Assembly (NCBI RefSeq): GCF_032444005.1
Contig: NC_091290.1
Location: forward strand, 135,656,001 to 135,720,000
Direction: 5' to 3'
Source of the DNA: Ranitomeya imitator
Lineage: Eukaryota
DNA: 64,000 nt
The notes under the pieces are model-generated. The model was not told where the DNA came from and searched no databases. It saw only the letters and a program-made list of their open reading frames with translations. Both the position numbers and the translations under genes were made by a program. How positions within the stretch are numbered: position 1 is the stretch's first letter; every line of letters starts with the position of its first letter. Positions 1 through 64,000 of this stretch are shown here, piece by piece.

Positions 1-33
1 ATTTGCTCATTTTTGTATTTTTTTTTTTTACAG

Positions 34-3000
34 CTTGACCACGAGTTTTCCTGTTACCACAAACCAGAAAAGATGTTGTCAGATGCCCAAATTTTTCACC
101 TTCTTGTGTTGGTTCTTCTTGTTCGCAATCAGCTTTTTTTCTGCTTTCTACATGGTGCTGATTAGTTTGGACATGACCAAGGACAAAGCCACCAGCTGGC
201 TCATTTCCATCCTGCTCTCCTTGCTACAGAGCATCGTCTTAATACCGCCGATCAAGGTATATTGCCCACCTACAGTATTCGCATGCCAAAATCCGCATGC
301 AAAAATGGAGTGGGATGTAGATTTAGAATGCCATCTGTGGATTTTCCTCCCCTCTACTTCGCCAATACAAATGCAGACATGGCTGTCGGCCATGTCCCTG
401 CTGACGCTGTTAACTGTTGCACAGGTGTTTGCACAAACTATCTTCATGTTCCGTATCCTGAGGAGAAGAAATATTGAAGACACCTCCGAGGAGCAGCAGC
501 TGTATGGGATTCTTGGCCTACTGGGTTAGTACGGCGTCATGATGTTATTTTGGCCATGGAATTTGCTGAAGTCCCCCCGATTGGGGTGACGATTGAACCC
601 GCACTGATCCTAACAAGTGTGTCGTAAACGCTTAGGTAGCAAATCTCTTTAATTATAATTTAGGATTAATATTTTCGACATTTGTACTCACAGTAAGCCG
701 TGCAGACTGGGAGCTCTCAGGCTTCAGGGACCCATCTAATCCAGTGTATCGGGCGCCATCTAACAAGAACACCACCAGTCTGAAGAAACAGAGATCCATG
801 GAGACAAAACTTTACAAACTGATCCATGAGATTGTTGGTACGGCAATTTATTACCATTTTTGCTATGTGTATATCAAATAGCAATCATTACATGAATTAT
901 CTAGTACAAATACCTGTAATGAAGACTCCCAGAAAAAGGGGGAACCTCCAGGGTTCGTTAAAAAACGGGATGCAATGCCATGGATAAAAACAATACATTT
1001 GGAAGTTTCGTTGTGTCTTGCGCCTGGATGCTCCATCATCCAACGTTTATTTCTAGGGGCAGAAATGGTGTATTGACCTGTGAAAAGCAGCTTGGTAATA
1101 GACATTTTTTTTTAACACTGTGCTTTGGACACTGAAGTCCGGAAGTGTGCTCTCCGCCATCTGAAAAAATAGTATATCAATAAGATAACCTTTCCGCAAG
1201 GCCACCCTTAAGCACGGGCCAAATGACTATCCTGTTTGCGGCTGGAATTGGCATTTATTGACAAGTCTAAGAGAAAAAAAAATGCAAAAACCCTGCACCC
1301 AATATTTCAGATTTTATTTTAAAGTTGTTTTTTTTTCCATTTTTAGGGACATTTTATTTTTTACTTAAATTAATGCATTTGGGGGATCAAAATAATTTTC
1401 TTACAGTTGAATTTTATTAAAAGTTTTACAGCGTTTGCCTCCTATGTGTATTGCTGGCTGAAGAATAAGTTAACTGAGAATTTATCATTGCACTTATTCT
1501 GACAGGAGAGTTTCCCAATTCTTTTTTTTTCTGGGTTCCTCTCAGTTGATTTATTATGATCACAGACCACATCAAAGTTGAATTTGTCAAAAAACAGAAG
1601 CCTGTAAAAGCCAAATGGTGCAAAAAAAAAAAAAAAAGATCTATATATATAATTTCCTAAGGGTTTTTCCGTCTGTCTGTCTGTCCTGGAAATCCCACGT
1701 CTCTGATTGGTCGAGGCCGCCAGGCCTCGACCAATCAGCGACGGGCACAGTATCGACGTAGAAATCACGCGTTTCTGATTGGTCGAGGCCGCCAGGCCTC
1801 GACCAATCAGCAATGGGCACAGCGACGATGATGTCATAAAGGATGTAGAAATCCCACGTTTCTGATTCAGCGACGGGCACAGTATCGACGTAGATGTCAT
1901 AATGGTTGCCATGGCGACGATGATGTCATAAAGGTTGCCTCGACCAATCAGCGACGGGCACAGTCTGCCACAATTTCTGGAATCATCATTGTCCATATAC
2001 TACGGGGACATGCATATTCTAGAATACCCGATGCGTTAGAATGCGTTTTTCTGTCTGTCTGTCCTGGAAATCCCGCGTCTCTGATTGGTCGAGGCCGCCA
2101 GGCCTCGACCAATCAGCGACGGGCACAGCATGGCGACGATGATGTCGTAAAGGTTGCCTCGACCAATCAGCGACGGGCACAGCATGGCGACGATGATGTC
2201 ATAAAGGTTGCCTCGACCAATCAGCGACGGGCACAGCATGGCGACGATGATGTCGTAAAGGTTGCCTCGACCAATCAGCGACGGGCACAGCATGGCGACG
2301 ATGATGTCATAAAGGTTGCCTCGACCAATCAGCGACGGGCACAGCATGGCGACTATGATGTCATAAAGGTTGCCTCGACCAATCAGCGATGGGCACAGCA
2401 TGGCGACGATGATGTCATAAAGGTTGCCTCGACCAATCAGCGACGGGCACAGCATGGCGACGATGATGTCATAAAGGTTGCCTCAACCAATCAGCGACGG
2501 GCACAGTCTGCCGCGAATTCGCCTCAACCAATCAGCGACGGGCACAGCATGGCGACGATGTCATAAAGGTTGCTCGACCAATCAGCGACCGGCACAGCAT
2601 GGCGACGATGATGTCATAAAGGTTGCCTCGACCAATCAGCGACGGGCACAGCATGGCGACGATGATGTCATAAAGGTTGCCTTGACCAATCAGCGATGGG
2701 CACAGTCTGCCGCAAATTCGCCTCGACCAATCAGCGACGGGCACAGTATCGACGTAGATGTCATAATGGTTGCCATGGCGACGATGATGTCATAAAGGTT
2801 GCCTCTACCAATCAGCGACGGGCACAGTCTGCCGCGAATTCTGGTATATATATAGTATGTATATAGTATAGTATAATCTATATATACTAGATTGTGGCCC
2901 GATTCTATCGCATCGGGTATTCTAGAATATGCATGTCCCCGTAGTATATGGACAATGATGATTCCAGAATTCGCGGCAACCGTTATGACATAATCATCGC

Positions 3001-6000
3001 CATGGCAACCATTATGACATCTACATCGATACTGTGCCCGTCGCTGATTGGTCGAGGCGAATTCGCGGCAGACTGTGCCCGTCGCTGATTGGTCGAGGCA
3101 ACCTTTATGACATCGTCGCCATGCTGTGCCCGTCGCTGATTGGTCGAGGCAACCTTTATGATATCATCGTCGCCATGCTGTGCCCGTCGCTGATTGGTTG
3201 AGGCGAATTCGCGGCAGACTGTGCCCGTCGCTGATTGGTCGAGGCAACCTTTATGACATCATCGTCGCCATGCTGTGCCCGTCGCTGATTGGTCGAGGCG
3301 AATTTGCAGCAGACTGTGCCCGTCGCTGATTGGTCGAGGCAACCTTTATGACATCATTGTCGCCATGCTGTGACGCGGGATTTCCAGGACAGACAGACAG
3401 ACGGAAAAACCCTTAGGCAATTATATATATACTAGACTAGATTGTGGCCCGATTCTAACGCATCGGGTATTCTAGAATATGCATGTCCCCGTAGTATATG
3501 GACAATGATGATTCCAGAAATTGCGGCAGACTGTGCCCGTCGCTGATTGGTCGAGGCAACCTTTATGACATCGTCGCCATGGCAACCATTATGACATCTA
3601 CGTCGATACTGTGCCCGTCGCTGAATCAGAAACGTGGGATTTCTACGTCCTTTATGACATCATCGTCGCTGTGCCCGTCGCTGATTGGTCGAGGCCTGGC
3701 GGTTATTCCATCTGTCTGTCCTGAAAATCCCGCGTCTCTGGTTGGTCGAGGCCGCAAGGCCTCGACCAATCAGCGACGGGCACGGTATCAACGTAGAAAT
3801 CCCGCGTCTCTGATTGGTCGAGGCCACCAGGCCACGGGCACAGCGACGATGATGTCATAAAGGATGTAGGATGTAGAAATCCCACGTTGAGCGTCACTCT
3901 GTCCGAAGCCTTTATAGACTGCGCAAGCGCAAGCGCCGGCGCAGTCTGGCCCCCACAGAGTAACGCTCCCAGGAGATCGCGGTATGCGTAAACACTGAAC
4001 GCACACCGCGATCTCCAACAGAGAAGCAGGGACCGCCAGGAAGGTAAGTATCGGCTATATTCACCTGGCCTCGTTCCACCGCTGCGCGCCGCCATCTTCC
4101 GGGACCTCTGCCTGTGACGTTCAGTTCAGAGGGCGCGATGACGCGGTTAATGCGCAGCGGTGGAACGGGGCCAGGTGAATATAGCAAGTGCTGGGGGGCC
4201 TGAACTAGCGGCGATACCGGCACCTGACCCCCACAGCGCGCCGGTGTCCCCGCCTGCTCATGCCCCCCCAGCACTCGGCGCCCAGCGACGATAGGTGAGT
4301 ATGGTATTTTTTTTTTTCATATATTGCAGCAGCATACAGGGCATATACCATGGAGCATCTTATGGGGCCATAAACCATAATGGAGCAGTGTACGGGAGCA
4401 TAGACAATGGAGCATCTTATGGGCCATAAACCATAATGGAGCAGTGTACGGGGGCATATACAATGGAGCATCTTATGGGCCATAAACCATAATGGAGCAG
4501 TGTACGGGGGCATATACCATGGAGCGTCTTATGGGCCATAAACCATAATGGAGCAGTGTACGGGAGCATACACACTGGAGCATCTTATGGGGCCATAAAC
4601 CATAATGGAGCAGTGTACGGGGGCATATACAATGGAGCATCTTATGGGGCCATAAACCATAATGGAGCAGTGTACGGGGGCATATACAATGGAGCATCTT
4701 ATGGGGCCATCAACCATAATGGAGCAGTGTACGGGGGCATACACACTGGAGCATCTTATGGGGGCCATAAACCATAATGGAGCAGTGTACGGGGGAATAC
4801 ACACTGGAGCATCTTATGGGGCCATAAACCATAATGGAGCAGTGTACGGGGGCATATACAATGGAGCATCTTATGGGCCATAAATCATAATGGAGCAGTG
4901 TACGGGGGCATATACCATGGAGCATCTTATGGGGGCCATAAACTATAATGGAGCAGTGTACGGGGGCATATACAATGGAGCATCTTATGGGGCCCAAAAA
5001 CCATAATGGAGCAGTGTACGGGGGCATACAAACTGGAGCGTCTTATGGGGGCCATCAACCATAATGGAGCAGTGTATGGGGGCATACACTATGGAGCATC
5101 TTATGGGGCCATAAACCATAATGGAGCAGTGTATGGGGGCATACACTATGGAGCATCTTATGGGGCCATAAACCATAATGGAGCAGTGTACGGGGGCATA
5201 CACATTGGTGCATCTTATGGGGCCATAAACCATAATGGAGCAGTGTACGGGGGCATATACCATGGAGCATCTTATGGGGGCCATAAACCATAATGGAGCA
5301 GTGTATGGGGGCATATACAATGGAGCATCTTATGGGGCCATAAACCATAATGGAGCAGTGTACGGGGGCATATACAATGGAGCATCTTATGGGGGCCATA
5401 AACCATAATGGAGCAGTGTACGGGGGCATATACAATGGAGCATCTTATGGGGCCATAAACCATAATGGAGCAGTGTACGGGGGCATATAATATGGAGCAT
5501 CTTATGGGGCCATAAACCATAATGGAGCAGTGTACGGGGGCATATACTATGGAGCATCTTATGGGGGCCATAAACCTTTATGGAGCAGCGTATGGGGCAT
5601 ATGGATGGGAGCAGCAAATTAAAGAATGGTGGCGCAGGATGGGAGCAGCACATGACAGAATGGAGGCGCAGGATGGGAGCAGCACATGTCAGAATGGAGG
5701 CGCAGGATGGGAGCAGCACATGTCGGAATGGAGGCGCAGGATGGGAGCAGCACATGACAGGATGGAGGCGCAGGAAGGGAGCAGCACATGACAGGATGGG
5801 GGCACAGGATGGGTGCAGCACATGACAGGATGGGGGCGCAGGATGGGTGCAGCACATGACAGGATGGGGGGCAGGATGGGAGCAGCACATGACAGGATGG
5901 GGACGCAGGATGGAGCAGCACATACCAGGATGGAGACCATATACCAATATAAATGCTCGCCACCCGGGCGTAGAATGGGTTCAATAGCTAGTATATATAT

Positions 6001-9000
6001 ATTTGTTTATTTCTAGGCCCCAAAAATTAGCCAAAGAAAATGATTTAAGACACTTGCATGCCATAAGGTATTTTTTATGACAGTTATAGTATTGTTTTCC
6101 ATTTTTAGGTTTACTAAATGCCAGTTTCTTTTTTCTTTTGCTAGTGCACATGATATTTCTGGTCACCACCATGCTCATGGTATATGCAGACAAAAGTCCC
6201 GACGAGTACAACCTGTACACGGCCATAACCAACAGCTTCTCCACTGTGAATAACATTCAGTTCATACCAGATTTTTACAGCTGGTCACGAGAAACGTTGC
6301 TACCAAACCTGTACACCGAAAACCCAGGTAAGTGATATTTACCAGACCATACATGGTGGCGGTGTTGGTGGCCATATTGCTGATCAACTCCAAAAATGCT
6401 GCAATAGAAGGATGGAAGTTTATAAACCTATTATTTTCTTATGACCTTCTCAGGGTTCATTACTGATGGAAATTGCTTCCTCCTGGGCAGCCCCCGCATC
6501 AGGCAGCTGCGGAGACTGTATAACAGCGCAGGCAATCAGAAGCTGTACAACCTAGAGGACACGGGAAGCTACGGGCCAATGTGGAGCCCATTAAGTGGCA
6601 GCAGCAATGCTTCGACGGACAAGTGGATGTACCACACGGTGGCCGATCTGGGAGGACATCCAGTCTGGACACAGCTTGAATATTACCCTGGAGGGGGATA
6701 TGTGGCAGAACTGGGCCTAAATAGCAGCTCTGCAGAGAGGTATAACATGAAGGCCACCGCTACTGGACGTACAGGTCTGCACAGGGCTTAACGGGTAACT
6801 TTCTTATTTCTCTTCTGCAGTGTGATCACAGACATGGAAACAAGCAAATGGCTGGACAGCTACACCATAGCCATCTTTGTGGAGTTCAACGTGTACAACG
6901 CCAATATAAATCTCTTCTGTCTCGTCACCTTCATCCTGGAGACCACTGTGATCGGTAGGACTTGTGCGTATACAGCTAGGTACAGAAATATTCGGACAGT
7001 GACCGCATCTTAGCTTTTTCAGCTCTGCAGGACACTATTCTACAGTCAAAATAAAACAACAGATGTGATTGAAGTGGAGACTTTCAGGTTAAATTAAAGG
7101 GGTTGAACAAAAAAAGTCCTGTAAAACGTTTAGAAATTGCAATAATTTTTCTACTCATTTCAAGGGCTCAAAAGTATTTGGGCAAATTAACTTTACCATA
7201 AATAAAATGTTCATTTTTAATAATTTGCAGACGACGTCCTGAAGTCTGGAAGCCATGGACTTCACCATCACTGGTTTCCTCCTTTGTGATGCTTTGCCGC
7301 CTATACTGCCATTGTTAATTGTTTGTAGGTCTGTCTTAAGTTTTTGTCTTCAGCATGCAAAATGTGGCTCGATGGGGCTGAGATCTGGGGAAGACTCGGC
7401 CATTGCAGAATATTCCACATTTTAGCCTTCACAGGATGTTTTGGGTCATTGTCCATCTGTGCTGTGAAGAACCTTGATGCATTTTGTTAAACCTGAGCAG
7501 AAAGTATCGCCCTGTACACTGTAGAATTCATCTGGCTTCTACTGTCACATCAATAAACACTAGTGACCCGGAGCCATTGGCAGCCATGCATGCCCAAGCC
7601 ATCACACTGCCTCCGCCGTATTTTACAGATGAAGTGCTGGGCTGAGGGTCAGGAGCCACCCCAAGCCTTCTCCGTACTTTCTTCTTCCCATCATTCTGGA
7701 GCAGGTTGATCTTACTTTTGCTTTTCCAGAACTAGGCGGCTTCTTTAGACGTTTCTTGGCAAAGTTTAATACGACCTATTTTTAAGGCTGATTAATGGTT
7801 TGCACCTTGTTGTGAACCCTCTGCATCTGCTCTCATGAAGTCTTCTCTTTATGGTAGACTTACATAATGAATCATCCACTTCCTGGAGAATGTTTTTCAC
7901 TTGGGTGGATGCTGTGAGGGTGTTTTTCCTCACCATGGAAATGATTCTGTGATCATCCACCACTGTTGTCTTCCGTAGACTTCTAGGTCTTTTTGAGCTC
8001 CCAAGCTTTTTTTTTTTTTTTTTTTTTTGCTGAGTGCACTAAACTGTTAATTTTGCCACTCCTAATATTTCTGCTATCCCTTTGATGGACTACTTCTTCT
8101 CTATCAGCCTAATCATGGTCTGTTTCTCTTCCATTGAGAGCTTCTTTGTCCGCATGTTGTGGGTTCACAGCAACAACTTCCAAATGCAAAGGCCACACAT
8201 GGAATCGGCTCCAGACCTTTTACCTGCTCAATTAATTTAGCAAAATTGGGCGGCACGGTGGCGCAGTGGTTAGCATTGCAGCACTGGAGTCCTGGGTTCG
8301 AACCCCACCAAGGACAACATCTGCAAAGAGTTTGTATGTTCTCTCCGTGTTTGCGTGGGTTTCCTCCAGGCACTCCGGTTTCCTCCCACATTCCAAAGAC
8401 ATACTGATAGGGAATTTAGATTGTGAGCCCCATCGGGGACAGTGATGATAATGTGTGCAAAAAATGTAAAGCGCTGCGGAATATGTTAGCGCTATATAAA
8501 AATAAAGATTATTATTATTATTATTATAAAATCCCATGGAGCCCAATAAAGAGCTTTTGAGATAATTGTCCAATTACTTTTTGTCCCTTTAACTAAAGGC
8601 AGCTCCATATTAAAGAGCCAAAATTCCTAAACCCTGACCCAACCCTTAAATTAAAGCTGCGAGTCTGCACTTTAAGCTCACATAGATTATAGAATTGTAT
8701 CTTGATGTTTTGGTAAATGGCTAAAATACCAAAACTTGTGTCACTGTGCAAATATTTATGTATGAGAAACACTACTACAGGTGCTGTGTGCATTGATCAT
8801 TTCTTTTCTTAAAATATTCTTGCAAAATAATTTTCCTCTTTAGGTCAGTGATTTAGAAAACTGTGCCGCTTATCGGATTAGAAGCTTCCTTAAATACTTC
8901 GTCACACTAAGAATCTGAAGCAACTCAACAAATTACAGGGTTAATAGAGATGATGACCTGGTAGTCCATGGCCGTGGGGTAGAAGCCTTACGAACCTCCT

Positions 9001-11637
9001 CCGGCATCTCCACGGTGTTGTCCTGGGTTCTCACTAAGCAGAGCAGGCGCCGAGGAGGTCGGCAGTCTGTTGGCCATGGACTACTAACATGGCAACAGGG
9101 TCTTGGGCATCCATTCTCATTCCGGCGACGGAAAATCCAACACATTGGTGACTCTGTGTTGCAGTAGGTCGTTCGCCATGGAACCAGAGCCTGTCGAGAA
9201 CTTTTTGCGGTTCAGTGTGTTTATTAATTATTCATATTGTTCCTGCTCTTTGTAGGAAGTTTATATCCGTCAAGCGAATTGCAAATTATGCGACTGTATC
9301 ACCAAACAGAAGGAAACTCAACCGTTAAGTTTGTGAGCGAGATGCTGTCCATTGTGATCTTCTTGTACATCATTGTAGTCCAGGTGAGGATAATTTAGTG
9401 AACTTTCTATAGTCAAAGATAGGTAAGTAAACCTACGCCCCAGAGGTGTACACAGAAATCATCAGAGACCAAACCCCAGCCACCTTCATAGGAACAGAAT
9501 AATCAAACTCTAGCTGCCTGCAGCCACCACTAGGGGGAGCTAAGAGCACTGGAATTCATACAAAAGCCATTGAAGTGAAAAGTCTCCCCCTAGTGGTGGC
9601 TGCATGAAAACACCTCAGTGCTGCGCGCTCTTCTGCATCCTATATACAAATGGGCTCATCGATTCCTTTTGATCTTTAAAGTTGGTCCGTTTGAAGCAGC
9701 AAAAATGCTCCTATTTTTGCCAGTTAAGGAACTTGCTGGATTTGTGCATCATTGCAATCTGCTCCGCCAACACAGCGCTGTACATCAAGCGTATATATCT
9801 GCGCCAGCGGGATGTAGACCGTTACCATGCAGATCGTACTCGGTGAGAATACACTTTTAGATTTTGTTTTTATGCTATTGTCACTATAATTTATGTACAA
9901 CATTACGGAATAGGTTAGCGCTTTATTAAAGGGGTATTCCAGATGGAAGCACGATCCAATGGAGAGGTGATAAATGCTACTCTTGTTGGATCATCCGAAC
10001 TGGGGAATATTATCCGTTGCGGACGTTTATGGACTAAACCACTTCCAGAGAAGTCTCACACATCCATGGTCCAATTAAAGGTCTCTTGCCCCAAGTCATA
10101 GGCTCCGGCCATGTGAAAGTAGCCTGAGCCTGGATCCTCCAGACTGTCCCTTTAAATCATTTGACATGATCACTGTTCTTTAGCAGCTATCCTGGCTCAG
10201 TGGCGTCTCACCCCTTTCCTTGTAGATTTGTCAGCTTCTACGACACGGCCACCATAGACAGCGCCCAAAGCTACACCATCGCCTTTCTGGTGTCACTATT
10301 AACCATCAAGCTCTGGCGCCTCCTCAACCTGAACCCGAATCTGCACCTGATCACGACGACGCTGCAGAAGGCGTGGAACGAAATCAGCGGCTTCCTTCTC
10401 ACCATCCTCATCCTCCTGGTGGCGTACTCTATTTCGGTGAGTATTGTGCACCTCGGTGGAGCTTTATGTTCTCATTTTATATATAAATATATTTATTTTA
10501 TTATTTTTCAGTGCAACTTGCTTTTCGGCTGGACCATTTCCAATTACAGAACGGTGACGGACTCAGCTGTGACCATTATCAGCCTTTTAATTGGCATTTT
10601 TAATTACGATGAGGTAAGACTCACATCCGTACCACAATAGTTTACTCTTCCAAATCATTAAGGACTGTTCCAGATTCTTGAATAACCCCATACTGCATTC
10701 TGTTTTCGATCAGCGTCATAATTTCTCGCCAATACCCCATCACACCCTTATGACATCTTTCCTTGTGCAGGTAATTAATCTAGACCCCGTCCTGGGCTCC
10801 CTGCTCATCTTTACCTGCGTCATTTTTCTTGCATTCATAATCGTCAACATCTTCTTGTCCGCTTTGTTGAACGTCTTCTCCAGTGAGCGCAAGAACCCAA
10901 CGGTAAGAACAAAACAGTGAAAAAACAAAAAAGAACCGCCACTTGCAGCAAATAGGTCATCAGCCATAACAATACCAAGGTGCATACATGATTAAATATT
11001 TCTTCAACCTGATGAAGGCTGGTGTACTTACTTAGAAAATGCACATAAGGACACTTGTGACATCCAGTAATGGACATGCTCACGCAAGCAATATTAGGCA
11101 AGGCAAACTATGAAGAATGATGATATAGAGGAGATGAGCAATTTAGTTCTAGCTCCCTTTGTCCTGCGTCCAGACCAGTCCACCATGGCAGCGGGTCTTC
11201 GCTTCTGCACCCAGTGTCCAGGGCACCCATGGAACTAAATACACACCATGATAAATAGGAACAAGAAGCGAGGATGCCAGAAACATTAGTGAGGTATCGC
11301 CAGCACCAGTCAAATTGCGTATCTCTATTAAACAGTCATCGAGACAGTGACTTTCAAAGTAATCACACCAGCCTCATCTGGTCTAAAATCTATTATAGAA
11401 CTTACTCCAGTTGGTATAATGAAACCAGATGACGGATCAGCTTTATTATTGAACAAACACACAATTAACCTGTATACTCGCCTGTGACGTATCCACAACC
11501 TCATCTCCCCCTTTTCCACTTTATAGCCTTATGAAGAAAAAGAAATTGTGGACATGCTCATGTTAAAGCTGTCGGGACTTATCGGTGTATCCAAGAAGGC
11601 AGAACAGTCGTCAGCGGGGAAAGAGAAGCAGTCGTGA
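34..11637 (+). CDS. PKD1L3: Polycystin-1-like 3, 3' portion (~637 aa: TM segments, extracellular polycystin/TOP domain, channel domain, C-terminus); 5' exons lie upstream of the window
   Basis: Exons with AG/GT boundaries and consistent phases: 34-256, 425-524, 694-837, 6145-6327, 6454-6739, 6821-6954, 9256-9383, 9682-9842, 10226-10436, 10512-10613, 10771-10902, 11527-11637 (TGA). Peptides KDKATSWLISILLSLLQSI, GFITDGNCFLLGSPRIRQLR, YPGGGYVAELG, FVEFNVYNANINLFC, LQKAWNEISGF, NLLFGWTISNY are polycystin-1-like. Paralogue assignment rests on tail-to-tail adjacency to IST1. Confidence 0.92.
1640..2844 (+). mobile_element. Two fused + strand copies of a putative non-autonomous Helitron (family 1) with internal 54-bp tandem repeats
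   Basis: Begins A|TCTATATATATAA, then (GTCT)n. The first copy runs into the subterminal hairpin CCCGATGCGTTAGAAT (2027-2042) and jumps into a second copy. The 54-bp unit contains GACCAATCAGC. The intact 3' terminus is seen on the inverted copies. Confidence 0.65.
2887..3886 (-). mobile_element. Two head-to-tail minus-strand copies of Helitron family 1
   Basis: Minus-strand 3' ends with hairpin CCCGAT...ATCGGG followed by CCACAATCTAG|T (CTAG at 2887-2890 and 3437-3440). A 5' (TA)n/(GTCT)n end lies near 3430. No TIR or TSD. Confidence 0.7.
3887..5991 (+). mobile_element. Putative non-autonomous Helitron (family 2) containing two minisatellites
   Basis: Ends ...ACCCGGGCGTAGAATGGGTTCAATAGCTAG|T (CTAG 5988-5991); the hairpin core resembles family 1 (GCGT-AGAAT-GGG). 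Internal ~57-bp repeat at 4335-5575 (~22 copies) and ~34-bp repeat at 5600-5935. 5' end not located. Confidence 0.55.
7043..8770 (-). mobile_element. Decayed Tc1-like transposon, interrupted by a SINE
   Basis: TA|CAGT start at 7041-7046. Transposase remnants on minus: ORF 7766-7963 (KSTIKRRLHE...TTRCKPLIS, HTH region) and a GSVMAWACMAANG motif at ~7570-7610. Right end degenerate and approximate. Confidence 0.75.
8247..8527 (+). mobile_element. tRNA-derived SINE of V-SINE type
   Basis: Pol III A box TGGCGCAGTGG 8259, B box GGTTCGAACCC 8295; central GCGTGGGTTTCCTCCAGGCACTCCGGTTTCCTCCCAC (V-domain-like); L2-type 3' tail ending in (ATT)n; possible AAAAT TSD (8242/8528). Confidence 0.85.
9520..9603. 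repeat. Perfect 20-bp inverted repeat with 44-bp spacer (small MITE-like hairpin)
   Basis: GCAGCCACCACTAGGGGGAG at 9520-9539 and CTCCCCCTAGTGGTGGCTGC at 9584-9603. Confidence 0.8.
9930..10151. mobile_element. T2/Kolobok-type MITE (degenerate)
   Basis: TTAA|AGGGG... and ...CCCT|TTAA ends; TIRs are degenerate. Confidence 0.5.
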
Positions 11638-12120
11638 TCAACCTAGTCCAATTCCAGAATCCTATTTATTGGCAGCATATACACATATTTCAGCTGCTGG
11701 TATATTCCTTATTTCTGCTTTATAATCACTGCACAAAAAACCCTGGAAGGCCACAGCTTTATTTGTAAGAAATGCACGCTCCTACAAGCCTGAAAATGTT
11801 ATGTACAAAGGTTAGAAAATCAGGAAGGGAAGCAGCTCATTAATATATTAGCAGAGATCAGTCCTTTGGGTCTCGCTTTATGACATTCCTGCATAACATA
11901 GAAAATATGGCTGCACTGGAGAAATAAGTCCTCGGCTTAGACTCGCCCCAGGCCAGTGGCCCCTGACTGCAACAGCCCCCGAATATTCAGTGTAGGGGGA
12001 AATCAACACTTCACACCTGAATTGGGAGGGAACCGTATTCACCCCTCAGTTAGAGGAGAGGCCTAGAAACGGATGAAGAAGGTTTTATAGCCGATCAAGA
12101 TAATGAAATTTTTTTTTTTT

Positions 12121-15100
12121 TTAAGTTTTCTTCTTCAGCTCCTCGAATCTGCGCGACAGGTCATCAAAATCAATATCTTCGGAATTGGAAGTTGCAGCTC
12201 CGGCAGAAGCAGCGGGGAGTGTGTCTGGAACGGAGGGCAATTCTGGGAGGACAAAGTTATCCGATACTTTTGTTCGGGGTTTGGCGACAGGTGCGGAGTT
12301 ACCTGGACCTGAAGAAATAAAGGATTGTGGTTCACCACTGTTCCTCATCTGTACCCCAAATATATATAATAAAGCATTACTTCTGACCATTAATCACGCT
12401 CGTCCTTATGTACACTCACCATCTTGAGAAGGTGCGTTTGCCTGTGGCCCGCCATCACCAATCTGTTGGAGACAAGGAGTTATAGAGTTGGTGTAAATAG
12501 ATTGGAAGGACCCGGTCTAGCGGGTGTCCATCAGAAGGAAGCTTGGCCTGGTGAGAGGTCGCACAGACAACGTCGCACCAGATCAGCTAATCAGGAGAAG
12601 GGGCGCCGATGTCGGGGAAGTAGGAGGAGGAACGCAGGAGTCTGATTTCGCCACTGAACCATTTTTATGTCATTTAACATCTCTCACCTTCAAAGAATTA
12701 CTGCAATTTACACAAAAACTTCTGACATGTCACCAAGACGTGGTGAATGTTAAGATTACTGCGGGTCCAGGTGAAGTATACTCCACCAATTAGAAAAAAT
12801 AAAAAAAAACACACAACTCTTCCAACGCTGAGCTCATTAGGATTACTGCTTCACCATACAGTGCTTCCGTCCCAAAATGTAGTAAGGAGTAAGTCTGACG
12901 TGCAGCGATTCTTCAAGCCGTGTACACATTGCTGTCTTATGAGCTCAGACTGAAAACATCAGACGCAAGCGCCACCGCCGTCCCTACGGTGTAGCATTAT
13001 GTGCACCTTCAGCTACTTACAGACTCATACGTTGGAGGCATACATGGGATTGGTGGGGGCCCCATGCCCATTGCTGGAGGATTTAGATTACCAAAAGGTT
13101 GATAGATTCCCATAGGCGGTCCATTGAATGTCTCGTGCTGTGAATAGAAAAAAGAAAAGTGTCATTACAATGCAAACTGCATAAATTACTTAATAGATCT
13201 CAGTGTTGATGAGGCTGGTGTACTTACTTTGAAACTAGTTGTATAAAAGTAATTAAATGAGGTTTTAATTTATAATTTATACAGTCATTCTGATATTGAT
13301 TTTCACAGTAAGCGCACCCATCTCATCAGGTATAGCTCACATACCGGTCCACCAGGTGCGGGGTAACTGAATGGAATAGTAGGAGTCGGCATCTGCATAG
13401 CTGGCACAGTCGGCAATGGTATACCAAATCCTCCACCACCTCCGCCACCACCGCCGCCTCCTCCTTTCTTCATGTCGTCTGAAAATTCCACATCTATAAG
13501 ATCTGCCTCGATGCCAGTGGGAACCTCGGCCTTAAAATGCAGGGGGTAAGTGGAAATTGGAAGAGGTGTAGGGTCACTAGCGGACAAGGCTACTGTTAGT
13601 GAAATGATTGCTCTTCACCTACCATGACCACAGAATCCGGTTCATATGGTACATTGTAGTTCTTGGCTATCTCGATGAGGTACCTCTCGACCAGAATTTT
13701 TGGAGGAGCCTCCACACTCAGCTTGTGCATCAGCTACAAGAAGGAAGAAGAAGTCACGACTAGATAATATCTTCTCAAATGCAAGGTCACCCAGTGACAC
13801 CAGCACTTACCCGATCATTGACCGTTCCGATCTGGTTTGTCCTGCACAGCTTGCCATATTCTTTACTATACTTGGCGCACAGTTGATCTGCGACCTGCGG
13901 GAAGAAATAGCGGAGCGCGTTAGTCCAGCACAGCATCATAGTGCGTAAACTAATTTTGCACACGTGTATGACACCAATAACTCACTATTTTCAGTTCAGA
14001 CACTTCAGTCTGTAGACGTGGAGCCGCCCAAATTAACGTGGAGACGGCTTCACCCAAACCCGGATCCAGCTCCCTGGAAGAATACAAATATGTACACTGA
14101 TAACTAGAGGATGGAAAACCTTAACGAGCTCCATATATACAGTGCTACCACCATGGAGCGGGTTTTTTTTTTTTTTTTTAAACCTAAGACTGGAGTGGAT
14201 GCAGGCAGAAGAAGACATAAGAGTATGTTCACACGTGACAGATACGCAGAGAAAAAAGCCACAGTGCAGAATCTCATCCACGTGAATATTGACCGGTGGT
14301 GCGGATTTTACATCTGCAACGTGTCCAATTTGTGCGCATCGGCAGCAAGAATGCATGTGTGGCACTTCTGCATCAAAATCTTTGACAAAAATAAAATCAC
14401 ATGCAATAGGCAGATTTTTATCAGGGATTTTGATGAGGATCTGCAATGGTTCAAAATGTGTACGTGTGAATGTGACCCAAGAGGAAAGACGTCTAAAAAT
14501 GTCACTTTACTCTAGAGTTTGGCTCAAATGACTGCAGGTGTGAATGCAACCTAATAGGGTAAGTGATTAAATCATTGCAATACTAAGGAAACCCTGCAAA
14601 CATGACGTGTTGGGGACCAGGACTGGAGTTTAGGAAGAAGTGCCTGACAACTAGGACCACTGCGATCCTGATAACTTGAGTGCTCCTCCACTCTCTGTAA
14701 AGAACGTACGGATGGTAATAGGAATTTACAGACATGCAAGTCCTCCTGGGGTTCTAGGAATAGGACACTCACCAAACTACTTTTAAGGGGGCTTTCTTAT
14801 GATATTGCTGACGTATACTTAGCAAAGATCATCAATATGAGATGGGTGAGGGTCCGATGCCCACCGCCCACCACAATCAGCTGCAAACAGTGAATAGAGC
14901 TGAATCCACCGTTGAAGCTGGTAACAGCGGATCTGTGGGGGGGGGCCCAGAGTCGGATCTCCACAGATCGGATTTTGGTGCACGATAGGATTATCAGTTG
15001 GAAAAATCCCTTTAATCTCTTACTTCATGGATTGAATTAACCCGAATCTGGCCAGGAGCAGATCACAGTACAGCTCTAGAATCTCCATGGCTTCCACCAG

Positions 15101-15476
15101 GTAATCTTCTCGGATAATGTGCTCCACCCGGATCCTCGCTCGCTCATCCTTCCCGGATGATAAATAGTCCGCAATCTCCTTCCGGGCCTTTTGCGCCAAC
15201 TCGGCTGCAAGGAGAAAACGAAGAAGATAAACTTAGATTCCGTCTTGTATCTAGTTCTGTGCATCCCACCTTGGCAGTGCAAAACCACCACCCCCTTGGC
15301 AGAGCAAAACCACCAAACCCATTGGCAGTGCAAAGTCACCACCCCCATTGGCAGTGCAAAACCTCTTTAATTGCTGCGAGTTACTCACTTTTCTTTTTCT
15401 CCAGGAGTTTTAGTCGGTTTATGACAAGCCTCAAATTCACTCGAAGCCGCTCAGCCTTGAACCCGGAGCCCAACAT
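12121..15476 (-). CDS. IST1: IST1 factor associated with ESCRT-III, complete CDS, 361 aa
   Basis: Exons (+ coordinates, read on minus): 15389-15476 (MLGSGFKAERLRVNLRLVINRLKLLEKKK), 15024-15204, 13986-14073, 13811-13894, 13623-13733, 13345-13530, 13021-13137, 12420-12462, 12121-12308 (...DNFVLPELPSVPD...DIDFDDLSRRFEELKKKT*, MIM elements). Sum is 1086 nt = 362 codons, all GT-AG. Confidence 0.97.
14221..14478. mobile_element. Degenerate Harbinger-type MITE
   Basis: TAA|GAGTATGTTCACACGT...ACGTGTGAATGTGACCC; termini resemble the better-preserved copies at 24835 and 34475. Confidence 0.45.
14787..15011. mobile_element. T2/Kolobok-type MITE (degenerate)
   Basis: TTAA|GGGG... and ...CCCT|TTAA, ending ~10 bp from an IST1 splice donor. 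Confidence 0.45.
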
Positions 15477-15776
15477 TGTGCTTCACTCCTGCAATTAAAG
15501 AGATATTCATTCACATACTGAAAAAAGGGGGAAACTATTGGTAAAAGGCACAGACTATGGTTCCGTAATATAGTGTTCAGTGATTTCCCTTTTTCTTTGG
15601 CAAAATCACAAGAAATCTAGTGTAGAAGTCACAGGCAAAACAGGATGCAAGTGCACTAGGGGCGTGACCGACTTATCCCCGCCCTCAATGCACTTCCATA
15701 TAACTTGCACATTCTGGACAAGGGGCATCTCGCTACATGTGCCGCTCCCAGCAGTGGAGGGTACAACAGCTTTCTA

Positions 15777-17338
15777 CAGTGGTATGAAAAAGTTTGGACA
15801 CCCCTGGTCAAAATTACCGTTAATGTTAACAGTTAAGCAAGATAAAATGATCTCTTAAAAAGTCTAAAGTTAAAGATGACAAATATCCTTTATATTTTAA
15901 GCAAAAAAATAAAATATTAATCTTTTACATTTTAAAAGTTTCAAAAAGGAAAATGGGTCAATGCAAAAATTTGGGCACCCTGCATGGTTAGTACCTAGTA
16001 ATACCCTCTTTTAAAAATATCACAGATTGTAAACCCTTTTTTGTAGCCAGACAAGAGTCTTTCAATTCTTGTTTGAGGGATTTTCATCCATTCTTTCTGG
16101 ATAATTCCTACAGTTCTGTGAGATTCCTGGTCGTTTTCCATCCTCTGCTATTTTCAGGTCTAGCCACAGATTTTCAATGATGTTCAGATCAGGGGACTGT
16201 GAGTGCCATTGTAAAACCTTCACCTTGCGCCTTTTGAGGTCGTCTATTGCGCATTGTGACATTTGTTTGTGATCATTATCCATCTGTAGAAGCCATCCTC
16301 TTCTCACAGCTTTCTTACAGATGGTGTTATGTTTGCATCAAGAATTTGTTGAAATTTCATTGAATCCATTCTTCCCTCTACCCGTGAAATGTTCCCCGTG
16401 CCATTGGCTGCAACACAACCCCAAAGCATGATTGATCCACCCCCATGCTTAAATGGTTGGTAATGTGTTATTTTCATGAAATTCTGGGCCCTTTTTCTCA
16501 ACACATACCTTTGATCATTGTGGCCACAGGACTTGTTCCCAAAATGCACAAGGCTTGTTTAGATGTTATTTTGAATACTTCTGACACTGAATTTTATGGT
16601 AAGGATGCTGGAGAGGTTTTCTTCTGATGACTCTTCCATAAAGGCCATATATGTGCAGGTGTCTCTGAACAGTAGAATAATGTACCAACTCCAGAGTCTG
16701 CTAAATCTTTCTTAAGGTCTTTTGCAGTCAATCGGAGGTTCTGATTTGCCTCTCTAGCAATCCTACAGGCAGCCATCACTGAAATTTTGCTTGGTTTTCC
16801 AGACATTATCTTGACCTCCACTGTTCCTGGTAACGGCCATTTCTTAATTACATTTTGAACTAAGGAAAGGACAACTTGAAAACACTTTGCTATCATCTTA
16901 TAGCCTTTTCCTGCTTTGTGAGCGTCCACCATTTCCATTTTCAGAGTGCTAGGCTGCTGCTTAGTAGAACCCATGGCTGCTGTTTTTTGGGCACAAGGTT
17001 AGATGAGGTTGTGTTTTCACAAAGCTGGAAAATTTGCATCATGCGGCCTTTCCTAATGATGATAGTGAACAAGCCATAACCTAACAGCCTAATTAAGGTC
17101 TGAAACCTTGGTCAAAGTTATCTGAGCACACAATTCTCTAAGGGTGCCCAAACTTTAGCATCAGCCCATTTTCCATTTTGTTCATGTTAATTTTCATATA
17201 GATTTTTTTTTGTTTTGCCTAAAATACAAAGGAAATGTGTAATCTTTAACTTCAGACCTTTAAGAGATAGTTTCATCTTCAACTGTTCACAATAACAGTA
17301 ATTCTGACCAGGGGCGCCCAAACTTTTACATGCCACTG
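15777..17338 (-). mobile_element. Near full-length Tc1 (IR/DR type) transposon with frameshifted transposase, in IST1 intron 1
   Basis: TA|CAGTGG...CCACTG|TA; long imperfect TIRs with internal direct repeats (AAAAATTTGGGCACCC ~15965, GGGTGCCCAAACTTT ~17141). Broken ORFs 16594-16974 (paired/HTH), 16304-16549 (HGGGSIMLWGC), 16062-16307 (MDND..., SPDLNIIENLW). Confidence 0.93.
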
Positions 17339-18426
17339 TAGCTGAATAGCCATCACCCCTTCCTCAGGTGACAGGTACAAGTCCCATGGAGGATGAATCA
17401 TCGTGTCTGGGGAGTACAACTACAACACATCGTTTATAACTTCCTGCTCCGCCCGCTCTCTACTATTACACGTGCCTGATGTCACTGCCACACGCTGGGA
17501 AAACACACGAAAACTAAAGCAGCGTTCTTACCCCCCTGTCTGACATCTACAGGTCTATGGATTACAACTTTTCTACTTTTATTACCAAAAATTTAAGGCA
17601 GCTTTTTCTACAAAAAGCCTTAAATAGAATTCTACCTTTTTTTTTGTCTACAGTTCCTATGCAGACCTATGCGTCTCCATGGTTACGGAACAGACAACAC
17701 TGTTGGTAATCTGCACCTTGTATACAGCACATTCCTCATGGCAGATACGGACATGTGACCCGACCTGAGGGTGGTGAAGTAATGCAGCCCATGACCTCAG
17801 ATGGAGGGCAGCACCGTAGCACAGGGTACAGCTGTTGCAAAACTACTACCCCCAGGAGGCAATGACAGTGCCACCCGAGCATAATGCAAAACTACAACTC
17901 CCAGCATGCAATGACATTAATTTATGGGTGATACTTAGGTAATTTAGAAGGGGTTTGTCCAGTAGTGGACACCCCTTTATAAATATCTATACTTTTTATA
18001 TTCTAGGGACGAATGTTAATGTCCCTGGGTGACTCCTGCTGCTCCCTTAGAGGGGTCGTCCTGGACCTACCCGCACTCCTTTGTTTCCCTATCAAGCCAA
18101 GCAGGTGGCTGGGAAGTAATAATGTAACACAAGCCATCAATCACAAAACACAGAAAATAAGAAAAACTACCCCAAAAAGAAAAGAAAGTAAAGAACTTCT
18201 TAATTTTGTTATCGCCGTAATTGTCCTGCTCTGTAGAATTGTTACACTGAACGTTGTAAAAGGAAAACTTTAAAAAAATAAATAAAGGGTGGGGTTGGTT
18301 TTTATTATTTAGATTTCAGAAGATTTAACAGTACAACGAACCAACAGCTATGAAAGGGGGCGGGAGACATGGCAGCAGGAAGGGGTTAATGGGGTCCTGT
18401 GGACAGCCTATGGGCAGAGGATGGCC

Positions 18427-21400
18427 GGGGTCAGGGGCCGGGCTCCCGGGACGGGGTCAGGCTCCCGGGACATGGTCTCGGGACGGGGTCAGGGGCCGGG
18501 CTCCCGGGACGGGGTCAGGGGCCGGGCTCCCGGGACGGGGTCAGGGGCCGGGCTCCCGGGACGGGGTCAGGGGCCGGGCTCCCGGGACGGGGTCAGGGGC
18601 CGGGCTCCCGGGACGGGGTCAGGGGCCGGGCTCCCGGGACGGGGTCAGGGGCCGGGCTCCCGGGACGGGGTCAGGGGCCGGGCTCCCGGGACGGGGTCAG
18701 GGGCCGGGCTCCCGGGACGGGGTCAGGGGCCGGGCTCCCGGGACGGGGTCAGGGGCCGGGCTCCCGGGACGGGGTCAGGGGCCGGGCTCCCGGGACGGGG
18801 TCAGGGGCCGGGCTCCCGGGACGGGGTCAGGGGCCGGGCTCCCGGGACGGGGTCAGGGGCCGGGCTCCCGGGACGGGGTCAGGGGCCGGGCTCCCGGGAC
18901 GGGGTCAGGGGCCGGGCTCCCGGGACGGGGTCAGGGGCCGGGCTCCCGGGACGGGGTCAGGGGCCGGGCTCCCGGGACGGGGTCAGGGGCCGGGCTCCCG
19001 GGACGGGGTCAGGGGCCGGGCTCCCGGGACGGGGTCAGGGGCCGGGCTCCCGGGACGGGGTCAGGGGCCGGGCTCCCGGGACGGGGTCAGGGGCCGGGCT
19101 CCCGGGACGGGGTCAGGGGCCGGGCTCCCGGGACGGGGTCAGGGGCCGGGCTCCCGGGACGGGGTCAGGGGCCGGGCTCCCGGGACGGGGTCAGGGGCCG
19201 GGCTCCCGGGACGGGGTCAGGGGCCGGGCTCCCGGGACGGGGTCAGGGGCCGGGCTCCCGGGACGGGGTCAGGGGCCGGGCTCCCGGGACGGGGTCAGGG
19301 GCCGGGCTCCCGGGACGGGGTCAGGGGCCGGGCTCCCGGGACGGGGTCAGGGGCCGGGCTCCCGGGACGGGGTCAGGGGCCGGGCTCCCGGGACGGGGTC
19401 AGGGGCCGGGCTCCCGGGACGGGGTCAGGGGCCGGGCTCCCGGGACGGGGTCAGGGGCCGGGCTCCCGGGACGGGGTCAGGGGCCGGGCTCCCGGGACGG
19501 GGTCAGGGGCCGGGCTCCCGGGACGGGGTCAGGGGCCGGGCTCCCGGGACGGGGTCAGGGGCCGGGCTCCCGGGACGGGGTCAGGGGCCGGGCTCCCGGG
19601 ACGGGGTCAGGGGCCGGGCTCCCGGGACGGGGTCAGGGGCCGGGCTCCCGGGACGGGGTCAGGGGCCGGGCTCCCGGGACGGGGTCAGGGGCCGGGCTCC
19701 CGGGACGGGGTCAGGGGCCGGGCTCCCGGGACGGGGTCAGGGGCCGGGCTCCCGGGACGGGGTCAGGGGCCGGGCTCCCGGGACGGGGTCAGGGGCCGGG
19801 CTCCCGGGACGGGGTCAGGGGCCGGGCTCCCGGGACGGGGTCAGGGGCCGGGCTCCCGGGACGGGGTCAGGGGCCGGGCTCCCGGGACGGGGTCAGGGGC
19901 CGGGCTCCCGGGACGGGGTCAGGGGCCGGGCTCCCGGGACGGGGTCAGGGGCCGGGCTCCCGGGACGGGGTCAGGGGCCGGGCTCCCGGGACGGGGTCAG
20001 GGGCCGGGCTCCCGGGACGGGGTCAGGGGCCGGGCTCCCGGGACGGGGTCAGGGGCCGGGCTCCCGGGACGGGGTCAGGGGCCGGGCTCCCGGGACGGGG
20101 TCAGGGGCCGGGCTCCCGGGACGGGGTCAGGGGCCGGGCTCCCGGGACGGGGTCAGGGGCCGGGCTCCCGGGACGGGGTCAGGGGCCGGGCTCCCGGGAC
20201 GGGGTCAGGGGCCGGGCTCCCGGGACGGGGTCAGGGGCCGGGCTCCCGGGACGGGGTCAGGGGCCGGGCTCCCGGGACGGGGTCAGGGGCCGGGCTCCCG
20301 GGACGGGGTCAGGGGCCGGGCTCCCGGGACGGGGTCAGGGGCCGGGCTCCCGGGACGGGGTCAGGGGCCGGGCTCCCGGGACGGGGTCAGGGGCCGGGCT
20401 CCCGGGACGGGGTCAGGGGCCGGGCTCCCGGGACGGGGTCAGGGGCCGGGCTCCCGGGACGGGGTCAGGGGCCGGGCTCCCGGGACGGGGTCAGGGGCCG
20501 GGCTCCCGGGACGGGGTCAGGGGCCGGGCTCCCGGGACGGGGTCAGGGGCCGGGCTCCCGGGACGGGGTCAGGGGCCGGGCTCCCGGGACGGGGTCAGGG
20601 GCCGGGCTCCCGGGACGGGGTCAGGGGCCGGGCTCCCGGGACGGGGTCAGGGGCCGGGCTCCCGGGACGGGGTCAGGGGCCGGGCTCCCGGGACGGGGTC
20701 AGGGGCCGGGCTCCCGGGACGGGGTCAGGGGCCGGGCTCCCGGGACGGGGTCAGGGGCCGGGCTCCCGGGACGGGGTCAGGGGCCGGGCTCCCGGGACGG
20801 GGTCAGGGGCCGGGCTCCCGGGACGGGGTCAGGGGCCGGGCTCCCGGGACGGGGTCAGGGGCCGGGCTCCCGGGACGGGGTCAGGGGCCGGGCTCCCGGG
20901 ACGGGGTCAGGGGCCGGGCTCCCGGGACGGGGTCAGGGGCCGGGCTCCCGGGACGGGGTCAGGGGCCGGGCTCCCGGGACGGGGTCAGGGGCCGGGCTCC
21001 CGGGACGGGGTCAGGGGCCGGGCTCCCGGGACGGGGTCAGGGGCCGGGCTCCCGGGACGGGGTCAGGGGCCGGGCTCCCGGGACGGGGTCAGGGGCCGGG
21101 CTCCCGGGACGGGGTCAGGGGCCGGGCTCCCGGGACGGGGTCAGGGGCCGGGCTCCCGGGACGGGGTCAGGGGCCGGGCTCCCGGGACGGGGTCAGGGGC
21201 CGGGCTCCCGGGACGGGGTCAGGGGCCGGGCTCCCGGGACGGGGTCAGGGGCCGGGCTCCCGGGACGGGGTCAGGGGCCGGGCTCCCGGGACGGGGTCAG
21301 GGGCCGGGCTCCCGGGACGGGGTCAGGGGCCGGGCTCCCGGGACGGGGTCAGGGGCCGGGCTCCCGGGACGGGGTCAGGGGCCGGGCTCCCGGGACGGGG

Positions 21401-23300
21401 TCAGGGGCCGGGCTCCCGGGACGGGGTCAGGGGCCGGGCTCCCGGGACGGGGTCAGGGGCCGGGCTCCCGGGACGGGGCCAGGGGCCGGGCTCCCGGGAC
21501 GGGGCCAGGGGCCGGGCTCCCGGGACGGGGCCAGGGGCCGGGCTCCCGGGACGGGGCCAGGGGCCGGGCTCCCGGGACGGGGCCAGGGGCCGGGCTCCCG
21601 GGACGGGGCCAGGGGCCGGGCTCCCGGGACGGGGCCAGGGGCCGGGCTCCCGGGACGGGGCCAGGGGCCGGGCTCCCGGGACGGGGCCAGGGGCCGGGCT
21701 CCCGGGACGGGGCCAGGGGCCGGGCTCCCGGGACGGGGCCAGGGGCCGGGCTCCCGGGACGGGGCCAGGGGCCGGGCTCCCGGGACGGGGCCAGGGGCCG
21801 GGCTCCCGGGACGGGGCCAGGGGCCGGGCTCCCGGGACGGGGCCAGGGGCCGGGCTCCCGGGACGGGGCCAGGGGCCGGGCTCCCGGGACGGGGCCAGGG
21901 GCCGGGCTCCCGGGACGGGGCCAGGGGCCGGGCTCCCGGGACGGGGCCAGGGGCCGGGCTCCCGGGACGGGGCCAGGGGCCGGGCTCCCGGGACGGGGCC
22001 AGGGGCCGGGCTCCCGGGACGGGGCCAGGGGCCGGGCTCCCGGGACGGGGCCAGGGGCCGGGCTCCCGGGACGGGGCCAGGGGCCGGGCTCCCGGGACGG
22101 GGCCAGGGGCCGGGCTCCCGGGACGGGGCCAGGGGCCGGGCTCCCGGGACGGGGCCAGGGGCCGGGCTCCCGGGACGGGGCCAGGGGCCGGGCTCCCGGG
22201 ACGGGGCCAGGGGCCGGGCTCCCGGGACGGGGCCAGGGGCCGGGCTCCCGGGACGGGGCCAGGGGCCGGGCTCCCGGGACGGGGCCAGGGGCCGGGCTCC
22301 CGGGACGGGGCCAGGGGCCGGGCTCCCGGGACGGGGCCAGGGGCCGGGCTCCCGGGACGGGGCCAGGGGCCGGGCTCCCGGGACGGGGCCAGGGAACGGG
22401 CTCCCGGGACGGGGCCAGGGGACGGGGGTCAGGCTCTCGGGACGGGGGTCAGGCTCTCGGGACGGGGGTCAGGCTCTCGGGACGGGGGTCAGGCTCTCGG
22501 GACGGGGGTCAGGCTCTCGGGACGGGGGTCAGGCTCTCGGGACGGGGGTCAGGCTCTCGGGACGGGGGTCAGGCTCTCGGGACGGGGGTCAGGCTCTCGG
22601 GACGGGGGTCAGGCTCTCGGGACGGGGGTCAGGCTCTCGGGACGGGGGTCAGGCTCTCGGGACGGGGGTCAGGCTCTCGGGACGGGGGTCAGGCTCTCGG
22701 GACGGGGGTCAGGCTCTCGGGACGGGGGTCAGGCTCTCGGGACGGGGGTCAGGCTCTCGGGACGGGGGTCAGGCTCTCGGGACGGGGGTCAGGCTCTCGG
22801 GACGGGGGTCAGGCTCTCGGGAGGGGGGTCAGGCTCTCGGGACGGGGGTCAGGCTCTCGGGACGGGGGTCAGGCTCTCGGGACGGGGGTCAGGCTCTCGG
22901 GACGGGGGTCAGGCTCTCGGGACGGGGGTCAGGCTCTCGGGACGGGGGTCAGGCTCTCGGGACGGGGGTCAGGCTCTCGGGACGGGGGTCAGGCTCTCGG
23001 GACGGGGGTCAGGCTCTCGGGACGGGGGTCAGGCTCTCGGGACGGGGGTCAGGCTCTCGGGACGGGGGTCAGGCTCTCGGGACGGGGGTCAGGCTCTCGG
23101 GACGGGGGTCAGGCTCTCGGGACGGGGGTCAGGCTCTCGGGACGGGGGTCAGGCTCTCGGGACGGGGGTCAGGCTCTCGGGACGGGGGTCAGGCTCTCGG
23201 GACGGGGGTCAGGCTCTCGGGACGGGGGTCAGGCTCTCGGGACGGGGGTCAGGCTCTCGGGACGGGGGTCAGGCTCTCGGGACGGGGGTCAGGCTCTCGG
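18427..23300 (+). repeat. GC-rich three-domain tandem array: 115 x 26 bp (GGGGTCAGGGGCCGGGCTCCCGGGAC), 35 x 26-bp variant (GGGGCCAGGGG...), 44 x 20 bp (GACGGGGGTCAGGCTCTCGG)
   Basis: Read directly. Domain A 18485-21474, domain B 21475-22384 plus one variant unit, domain C 22421-23300. Units are almost invariant within each domain. Confidence 0.97.
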
Positions 23301-23359
23301 ATTTGCAGCCTCTCACTCGCTGACAGCAGGCACAGCTATAGGAAGCGATGAGGGATGGA

Positions 23360-23800
23360 GACAAAGGCAGTTCCAGAAGTGACGACCCGCCCTCCGTACA
23401 CGGGCTATGGGGCCGCATTGTGTGTGAGGGGAGACACAGGACGCGCAGCCGCACACACCGGCCACCGTACTCACCGCAGACCCCACACAATCCCCGCCGG
23501 GTATAGAGGCCTCACTGCGCCGCCGGCTCTGCTGTCAATCCCCAGCACTGCGCCAGAACACGCCCTCCGCAGACGTCACGACGAAAGGCGGGGCTAAGGA
23601 GTAGAAATAAATGCGCTTCCTAATGACGTCAATGTCAGGTGCCACTGTGGTGGGCGGGGTTTAGCCTGGGATAAGCAGAGAGGTGATAGGTGAGAAGTGT
23701 TTACTTCCTGGTGACGTCACTACCATGTGATATAGTCTTGAGAGGCTGCGGGCAGAGGAGTGTGCAGAGTGTAACTCTTTGCTGACCGGTCTGTTTGGTT
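23360..23800. promoter_or_regulatory. CpG-rich, probably bidirectional promoter (IST1 leftward, ZNF821 rightward)
   Basis: CRE motifs GACGTCA 23572, TGACGTCA 23624 and 23712; GC boxes 23587 and 23652; ETS core ACTTCCTG 23703 directly next to a CRE; lies between two divergently oriented genes. Confidence 0.6.
23475..23570 (-). other. IST1: Probable non-coding first exon of IST1
   Basis: Minus-strand donor G|GTGAGT (ACTCAC at 23469-23474) inside a CpG-rich promoter-like tract. The ATG exon has its own acceptor (exon edge 15488), so an upstream UTR exon is required. The 5' end is approximate. Confidence 0.6.
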
Positions 23801-24339
23801 TCGGCAGCTTCTGCACCTTACCTCCTCTGGGCTCAGGCTAAACAGTCACCACTGCAGCCATTACTGTAATTTAAAGGGATTGTCCATTCATGGTTCAGGT
23901 TAAGAGTGACCACTGCTACCATTACTGTAATTTAAAGGGATTGTCCATTTATATGTAAATAAAGCCTAATTATTGTCCACTTTCATTTTCCCTCTCTCTT
24001 TTCAGGAGTCATACCTTTTTTTTTAATACTTGTTTTTCTTGTAGTTTTGAAGGACGCCATTCATTTTACCATAGAAAATTAGTGAAAAAAAAAATTCCCT
24101 TGCAGGGTGAAATGTTCATTTTTGATTTTAACGGCGTCTATTAAAACTGCCCCGTTAAATATGATTTTGCTGGTCATTGCGATTACGGCGATGCCAAACT
24201 TGGCTATATCATATTTTAGCATTAAAAAAAATCTATTTTTTTTTTTAATAAAATATATTTTGGATTTGTGTCACCATTTTTCAAGACCCCTTATCTTTTT
24301 TTTTTTTAACATTTCTGTTGGTAAGGGGTTGTTTCTTAT

Positions 24340-24434
24340 AATTAATTGAATAACTTAAGTTTAATATTAATATATTAATTAATATAAATATACTCAATAC
24401 AAATTTAGTGTAATTGATTTAATAAATAAATTTA

Positions 24435-24486
<52 letters not shown>

Positions 24487-24620
24487 TATAAATAAATATA
24501 TAATATATATAAATAAAGATTGTTATTAATGTAATTGATTTAATAAATAAATTAAATTTATGTAAATTTGATATAAATTAATAAATCAATATTAATTTAT
24601 ATCAATAAATACATTTTGTA
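24340..24620. repeat. Very AT-rich tract with (TA)n microsatellite
   Basis: (TA)n at ~24437-24480 inside nearly pure A/T sequence. Confidence 0.85.
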
Positions 24621-24834
24621 TTAACTGATATCTTGTTTTCTTCGTGCCTAGTATAAGTATTGTGTAGTGAAATGGCTGGTTTTGTCTTACAGATACTGAT
24701 GTAAAATACTGACCAAATACTGAGCGTGTGACCGGGGGCTTATGCGTCTCCCCCTATTGTAAATCCCCCTCTGTCGCTCCTGTGTTCTGTCTTTTAATGG
24801 CTTCAGGTTTCCAAAAAAAAGGTCAAGTGACTAA

Positions 24835-25154
24835 GGCTATGTGCACACGTTCAGGTTTTTTTACGATTTTTTTGCGGTAAAAACGCTATAAAAACTCATT
24901 AAAAACACATACATTATGCATCCTATCATTTAGAATGCATTCTGCATGTTTTGTGCACATGATGCGGTAAAAAAAGCAGCATGTTCATTAATTTTGCGGA
25001 TTTTCTGCGTTTTTCCCGCTATTCTATGCATTTGGGAAAAAACGCACCAAAAATGCGTTAAAAAAGCGTCAAAAACGCATGCGGATTTCGGGCAGAAATG
25101 TCTGTTTTTTGTCAGGAAAATTTCTGCAAGAAATCCTGACGTGTGCACATTCCC
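24835..25154. mobile_element. PIF/Harbinger-type MITE
   Basis: TAA|GGCTATGTGCACACGT...ACGTGTGCACATTCCC|TAA; 3-bp TAA TSD and TIRs. Confidence 0.75.
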
Positions 25155-26119
25155 TAAAAGAGGTGACCCGACTGCCCGTCAGGGGTCCTCAGCTATCCGG
25201 ACTTTATAACACAAGACGTCAATGGGAGGCCCCCCAAAAAAGTCACAAAGATGGCGGAGTGTTTTTTTTTTTTTTTTTCAAGCCTTTTTGAGGTGTTTTC
25301 ACCTCACATTTTATTCACTGTTTATAGGGTTTAGAAAAATGGCTAAAAAGACATTTTTTTTCACAGAAAACTTTAGTGAAAAAAAAAGGCAGATAGACGG
25401 AGCATTTTCTGAAGCGATTTTCTGCTTGACGCGTCGTGTGAATGTCGCCAGGTAGGATGAAGAGCGCCGGACACACTGGGAAGGGGGCATACATATGGGG
25501 GGCACACAGCAATGGCTGACAGGACTCGAGACACCTCGTTATGTAGCAGACTTGTTATGGGGGGGCATGTATCATGTCTGCGCCACCATGACAGCGCTGT
25601 CCCCATACACAGAGGGAAGGGCCGTCATGGGGGGCTCTATTACACTATTACTGGCATTTGTGGGGGCTTTTACTGTAAATACCGAGGTGAGGGGCCCAAT
25701 GACATGAGACTGATTGTATACAATGGCTGAAGCGCCATCATCCCCCTCTGCCTGGTCACATGACCGTATGACGTCATCAGAGGGCCTCGCTCCCTCCAGC
25801 AGATGCGGCCGCACTCACCGTGTGTCTGGAGGAGCCGGGACACGCCCGGGCACCGGGGCTCATGCATGTGAGTACAGGCGGTGGCCGTGCACCGGAGCTC
25901 ACTGCCGGGTAAACACCCCCCGGGATGTACCGCTGTAATCACTGCAGCGGGGCCGGGGAGACATGCAGATGGCGGGGCGCCCCCTGCTGACCGTGCAGCC
26001 CTGCACCAGGCATGCTCCATACATACCAGACCTGCATGGAATGTGATAATGCCATGCCCAGCTGCACTCCTCATCCATTCAGTGCAAGCGCTGCTCCGGG
26101 GTAATGGGTGGTCCTGCGA

Positions 26120-26850
26120 TGGGGAGAGCCCTGCTCCAGGGTAATGGGGGGCTCCCTGCTCCAGGGTAATGGGGGGCTCCCTGCTCCGGGGCGTTGGGGG
26201 GGGGGGTTCCCTGCTCCGGGGCGTTGGGGGGGGGGGGTTCCCTGCTCCGGGGCGTTGGGGGGGGGGGTTCCCTGCTCCGGGGCGTTGGGGGGGCGCCCTG
26301 CTCCGGGGCGTTGGGGGGGGGGTTCCCTGCTCCGGGGCGTTGGGGGGGGGGGTTCCCTGCTCCGGGACGATATTGGGGGGGCCCTGCACCGGGGCGATGG
26401 GGGGCCTGCTCTGTTGGGCACCCTGCTCCGGGACGATATTGGGGGGGCCCTGCATCGGGGCGATGGGGGGCCTGCTCTGTTGGGCGCCCTGCTCCGGGAC
26501 GATATTGGGGGGGGGGCCCTGCATCGGGGCGATGGGGGGCCTGCTCTGTTGGGCGCCCTGCTACGGGACGATATTGGGGGGGGCCCTGCATCGGGGCGAT
26601 GGGGGGCCTGCTCTGTTGGGCGCCCTGCTCCGGGACGATATTGGGGGGGGGGCCCTGCATCGGGGCGATGGGGGGCCTGCTCTGTTGGGCGCCCTGCTAC
26701 GGGACGATATTGGGGGGGGCCCTGCATCGGGGCGATGGGGGGCCTGCTCTGTTGGGCGCCCTGCTACGGGACGATATTGGGGGGGCCCTGCTCCAGGGCG
26801 ATGGGGGGCCTGCTCTGTTGTGACCCCAGCTCCGGGGCGATGGGGCCCTT
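26120..26850 (+). repeat. GC-rich minisatellite (~28-bp CCCTGCTCCGGGGCGTTG(G)n units, then ~60-bp units), probably inside a larger non-autonomous element
   Basis: Read directly; accounts for the overlapping repetitive ORFs at 25670-27119. Confidence 0.85.
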
Positions 26851-27704
26851 GCAGTCCCAGGGGCCCCTCCCCACTTTTCGTTATTTACTCCTCGCCTTCT
26901 GAAAGTGATTACTTGTTTTTATTTTGGGGGTCATACTGTATCCTGGGCTCGTTATCTGCGTCACGAGCTGGCGTGTCTTTTATGACCATTTTGAGGTCCA
27001 TACTACGTTCTGATAAATTATTATTCATTTTTTTTTGGGGGGGGGGGAGTGGAGTGACCATTAAACCGCAAATCTGCCATTTTTTTTATTCTAATTTTGG
27101 CGCTCACCTTACTGGATAAATATTGTGACTTTTTTTTTTTCTTTTTAGACAAATATATTCCATGTGTTGTATTCAACTTTTTTAGTCTCCTAGAGGGTCA
27201 TATAATATTTTCTACACTACTGTATAGATCATAACATTACCGATCTGCTCTGGAGCCCAGCTCCACGTCATCCGCACCCCGTCCTTCTTGAGTGCCGTTC
27301 TCACGGTTGACTGGCGGTGGCATCTGACACCTGTGATCAGAGCGGCTGTGATCGCGGCTGTTACACTGCTTCTGGCTGTATGGCAGATGCCACAAATGCT
27401 AGGTGTTGGTGTCAGACTTAGTAGTAAGGTGATAGCCGGGACCCCCGCTGGTCTCTAGAACGTGTCTTTAGCTTGGGGGGCTTACCAGGAGGACTGACCC
27501 TGCAAGGCTGCGGCTATGCGGCCTGAATCATGGGAGTGAACATTACGTAAATCCAGCCCTTCCCCCTCGGCCTCGTTTTTGCACATATTCTGCATTATAT
27601 TTTCCTCCTTTTGTACCTGCTTTAACCCTTTTATCTTTTTTCCCCTCAAATTTCAGAGGTGCTCTGTGTAGGAGGACAGCGTGAATGTAGCCAGTTCTCA
27701 TAAG

Positions 27705-30469
27705 ATGTCCCGGAGGAAACAGACAACTCCAAATAAAGTACATTGTGAGTGCCCTCCTATCCAAATTTGGGTGGGGGGGGGACAAGTAGGAATAGGAGAC
27801 GCATTGGTCTGCATGGGAGCTGTAGACACAAAATTACTCCTGGAATGGGTGCGCCGATCACCTGTGCTTGGTTTGAACAGTCATATTGTGCCGACAGACT
27901 CCTTAGGCAAAGCTGCATGTAGTGCTTATCTTGGGACCCTTGGGAGGAGTGTAATGGTTTTTTTGTCCCTTTTTTCCCTCTTTAGGGGAGAACATGTTTG
28001 CAGGATTGGAGCAACAAGCTTGTGAAGCGATGATGAAAACTGAGATTATAAAGCAGGAGGTGTCCGAGATGGAGCAGAATGACCGGAGCAGCAGTGAGTC
28101 GGGTGCAATGTGCGATCATATGGTTACCAATTACCCTTCTTCTTTTTAGAGAGAAGCTGTCATCACGATTTAACCTGTTAAAGTAAAGGTATGGCCATAA
28201 TGGCCCTGTTATACTGAATTAATGGATACCTGTAGTGAAAAAATCCATAGCCTGGTTCTTGTTGTTAGAAGCTTTGGTGCAATAGTGTCTTAGTGCATCA
28301 GGGTGGGATTGTGGGTAGGGTCTTCAGCTCTGCCGTTGCCCCTCCACATTTGTATGAGCCTCCTTTTTATAACTGTGCCCGCGCGCATTCATGTTTCTAG
28401 CAAAATGGCGCAGGAGGCGGCGCGTGCTAAGCTTACCTCCAGGGGTGTCGAGCAAAATGGCATCGGTGACCGTATATGCCAGCTGCGCCATTTTGCTGGA
28501 GACAGTCAGAGGTTAATCTGATTGTGCCGCCTCTGGTGCCATTTTGCTGGAGAACGTTGGGACATGAATGTGCCCAAGCGGCGCCCTCATCAAGATCAGG
28601 CGCTAGCTCGAAATTTAAAGGAGGCTCATACAAATAGGCAGGGGTCACGGCCATACCTTTACTTTTACAGGTTAAATCGTGATGGCAGGTTCTCTTTAAA
28701 GAACTAAAGGGAGATGATCATATTTGACTGCATCTCCTTGCAAACAACTTGTTGTGATCTCGGTAAAAAATTTTGTGTAGTCGCCGATTGCAGCGATGTA
28801 TGAATACTGGTTAGAATGCTGCGATCCCGGCAGGTGGGAAGCATCAGCCATTCTGTTCATCTCCCGGCTTCTATATTGCGAGGACGGGGAGCTAAAGTCC
28901 CCTCCTTTGTGGTAGGATTTACCAATTTTCCCTATAATATCACCTTTAATGCCGTCACGTCTGCTTTTTCCAGGCGACAGTGATGAGGATACTGAACTGT
29001 CATCTCCGGCCTCCGAAGAAGACAACACTGAGAAGGAAGAAGAACCAGGCGTAAGCAGAAGGATGAGGAAATGGGAAGATGCGTCCATGGTAAGGGGCGT
29101 AACGCGAGGGGTAATTGAATGGTGACATACTTGAATCCGTCATATGTAGTGCACCGTGATGTTCTGATGCTTTGTTCCTTTATTAGGTCCATGAGTCTTT
29201 TGACGGTAATCTGGATTCTGCTCTTTTTATTTGCCCCATTTGTGAGCTGGACTGCGAGAGCCACGAGCAGCTGATCACTCACGTGTATCAGGTAGATGAC
29301 ATGCTGCCCCTTTACCTTAGTAGGGACCCCATAATGTCAGCGTTCTGGTATTTGACTCCACCCAAAAATGGACATCTACCTGACTGATCACCCCCTAAAC
29401 AGACTTGACTCCATTTATTCACAAATTTACATCTTCTCGTCTTCAGCACACCGCTGCTGTGGTGAACACGAAAAGCTACCTGTGTCCGGTGTGCGGCCGT
29501 GCCCTCAGCTCCCCGGGATCCTTAGGACGGCATCTGCTGATCCATTCCGATGATCAGCTTTCCAATTGTGCTGTATGTGGCGCTCAGTTCTCCAGCCATG
29601 ACACCTTCAACAGGTAAGGGATGAAATCTACATTATCGGGGAAAAAAAATTGTGAGTAGCGCTGACTATGTCCCAGGACTTCTTCATGACAGTAGGGTAT
29701 CAAACTGCAGCCTGGCAGGCATTGGTCGGCAGGACGTCACCAGGTCCTTCCCACCTCATGAAGTGAGCTGCATCAGAGCTACCCTTTAAAATACCTCCTC
29801 ATAGTTAAAGTTATGTCCTGCTTGTTTTTCAGTGAAAAGCTGCCAGAGGTTTTGTCTCCTGAAAGCTGGGACCAGAACAACCCTAAAAGCCCCAGCGGTA
29901 TGGACTTGAATGCTGTTTACCCTGCTGGAGTATTACTTGTGTGCAATAACTGTGTGGCTTACAGGAAGATGATGTCAAGTCAGACCCCCACAGTGCGCAA
30001 GTGGGCCAACCGTAGGCAGAAAGAGCCCGTGAAGGCCCGAATGCAAAGGCTGGAGCGGGAGCGTACCGCCAAGAAGAGCAGACGAGACAGCGAGACCCCC
30101 GATGAACGAGAGCTGAGACGCATGAGGGACAGGGAAGCTAAAAGACAGCAGAGAATGCAGGAGACCGACGAGCAGAGAGCAAGGCGCTTGCAGCGAGATC
30201 GCGAGGCCATGCGCGTGAAACGGGCCAACGAGACACCGGAGAAACGTCAAGCCCGACTCGTTCGGGAGCGAGAGGCTAAACGGTTAAAACGACGTCTGGA
30301 AAAGATGGACATGATGCTCCGAGCGCAATTTGGGCAGGACCCATCGGCAATGGCTGCGTTGGCTGCAGAGATGAACTTCTTTCATCTTCCGGTGGGGAAT
30401 AATGAGCTGGAACAGCAGATTCTTGGGAAGATTGCACTGGACGATCAGAATAACGGGACCCTGCACTGA
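27705..30469 (+). CDS. ZNF821: Zinc finger protein 821, complete CDS, 390 aa (atypical C2H2 fingers plus STPR repeats)
   Basis: Exons 27705-27744 (MSRRKQTTPNKVH), 27986-28093, 28974-29089, 29187-29291, 29447-29613 (CPVCGRALSSPGSLGRHLLIH), 29833-30469 (ETPDERELRRMRDREAKR...MDMMLRAQFGQDPSAMAALAAEMNFF). Sum is 1173 nt = 391 codons. AATAAA at 30886. Confidence 0.96.
28174..28671. mobile_element. piggyBac-like MITE in a ZNF821 intron
   Basis: TTAA|CCTGTTAAAGTAAAGGTATGGCC...GGCCATACCTTTACTTTTACAGG|TTAA; TTAA TSD and ~25-bp TIRs beginning CC. Confidence 0.7.
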
Positions 30470-31827
30470 CCGTAGCGGTTTGGGAGGGAGGGGGGGTCCT
30501 GTTAAAATGTGATACTTTAATCAGATTTTTCTCTGTACCGCCGCTGGGTCTCTCCAGGAATGAGAAGCCCCCTCTCCGCTATCTTAGGGTGGTCTATGTT
30601 GCAGTCCATAGCTCAGGATTACAATGCTGCTGGAGGGGAAAATGTTTAGTATCTGCAGTGGTCGTGTGGATATTACAAAGGGACGATTATATGATGTGTG
30701 CAGGACCCAGATCTATGGAGGCTACTGTGCGGCGCCGAGACTGTGATACAGGGTATGAACACAAGCAGACATCACCTGGCTGCCGTCGTGCCGTGTCTGA
30801 GCTCTGCAGTACGTGTGCTGTATGTGTGTAGTATGTCTTATTTATGTGTGTATGGCAGAGTATGGCACCCGTGTAATGTGGAACCAATAAATTATTTTAA
30901 TACGAGGTTCATGGTGGTTTTCTGTTCTGGGTGTATCTTGGATGAGCGAATCGGCAATGTTGGGTTTTCATGTTTATAAAATGTTGCATAGTGAAGAATT
31001 GCTCAAACAGGTTTTTGATCAGGTGCTCCCAAGGTTTTACGTGTGAAAAATAAGAAAAAAATAAAATTAATGGCCACCATGAAACGTAGAGGATTGTAAG
31101 CCATCGGTCCCGACTCCTCCAAATACTTATGGCCGTTTTGGAGGAGTTGGACTTCTCCATATACTTATATATATATATGTATATATGTATATATATATAT
31201 ATATATCAGGGCTGTGGAATCGGAGGCCATTTTGGTGTAGTCGGAGGTTTGGCTTACCGACTGCACAGCCCTGCTTATTACTAAATAAATGAATGGTGGA
31301 AATGCTCTGTGTTCTGGGCAGATCAGGGAATTGATATTTCAATGGCGCAAAGTCAGGGTAAGTATTCACATACAGCAGATTTAGTGCAACCACAGGACTC
31401 ATGCCAAGTGCTGCTTGCTATAAAAGCTGCATGAAGCAGCAGGGGCTGCAGTGAGATTTGACGCGCTTGTCTTCAGTGCCTATTGGTGTGTACAACATCA
31501 GACGTCATTGCTGCTGTGAATACAGACACTGAAGCAGCATGGACTACAGCAAGATGTGAGGTGCTGCAGCCCGAGCCAACAGGGAACCATCAAAGTGTAG
31601 ATGCAATCAAATAGTCCTGAGAATGCAGAGACTGAAGCAGCAGAGATGCAGAATCCTACAGGAAACAGAATGAAGGTCAAGATGCTAGGAGTTTATACAT
31701 TACGGCGCTGAGATTTCAGACACTGAAACAGCAAGGACTGCAGTGACAAAAGAGGTTCTGCAGCCTAAGAGCGGATTACTGTTTAGTACCTGATATTAAA
31801 AAATCTGCAGGAAATAGCATCTACATC

Positions 31828-34229
31828 TAGTCATAGCCAGAAGTTGTCACCCTTGAAATTGTTCCAGAAAATTAAGTACTTAAGGAAAATGAATGCAATT
31901 CCCCATATTTTGTTATACACAGGTTTATTTCCTTTGTGTGTATTGGAACAACACAAAAAAATGATAAAGGCCAAATTGGACATAATTTCACTCAAAACCC
32001 CCAAAGTAGGATAATAAAATTGTTGGCACCCTCAACTTAATATTTGCTTCATATAACCATCAATAAGCTTCTTACACCTCTCATCTGGAATTTTAGACCA
32101 CTCTTCTTTTGCAAACTGCTCCAGGTCTCAGATATGTGAAGGCGCCTTCACCAAACAGCAATTTTAAGAACTCTCTGCAGGCGATCAATGGGATTTAGAT
32201 CCAGACTCATTGCTGCAACTTCAGAACTCTCCAGCGCTTTGTTTCCATCCATTTCTGGGGACATTGTTCTGCTGGAAGACCCAAGACCTAGGATGCAAAC
32301 CCAGCTTTCTGACACTGGTTACTACATTGCCACCCACAATCCTTTGGTAATGTAAAGATTTCATGATGTCTTGCACACAGAGGCAGCAAAACATCTCTAA
32401 ACCTCCACCATATTTGACTGTAGGTAGTGTTCTTTTCTTTCTAGGCCTGATTACGTTTTCAGAAACCTGTAGAATATGCTTTACCAAAAAGATCTCTTAG
32501 TCTCATCAGTCAACAAGACACCTTCCCAGAAGGATTTTGACTTACTCATGGCAAACTCCAGTTTTCTATGTCTCTGTGTCAGCAGTGGGATCCTCCTAGG
32601 TCTCTTGCCGTAATGTTTAATTTCACTCAAATGTCAATGGATAGTTGGTGCTGACACACCCTGAGCCTGCAGGACAGCTTGAATTTTTTTGGATCTTGAT
32701 TGGGGCCGCTTATCCACCATCTGGACTATCCTATGTTGCAATCTTCCATCAATTTTTGTCTACCATCTACGGGGATCCGCTATAGTGCCACGGGTTGTAA
32801 ACTTTTAGATTATTGCGCACCATGGACAAAGAACCATCAGGATCTCTCGAGACAGACTTGTAACCTTGATATTGTTATTTTTCAGCAATTTTGGTTCTCA
32901 GTTCTTTTCTCCTCTATCAGTGCAAAGATTGATTCATCTTTGCCCATTTTCTCTTGCTTCAGGTGTGATTTTCATATTGCCCACACTTGTTACTTGCCAC
33001 AGGTGAGTTCAAACAGACATCACATGCTTTAAACAAAGTTGTTTACCCATAATTTTATCCGACAAATTTTAGGGGTTTTGTGCTGCATTTTGTCCAATTT
33101 GCTTTTTTTTTTCCTTGTACCAATACACATAGAAAATACCATATATACTTGTGTATAAGCTGAGATTTTCAGCACATTGTTTGTGCTGATGACACCCCCG
33201 TCAGCTTATACACAAGTCATTGTCCAGAAAGCCAGAGGGAGAGCAGTGGCAGGAGTTGGTGGATGTGAAGACATCATACTCACCCTTGTGCAGTCGCTGC
33301 ATCTCTATTGTCCCAAGATGGCAGTTTTATCTGTGGTCACGTGGTACCACTCATGAAGGTAATGAATATGCACAAGTCTCCACTCCCATAGGCAGAGCGC
33401 ATATTCATTGCCTTAATGAGCAGTACCACATGACCGCTTCGCAGAGGAAGAGCTGCAACTGAGATGCAGGGACGTGCAGCAACCGCGTGAGGAGGGCGAG
33501 TATGACTGGGGAAGACACGCCGAGCCATGCATACAAGGGGGAGGACACGCCGAGCCATGCATACAAGGGGGAGGACACGCCGAGCCATGCAAACAAGGGA
33601 GAGGACGCCGAGCCATGCATACAAGGGGGAGGACACGCCGAGCCATGCAAACAAGGGAGAGGACGCCGAGCCATGCATACAAGGGGGAGGACACGCCGAG
33701 CCATGCATACAAGGGGGAGGACACGCCGAGCCATGCAAACAAGGGGGAGGACACGCCGAGCCATGCAAACAAGGGGGAGGACACGCCGAGCCATGCAAAC
33801 AAGGGAGAGGACGCCGAGCCATGCATACAAGGGAGAGGACGCCGAGCCATGCATACAAGGGGGAGGACACGCCGAGCCATGCATACAAGGGGGAGGACAC
33901 GCCGAGCCATGCAAACAAGGGGGAGGACATGCAAACAAGGGGGAGGATACGCCGAGCCATGCAAACAAGGAGGAGGACACGCCGAGCCATGCAAACAACT
34001 AGACCAGGGGAGCCATACATTGCAGGACAGGGATGAGGGGACAATGCATACCCGGCTTATACTCAAGTCAATAAACTAATCTTGTTTCATGTGGTAGAAT
34101 TAGGTGCCTCGGCTTTTACTCTGATTGGCTTATACTTGAGTAAATAAGTTAAACGTATATAACAAAACACGTACATACAATAATTTTCTGGAACAATTTC
34201 AAATGTGCTAATACTTTTGGCCATGACTG
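31828..34229 (-). mobile_element. Decayed Tc1 element with a nested MITE
   Basis: Matching termini AGTCATAGCC...CTTGAAATTGTTCCAGAAAATTA and TAATTTTCTGGAACAATTTCAAA...GGCCATGACTG; transposase remnant ORF 32221-32487 (PTVKYGGG...WVFQQNN). Confidence 0.8.
33139..34149. mobile_element. TA-flanked MITE (Tc2/pogo-like termini) carrying a 28-30-bp minisatellite at 33510-34000
   Basis: Left TA|CCATATATACTTGTGTATAAGC, right GGCTTATACTTGAGTAAATAAG; internal unit GCCGAGCCATGCATACAAGGGGGAGGACAC, ~16 copies. Confidence 0.6.
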
Positions 34230-34474
34230 CAGGAGGTCGTCTATCCCAAGTAGCAAAAGGGAAACCATCATAATGTAGCTATGGATACTGGCGGTGTATT
34301 TCTGTTTAGTTCTTGGTATATACACTGAAACAGTAGGGGCTGCAGAGAGGTAAGAGTCAGAATTTTGAGCGCAGGTGGTGAATATAACAGATGAAGATAC
34401 AGTTCTGACAATGCAGACACTGATGCAGCAGAGACTGGAACCACCAACAGGAAACAATCACAGTGCAGCTATAA

Positions 34475-34826
34475 GGGTATGTGCACACGTTGCGGATCCT
34501 CAGCGTTTTTTGAGGTGCAGAAATGCTGCAGATCCGCAAATGATTTACAGTACAATGTAAATCAATGAGAAAAAAAAATGTTGTGCAAACTTTGCGGAAA
34601 ATCCGCTGCGGAAACGCTGCGGTTTAAAATAAGTAGCATGTCACTTCTTTTTTGTGAATCTGCAGCGTTTTTGTACCCATTCCATTATAGAAAAACATAG
34701 GGGTAAAAACTGCAGCAAAAACACACAAAAAAAAACACTGCGGAAACGCAGGTGCGTTTTCTGCCAGGAGAGGCAGAATCCGCACCAGAAATTCCTAAGC
34801 CTAATCCGCAACGTGTGCACATAGCT
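34475..34826. mobile_element. PIF/Harbinger-type MITE (related to 24835-25154)
   Basis: TAA|GGGTATGTGCACACGTTGCGGAT...ATCCGCAACGTGTGCACATAGCT|TAA. Confidence 0.75.
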
Positions 34827-36429
34827 TAATACAATGTCACTGAGAAGGCAGAGACTGAAGCAGCAGAGATTCAGGGTATAAATTCTGCAGTGAAATGTTA
34901 GGTTATGTACCCCAAGATCCAAAAAGGAAACCATCAGTATGCAGCTTTTAAATTCCACTCGTGACTATCTGGCTAAAGAATATTCTCCATTTAATAGTGG
35001 ATTAGCAGAACCACTAATGCAGACACCTCCCAAAAAAAATAAGACACACCCAGAGAAAAAAAAAAGAGCTATGTGTTTATATAGGCATATTGGTACATAG
35101 ATTGCTTACATGTTATGTGTTTTAGCACGAAAATACAGTTGATTTTTTTTTTTTTTTTTTTATAACTCAAGTAACAGAAAATAAAGAAAAAAAGAAACAA
35201 AAAAAAAAAAAAAAAAGCTTCTCAGCTGGAATACAAATGTACAGTACAAATTGATTTATTTAAAACAGTTACAAAAAAAGCACAACAAAATATAGATTAA
35301 TGCTCTGGTAAAGATCAGGTAGCAGAATAAGATAGAAGCACCGGCCTAAAGTCTAAGGCTTTGTAGGATGCATATCGGTTAATTAGGTGACACGCGCGTC
35401 CCAAGGGGATCGAAAGTGGTGCCCTCCGGACCTCCCTCCCTAACCTGGGGAAAGGGTAAGGGCCCACCCTGCTCTGAGACTGACGCGTTGCACAAAAAAA
35501 ATAAAAGGATCTGTTATTTAACACTGGTCTGAGGCCGGAAAAAAAAAATGCTTCATTGGTGTTACAGTTGGAAAAAAAAAATAGTAAAAATTAAGCAGTG
35601 CATTAAGTCCCAACCCCAGGTGTACCACATGCACCCGAATGTCGGGATTGCTTCTGAATATTTGCTTTGCTCCTAGTATAGCATATATATCATTATTAGA
35701 GATGGGGGTGTACTTTAATTTATCCAGTGACTCGTCTGGCCTTCTTAGAAGGAAATGATGTAGTGTCCAGTGATGTTCAGAGTGGGATCGGGTTGGGGGG
35801 GTCTTTTAGAATAAGATTTGGCAGTGCGGAAAATCATCAAACAAAATAGCGTACTGGTACACGCCAAGTATATTCCAGATCTGAGCTCAATATATAGAAT
35901 ATAAGATGTCTCTGCGGGGAATAAAGCTTTCGGTCAGAAGGTGCAGGAGAGCCGGGGTCCGTTCTATACCTTTTATTGCACTCGGGATGTGTTTTTTTGA
36001 GGGGGGTGACGACCGTGGGTGCTGGCCCGGGAAATGTCAGTTACTATCACGGCCGGTTTCGAAAGTTTGCGACGCCTAGAAAAGCATCCCGCCTGTCGAC
36101 TGTGCCCGTTCCGACATGGAGGCTTCGAATCCCAGGAAGACTCTTACCCAAAAAAATATCCTCATCTCAAAATAAGTCACCCCCCTCCACTTCCGATATC
36201 GAAAAACATTCCTATACTTAACACACCAGCGATAAATGCATGGAAATGCACAATATATACGTATAAAATAGGGTTAACCTAGAAAATAAAGAGATCTCCA
36301 TTTTGCTGTCTGTGCGGTAGACATTACCCTCCCGGGCCGTTTTTTTTCCTCCGGCAGCAGGGACCCAGTCTCAAAAAGTTAATGATTATCCCTGTACTCT
36401 AACTGTGCAAAATTAGGGTTGGCAGAGAC

Positions 36430-38484
36430 TTATTTCCCTGCGTTCGAGCGGCCCTCGATGGACAGCTTCACCTCTTGTGGAATGAAGGAATGGCGGGAAG
36501 GCGAAGGTCGGGCTTCTGAACTCTGTCCGCTATATCTTTGGACTCCTGGGTTTGACCAGCTCGATGAAGCTGTGGGAAGAGAACACGAGGTCTGGGCCAG
36601 GGAAATCTGAGCCAAACCATCTTTCTGGAGCTGATTTTGCCTATCGCCATCTCTTTCGGGCGTCTGTGGGCACTCCCTAGATTGTAACACTGCTTTCTCA
36701 AACTGATGCGGCAAGGCCTGGTGCGTGCTGTCTGTAGGTGACGCACCGTTCTTGGAGATGCTCTGCAAACTTATGGATATACACACGTCTCCCACTTGAA
36801 GCCGGTGGCAAGGAAGTGCAAAGAGCTGCGCAGTCTGTGACGGGCTGCACGAAGACCAGCCTTGTCCGTACACAAAAAACGGGTGCTCAGGAGGGACGTC
36901 AAGACACACTTTGCTTTGTTGCTCCCCCACTACGAAATGAAGAGTCACAAATCCCGGCCACTGACTCTCCTGGATGTCCACCACTGTGCTGGAATCGATT
37001 TTAAGGCCGCCGCTGACTTCTGCGCTTCGCACGAAATCCTGGGTTTGGAGGTCTTCTACCCTTTTCAGTTCACCGGTGGCGAGCTGGATGATGGCCCCTT
37101 TCATGAAGTGTGATGGTAAGGTAGTGGCATGAGGAGGGGGTGGCGGAGCACCCGTGGTGGGAGAGTCTCTGCCTCGACTGTGCACTTCTGGAGATCTGCT
37201 CTCTTGGGGTTTAGAGACATGGTGCGGAGCGGCAGAGGACAGTCTCCCGGCAGAACTGTGCGTTCCCTCACCATTTGAAATAAGTGCATTTTTCTCTGTG
37301 TATTTAATAGGGTGCTGCGCACCGTACACTCCCCGGAGATCAACTCTTGATGGGCTTGTAACATTGCTATGTCCTCTCTTCGCATCGTGCTTCATGTCGT
37401 TGGATAGATTTAATGGACTCATCCGCTCTTTTCTCTGAACAGACGGCGAGCAATACTCCTGTGAAACCATTCCTCCTACAACTCTCTGGACTTCTAGGTC
37501 TGTATCTGGAGTGCTCCTATGGGTCATGAGAGCGACCTCCGTCCTCTGTGGTGCGCGGCCTGAGTATGTATCACAGTCCAACAGATTGTCATGTTGTCCT
37601 CTCGCCATCTCTTCTTCAGAATGGTGGATGTACTGGTCTATGGCCGCCTGGCTCCCTCTTCTGGAGGAGGTACATTCGGATCCTCTCTGGGACCCGTTGG
37701 TAGAGGCCATCATAGTTTCTTTATCGATGGGGGAGGCCGAATTAGGAGGACACGCCAGAAGCATTTCATGTACGGGATACCCTGCTGGCATCTGAGAAGG
37801 GTGCTGATAAAATACAGGGACTCGTCCCTTGGTGACATCCACCGGTACAACGCCCATGAGAACAGAGGGAGATTGTGCTGTGGTCACTTTACTGAAAGTT
37901 TGGGGAGATGGGGGCTGTGGAGGAGGTGTCACCCCCTCAGGTATGACAGAGTTATATGGCACATAATGGGGTACGTGAGAAGCAGCCAATGTGGCGGGTG
38001 GAGATATCACAGCACGTTGTAAGAAGCCTGGAGGCACAGCATAGGGAACAGCATAAGGTGGCCCCAGAAACTGCACGGACGTGTGAGAGATGGGAGCATA
38101 ATGGATGGAAGGATACGTAATTCCTGGGTGTTGGATCAATGGTGATGCTACATTAAAGGAAGGAGGGATGGACCCCATGTTCACCACAGGGTGGAGGCCT
38201 GATGACGAGAAGGTGGGGGGCACAGCAAGTTTGTACAGATTTCCATACTGATCCACTGTGACTGACTCTGCCCTTTCTCCGGCCACTTCATATCTCACCC
38301 CATGTCCTTGTCCTGAAGCCACCAGTACTCCGTGGGGCCAGGTGGAGGTCTCGTTGGTAGATCTTTCATTAGTGGAGGAGTTATCCACCTTAGGTGGCTG
38401 CTCCTCTATGTTTATAGTGCTCTGAGCCAGATCCCGTTTCTTTGGTGGAAGACATTCCTGGCTCCGCTCGTGTGCGGGCTTCAT
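36430..38484 (-). CDS. ATXN1L: Ataxin-1-like (BOAT), single coding exon, 684 aa with AXH domain
   Basis: Starts MKPAHERSQECLPPKKRDL; AXH domain LPSHFMKGAIIQLATGELKRVEDLQTQDF...EHPFFVYGQGWSSC; ends FIPQEVKLSIEGRSNAGK; no polyQ. Splice acceptor edge at 38601; minus-strand AATAAA at 35255-35260. Confidence 0.97.
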   Translation of the reverse strand: MKPAHERSQECLPPKKRDLAQSTINIEEQPPKVDNSSTNERSTNETSTWPHGVLVASGQGHGVRYEVAGERAESVTVDQYGNLYKLAVPPTFSSSGLHPVVNMGSIPPSFNVASPLIQHPGITYPSIHYAPISHTSVQFLGPPYAVPYAVPPGFLQRAVISPPATLAASHVPHYVPYNSVIPEGVTPPPQPPSPQTFSKVTTAQSPSVLMGVVPVDVTKGRVPVFYQHPSQMPAGYPVHEMLLACPPNSASPIDKETMMASTNGSQRGSECTSSRRGSQAAIDQYIHHSEEEMARGQHDNLLDCDTYSGRAPQRTEVALMTHRSTPDTDLEVQRVVGGMVSQEYCSPSVQRKERMSPLNLSNDMKHDAKRGHSNVTSPSRVDLRGVYGAQHPIKYTEKNALISNGEGTHSSAGRLSSAAPHHVSKPQESRSPEVHSRGRDSPTTGAPPPPPHATTLPSHFMKGAIIQLATGELKRVEDLQTQDFVRSAEVSGGLKIDSSTVVDIQESQWPGFVTLHFVVGEQQSKVCLDVPPEHPFFVYGQGWSSCSPSQTAQLFALPCHRLQVGDVCISISLQSISKNGASPTDSTHQALPHQFEKAVLQSRECPQTPERDGDRQNQLQKDGLAQISLAQTSCSLPTASSSWSNPGVQRYSGQSSEARPSPSRHSFIPQEVKLSIEGRSNAGK

Positions 38485-40537
38485 GTTGCTTCTGGCTTTT
38501 GATGAGGCCTCTATGACGTTCGGTCAGCTTCATGGGTGTCTGGCAGCAATGGTTGGTGATGACACCACATGTGTTTGCTTGGCATCTTCTTGGTCTAAGA
38601 GCTGAAGGAGAAGAGATAGCAAGACGTTAGTCTGACCATCCGGTCGGAGTTGCTATTTTGATGTCCTGGTGCTGAGCATCAAAATAGAAACCCTGATGGT
38701 AGCTCTAATGATTTTAAACAGCCAAAAATCTACAAACAAATTAGGGGTCGGCCACTTAAAACCATTTCCCGAGAGACTCTAAACTGTAACACCGCTCATA
38801 CTTTATTCCAGGCCCCTGTGCAGTGTACAACTCATCCATAGGATGGATTCCAACATCTCCGACATGTTGTTCTCATGAGGGATAAGTTGAGTATGGCAGC
38901 CGCCTATTCCTATTGAGAACACATGCATGATCTGCCAAACCGAGCACGAGTGTGTATAATGTGGAGAGATTCAAAACGAGGAGAGATGAGAAGGATATTA
39001 ATGGTAATGCCAACTAGATTTAGGGTGTAGGCCACTTTTATGGTGGGCAGCTGATCTCAATGGGTTATGAGGTAGGTGTCTATGAAAAATTGTTATTACT
39101 ATAGGTGTATTAGACCTCCTGGAAGTGTATAAGGAAAGAACAGAGGCGCCATCGACATCAAGTCTTCATGAGCCCCAATGCAAAATCAAATCATGGGTTT
39201 ACGACCTATAAGTTCCCCATTATAGCTCCTACAGAGGTGGTTGCCCGGCATTACCAGACTTCCCAGAAACAAATACAACCCAGAAATGGCTCATCAGCAG
39301 AACGTATAATGACACGACTCATGGACCTGAGTGAAATCATCTGCTACTAATGTATGTCCTGTAACCTAATCCCTGCAGACGGCACCATGATGACTCCGAC
39401 CTGATGACAACCTCCATGTTCCCGTATCATTACAGATCCATGTAAATATGAAGACAGCCAGCATCAGCCATGACCATAGTCCCCTCAATGCAGGGATAGA
39501 TAGGACTGAGCCATCTCCTAAAAGATACTTGACCCTTCTCACCTCTCTCGGAGCCGAGGTTCTACCTTATGGAAAACTCTAATGTCTTCTATATTCACTG
39601 AACACTGGGCTGGGTGTATGGGGTCCTGTCCTGTATCCAGCCATGAAATCTCCAAAATACTCTCCTCATAGACAGGGATCCAAGAGGACAATACAAGGTC
39701 CAAACGACTAATCCCCTGTAACCTCCATTAAACTAAGACGTACAGATGACCCTATAGCAAGTGCTCCACACCCTACAAGTAGGGGCTGTAAATGACTACA
39801 CCAAAACCCTGCAGCCACAATGTCAAAATATTTAAGTAAAAAAATCCCATATGTGTAGTAGCGTGCACAGCTTTTCTTTTCTGAGAAGTTCAGACCCAGC
39901 AATGACTAAGACCTGGCCTACAATCCTGGTGACATCATTACGATTCCTGGACCGTTCTCTCTCTTCTCCTTTTCTCTTATGACTACATCTAATCTGGCCA
40001 ACATCAACTTAAACGTTACCCCAGATTTATAGCTAAAGGGTAACACCATGCTGTCTGCGTCAGTCTTATAAGCGGTGGGGGGGGGCTCTCAGGATCCGGC
40101 CCCCCGACTGATCTACAGCAGGTTGAAGGGATAATCACACATAAAAGAAACACTGCTAATTATAGGTACACTAACAGAAACTCCTCTACGTTAGCTCCAT
40201 TTTTCATCAGAGTGCCGGATCTGATTTTCAACCATTTCTTTCCATAAGAAAACTGGGGGGAAAAAAAAATCCAAATTTCTCCAATTTGTTAACCACAAAC
40301 GGGCAGCGCTCGGAGGACACACGGATGCTGACAGCTTTTTTCAGACACCCGTTTATTTGAAAAGATGTAACTTATCTGTGGCTCTGATCAGAAACAGACA
40401 GGTCTTCTCATAAACATGGACATGTGAACAGCACCAGAGAGTAACGGGGATGTGTCCTAAGGATGGCTGAATGCGGCCGATCCCCTGACAGTAGGGAAAG
40501 ATCCCTACAAGATAGGAAGTAGTTCAAACTACTAACA

Positions 40538-41032
40538 CTGACCTACAAAGCCATCCATAACCTGTCTCCTCCATATATCTCTGAACTAATCTCCCGATAT
40601 CTTCCCTCACGCAATCTCAGGTCCTCCCAAGACCTCCTTCTCTCCTCCACACTTATCAGCTCCTCATCCAACCACCTCCAAGACTTCTCCCGAATATCCC
40701 CCATCCTCTGGAATTCTGTGCCCCAACACGTCCGACTATCAACCACATTTGGATCCTTCTGACGGAACCTGAAAACCCATCTCTTCAGGAAAGCCTACAG
40801 CACTGACCCCTCTGCCTCCTCACCACTACCGGAGATATTTCCTCACCAACACCGGAGATCCTGCAACCGTCAACCTACAGTCTCCTTCCCCATCATCCTG
40901 TATAATGTAAGCCCGCAAGGGCAGGGTCCTCTCCCCTCCGTACCAATCTATCATTAGTTTGTTAACTGTAAGTGATATCTGTATTTTGTATGTATCCTCT
41001 TATGTACAGCACCATGTAATCAATATAAATAA
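40538..41032 (+). mobile_element. 5'-truncated L2/CR1-group LINE 3' fragment, antisense in ATXN1L intron 1
   Basis: Translates to LTYKAIHNLSPPYISELISRYLPSRNLRSS...LWNSVP...LKTHLFRKAY (L2 ORF2 C-terminus), followed by a 3'UTR with TGTAAGCCCGCAAGGGCAGGG. Confidence 0.8.
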
Positions 41033-41139
41033 TAGTTCACAGAAAATCAAATTCTCATCACATCAACAAACGACAGATCCTATAAACAACCTAATCCATC
41101 CACATAAAGGTCCACATATCCCAGGAACCCGACACTACG

Positions 41140-41750
41140 GGGGAACCGGACCCAACACTCGGGGCACACGGAGGACTGGACACAACACTCGGAGCACCGG
41201 ACCCAACACCCGGGGCAGGCGGCGGACCGGACCCAACACCCGGGGCAGGCGGCGGACCGGACCCAACACCCGGGGCAGGCGGCGGACCGGACCCAACACC
41301 CGGGGCAGGCGGCGGACCGGACCCAACACCCGGGGCAGGCGGCGGACCGGACCCAACACCCGGGGCAGGCGGCGGACCGGACCCAACACCCGGGGCAGGC
41401 GGCGGACCGGACCCAACACCCGGGGCAGGCGGCGGACCGGACCCAACACCCGGGGCAGGCGGCGGACCGGACCCAACACCCGGGGCAGGCGGCGGACCGG
41501 ACCCAACACCCGGGGCAGGCGGCGGACCGGACCCAACACCCGGGGCAGGCGGCGGACCGGACCCAACACCCGGGGCAGGCGGCGGACCGGACCCAACACC
41601 CGGGGCAGGCGGCGGACCGGACCCAACACCCGGGGCAGGCGGCGGACCGGACCCAACACCCGGGGCAGGCGGCGGACCGGACCCAACACCCGGGGCAGGC
41701 GGCGGACCGGACCCAACACTCGGAGAACACGATGGACCGGACCCAACACT
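41140..41750. repeat. 30-bp CpG-rich minisatellite (CCGGACCCAACACCCGGGGCAGGCGGCGGA), 17 identical copies plus degenerate flanks
   Basis: Perfect units at 41197-41706; 4 CpG per unit. Confidence 0.95.
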
Positions 41751-42079
41751 AAGGGGGCAGAGGAGTGAGGGAACCCCTACGTCTAAAGGTCCTTTTAGTC
41801 TGTCGCAAACCACGAAGCATGTCATGAAGCTCCACGCCACCACCCTACTGACGGTCACCAAGCAGACGTGATATATCGCGACGGTGGCACTGTCACCAAT
41901 GCTCTGACCCTGCGGGATTTCTGGTCACATCATGGACTCGCTGATGGCAATTTTTTAGGTCACAGACAACTCGCACAACAACCTGGGCCATGTAGTGCCA
42001 CCACAGATGCCCCCCTCCCCCCAGGCCCTGCACAGCCCCCGGGGGAGAACTCCAGGTAACAGGTCTGCAGCCAGAGGGG

Positions 42080-42415
42080 GGCAGGCTGCGGCACTCACCG
42101 GCACATCTTCTCATGGTGGGCCCGCTCTCCACTCCGTACACTCCGCGCACTCACATCCCGCTCTTCCCTTTCCTGCTCCCGGCCTTTTCTCTGGGTTCCC
42201 CGGACAATCTCTTATCCGGCCCCGGCGCCTCCTTGCGGCCTCGCCTGGGTACAGCAGCCGTCGCGTCACGGTGACGACCCTTTAGCAACCGACGTCTAAA
42301 AATTGCGTATGCAGAACGTCACGCCTAGCAACCGCACACCACGTGACGCCTTCTCGGTGTCGCCATCAAAAAGAGCCGGAAAAAAATGTGGGGAGGTTGC
42401 TATGGAGATAAGAAT
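42080..42415 (-). promoter_or_regulatory. ATXN1L: ATXN1L CpG promoter and non-coding first exon
   Basis: Two minus-strand GTGAGT donors (ACTCAC at 42093 and 42149); RFX-like TAGCAAC at 42283 and 42326; X-box GTTGCTATGGAGAT at 42396-42409; E-box CACGTGAC at 42340; CpG-rich. Confidence 0.6.
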
Positions 42416-42559
42416 GGAAAAAAACACCATGTATGGTTCTTGTTGGGGCCACTAGAGGACAATAGTGTACACCACAGGCTGATCTATAATTCATCACACA
42501 ATGTATCCACTATGTACACAGATGACAGCAGAGCCTGACACTGTGTGTGCACAGTACTG

Positions 42560-45500
42560 ATACTGCATCATACCCCAGAGCTGTACTCACTATTCTGCTG
42601 GTGCAGTCACTGTGTACATACATTACATTACTGATCCTGAGTTACATCCTGTATTATACTCCAGAGCTGCACTCACTATTCTGCTGATGCAGTCACTGTG
42701 TACATACATTACATTACTGATCCTGAGTTACATCCTGTATTATACTCCAGAGCTGCACTCACTATTCTGCTGGTGCAGTCACTGTGTACATACATTACAT
42801 TACTGATCCTGAGTTACATCCTGTATTATACCCCAGAGCTGCACTCATTATTCTGCTGATGCAGTCACTGTGTACATACATTACATTACTGATCCTGAGT
42901 TACATCCTGTATTATACCCCAGAGCTGCACTCACTATTCTGCTGGTGCAGTCACTGTGCAGATACATTACATTACTGATCCTGAGTTACATCCTGTATTA
43001 TACCCCAGAGCTGCACTCATTATTCTGCTGATGCAGTCACTGTGTACATACATTACATTACTGATCCTGAGTTACATCCTGTATTATACCCCAGAGCTGC
43101 ACTCACTATTCTGCTGGTGCAGTCACTGTGCAGATACATTACATTACTGATCCTGAGTTACATCCTGTATTATACCCCAGAGCTGCACTCACTATTCTGC
43201 TGGTGCAGTCACTGTGTACATACATTACTGATCCTGAGTTACATCCAGTATTATACCCCAGAGCTGCACTCACTATTCTGCTGGTGCAGTCACTGTGTAC
43301 ATACATTACATTACTGATCCTGAGTTACATCCTGTATTATACTCCAGAGCTGCACTCACTATTCTGCTGGAGCAGTCACTGTGTACATACATTACATTAC
43401 TGATCCTGAGTTACATCCTGTATTATACCCCAGAGCTGCACTCAGTATTCTGCTGGTGCAGTCACTGTGTACATACATTACTGATACTGAGTTACATCCT
43501 GTATTATACTCCAGAGCTGCACTCACTATTCTGCTGGTGCAGTCACTGTGTACATACATTACATTACTGATCCTGAGTTACATCCTGTATTATACCCCAG
43601 AGCTGCACTCACTATTCTGCTGGTGCAGTCACTGTGTACATACATTACTGATACTGAGTTACATCCTGTATTATACCCCAGAGCTGCACTCACTATTCTG
43701 CTGGTGCAGTCACTGTGTACATACATTACATTACTGATCCTGAGTTACATCCTGTATTATACCCCAGAGCTGTACTCACTATTCTGCTGGTGCAGTCACT
43801 GTGTACATACATTACATTACTGATCCTGAATTACATCCTGTATTATACTCCAGAGCTGCGCTCACTATTCTGTTGGTGCAGTCACTGTGTACATACATTA
43901 CATTACTGATCCTGAGTTACATCCTGTATTATACCCCAGAGCTGTACTCACTATTCTGCTGGTGCAGTCACTGTGTACATACATTACATTACTGATCCTG
44001 AGTTACATCCTGTATTATACCCCAGAGCTGCACTCACTATTCTGTTGGTGCAGTCACTGTGTACATACATTACTGATACTGAGTTACATCCTGTATTATA
44101 CCCCAGAGCTGCACTCACTATTCTGTTGGTGCAGTCACTGTGTACATACATTACATTACTGATCCTGAATTACATCCTGTATTATACCCCAGAGCTGCAC
44201 TCACTATTCTGCTGGTGCAGTCACTGTGTACATACATTACATTACTGATCCTGAGTTACATTCTGCATTATACCCCAGAGCTGCACTCACTATTCTGTTG
44301 GTGCAGTCACTGTGTACATACATTACATTACTGATCCTGAGTTACATCCTGTATTATACCCCAGAGCTGCACTCACTATTCTGCTGGTGCAGTCACCGTG
44401 TACATACATTACATTACTGATCCTGAGTTACATCCTGTATTATACCCCAGAGCTGCACTCACTATTCTGCTGGTGCAGTCACTGTGTACATACATTACTG
44501 ATCCTGAGTTACATCCTGTATTATACCCCAGAGCTGCACTCACTATTCTGCTGGTGCAGTCACTGTGTACATACATTACATTACTGATCCTGAGTTACAT
44601 CCTGCATTATACCCCAGAGCTGCACTCACTATTCTGCTGGTGCGGTCACTGTGTACATACATTACATTACTGATCCTGAGTTATATCCTGTATTATAACC
44701 CAGAGCTGCACTCACTATTCTGCTGCTGCAGTCACTGTGTACATACATTACATTACCGATCCTGAGTTACTTCCTGTATTATACCCCAGAGCTGCACTCA
44801 GTATTCTGCTGGTGCAGTCACTTTGTACATACATTACATTACCGATCCTGAGTTACTTCCTGTATTATACCCCAGAGCAGCACTCACTATTCTGCTGGTG
44901 CAGTCGCTGTGTACATACATTACATTACTGATCCTGAGTTACATCCTGCATTATACCCCAGAGCTGCACTCACTATTCTGCTGGTGCAGTCACTGTGTAC
45001 ATACATTACTGATCCTGAATTACATCCTGTATTATACCCCAGAGCTGCACTCACTATTCTGCTGGTGCAGTCACTGTGTACATACATTACTGATCCTGAA
45101 TTACATCCTGTATTATACCCCAGAGCTGCACTCACTATTCTGCTGGTGCAGTCGCTGTGTACATACATTACATTACTAATCCTGAGTTACATCCTGTATT
45201 ATACCCCAGAGCTGCACTCACTATTCTGCTGGTGCGGTCACTGTGTACATACATTACATTACTGATCCTGAGTTATATCCTGTATTATAACCCAGAGCTG
45301 CACTCACTATTCTGCTGCTGCAGTCACTGTGTACATACATTACATTACTGATCCTGAGTTACATCCTGTATTATACCCCAGAGCTGCACTCACTATTCTG
45401 CTGGTGCAGTCACTGTGTACATACATTACATTACCGATCCTGAGTTACTTCCTGTATTATACCCCAGAGCTGCACTCAGTATTCTGCTGGTGCAGTCACT

Positions 45501-48500
45501 GTGTACATACATTACATTACCGATCCTGAGTTACTTCCTGTATTATACCGCAGAGCTGCACTCACTATTCTGCTGGTGCAGTCGCTGTGTACATACATTA
45601 CATTACTGATCCTGAGTTACATCCTGCATTATACCCCAGAGCTGCACTCACTATTCTGCTGGTGCAGTCACTGTGTACATACATTACTGATCCTGAATTA
45701 CATCCTGTATTATACCCCAGAGCTGCACTCACTATTCTGCTGCTGCAGTCACTGTGTACATACATTACATTACTGATCCTGAATTACATCCTGTATTATA
45801 CTCCAGAGCTGCACTCACTATTCTGCTGGTGCAGTCACTGTGTACATACATTACTGATACTGAGTTACATCCTGTATTATACCCCAGAGCTGCACTCACT
45901 ATTCTGCTGGTGCAGTCACTGTGTACATACATTACTGATCCTGAATTACATCCTGTATTATACCCCAGAGCTGCACTCACTATTCTGCTGGTGCAGTCAC
46001 TGTGTACATACATTACATTACTGATCCTGAGTTACATCCTGTATTATACTCCAGAGCTGCACTCACTATTCTGCTGGTGCAGTCACTGTGTACATACATT
46101 ACATTACCGATCCTGAGTTACTTCCTGTATTATACCCCAGAGCTGCACTCAGTATTCTGCTGGTGCAGTCACTTTGTACATACATTACATTACCGATCCT
46201 GAGTTACTTCCTGTATTATACCCCAGAGCAGCACTCACTATTCTGCTGGTGCAGTCGCTGTGTACATACATTACATTACTGATCCTGAGTTACATCCTGC
46301 ATTATACCCCAGAGCTGCACTCACTATTCTGCTGGTGCAGTCACTGTGTACATACATTACTGATCCTGAGTTACATCCTGTATTATACCCCAGAGCTGCA
46401 CTCACTATTCTGCTGGTGCAGTCACTGTGTACATACATTTCATTACTGATCCTGAGTTACATCCTGTATTATACCCCAGAGCTGCACTCACTATTCTGCT
46501 GGTGCAGTCACTGTGTACATACATTACTGATCCTGAGTTACATCCTGTATTATACCCCAGAGCTGCACTCACTATTCTGCTGGTGCAGTCGCTGTGTACA
46601 TACATTACATTACTGATCCTGAGTTACATCCTGAATTATACCCCAGAGCTGCACTCACTATTCTGCTGGTGCAGTCACTGTGTACATACATTACTGATCC
46701 TGAGTTACATCCTGTATTATACCCCAGAGCTGCACTCACTATTCTGCTGGTGCAGTCACTGTGTACATACATTTCATTACTGATCCTGAGTTACATCCTG
46801 TATTATACCCCAGAGCTGCACTCACTATTCTGCTGGTGCAGTCACTGTGTACATACATTACTGATCCTGAGTTACATCCTGTATTATACCCCAGAGCTGC
46901 ACTCACTATTCTGCTGGTGCAGTCGCTGTGTACATACATTACATTACTGATCCTGAGTTACATCCTGTATTATACCCCAGAGCTGCACTCACTATTCTGC
47001 TGGTGCAGTCACTGTGTACATACGTTACATTACTGATCCTGAGTTACATCCTGTATTATACTCCAGAGCTGCACTCACTATTCTGCTGGTGCAGTCGCTG
47101 TGTACATACATTACATTACTGATCCTGAGTTACATCCTGCATTATACCCCAGAGCTGCACTCACTATTCTGCTGGTGCGGTCACTGTGTACATACATTAA
47201 TCCCCAATCCCCACAGTTTTAAGCGTGCCCTAAAAACTCATTTGTTCAGACTGGCCTACCGCCTCAATGCATTAACCTAACGATCCCTGTGTGGCCTATA
47301 TTAAAAAAAAAAAAAAAAATTAATTAACTGGTTCATGCAGCTTTACATGAACACCCAAGCCTTACACTATGGCTGGTCCGAATAACTATAGCAATTGTTA
47401 CCATCCACCTCTCGTGTCTCCCCTTTTCCTCATAGTTTGTAAGCTTACGAGCAGGGCCCTCACTCCTCTTGGTATCTGTTTTGAACTGTATTTCTGTTAT
47501 GCTGTAATGTCTATTGTATGTACAAGTCCCCTCTATAATTTGTAAAGCGCTGCGGAATATGTTGGCGCTATATAAATAAAAATTATTATTATTATTATTA
47601 TTATTACATTACATTACTGATCCTGAGTTATATCCTGTATTATAACCCAGAGCTGCACTCACTATTCTGCTGCTGCAGTCACTGTGTACATACATTACAT
47701 TACTGATCCTGAGTTACATCCTGTATTATACCCCAGAGCTGCACTCACTATTCTGCTGGTGCAGTCACTGTGTACATACATTACATTACCGATCCTGAGT
47801 TACTTCCTGTATTATACCCCAGAGCTGCACTCAGTATTCTGCTGGTGCAGTCACTGTGTACATACATTACATTACCGATCCTGAGTTACTTCCTGTATTA
47901 TACCCCAGAGCTGCACTCACTATTCTGCTGGTGCAGTCGCTGTGTACATACATTACATTACTGATCCTGAGTTACATCCTGCATTATACCCCAGAGCTGC
48001 ACTCACTATTCTGCTGGTGCAGTCACTGTGTACATACATTACTGATCCTGAGTTACATCCTGTATTATAACCCAGAGCTGCACTCACTATTCTGCTGGTG
48101 CAGTCACTGTGTACATACATTTCATTACTGATCCTGAGTTACATCCTGTATTATACCCCAGAGCTGCACTCACTATTCTGCTGGTGCAGTCACTGTGTAC
48201 ATACATTACTGATCCTGAGTTACATCCTGTATTATACCCCAGAGCTGCACTCACTGTTCTGCTGGTGCAGTCGCTGTGTACATACATTAGTTTACTGATC
48301 CTGAGTTACATCCTGTATTATACCCCAGAGCTGCACTCACTATTCTGCTGGTGCAGTCGCTGTGTACATACATTACATTACTGATCCTGAGTTACATCCT
48401 GCATTATACCCCAGAGCTGCACTCACTATTCTGCTGGTGCAGTCACTGTGTACATACATTACATTACTGATCCTGAGTTACATCCTGTATTATACTCCAG

Positions 48501-51500
48501 AGCTGCACTCACTATTCTGCTGGTGCAGTCACTGTGTACATACATTACTGATCCTGAGTTACATCCTGTATTATACCCCAGAGCTGCACTCACTATTCTG
48601 CTGGTGCAGTCACTGTGTACATACATTACTGATCCTGAGTTACATCCTGTATTATACCCCAGAGCTGCACTCACTATTCTGCTGGTGCAGTCACTGTGTA
48701 CATACATTACTGATCCTGAGTTACATCCTGCATTATACCCCAGAGCTGCACTCACTATTCTGCTGGTGCCGTCACTGTGTACATACATTACTGATCCTGA
48801 GTTACATCCTGTATTATACTCCAGAGCTGCACTCACTATTCTGCTGCTGCAGTCACTGTGTACATACATTACATTACTGATCCTGAGTTACATCCTGTAT
48901 TATACTCCAGAGCTGCACTCACTATTCTGCTTGTGCAGTCACTGTGTACATACATTACATTACTGATCCTGAGTTACATCCTGTATTATACCCCAGAGCT
49001 GCACTCACTATTCTGCTGGTGCAGTCACTGTGTACATACATTACATTACTGATCCTGAGTTACATCCTGTATTATACCCCAGAGCTGCACTCACTCTTCT
49101 GCTGGTGCAGTCACTGTGTACATACATTACTGATCCTGAGTTACATCCTGTATTATACCCCAGAGCTGCACTCACTATTCTGCTGGTGCAATCACTGTGT
49201 ACATACATTACATTACTGATCCTGAGTTACATCCTGTATTATACCCCAGAGCTGCACTCACTATTCTGCTGGTGCAGTCACTGTGTACATACATTACTGA
49301 TCCTGAGTTACATCCTGTATTATACCCCAGAGCTGCACTCACTATTCTGCTGGTGCAGTCACTGTGTACATACATTACATTACTGATCCTGAGTTAAATC
49401 CTGCATTATACCCCAGAGCTGCACTCACTATTCTGCTGGTGCAGTCACTGTGTACATACATTACATTACTGATCCTGAATTACATCCTGTATTATACTCC
49501 AGAGCTGCACTCACTATTCTGCTGGTGCAGTCACTGTGTACATACATTACATTACTGATCCTGAATTACATCCTGTATTATACTCCAGAGCTGCACTCAC
49601 TATTCTGCTGGTGCAGTCACTGTGTACATACATTACTGATCCTGAGTTACATCCTGTATTATACCCCAGAGCTGCACTCACTATTCTGCTGGTGCAGTCA
49701 CTGTGTACATACATTACTGATCCTGAGTTACATCCTGTATTATACCCCAGAGCTGCACTCACTATTCTGCTGGTGCGGTCACTGTGTACATACATTACAT
49801 TACTGATCCTAAGTTACATCCTGCATTATACCTCAGAGCTGCACTCACTATTCTGCTTGTGCAGTCACTGTGTACATACATTACATTACTGATCCTGAGT
49901 TACATCCTGCATTATACCCCAGAGCTGCACTCACTATTCTGCTGGTGCAGTCACCGTGTACATACATTACATTACTGATCCTGAGTTACATCCTGTATTA
50001 TACCCCAGAGCTGCACTCACTATTCTGCTGGTGCAGTCACTGTGTACATACATTACTGATCCTGAGTTACATCCTGTATTATACCCCAGAGCTGCACTCA
50101 CTATTCTGCTGGTGCAGTCACTGTGTACATACATTACATTACTGATCCTGAGTTACATCCTGCATTATACCCCAGAGCTGCACTCACTATTCTGCTGGTG
50201 CGGTCACTGTGTACATACATTACATTACTGATCCTGAGTTATATCCTGTATTATAACCCAGAGCTGCACTCACTATTCTGCTGCTGCAGTCACTGTGTAC
50301 ATACATTACATTACTGATCCTGAGTTACATCCTGTATTATACTCCAGAGCTGCACTCACTATTCTGCTGGTGCAGTCACTGTGTACATACATTACATTAC
50401 CGATCCTGAGTTACTTCCTGTATTATACCCCAGAGCTGCACTTAGTATTCTGCTGGTGCAGTCACTTTGTACATACATTACATTACCGATCCTGAGTTAC
50501 TTCCTGTATTATACCCCAGAGCAGCACTCACTATTCTGCTGGTGCAGTCGCTGTGTACATACATTACATTACTGATCCTGAGTTACATCCTGCATTATAC
50601 CCCAGAGCTGCACTCACTATTCTGCTGGTGCAGTCACTGTGTACATACATTACTGATCCTGAGTTACATCCTGTATTATACCCCAGAGCTGCACTCACTA
50701 TTCTGCTGGTGCAGTCACTGTGTACATACATTTCATTACTGATCCTGAGTTACATCCTGTATTATACCCCAGAGCTGCACTCACTATTCTGCTGGTGCAG
50801 TCACTGTGTACATACATTACTAATCCTGAGTTACATCCTGTATTATACCCCAGAGCTGCACTCACTATTCTGCTGGTGCAGTCGCTGTGTACATACATTA
50901 CATTACTGATCCTGAGTTACATCCTGTATTATACCCCAGAGCTGCACTCACTATTCTGCTGGTGCAGTCACTGTGTACATACATTACATTACTGATCCTG
51001 AGTTACATCCTGTATTATACTCCAGAGCTGCACTCACTATTCTGCTGGTGCAGTCGCTGTGTACATACATTACATTACTGATCCTGAGTTACATCCTGCA
51101 TTATACCCCAGAGCTGCACTCACTATTCCGCTGGTGCAGTCACTGTGTACATACATTACATTACTGATCCTGAGTTACATCCTGTATTATACTCCAGAGC
51201 TGCACTCACTATTCTGCTGGTGCAGTCACTGTGTACATACATTACTGATCCTGAGTTACATCCTGTATTATACCCCAGAGCTGCACTCACTATTCTGCTG
51301 GTGCAGTCACTGTGTACATACATTACATTACTGATCCTGAGTTACATCCTGTATTATACCCCAGAGCTGCACTCACTCTTCTGCTGGTGCAGTCACTGTG
51401 TACATACATTACTGATCCTGAGTTACATCCTGTATTATACTCCAGAGCTGCACTCACTATTCTGCTGCTGCAGTCACTGTGTACATACATTACATTACTG

Positions 51501-51625
51501 ATCCTGAGTTACATCCTGTATTATACCCCAGAGCTGCACTCACTATTCTGCTGGTGCAGTCGCTGTGTACATACATTACATTACCGATCCGGAGTTACAT
51601 CCTGTATTACACTCAAGAGCTGCGC
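42560..51625. repeat. 86/81-bp satellite, ~100 copies
   Basis: Consensus GCAGTCACTGTGTACATACATTA(CATTA)CTGATCCTGAGTTACATCCTGTATTATACCCCAGAGCTGCACTCACTATTCTGCTGGT; the two unit lengths differ by one CATTA. Confidence 0.97.
47200..47606 (+). mobile_element. 5'-truncated L2 LINE inserted into the satellite
   Basis: Encodes ..PNPHSFKRALKTHLFRLAY (L2 ORF2 end); 3'UTR ends TGTAAAGCGCTGCGGAATATGTTGGCGCTATATAAATAAA(ATT)n; an extra CATTA at the junction is consistent with a 5-bp TSD. Confidence 0.85.
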
Positions 51626-52326
51626 TCCATTTTGATGTAAATGAATCCTACTAATTGATGAGAACTGACTATTCCAGTAATTGTTGTTCTGGTTTCCTGA
51701 CATCTTATTTCCTCTTTTGTCTCGTTACTTCTTGTGTCTCCTCTCTTCTTTTTTTTTTCTCGCTTCTACTTTTTTTTTAGGTCAACAAGGAAATTACCTT
51801 TAAAAAATAATTTTGAAGAATGTTCTGACAATCGTCATGTGCGTTTCACACTGCGGGGCAGAAATGTCTGTTTTCTTAAGAGGTCCTCTGTGGTTAGAGG
51901 CTACTAGCACCTCATTATTGCGAGGTTCCAGGAGCCAGGACCCCTTAAAAAAATGAGGGGAGCAGTTCTCAATGGCCGAGCATGTGCAGTAATAGTCCAC
52001 AGAAATCAATGAGATGTTTACTGTGGTTTCTCCTGTTTTACAGTTTTTGTACCTTGACTGCCCTACTGATTTTGACTCAGGAGCCTGACCAATTCTGCCA
52101 GCCTGCTCCACCGGACAGCCGGAGACTCCATGGCGCCCTGAACATGGGGCAATCTGCCTTTCCATGATGAGCAGTTTCTCTCTTTCTTAACTTACTAACT
52201 GAAAAGAAGTGATGACACTGAAACAAGTTTATGATAAAAGCTGAAAAAAGTCCCAGGAACTTAACGCTTTGTGAGCTGAGATTTGTTAGTGTTGGGCAGG
52301 ATCCGGTCAGACGACCTGACTCAGCG

Positions 52327-52382
52327 ATGGAATTTACTCTTCATTTCTGCAAGTTCTTTCTGCTGAGCGGACGCATGTACAG
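52327..52382 (+). CDS. Possible first coding exon of an unidentified gene (MEFTLHFCKFFLLSGRMY...)
   Basis: Good Kozak context GCGATGG, strong donor CAG|GTAAGA at 52383, candidate acceptor near 52299. No recognisable homology. Confidence 0.3.
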
Positions 52383-52494
52383 GTAAGAACCTTCATCTTT
52401 ATTTTTCATCATAAAAAAAAAAAATTAAAAATATTAAATGACAAAACGCTTAAAAAATAGTTAAATACTAAATCGCACTCAATCCACAATAGTA

Positions 52495-52570
<76 letters not shown>

Positions 52571-52942
52571 CAATACTGGTATTGTTATATTTGTGCCAAG
52601 ATGGATTCTTTTACATTTCTGGCATTGGCTGTCACCCAGCTTTCTGACAACTCTGACTGGCCAGTCCTTCAGTTACCACTTGTGACACCAGGTGTACCAG
52701 GAAAAGGAATAATTTGGGAGGCTGAGTTATCAAAGTATGAAAAAGTTTTATTTATATTTTTTTTTAGTAAGGAAAAGGAAAGATGTTTGGTTCAAGTTTC
52801 AAACCCGATCATCTTCGTAGTAATCTGAAGCTCGCCATTACTAGGCTGAAGATGCTGGCTAATAAGAGAAGTAAGGAAAAATTATTTTTTTTATTGTCAA
52901 CAAACATTTTAATAATTGGGTATTGATGAATTAAATATAGAA

Positions 52943-55900
52943 GGGGTACAGTGATTGTAAACAAATGGGGGTGTATGGTCAGGAGCACAGTGATTATATA
53001 CAGAGGGGGGTGTATGGTCAGGAGCACAGTGATTATATACAGATGGAGGTGTATGGTCAGGAGCACAGTGATTATATACGGGGGGGTGTATGGTCAGGAG
53101 CACAGTGATTATATACAGGGGGGGTGTATGGTCAGGAGCACAGTGATTATATACAGATGGAGGTGTATGGTCAGGAGCACAGTGATTATATACGGGGGGG
53201 TGTATGGTCAGGAGCACAGTGATTATATACAGGGGGGTGTATGGTCAGGAGCACAGTGATTATATACGGGGGGGTGTATGGTCAGGAGCACAGTGATTAT
53301 ATACATAGGGGGGTGTATGGTCAGGAGCACAGTGATTATATACAGATGGGGGTGTATGGTCAGGAGCACAGTGATTATATACAGGGGGGGTGTATGGTCA
53401 GGAGCACAGTGATTATATACAGAGGGGGGTGTATGGTCAGGAGCACAGTGATTATATACAGATGGGGGTGTATGGTCAGGAGCACAGTGATTATATACAG
53501 ATGGGGGTGTATGGTCAGGAGCACAGTGATTATATACTGAGGGGGGTGTATGGTCAGGAGCACAGTGATTATATACAGGGGAGGTGTATGGTCAGGAGCA
53601 CAGTGATTATATACAGGGGGGGGTGTATGGTCAGGAGCACAGTGATTATATACTGAGGGGGGGTGTATGGTCAGGAGCACAGTGATTATATACAGATGGG
53701 GGTGTATGGTCAGGAGCACAGTGATTATATACAGATGGGGGTGTATGGTCAGGAGCACAGTGATTATATACTGAGGGGGGTGTATGGTCAGGAGCACAGT
53801 GATTATATACAGGGGAGGTGTATGGTCAGGAGCACAGTGATTATATACAGGGGGGGTGTATGGTCAGGAGCACAGTGATTATATACTGAGGGGGGTGTAT
53901 GGTCAGGAGCACAGTGATTATATACAGATGGGGGGTGCATGGTCAGGAGCACAGTGATTATATACAGATGGGGGTGTATGGTCAGGAGCACAGTGATTAT
54001 ATACAGATGGGGGTGTATGGTCAGGAGCACAGTGATTATATACAGAGGGGGGTGTATGGTTAGGAGCACAGTGATTATATACAGAGGGGGGGAGTATGGT
54101 CAGGAGCACAGTGATTATATACAGCTGGGGGCGTATGGTCCGGAGCACAGTGATTATATACAGATGGGGGCGTATGGTCCGGAGCACAGTGATTATATAC
54201 AGATGGGGGCGTATGGTCCGGAGCACAGTGATTATATATAGAGGAAGGTGTATGGTCAGGAGCACAGTGATTATATACAGGGGAGGTGTATGGTCAGGAG
54301 CACAGTGATTATGTACAGAGGGGGGTGTATGGTTAGGAGCACAGTGATTATATACAGATGGGGGTGTATGGTCAGGAGCACAGTGATTATATACAGAGGG
54401 GGGTGTATGGTCAGGAGCACAGTGATTATATACTGAGGGGGGTGTATGGTCAGGAGCACAGTGATTATATACAGGGGAGGTGTATGGTCAGGAGCACAGT
54501 GATTATATACAGGGGGGGTGTATGGTCAGGAGCACAGTGATTATATACTGAGGGGGGGTGTATGGTCAGGAGCACAGTGATTATATACAGATGGGGGTGT
54601 ATGGTCAGGAGCACAGTGATTATATACAGAGGGGGGTGTATGGTCAGGAGCACAGTGATTATATACAGATGGGGGCGTATGGTCAGGAGCACAGTGATTA
54701 TATACAGAGGGGGGGTGTATGGTTAGGAGCACAGTGATTATATACAGATGGGGGCGTATGGTCCGGAGCACAGTGATTATATACAGATGGGGGCGTATGG
54801 TCCGGAGCACAGTGATTATATATAGAGGGGGGTGTATGGTCAGGAGCACAGTGATTATGTACAGAGGGGGGTGTATGGTCAGGAGCACAGTGATTATATA
54901 CAGATGGGGGTGTATGGTCAGGAGCACAGTGATTATATACAGGGGGGGTGTATGGTCAGGAGCACAGTGATTATATACAGAGGGGGGTGTATGGTCAGGA
55001 GCACAGTGATTATATACAGAGGGGGGTGTATGGTTAGGAGCACAGTGATTATATACAGATGGGGCGTATGGTCAGGAGCACAGTGATTATATACAGGGGG
55101 GGTGCATGGTCAGGAGCACAGTGATTATATACAGGGGGGTGTATGGTCAGGAGCACAGTGATTATATACAGGGGGGGTGTATGGTCAGGAGCACAGTGAT
55201 TATATACAGAGGGGGGTGTATGGTCAGGAGCACAGTGATTATATACAGATGGGGCGTATGGTCAGGAGCACAGTGATTATATACAGGGGGGGTGTATGGT
55301 CAGGAGCACAGTGATTATATACAGAGGGGGGTGTATGGTCAGGAGCACAGTGATTATATACAGGGGGGGTGTATGGTCAGGAGCACAGTGATTATATACA
55401 GGGGGGTGTATGGTCAGGAGCACAGTGATTATATACAGAGGGGGGTGTATGGTCAGGAGCACAGTGATTATATACAGGGGGGGTGTATGGTCAGGAGCAC
55501 AGTGATTATATACAGGGGGGGTGTATGGTCAGGAGCACAGTGATTATATACAGATGGGGCGTATGGTCAGGAGCACAGTGATTATATACAGAGGGGGGGT
55601 GTATGGTCAGGAGCACAGTGATTATATACTGAGGGGGGTGTATGGTCAGGAGCACAGTGATTATATACAGGGGGGGCGTATGGTCAGGAGCACAGTGATT
55701 ATATACAGATGGGGCGTATGGTCAGGAGCACAGTGATTATATACAGAGGGGGGGTGTATGGTCAGGAGCACAGTGATTATATACAGGGGGGTGTATGGTC
55801 AGGAGCACAGTGATTATATACAGGGGGGTGTATGGTCAGGAGCACAGTGATTATATACAGAGGGGGGTGTATGGTCAGGAGCACAGTGATTATATACAGA

Positions 55901-58900
55901 TGGGGCGTATGGTCAGGAGCACAGTGATTATATACAGGGGGGGGGGGGTGTATGGTCAGGAGCACAGTGATTATATACAGGGGGGGTGTATGGTCAGGAG
56001 CACAGTGATTATATACAGGGGGGGTGTATGGTCAGGAGCACAGTGATTATATACAGAGTGGGGTGTATGGTCAGGAGCACAGTAATTATATACAGGGGGG
56101 GTGTATGGTCAGGAGCACAGTGATTATATACAGGGGGGGTGTATGGTCAGGAGCACAGTGATTATATACAGATGGGGCGTATGGTCAGGAGCACAGTGAT
56201 TATATACAGAGGGGGGGTGTATGGTCAGGAGCACAGTGATTATATACAGGGGGGGCGTATGGTCAGGAGCACAGTGATTATATACAGATGGGGCGTATGG
56301 TCAGGAGACCAGTGATTATATACAGAGGGGGGGTGTATGGTCAGGAGCACAGTGATTATATACAGGGGGGTGTATGGTCAGGAGCACAGTGATTATATAC
56401 AGGGGGGGTGTATGGTCAGGAGCACAGTGATTATATACAGAGGGGGGTGTATGGTCAGGAGCACAGTGATTATATACAGATGGGGCGTATGGTCAGGAGC
56501 ACAGTGATTATATACAGGGGGGGTGTATGGTCAGGAGCACAGTGATTATATACAGAGGGGGGTATATGGTCAGGAGCACAGTGATTATATACAGGGGGGG
56601 TGTATGGTCAGGAGCACAGTGATTATATACAGGGGGGGTGTATGGTCAGGAGCACAGTGATTATATACAGAGGGGGGTGTATGGTCAGGAGCACAGTGAT
56701 TATATACAGGGGGGGTGTATGGTCAGGAGCACAGTGATTATATACAGGGGGGGTGTATGGTCAGGAGCACAGTGATTATATACAGGGGGGGTGTATGGTC
56801 AGGAGCACAGTGATTATATACAGAGGGGGGGTGTATGGTCAGGAGCACAGTGATTATATACAGAGGGGGGTGTATGGTCAGGAGCATAGTGATTATATAC
56901 AGATGGGGGTGCATGGTCAGGAGCACAGTGATTATATACAGGGGGGTGTATGGTCAGGAGCACAGTGATTATATACAGGGGGGTGTATGGTCAGGAGCAC
57001 AGTGATTTTAAACAAATGGGGGCGTATGGTCAGGAGCACAGTGATTATATACAGATGGGGGTGTATGGTTAGGAGCACAGTGATTATATACAGATGGGGG
57101 TGTATGGTCAGGAGCACAGTGATTATATACGGGGGGGTGTATGGTCAGGAGCACAGTGATTTTAAACAAATGGGGGCGTAAGGTCAGGAGCACAGTGATT
57201 ATATACAGATGGGGGTGTATGGTTAGGAGCACAGTGATTATATACAGAGGGGGGTGTATGGTCAGGAGCACAGTGATTATATACAGGGGGGTGTATGGTC
57301 AGGAGCACAGTGATTATATACAGATGGGGGTGTATGGTCAGGAGCACAGTGATTATATACAGGCGGGGTGTATGGTCAGGAGCACAGTGATTATATAGAG
57401 ATGGGGGTGTATGGTCAGGAGCACAGTGATTATATACAGAAGGGGGTGTATGGTCAGGAGCACAGTGATTATATACAGATGGGGGTGTATGGTCAGGAGC
57501 ACAGTGATTATATACAGAGGGGGGTGTATGGTCAGGAGCACAGTGATTATATACAGATGGGGGTGTATGGTCAGGAGCACAGTGATTATATACAGATGGG
57601 GGTGTATGGTCAGGAGCACAGTGATTATATACAGATGGGGGTGTATGGTCAGGAGCACAGTGATTATATACAGATGGGGCGTATGGTCAGGAGCACAGTG
57701 ATTATATACAGGGGGGTGTATGGTCAGGAGCACAGTGATTATATACAGGGGGGGTGTATGGTCAGGAGCACAGTGATTATATACAGAAGGGGGTGTATGG
57801 TCAGGAGCACAGTGATTATATACAGGGGGGGTGTATGGTCAGGAGCACAGTGATTATATACAGAAGGGGGTGTATGGTCAGGAGCACAGTGATTATATAC
57901 AGGGGGGTGTATGGTCAGGAGCACAGTGATTATATACAGGGGGGGTGTATGGTCAGGAGCACAGTGATTATATACAGATGGGGGAGTATGGTCAGGGGCA
58001 CAGTGATTATATACAGATGGGGGTGTATGGTCAGGAGCACAGTGATTATATACAGATGGGGGTGTATGGTCAGGAGCACAGTGATTATATACAGAGGGGG
58101 GTGTATGGTTAGGAGCACAGTGATTATATACAGATGGGGGGTGCATGGTCAGGAGCACAGTGATTATATACAGGGGGGGTGTATGGTCAGGAGCACAGTG
58201 ATTATATACAGATGGGGGTGTATGGTCAGAAGCACAGTGATTATATACAGAGGGGGGTGTATGGTCAGGAGCACAGTGATTATATACAGATGGGGGCGTA
58301 TGGTCAGGAGCACAGTGATTATATACAGATGGGGGTGTATGGTCAGGAGCACAGTGATTATATACAGATGGGGGCGTATGGTCAGGAGCACAGTGATTAT
58401 ATACAGATGGGGGTGTATGGTCCGGAGCACAGTGATTATATACAGATGGGGGCGTATGGTTAGGAGCACAGTGATTATATACAGATGGGGGTGTATGGTC
58501 AGGAGCACAGTGATTATATACAGATGGGGGCGTATGGTCAGGAGCACAGTGATTATATACAGATGGGGGTGTATGGTCAGGAGCACAGTGATTATATACA
58601 GATGGGGGAGTATGGTCAGGAGCACAGTGATTATATACAGATGGGGGTGTATGGTCAGGAGCACAGTGATTATATACAGATGGGGGGTGTATGGTCAGGA
58701 GCACAGTGATTATATACAGATGGGGGTGTATGGTCAGGAGCACAGTGATTATATACACATGGGGGCGTATGGTCAGGAGCACAGTGATTATATACACATG
58801 GGGGCGTATGGTCAGGAGCACAGTGATTATATACAGATGGGGGTGTATGGTCAGGAGCACAGTGATTATATACAGGGGGGGTGTATGGTCAGGAGCACAG

Positions 58901-61900
58901 TGATTATATACAGATGGGGGTGTATGGTCAGGAGCACAGTGATTATATACATATGGGGGTGTATGGTCAGGGGCACAGTGATGTATGGTCAGGAGCACAG
59001 TGATTATATACAGGGGGGGTGTATGGTCAGGAGCACAGTGATTATATACAGGGGGGGTGTATGGTCAGGAGCACAGTGATTATATACAGATGGGGGTGTA
59101 TGGTCAGGAGCACAGTGATTATATACAGAGGGGGGTGTATGGTCAGGAGCACAGTGATTATATACAGGGGGGGGTGTATGGTCAGGAGCACAGTGATTAT
59201 ATACAGGGGGTGTATGGTCAGGAGCACAGTGATTATATACAGAGGGGGTGTATGGTCAGGAGCACTGTGATTATATACAGGGGGGTGTATGGTCAGGAGC
59301 ATAGTGATTATATACAGGGGGGTGTATGATCAGGAGCATAGTGATTATATACAGATGGGGGTGTATGGTCAGGAGCACAGTGATTATATACAGATGGGGG
59401 TGTATGGTCAGGAGCACAGTGATTATATACAGAGGGGGGTGTATGGTCAGGAGCACAGTGATTATATACAGGGGGTGTATGGTCAGGAGCACAGTGATTA
59501 TATACAGAGGGGGTGTATGGTCAGGAGCACTGTGATTATATACAGGGGGGTGTATGGTCAGGAGCATAGTGATTATATACAGGGGGGTGTATGATCAGGA
59601 GCATAGTGATTATATACAGATGGGGGTGTATGGTCAGGAGCACAGTGATTATATACAGATGGGGGTGTATGGTCAGGAGAACAGTGATTATATACAGGGG
59701 GGGTGTATGGTCAGGAGCACAGTGATTATATACAGGGGGGTGTATGGTCAGGAGCACAGTGATTATATACAGGGGGTGTATGGTCAGGAGCACAGTGATT
59801 ATATACAGAGGGGGTGTATGGTCAGGAGCACAGTGATTATATACGGGGGGGTGTATGGTCAGGAGCACAGTGATTATATACAGGGGGGGTGTATGGTCAG
59901 GAGCACAGTGATTATATACAGATGGGGGTGTATGATCAGGAGCATAGTGATTATATACAGATGGGGGTGTATGGTCAGGAGCACAGTGATTATATACAGA
60001 TGGGGGTGTATGGTCAGGAGCACAGTGATTATATACAGGGGGGGTGTATGGTCAGGAGCACAGTGAGTATATACAGATGGGGGCGTATGGTCAGGAGCAC
60101 AGTGATTATATACAGGGGGGGTGTTTGGTCAGGAGCACAGTGATTATATACAGGGGGGTGTATGGTCAGGAGCACAGTGATTATATACAGATGGGGGGTG
60201 CATGGTCAGGAGCACAGTGATTATATACAGAGGGGGGTGTATGGTCAGGAGCACAGTGATTATATACAGATGGGGGCATATGGTCAGGAGCACAGTGATT
60301 ATATACAGAGGGGGGTGTTTGGTCAGGAGCACAGTGATTATATACAGGGGGGTGTATGGTCAGGAGCACAGTGATTATATACAGATGGGGGGTGCATGGT
60401 CAGGAGCACAGTGATTATATACAGAGGGGGGTGTATGGTCAGGAGCACAGTGATTATATACAGATGGGGGCGTATGGTCAGGAGCACAGTGATTATATAC
60501 AGAGGGGGGTGTATGGTCAGGAGCACAGTGATTATATACAGATGGGGGCGTATGGTCAGGAGCACAGTGATTATATACAGATGGGGGAGTATGGTCAGGA
60601 GCACAGTGATTATATACAGAGGGGGGCGTATGGTCAGGAGCACAGTGATTATATACAGAGGGGGGTGTATGGTCAGGAGCACAGTGATTATATACAGATG
60701 GGGGCGTATGGTCAGGAGCACAGTGATTATATACAGATGGGGGAGTATGGTCAGGAGCACAGTGATTATATACAGAGGGGGGTGTATGGTCAGGAGCACA
60801 GTGATTATATACAGATGGGGGAGTATGGTCAGGAGCACAGTGATTATATACAGATGGGGTGTATGGTCAGGAGCACAGTGATTATATACAGATGGGGGCG
60901 TATGGTCAGGAGCACAGTGATTATATACAGATGGGGGCGTATGGTCAGGAGCACAGTGATTATATACAGATGGGGGAGTATGGTCAGGAGCACAGTGATT
61001 ATATACAGAGGGGGGTGTATGGTCAGGAGCACAGTGATTATATACAGATGGGGGTGTATGGTCAGGAGCACAGTGATTATATACAGATGGGGGCGTATGG
61101 TCAGGAGCACAGTGATTATATACAGGGGGGGTGTATGGTCAGGAGCACAGTGATTATATACAGATGGGGGTGTATGGTCAGGAGCACAGTGATTATATAC
61201 AGATGGGGGTGTATGGTCAGGAGCACAGTGATTATATACAGATGGGGGTGTATGGTCAGGAGCACAGTGATTATATACAGATGGGGGTGTATGGTCAGGA
61301 GCACAGTGATTATATACAGGGGGGGTGTATGGTCAGGAGCACAGTGATTATATACAGATGGGGGAGTATGGTCAGGAGCACAGTGATTATATACAGAGGG
61401 GGGTGTATGGTCAGGAGCACAGTGATTATATACAGATGGGGGTGTATGGTCAGGAGCACAGTGATTATATACAGATGGGGGCGTATGGTCAGGAGCACAG
61501 TGATTATATACAGATGGGGGCGTATGGTCAGGAGCACAGTGATTATATACAGATGGGGGCGTATGGTCAGGAGCACAGTGATTATATACAGGGGGGTGTA
61601 TGGTCAGGAGCACAGTGATTATATACAGATGGGGGAGTATGGTCAGGAGCACAGTGATTATATACAGAGGGGGGCGTATGGTCAGGAGCACAGTGATTAT
61701 ATACAGGGGGGTGTATGGTCAGGAGCACAGTGATTATATACAGATGGGGGTGTATGGTCAGGAGCACAGTGATTATATACAGATGGGGGTGTATGGTCAG
61801 GAGCACAGTGATTATATACAGAGGGGGGTGTATGGTCAGGAGCACAGTGATTATATACATAGGGGGGTGTATGGTCAGGAGCACAGTGATTATATACAGA

Positions 61901-64000
61901 TAGGGGTGTATGGTCAGGAGCACAGTGATTATATACAGATGGGGGCGTATGGTCAGGAGCACAGTGATTATATACAGGGGGGGTGTATGGTCAGGAGCGC
62001 AGTGATTATATACAGATGGGGGTGTATGGTCAGGAGCACAGTGATTATATACAGATGGGGGAGTATGGTCAGGAGCACAGTGATTATATACAGGGGGGTG
62101 TATGGTCAGGAGCACAGTGATTATATACAGAGGGGGGTGTATGGTCAGGAGCACAGTGATTATATACAGATGGGGGGCGTATGGTCAGGAGCACAGTGAT
62201 TATATACAGAGGGGGGTGTATGGTCAGGAGCACAGTGATTATATACAGAGGGGGGTGTATGGTCAGGAGCACAGTGATTATATACAGAGGGGGGTGTATG
62301 GTCAGGAGCACAGTGATTATATACAGATGGGGGAGTATGGTCAGGAGCACAGTGATTATATACAGATAGGGGTGTATGGTCAGGAGCACAGTGATTATAT
62401 ACAGATGGGGGCGTATGGTCAGGAGCACAGTGATTATATACAGGGGGGGTGTATGGTCAGGAGCGCAGTGATTATATACAGATGGGGGTGTATGGTCAGG
62501 AGCACAGTGATTATATACAGATGGGGGAGTATGGTCAGGAGCACAGTGATTATATACAGGGGGGTGTATGGTCAGGAGCACAGTGATTATATACAGAGGG
62601 GGGTGTATGGTCAGGAGCACAGTGATTATATACAGATGGGGGGCGTATGGTCAGGAGCACAGTGATTATATACAGAGGGGGGTGTATGGTCAGGAGCACA
62701 GTGATTATATACAGAGGGGGGTGTATGGTCAGGAGCACAGTGATTATATACAGAGGGGGGTGTATGGTCAGGAGCACAGTGATTATATACAGAGGGGGGT
62801 GTATGGTCAGGAGCACAGTGATTATATACAGATGGGGTGTATGGTCAGGAGCACAGTGATTATATACAGATGGGGGAGTATGGTCAGGAGCACAGTGATT
62901 ATATACAGAGGGGGGTGTATGGTCAGGAGCACAGTGATTATATACAGATGGGGGGTGCATGGTCAGGAGCACAGTGATTATATACAGAGGGGGGTGTATG
63001 GTCAGGAGCACAGTGATTATATACAGATGGGGGTGTATGGTCAGGAGCACAGTGATTATATACAGATGGGGTGTATGGTCAGGAGCACAGTGATTATATA
63101 CAGATGGGGGAGTATGGTCAGGAGCACAGTGATTATATACAGAGGGGGGTGTATGGTCAGGAGCACAGTGATTATATACAGATGGGGGGTGCATGGTCAG
63201 GAGCACAGTGATTATATACAGAGGGGGGTGTATGGTCAGGAGCACAGTGATTATATACAGATGGGGGCGTATGGTCAGGAGCACAGTGATTATATACAGA
63301 TGGGGGTGTATGGTCAGGAGCACAGTGATTATATACAGATGGGGGCGTATGGTCAGGAGCACAGTGATTATATACAGGGGAGGTGTATGGTCAGGAGCAC
63401 AGTGATTATATACAGGGGGGTGTATGGTTAGGAGCACAGTGATTATATACAGATGGGGGTGTATGGTCATGAGCACAGTGATTATATACAGATGGGGGCG
63501 TATGGTCAGGAGCACAGTGATTATATACAGGGGAGGTGTATGGTCAGGAGCACAGTGATTATATACAGGGGGGTGTATGGTCAGGAGCACAGTGATTATA
63601 TACAGATGGGGGCGTATGGTCAGGAGCACAGTGATTATATACAGAGGGGGGTGTATGGTCAGGAGCACAGTGATTATATACAGATGGGGGTGTATGGTCA
63701 GGAGCACAGTGATTATATACAGATGGGGGGTGTATGGTCAGGAGCACAGTGATTATATACAGATAGGGGTGTATGGTCAGGAGCACAGTGATTATATACA
63801 GATGGGGGCGTATGGTCAGGAGCACAGTGATTATATACAGGGGGGGTGTATGGTCAGGAGCGCAGTGATTATATACAGATGGGGGTGTATGGTCAGGAGC
63901 ACAGTGATTATATACAGATGGGGGAGTATGGTCAGGAGCACAGTGATTATATACAGAGGGGGGTGTATGGTCAGGAGCACAGTGATTATATACAGATGGG
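52943..64000. repeat. ~37-40-bp minisatellite, ~285 copies, continuing beyond the window
   Basis: Constant core GTATGGTCAGGAGCACAGTGATTATATACAG plus a variable G-run linker (ATGGGGGT, AGGGGGGT, GGGGGGT, etc.). Confidence 0.97.

What the first reader, a model, noticed from the sequence alone, without database searches (positions are those of the whole stretch)
18427..23300. 4.9-kb, ~85% GC array of about 150 tandem canonical G-quadruplex units in IST1 intron 1, ~170 bp from the putative first exon
Seen in sequence: each 26-bp unit has four G-tracts with short loops (GGGG-TCA-GGGG-CC-GGG-CTCCC-GGG), three CpGs, a SmaI site and a GGGGCC hexamer (two in domain B). G-tracts are all on the + strand, which is the IST1 template strand. 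Inference: an array like this next to a housekeeping promoter could act as a methylation-sensitive extension of the CpG island, a Pol II or replication obstacle, or a length-polymorphic regulator, by loose analogy with GC-rich first-intron/promoter expansions such as C9orf72 and CSTB. Length may be mis-assembled.
Basis: partly seen in the sequence, partly recalled or inferred. Interest (0 to 1): 0.7.

Follow-up and report, generated by a model that had tools for sequence, protein, structure and literature searches.

The report
Young G-rich minisatellite in IST1 intron
A poison frog's housekeeping gene IST1 carries, just inside its first intron, a 4.9-kb very GC-rich tandem repeat whose units each spell a G-quadruplex motif; it is real and striking, but it looks like a young, lineage-specific, tolerated minisatellite and not a proven regulator.

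Summary
Window 18426-23300 is one tandem array. It has 116 identical 26-mers, then 36 26-mers with one T>C change, then 44 20-mers, with only a few variant units. The 26-mers give 152 canonical G-quadruplex motifs, all on the + strand. The last 880 bases (the 20-mers) are not canonical.

RNA contigs from two studies join exon 1 (23475-23557) to exon 2 (15389-15488). IST1 intron 1 is therefore 15489-23474, the array starts 174 bases inside it and fills 61% of it. The G-rich strand is the IST1 template.

Four other hyloid frogs show no such array in the part of this intron that I could read; in one of them the whole intron was readable. Two close relatives hold related 20-mer units.

Best reading (0.7): a recently expanded minisatellite in a very repeat-prone genome (46% of this window is tandem repeat), removed by splicing. 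A regulatory role, methylation state and true length remain untested.

It is a new member of a known kind. The scan has noted other intronic minisatellites in this genome, but not this one on other DNA.

The parts
18426..18482 (+). Left edge of the array: one A-type 26-mer, then a 19-mer (ACGGGGTCAGGCTCCCGGG, which lacks the 7-nt GGGCCGG-type insert) and a degenerate 13-mer (ACATGGTCTCGGG)
18483..21472 (+). Domain A: 115 identical 26-mers ACGGGGTCAGGGGCCGGGCTCCCGGG. Each has one canonical G4 motif, 3 CpG and one SmaI site. GC 0.846
21473..22421 (+). Domain B: 35 identical 26-mers with T>C (GGGGCCAGGGG), one variant unit (GGGAACGGG) at 22383-22408, and a 13-mer transition at 22409-22421. GC 0.885
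22422..23301 (+). Domain C: 44 20-mers ACGGGGGTCAGGCTCTCGGG (a C>G variant at 22822-22841; the last unit has 1 mismatch). Two G-tracts per unit, no canonical G4 motif. GC 0.75
15489..23474 (-). IST1 intron 1 (7,986 nt; GT at 23474-23473, AG ending at 15489). The array is 61% of it
   Evidence: RNA contigs of runs X3 and X4 lie on 23474-23557 and 23474-23544 and continue into letters that match 15458-15487 exactly. Acceptor and donor read
23475..23557 (-). IST1 exon 1 (non-coding; minimum extent, the 5' end is not defined by contigs)
   Evidence: table 8: X3 record 9 and X4 record 17
15389..15488 (-). IST1 exon 2, the first coding exon (ATG at 15476; MLGSGFKAERLRVNLRLVINRLKLLEKKK)
   Evidence: Ist1 Pfam domain in the next exon (15023-15232)
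23484..23812 (.). IST1 exon 1 and promoter block conserved with Rhinoderma (L001 4609-4969), Leptodactylus (L002 1733-1996) and Dendropsophus (L003 787-1053). It has CRE-like TGACGTCA sites
15774..17341 (-). Tc1/mariner remnant, also inside intron 1 (inverted ends of about 209 nt, 78% alike; broken transposase frames). Unrelated to the array

Best explanation
The array is a young, lineage-specific GC-rich minisatellite (a variable-number tandem repeat) that grew inside IST1 intron 1 by replication slippage and/or unequal exchange, in a genome and a locus that are unusually prone to tandem arrays.

Inferred history: a 19-20-bp unit carrying two G-tracts gained a 7-nt GGGCCGG-type insert. This gave a 26-bp unit with four G-tracts, that is, a complete G4 motif with short loops. 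This unit, and then a T>C derivative of it, expanded as pure blocks.

The array is transcribed as the C-rich strand within the IST1 pre-mRNA and is removed by normal splicing. As single-stranded DNA, the + strand (the IST1 template) is predicted to fold into one three-tetrad G4 per 26-mer. This propensity more probably explains why the array is unstable and homogeneous than it gives the array a role in IST1 control.

Shown: sequence anatomy, intron position, strand, splicing, absence in other frog families, and related units in close relatives. Inferred: mode of growth, order of the unit changes, G4 folding and neutrality.
For: - Array anatomy and near-perfect identity, with variants arranged in pure blocks (A x115, B x35, C x44) and no interspersion.
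- The 19-mer at the left edge and the 20-mers at the right end differ from the 26-mer by a 6-7-nt insert.
- The window is 46.5% tandem repeat, with at least nine other arrays. Earlier notes of this scan report many intronic minisatellites in this genome.
- The exon 1-exon 2 junction is seen in contigs from two studies (runs guessed to be RNA), at contig depths 138.6 and 186. No such contig lies on intron positions 23241-23435.
- No GC-rich array and no G4 cluster in the orthologous intron of four other frogs: Rhinoderma darwinii (4.5 kb seen), Leptodactylus fuscus (1.7 kb), Dendropsophus ebraccatus (0.8 kb) and Engystomops pustulosus (whole interval between exon 2 and the ZNF821 block).
- Close relatives hold related units. 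Organism B has a 50-letter contig identical to the 20-mer tandem. Organism C (about 94% alike) has a 797-letter contig that crosses the right boundary, plus further contigs on the 20-mers.
- The flanks share no terminal repeats, and the unit occurs nowhere else in the window.
- The best G4 register is GGG-AC-GGGG-TCA-GGGG-CC-GGG, with loops of 2, 3 and 2 nt. The G4 model beats hairpins for DNA: -50.6 against -29.2 kcal/mol per four units. Watson-Crick folding is no better than in shuffled sequence.
- In human minisatellites tested in yeast, only G4s with loops of 3 nt or less drive G4-dependent instability (PMC6614823).
- Frog tandem repeats are linked to recombination-rich regions, and amphibians lack PRDM9 (PMC10794172, PMC5519329).
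Against: - No population or long-read data: length polymorphism, which defines a VNTR in practice, is not shown.
- Neutrality is inferred from absence of conservation and from normal splicing. A lineage-specific function is not excluded.
- The position, contiguous with a CpG-island promoter and with CpG observed/expected 0.70, is compatible with a regulatory role.
- Only 0.6% of shuffled units with the same composition give one G4 motif per unit, so the G-tract layout is not a simple by-product of base composition.
- Contig depths cannot measure expression.
- The 26-mer domains were not tested in relatives.
Confidence: 0.7

Rival explanations
1. The array is a working cis-regulatory element of the IST1 (or IST1/ZNF821) promoter region. 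It could be an extended, methylation-sensitive CpG island, a template-strand G4 brake on Pol II, a replication-origin G-rich element, or a multi-copy protein-binding platform whose copy number tunes expression.
For: - It starts 174 nt from the exon 1 donor and is contiguous with a conserved promoter block.
- It meets CpG-island criteria over 4.9 kb: GC 0.835, CpG observed/expected 0.70, 547 CpG.
- It has 152 short-loop G4 motifs on one strand.
- The G-tract layout is rare among shuffled units, 0.6%.
- Template-strand G4s can block RNA polymerases in vitro (PMC7708042).
Against: - No such array in the readable part of the intron in four other hyloid frogs, whose IST1 promoter block is otherwise conserved.
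- Near-identity of units means that CpG retention says nothing about methylation.
- IST1 contigs are spliced across it at high contig depth.
- No binding, methylation, pausing or origin data exist.
- Similar arrays are common in this genome without any shown function.
Confidence: 0.12
2. The array is real, but its assembled length and perfect homogeneity are partly an assembly product: copy number collapsed or inflated, and variants smoothed. Under this reading the '4.9 kb, about 150 units' figure is unreliable.
For: - 115 and 35 byte-identical units in a row at 85-88% GC are hard for any sequencing chemistry.
- No raw long reads were available. All runs offered are kept as contigs only.
- The contigs of the relatives break at the array.
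Against: - The ordered domain structure, with distinct edge units and single variant units, is what a read-spanned array looks like, not a collapsed one.
- There are no N runs in the window.
- An independent run of a close relative holds the exact 20-mer tandem.
- Even a two-fold error in length would not change what the element is.
Confidence: 0.15
3. The array is the internal repeat of a transposable element, or one copy of a dispersed satellite family that landed in the intron.
For: - Frog minisatellites often derive from parts of transposable elements (PMC10794172).
- A Tc1/mariner remnant lies 1.1 kb away in the same intron.
Against: - No terminal inverted or direct repeats join the two flanks, and the flanks are not repeated elsewhere in the window apart from the separate Tc1 ends.
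- The unit has no other match in 64 kb, even with 3 mismatches.
- Contigs of the relatives on the 20-mers have depth near single-copy level, whereas a true high-copy element 750 nt away reaches about 3000.
Confidence: 0.03

Closest known systems
Human G4-forming minisatellites CEB1 and CEB25 (Piazza et al. 2015, as summarised in PMC6614823)
   Same: Tandem units of tens of bp, GC-rich with strong G/C strand asymmetry. Each unit carries a G4 motif. Short loops (3 nt or less) are the feature tied to instability, and the best register here has loops of 2, 3 and 2 nt.
   Different: Here there are 152 units with almost no variant repeats, arranged in pure blocks. The array sits inside a first intron next to a promoter, in a frog. 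Folding and instability have not been tested.
C9orf72 intron-1 GGGGCC repeat expansion
   Same: A GC-rich, G4-capable repeat in intron 1 close to the promoter and CpG island of a broadly expressed gene. GGGGCC hexamers are present (188).
   Different: The hexamers are not tandem (one or two per 26-mer). The G-rich strand is the template, so the IST1 pre-mRNA carries the C-rich strand. There is no sign of pathology or silencing. The C9orf72 facts are from general knowledge.
Insulin-linked polymorphic region (INS VNTR) and the CSTB dodecamer repeat
   Same: G-rich or GC-rich tandem repeats beside a promoter whose length is associated with expression in humans (general knowledge).
   Different: Those lie upstream of the start site and have 12-15-bp units. 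This one is intronic, has 26- and 20-bp units, and no length-expression data exist for it.
G-loop-forming regions such as immunoglobulin switch regions (PMC7708042)
   Same: A kilobase-scale G-rich tandem repeat in an intron just downstream of a promoter.
   Different: G-loops need the G-rich strand to be the non-template strand. Here it is the template strand for IST1, so co-transcriptional G-loops are disfavoured.
Other intronic minisatellites noted by this scan in the same genome (STX4 intron 1, TERF2 intron 1, TBC1D10B intron 4)
   Same: Short units amplified head to tail near the 5' end of introns in a repeat-prone poison-frog genome.
   Different: According to those unchecked notes, they grew from a recognisable functional motif and some are shared across frog families. 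This one has no identified seed motif, and no such array was seen in the readable part of the intron in four other hyloid frogs.

Membership tests
Minisatellite / VNTR | Head-to-tail array of units of about 10-100 bp | tested here: met
   26-bp x153.7 and 20-bp x44.1; register parse
Minisatellite / VNTR | Copy number varies among individuals or alleles | not testable with these tools
   Only contigs of public runs were available, with no raw long reads
Minisatellite / VNTR | Single locus, not a dispersed element | tested here: inconclusive
   No other copy in the 64-kb window, and contigs of the relatives are near single-copy depth. The whole genome could not be searched
Canonical putative G-quadruplex sequence (G3+ N1-7, four tracts) | Four G3+ tracts with loops of 1-7 nt | tested here: met
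   152 motifs on the + strand in domains A and B, none on the - strand. Not met in domain C, where loops are 10 nt
Canonical putative G-quadruplex sequence (G3+ N1-7, four tracts) | Folds into a G4 in K+ (CD, melting, DMS, polymerase stop) | not testable with these tools
   Only an energy model: -12.6 kcal/mol per unit in the register it chose, beating hairpins under DNA parameters. G4Hunter 1.2-1.4
CpG island | Length over 200 bp, GC over 0.5, CpG observed/expected over 0.6 | tested here: met
   4,875 bp, GC 0.835, observed/expected 0.70; the adjoining promoter has 0.74
CpG island | Unmethylated in germ line and soma | not testable with these tools
   No methylation data. The units are too alike for CpG decay to be informative
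C9orf72-type hexanucleotide expansion | Uninterrupted tandem GGGGCC units, G-rich on the sense strand | tested here: not met
   The hexamers are isolated within 26-mers. The G-rich strand is the IST1 template
G-loop / switch-region-like element | G-rich strand is the non-template strand of the transcript that crosses it | tested here: not met
   IST1 is on the - strand, shown by the splice junction in RNA contigs. All G-tracts are on the + strand

The most novel reading that the evidence does not exclude
Gain of a 7-nt insert turned a two-tract 19-20-mer into a 26-mer holding a complete short-loop G4. That change set off a G4-driven runaway expansion to about 150 copies right behind the IST1 promoter. 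The resulting template-strand G4 / C-rich-RNA array now acts as a copy-number-dependent modulator (Pol II brake, replication origin or CpG-island extension) specific to this poison-frog lineage.
Probability: 0.1. Interest if true: 0.6.

Novelty: new member of a known kind. Interest (0 to 1): 0.3.

Why it matters
If the array length is right, this is a natural construct that would be hard to build. It has 152 identical short-loop G4 motifs on the template strand, starting about 260 nt or more from the start of an expressed housekeeping gene, and splicing across it is intact.

It could serve to test three things in vivo: whether template-strand G4 arrays slow Pol II, how a cell replicates and methylates 4.9 kb of 85% GC repeat, and whether a change of unit that completes a G4 motif speeds up minisatellite growth.

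As it stands it adds one more, unusually pure, example to the known class of G-rich minisatellites. It also adds to the picture of a very array-prone frog genome.

Tried and rejected
- Rfam scan of the whole window: no family.
- Flank-to-flank comparison for terminal repeats or target-site duplication: nothing.
- Search for the unit elsewhere in the window with 3 mismatches: only the array.
- Watson-Crick structure as the special feature: rejected. z-scores were -0.4 to +1.3 for DNA and -1.2 to +0.7 for the pre-mRNA strand; only domain B RNA reached -2.3.
- The three + strand 'ORFs' of about 1,650 aa across the array are a by-product of a unit without stop codons and are not genes.
- Orthologous DNA from the closest annotated relatives could not be read. 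Phyllobates terribilis, Anomaloglossus baeobatrachus and Bufo gargarizans were listed without DNA. Eleutherodactylus coqui was not on record.
I laid only the right flank plus three units, so the left flank and the 26-mer domains are untested in other runs.
- The shared 8-mers between this array and the 26.1-26.8 kb arrays are at chance level for this composition (my estimate, no call), and I dropped that idea.
- Transcription-factor motifs in the unit (nuclear-receptor half-site GGGTCA, AP-2-like GCCNNNGGC in domain B, Sp/KLF-like GGGACGGGG) are short enough to arise by chance in 85% GC sequence. I did not pursue them.
Exons were searched by reference only.
- The large representative-protein search was not used.
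Full report
**1. Is the array there?**

Yes. Tandem Repeats Finder reports a 26-bp unit x153.7 at 18426-22426 (99% matches, no indels). It also reports a 20-bp unit x44.1 at 22419-23300. Reading the sequence and parsing it in register gives this layout:
- A left edge at 18426-18482: one 26-mer, a 19-mer that lacks a 7-nt insert, and a degenerate 13-mer.
- Domain A: 115 identical 26-mers (18483-21472).
- Domain B: 35 identical 26-mers that differ by one T>C (21473-22382), then one variant unit and a 13-mer.
- Domain C: 44 20-mers (22422-23301), two of them with a single change.

GC is 0.846, 0.885 and 0.75 in the three domains and 0.835 overall. GC skew is about +0.27. The window has no N.

- 153 SmaI sites.
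- 188 GGGGCC hexamers, one per A unit and two per B unit.
- Three CpG per 26-mer.
- 547 CpG in all, observed/expected 0.70.

**2. G-quadruplex motifs**

With the usual pattern (four G3+ tracts, loops 1-7), domains A and B hold 152 motifs on the + strand and none on the - strand. The remaining 59 kb of the window holds 7 on the + strand and 2 on the - strand.

Domain C is different. Each 20-mer has only two G3+ tracts separated by 10 nt, so it has no canonical motif. About one fifth of the stated interval is therefore not 'canonical G4'.

GGG-AC-GGGG-TCA-GGGG-CC-GGG has loops of 2, 3 and 2 nt and leaves CTCCC as a linker between successive motifs.

Only 0.6% of shuffled units of the same composition give one motif per unit. 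G4Hunter means are 1.31, 1.19 and 1.40 for domains A, B and C.

In ViennaRNA with its G4 term and DNA parameters, four units fold as four G4s at -50.6 kcal/mol. The best hairpin fold reaches -29.2. With RNA parameters, hairpins win. Ordinary base-paired folding of either strand is no better than in dinucleotide shuffles, apart from domain B RNA at z -2.3.

All of this is prediction. No folding has been shown.

**3. Gene context**

Stop-to-stop frames on the - strand show the IST1 exons from 12124 to 15232. The exon at 15023-15232 matches Pfam Ist1 at E 2.8e-23. The first coding exon is 15389-15488. It has an acceptor TTGCAG|GAGTGAAGCACAATG and encodes MLGSGFKAERLRV....

Logan contigs of two runs from two studies (the tool guesses both to be RNA) lie on 23474-23557 and 23474-23544. 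They then continue into 30 letters that match 15458-15487 exactly. Three things follow:
- Exon 1 is at least 23475-23557.
- Intron 1 is 15489-23474 (7,986 nt, GT-AG).
- The array begins 174 nt inside the intron and makes up 61% of it.

No contig from these runs lies on 23241-23435.

IST1 is on the - strand, so the G-rich + strand is its template and the pre-mRNA carries the C-rich strand.

The neighbours are:
- PKD1L3 (+ strand, PKD_channel hit at 10200-10640).
- ZNF821 (+ strand; coding exons 27.7-30.47 kb; STPR domain; 95-96% identical to ZNF821 of the dendrobatoid frogs Anomaloglossus and Phyllobates).
- ATXN1L (- strand, 36430-38484).

These best hits fit the earlier notes of this scan, which call the genome a Ranitomeya poison frog. 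I did not verify the species.

**4. Relatives**

Through ZNF821 orthologues I fetched the head-to-head IST1/ZNF821 region of four other hyloid frogs.
- *Rhinoderma darwinii* (L001): the IST1 exon 1 and promoter block aligns at 4609-4969. The 4.5 kb of intron 1 to its left holds only an (ACAT)18 microsatellite and a few weak repeats.
- *Leptodactylus fuscus* (L002): the block is at 1733-1996. The visible 1.7 kb of intron has no array and no G4 motif.
- *Dendropsophus ebraccatus* (L003): only 0.8 kb of intron is visible, without an array. An AT-rich 32-bp x60 array lies on the other side of the promoter.
- *Engystomops pustulosus* (L004): exon 2 (1741-1836) and the ZNF821 block (9237-9568) bracket the whole intron. 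That interval has GC 0.42, no G4 motif on either strand, and only a 2.2-copy repeat.

The array is therefore not an old feature of the locus.

Closer in, laying contigs on 23241-24400 gave two results.
- A run labelled as another organism (B) holds a 50-letter contig identical to the 20-mer tandem. That length is what a 31-mer graph gives for a pure period-20 repeat.
- A third organism (C, about 94% alike over 668 nt) has a 797-letter contig that covers 23285-23952 and continues 98 letters further to the left. Other contigs of this organism lie on the 20-mers with a one-base gap.

Related units thus exist in close relatives. Their number and the presence of the 26-mer are unknown.

**5. What it most likely is**

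Several findings point the same way:
- The window is 46.5% tandem repeat, with at least nine other arrays.
- Earlier notes list many intronic minisatellites in this genome.
- In frogs, tandem arrays are abundant and tied to recombination-rich regions (PMC10794172).
- PRDM9 was not found in amphibians (PMC5519329). In other taxa that lack it, recombination is directed to promoter-like features.

Against this background the array is best read as a young minisatellite next to a promoter.

Its internal logic fits stepwise growth. This order is inferred:
- Both ends carry 19-20-mers.
- The 26-mer equals the 19-mer plus a 7-nt GGGCCG-type insert, which adds two G-tracts and completes a short-loop G4.
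- That unit is the one that reached 151 copies.
- A T>C derivative then spread as a single block.

In human minisatellites tested in yeast, only G4s with loops of 3 nt or less caused G4-dependent instability (PMC6614823). The G4 propensity is therefore a plausible driver of growth and homogenisation.

The flanks share no terminal repeats, and the unit is not found elsewhere in the window. I see no sign of a transposon origin. A separate Tc1/mariner remnant lies at 15774-17341.

**6. Function**

Nothing here shows one.
- The orientation is the opposite of the known first-intron bias, in which G4 motifs favour the non-template strand (PMC6614823).
- It is also the opposite of what G-loops need (PMC7708042).
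- A G4 on the template strand could block a polymerase (PMC7708042), yet IST1 contigs spliced across the intron are among the deepest laid.
- The CpG-island criteria are met. However, units this alike carry no record of CpG decay, so methylation state cannot be inferred.

I put a regulatory role at about 0.12. I put a material error in assembled length at about 0.15; that would not change what the element is.

**7. Limits**

- The left flank and the 26-mer domains are untested in other data.
- All runs were contigs, so no copy number, expression level or transcript ends can be claimed.

**8. Verdict**

The element is a new, unusually pure member of the known class of G-rich, G4-capable minisatellites. 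The scan had not noted this array on other DNA, though it has noted other intronic minisatellites in this genome.

Noticed in passing
window 26129-26841 (with 25751-25895): A second G-rich (+ strand) minisatellite block with 25-, 30- and 66-bp units. It lies just right of a block conserved with Rhinoderma, Leptodactylus, Dendropsophus and Engystomops that is probably ZNF821 exon 1 and promoter. For ZNF821 the G-rich strand would be the non-template strand, the usual first-intron orientation.
   Followed up: partly
window 15774-17341: A Tc1/mariner remnant inside IST1 intron 1. Its inverted ends (about 209 nt) are 78% alike, and it has broken transposase frames with HTH_SB and DDE_3 hits.
   Followed up: partly
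window 42563-51627 and 52948-64000: Two large satellites: 86-bp x106 with 172/253-bp higher-order periods, and 39-bp x285 that runs off the window end. Together with the other arrays, they make 46.5% of the window tandem repeat.
   Followed up: no
window 23572-23720; L001 4706-4872; L002 1819: The IST1 promoter keeps CRE-like TGACGTCA sites across frog families: two full sites plus one GACGTCA here, three in Rhinoderma, one in Leptodactylus.
   Followed up: partly
window 24039-24073: A 35-nt piece of a very high-copy dispersed element. Summed contig depth is about 3000, against 3.7 for single-copy sequence, in a relative's DNA run. It is also present in many RNA contigs.
   Followed up: no
L001 4495-4568: Rhinoderma darwinii has an (ACAT)18 microsatellite about 20 nt inside IST1 intron 1, so the same spot carries a different simple repeat in another frog family.
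   Followed up: no
L003 1368-3307: Dendropsophus ebraccatus has an AT-rich 32-bp x60 array between the IST1 promoter block and ZNF821, unrelated in sequence to the array studied here.
   Followed up: no
window 41196-41749: A GC-rich 30-bp x18.5 array (98% alike) about 2.7 kb upstream of the ATXN1L open reading frame (36430-38484, - strand).
   Followed up: no
L001 5860-5943: The Rhinoderma annotation extends IST1 to an alternative 5' exon with its own ATG (ATGGGAGCCCCAGGGGAG|GTGAGT). This exon lies about 1.3 kb upstream of the exon 1 that aligns with this window.
   Followed up: no
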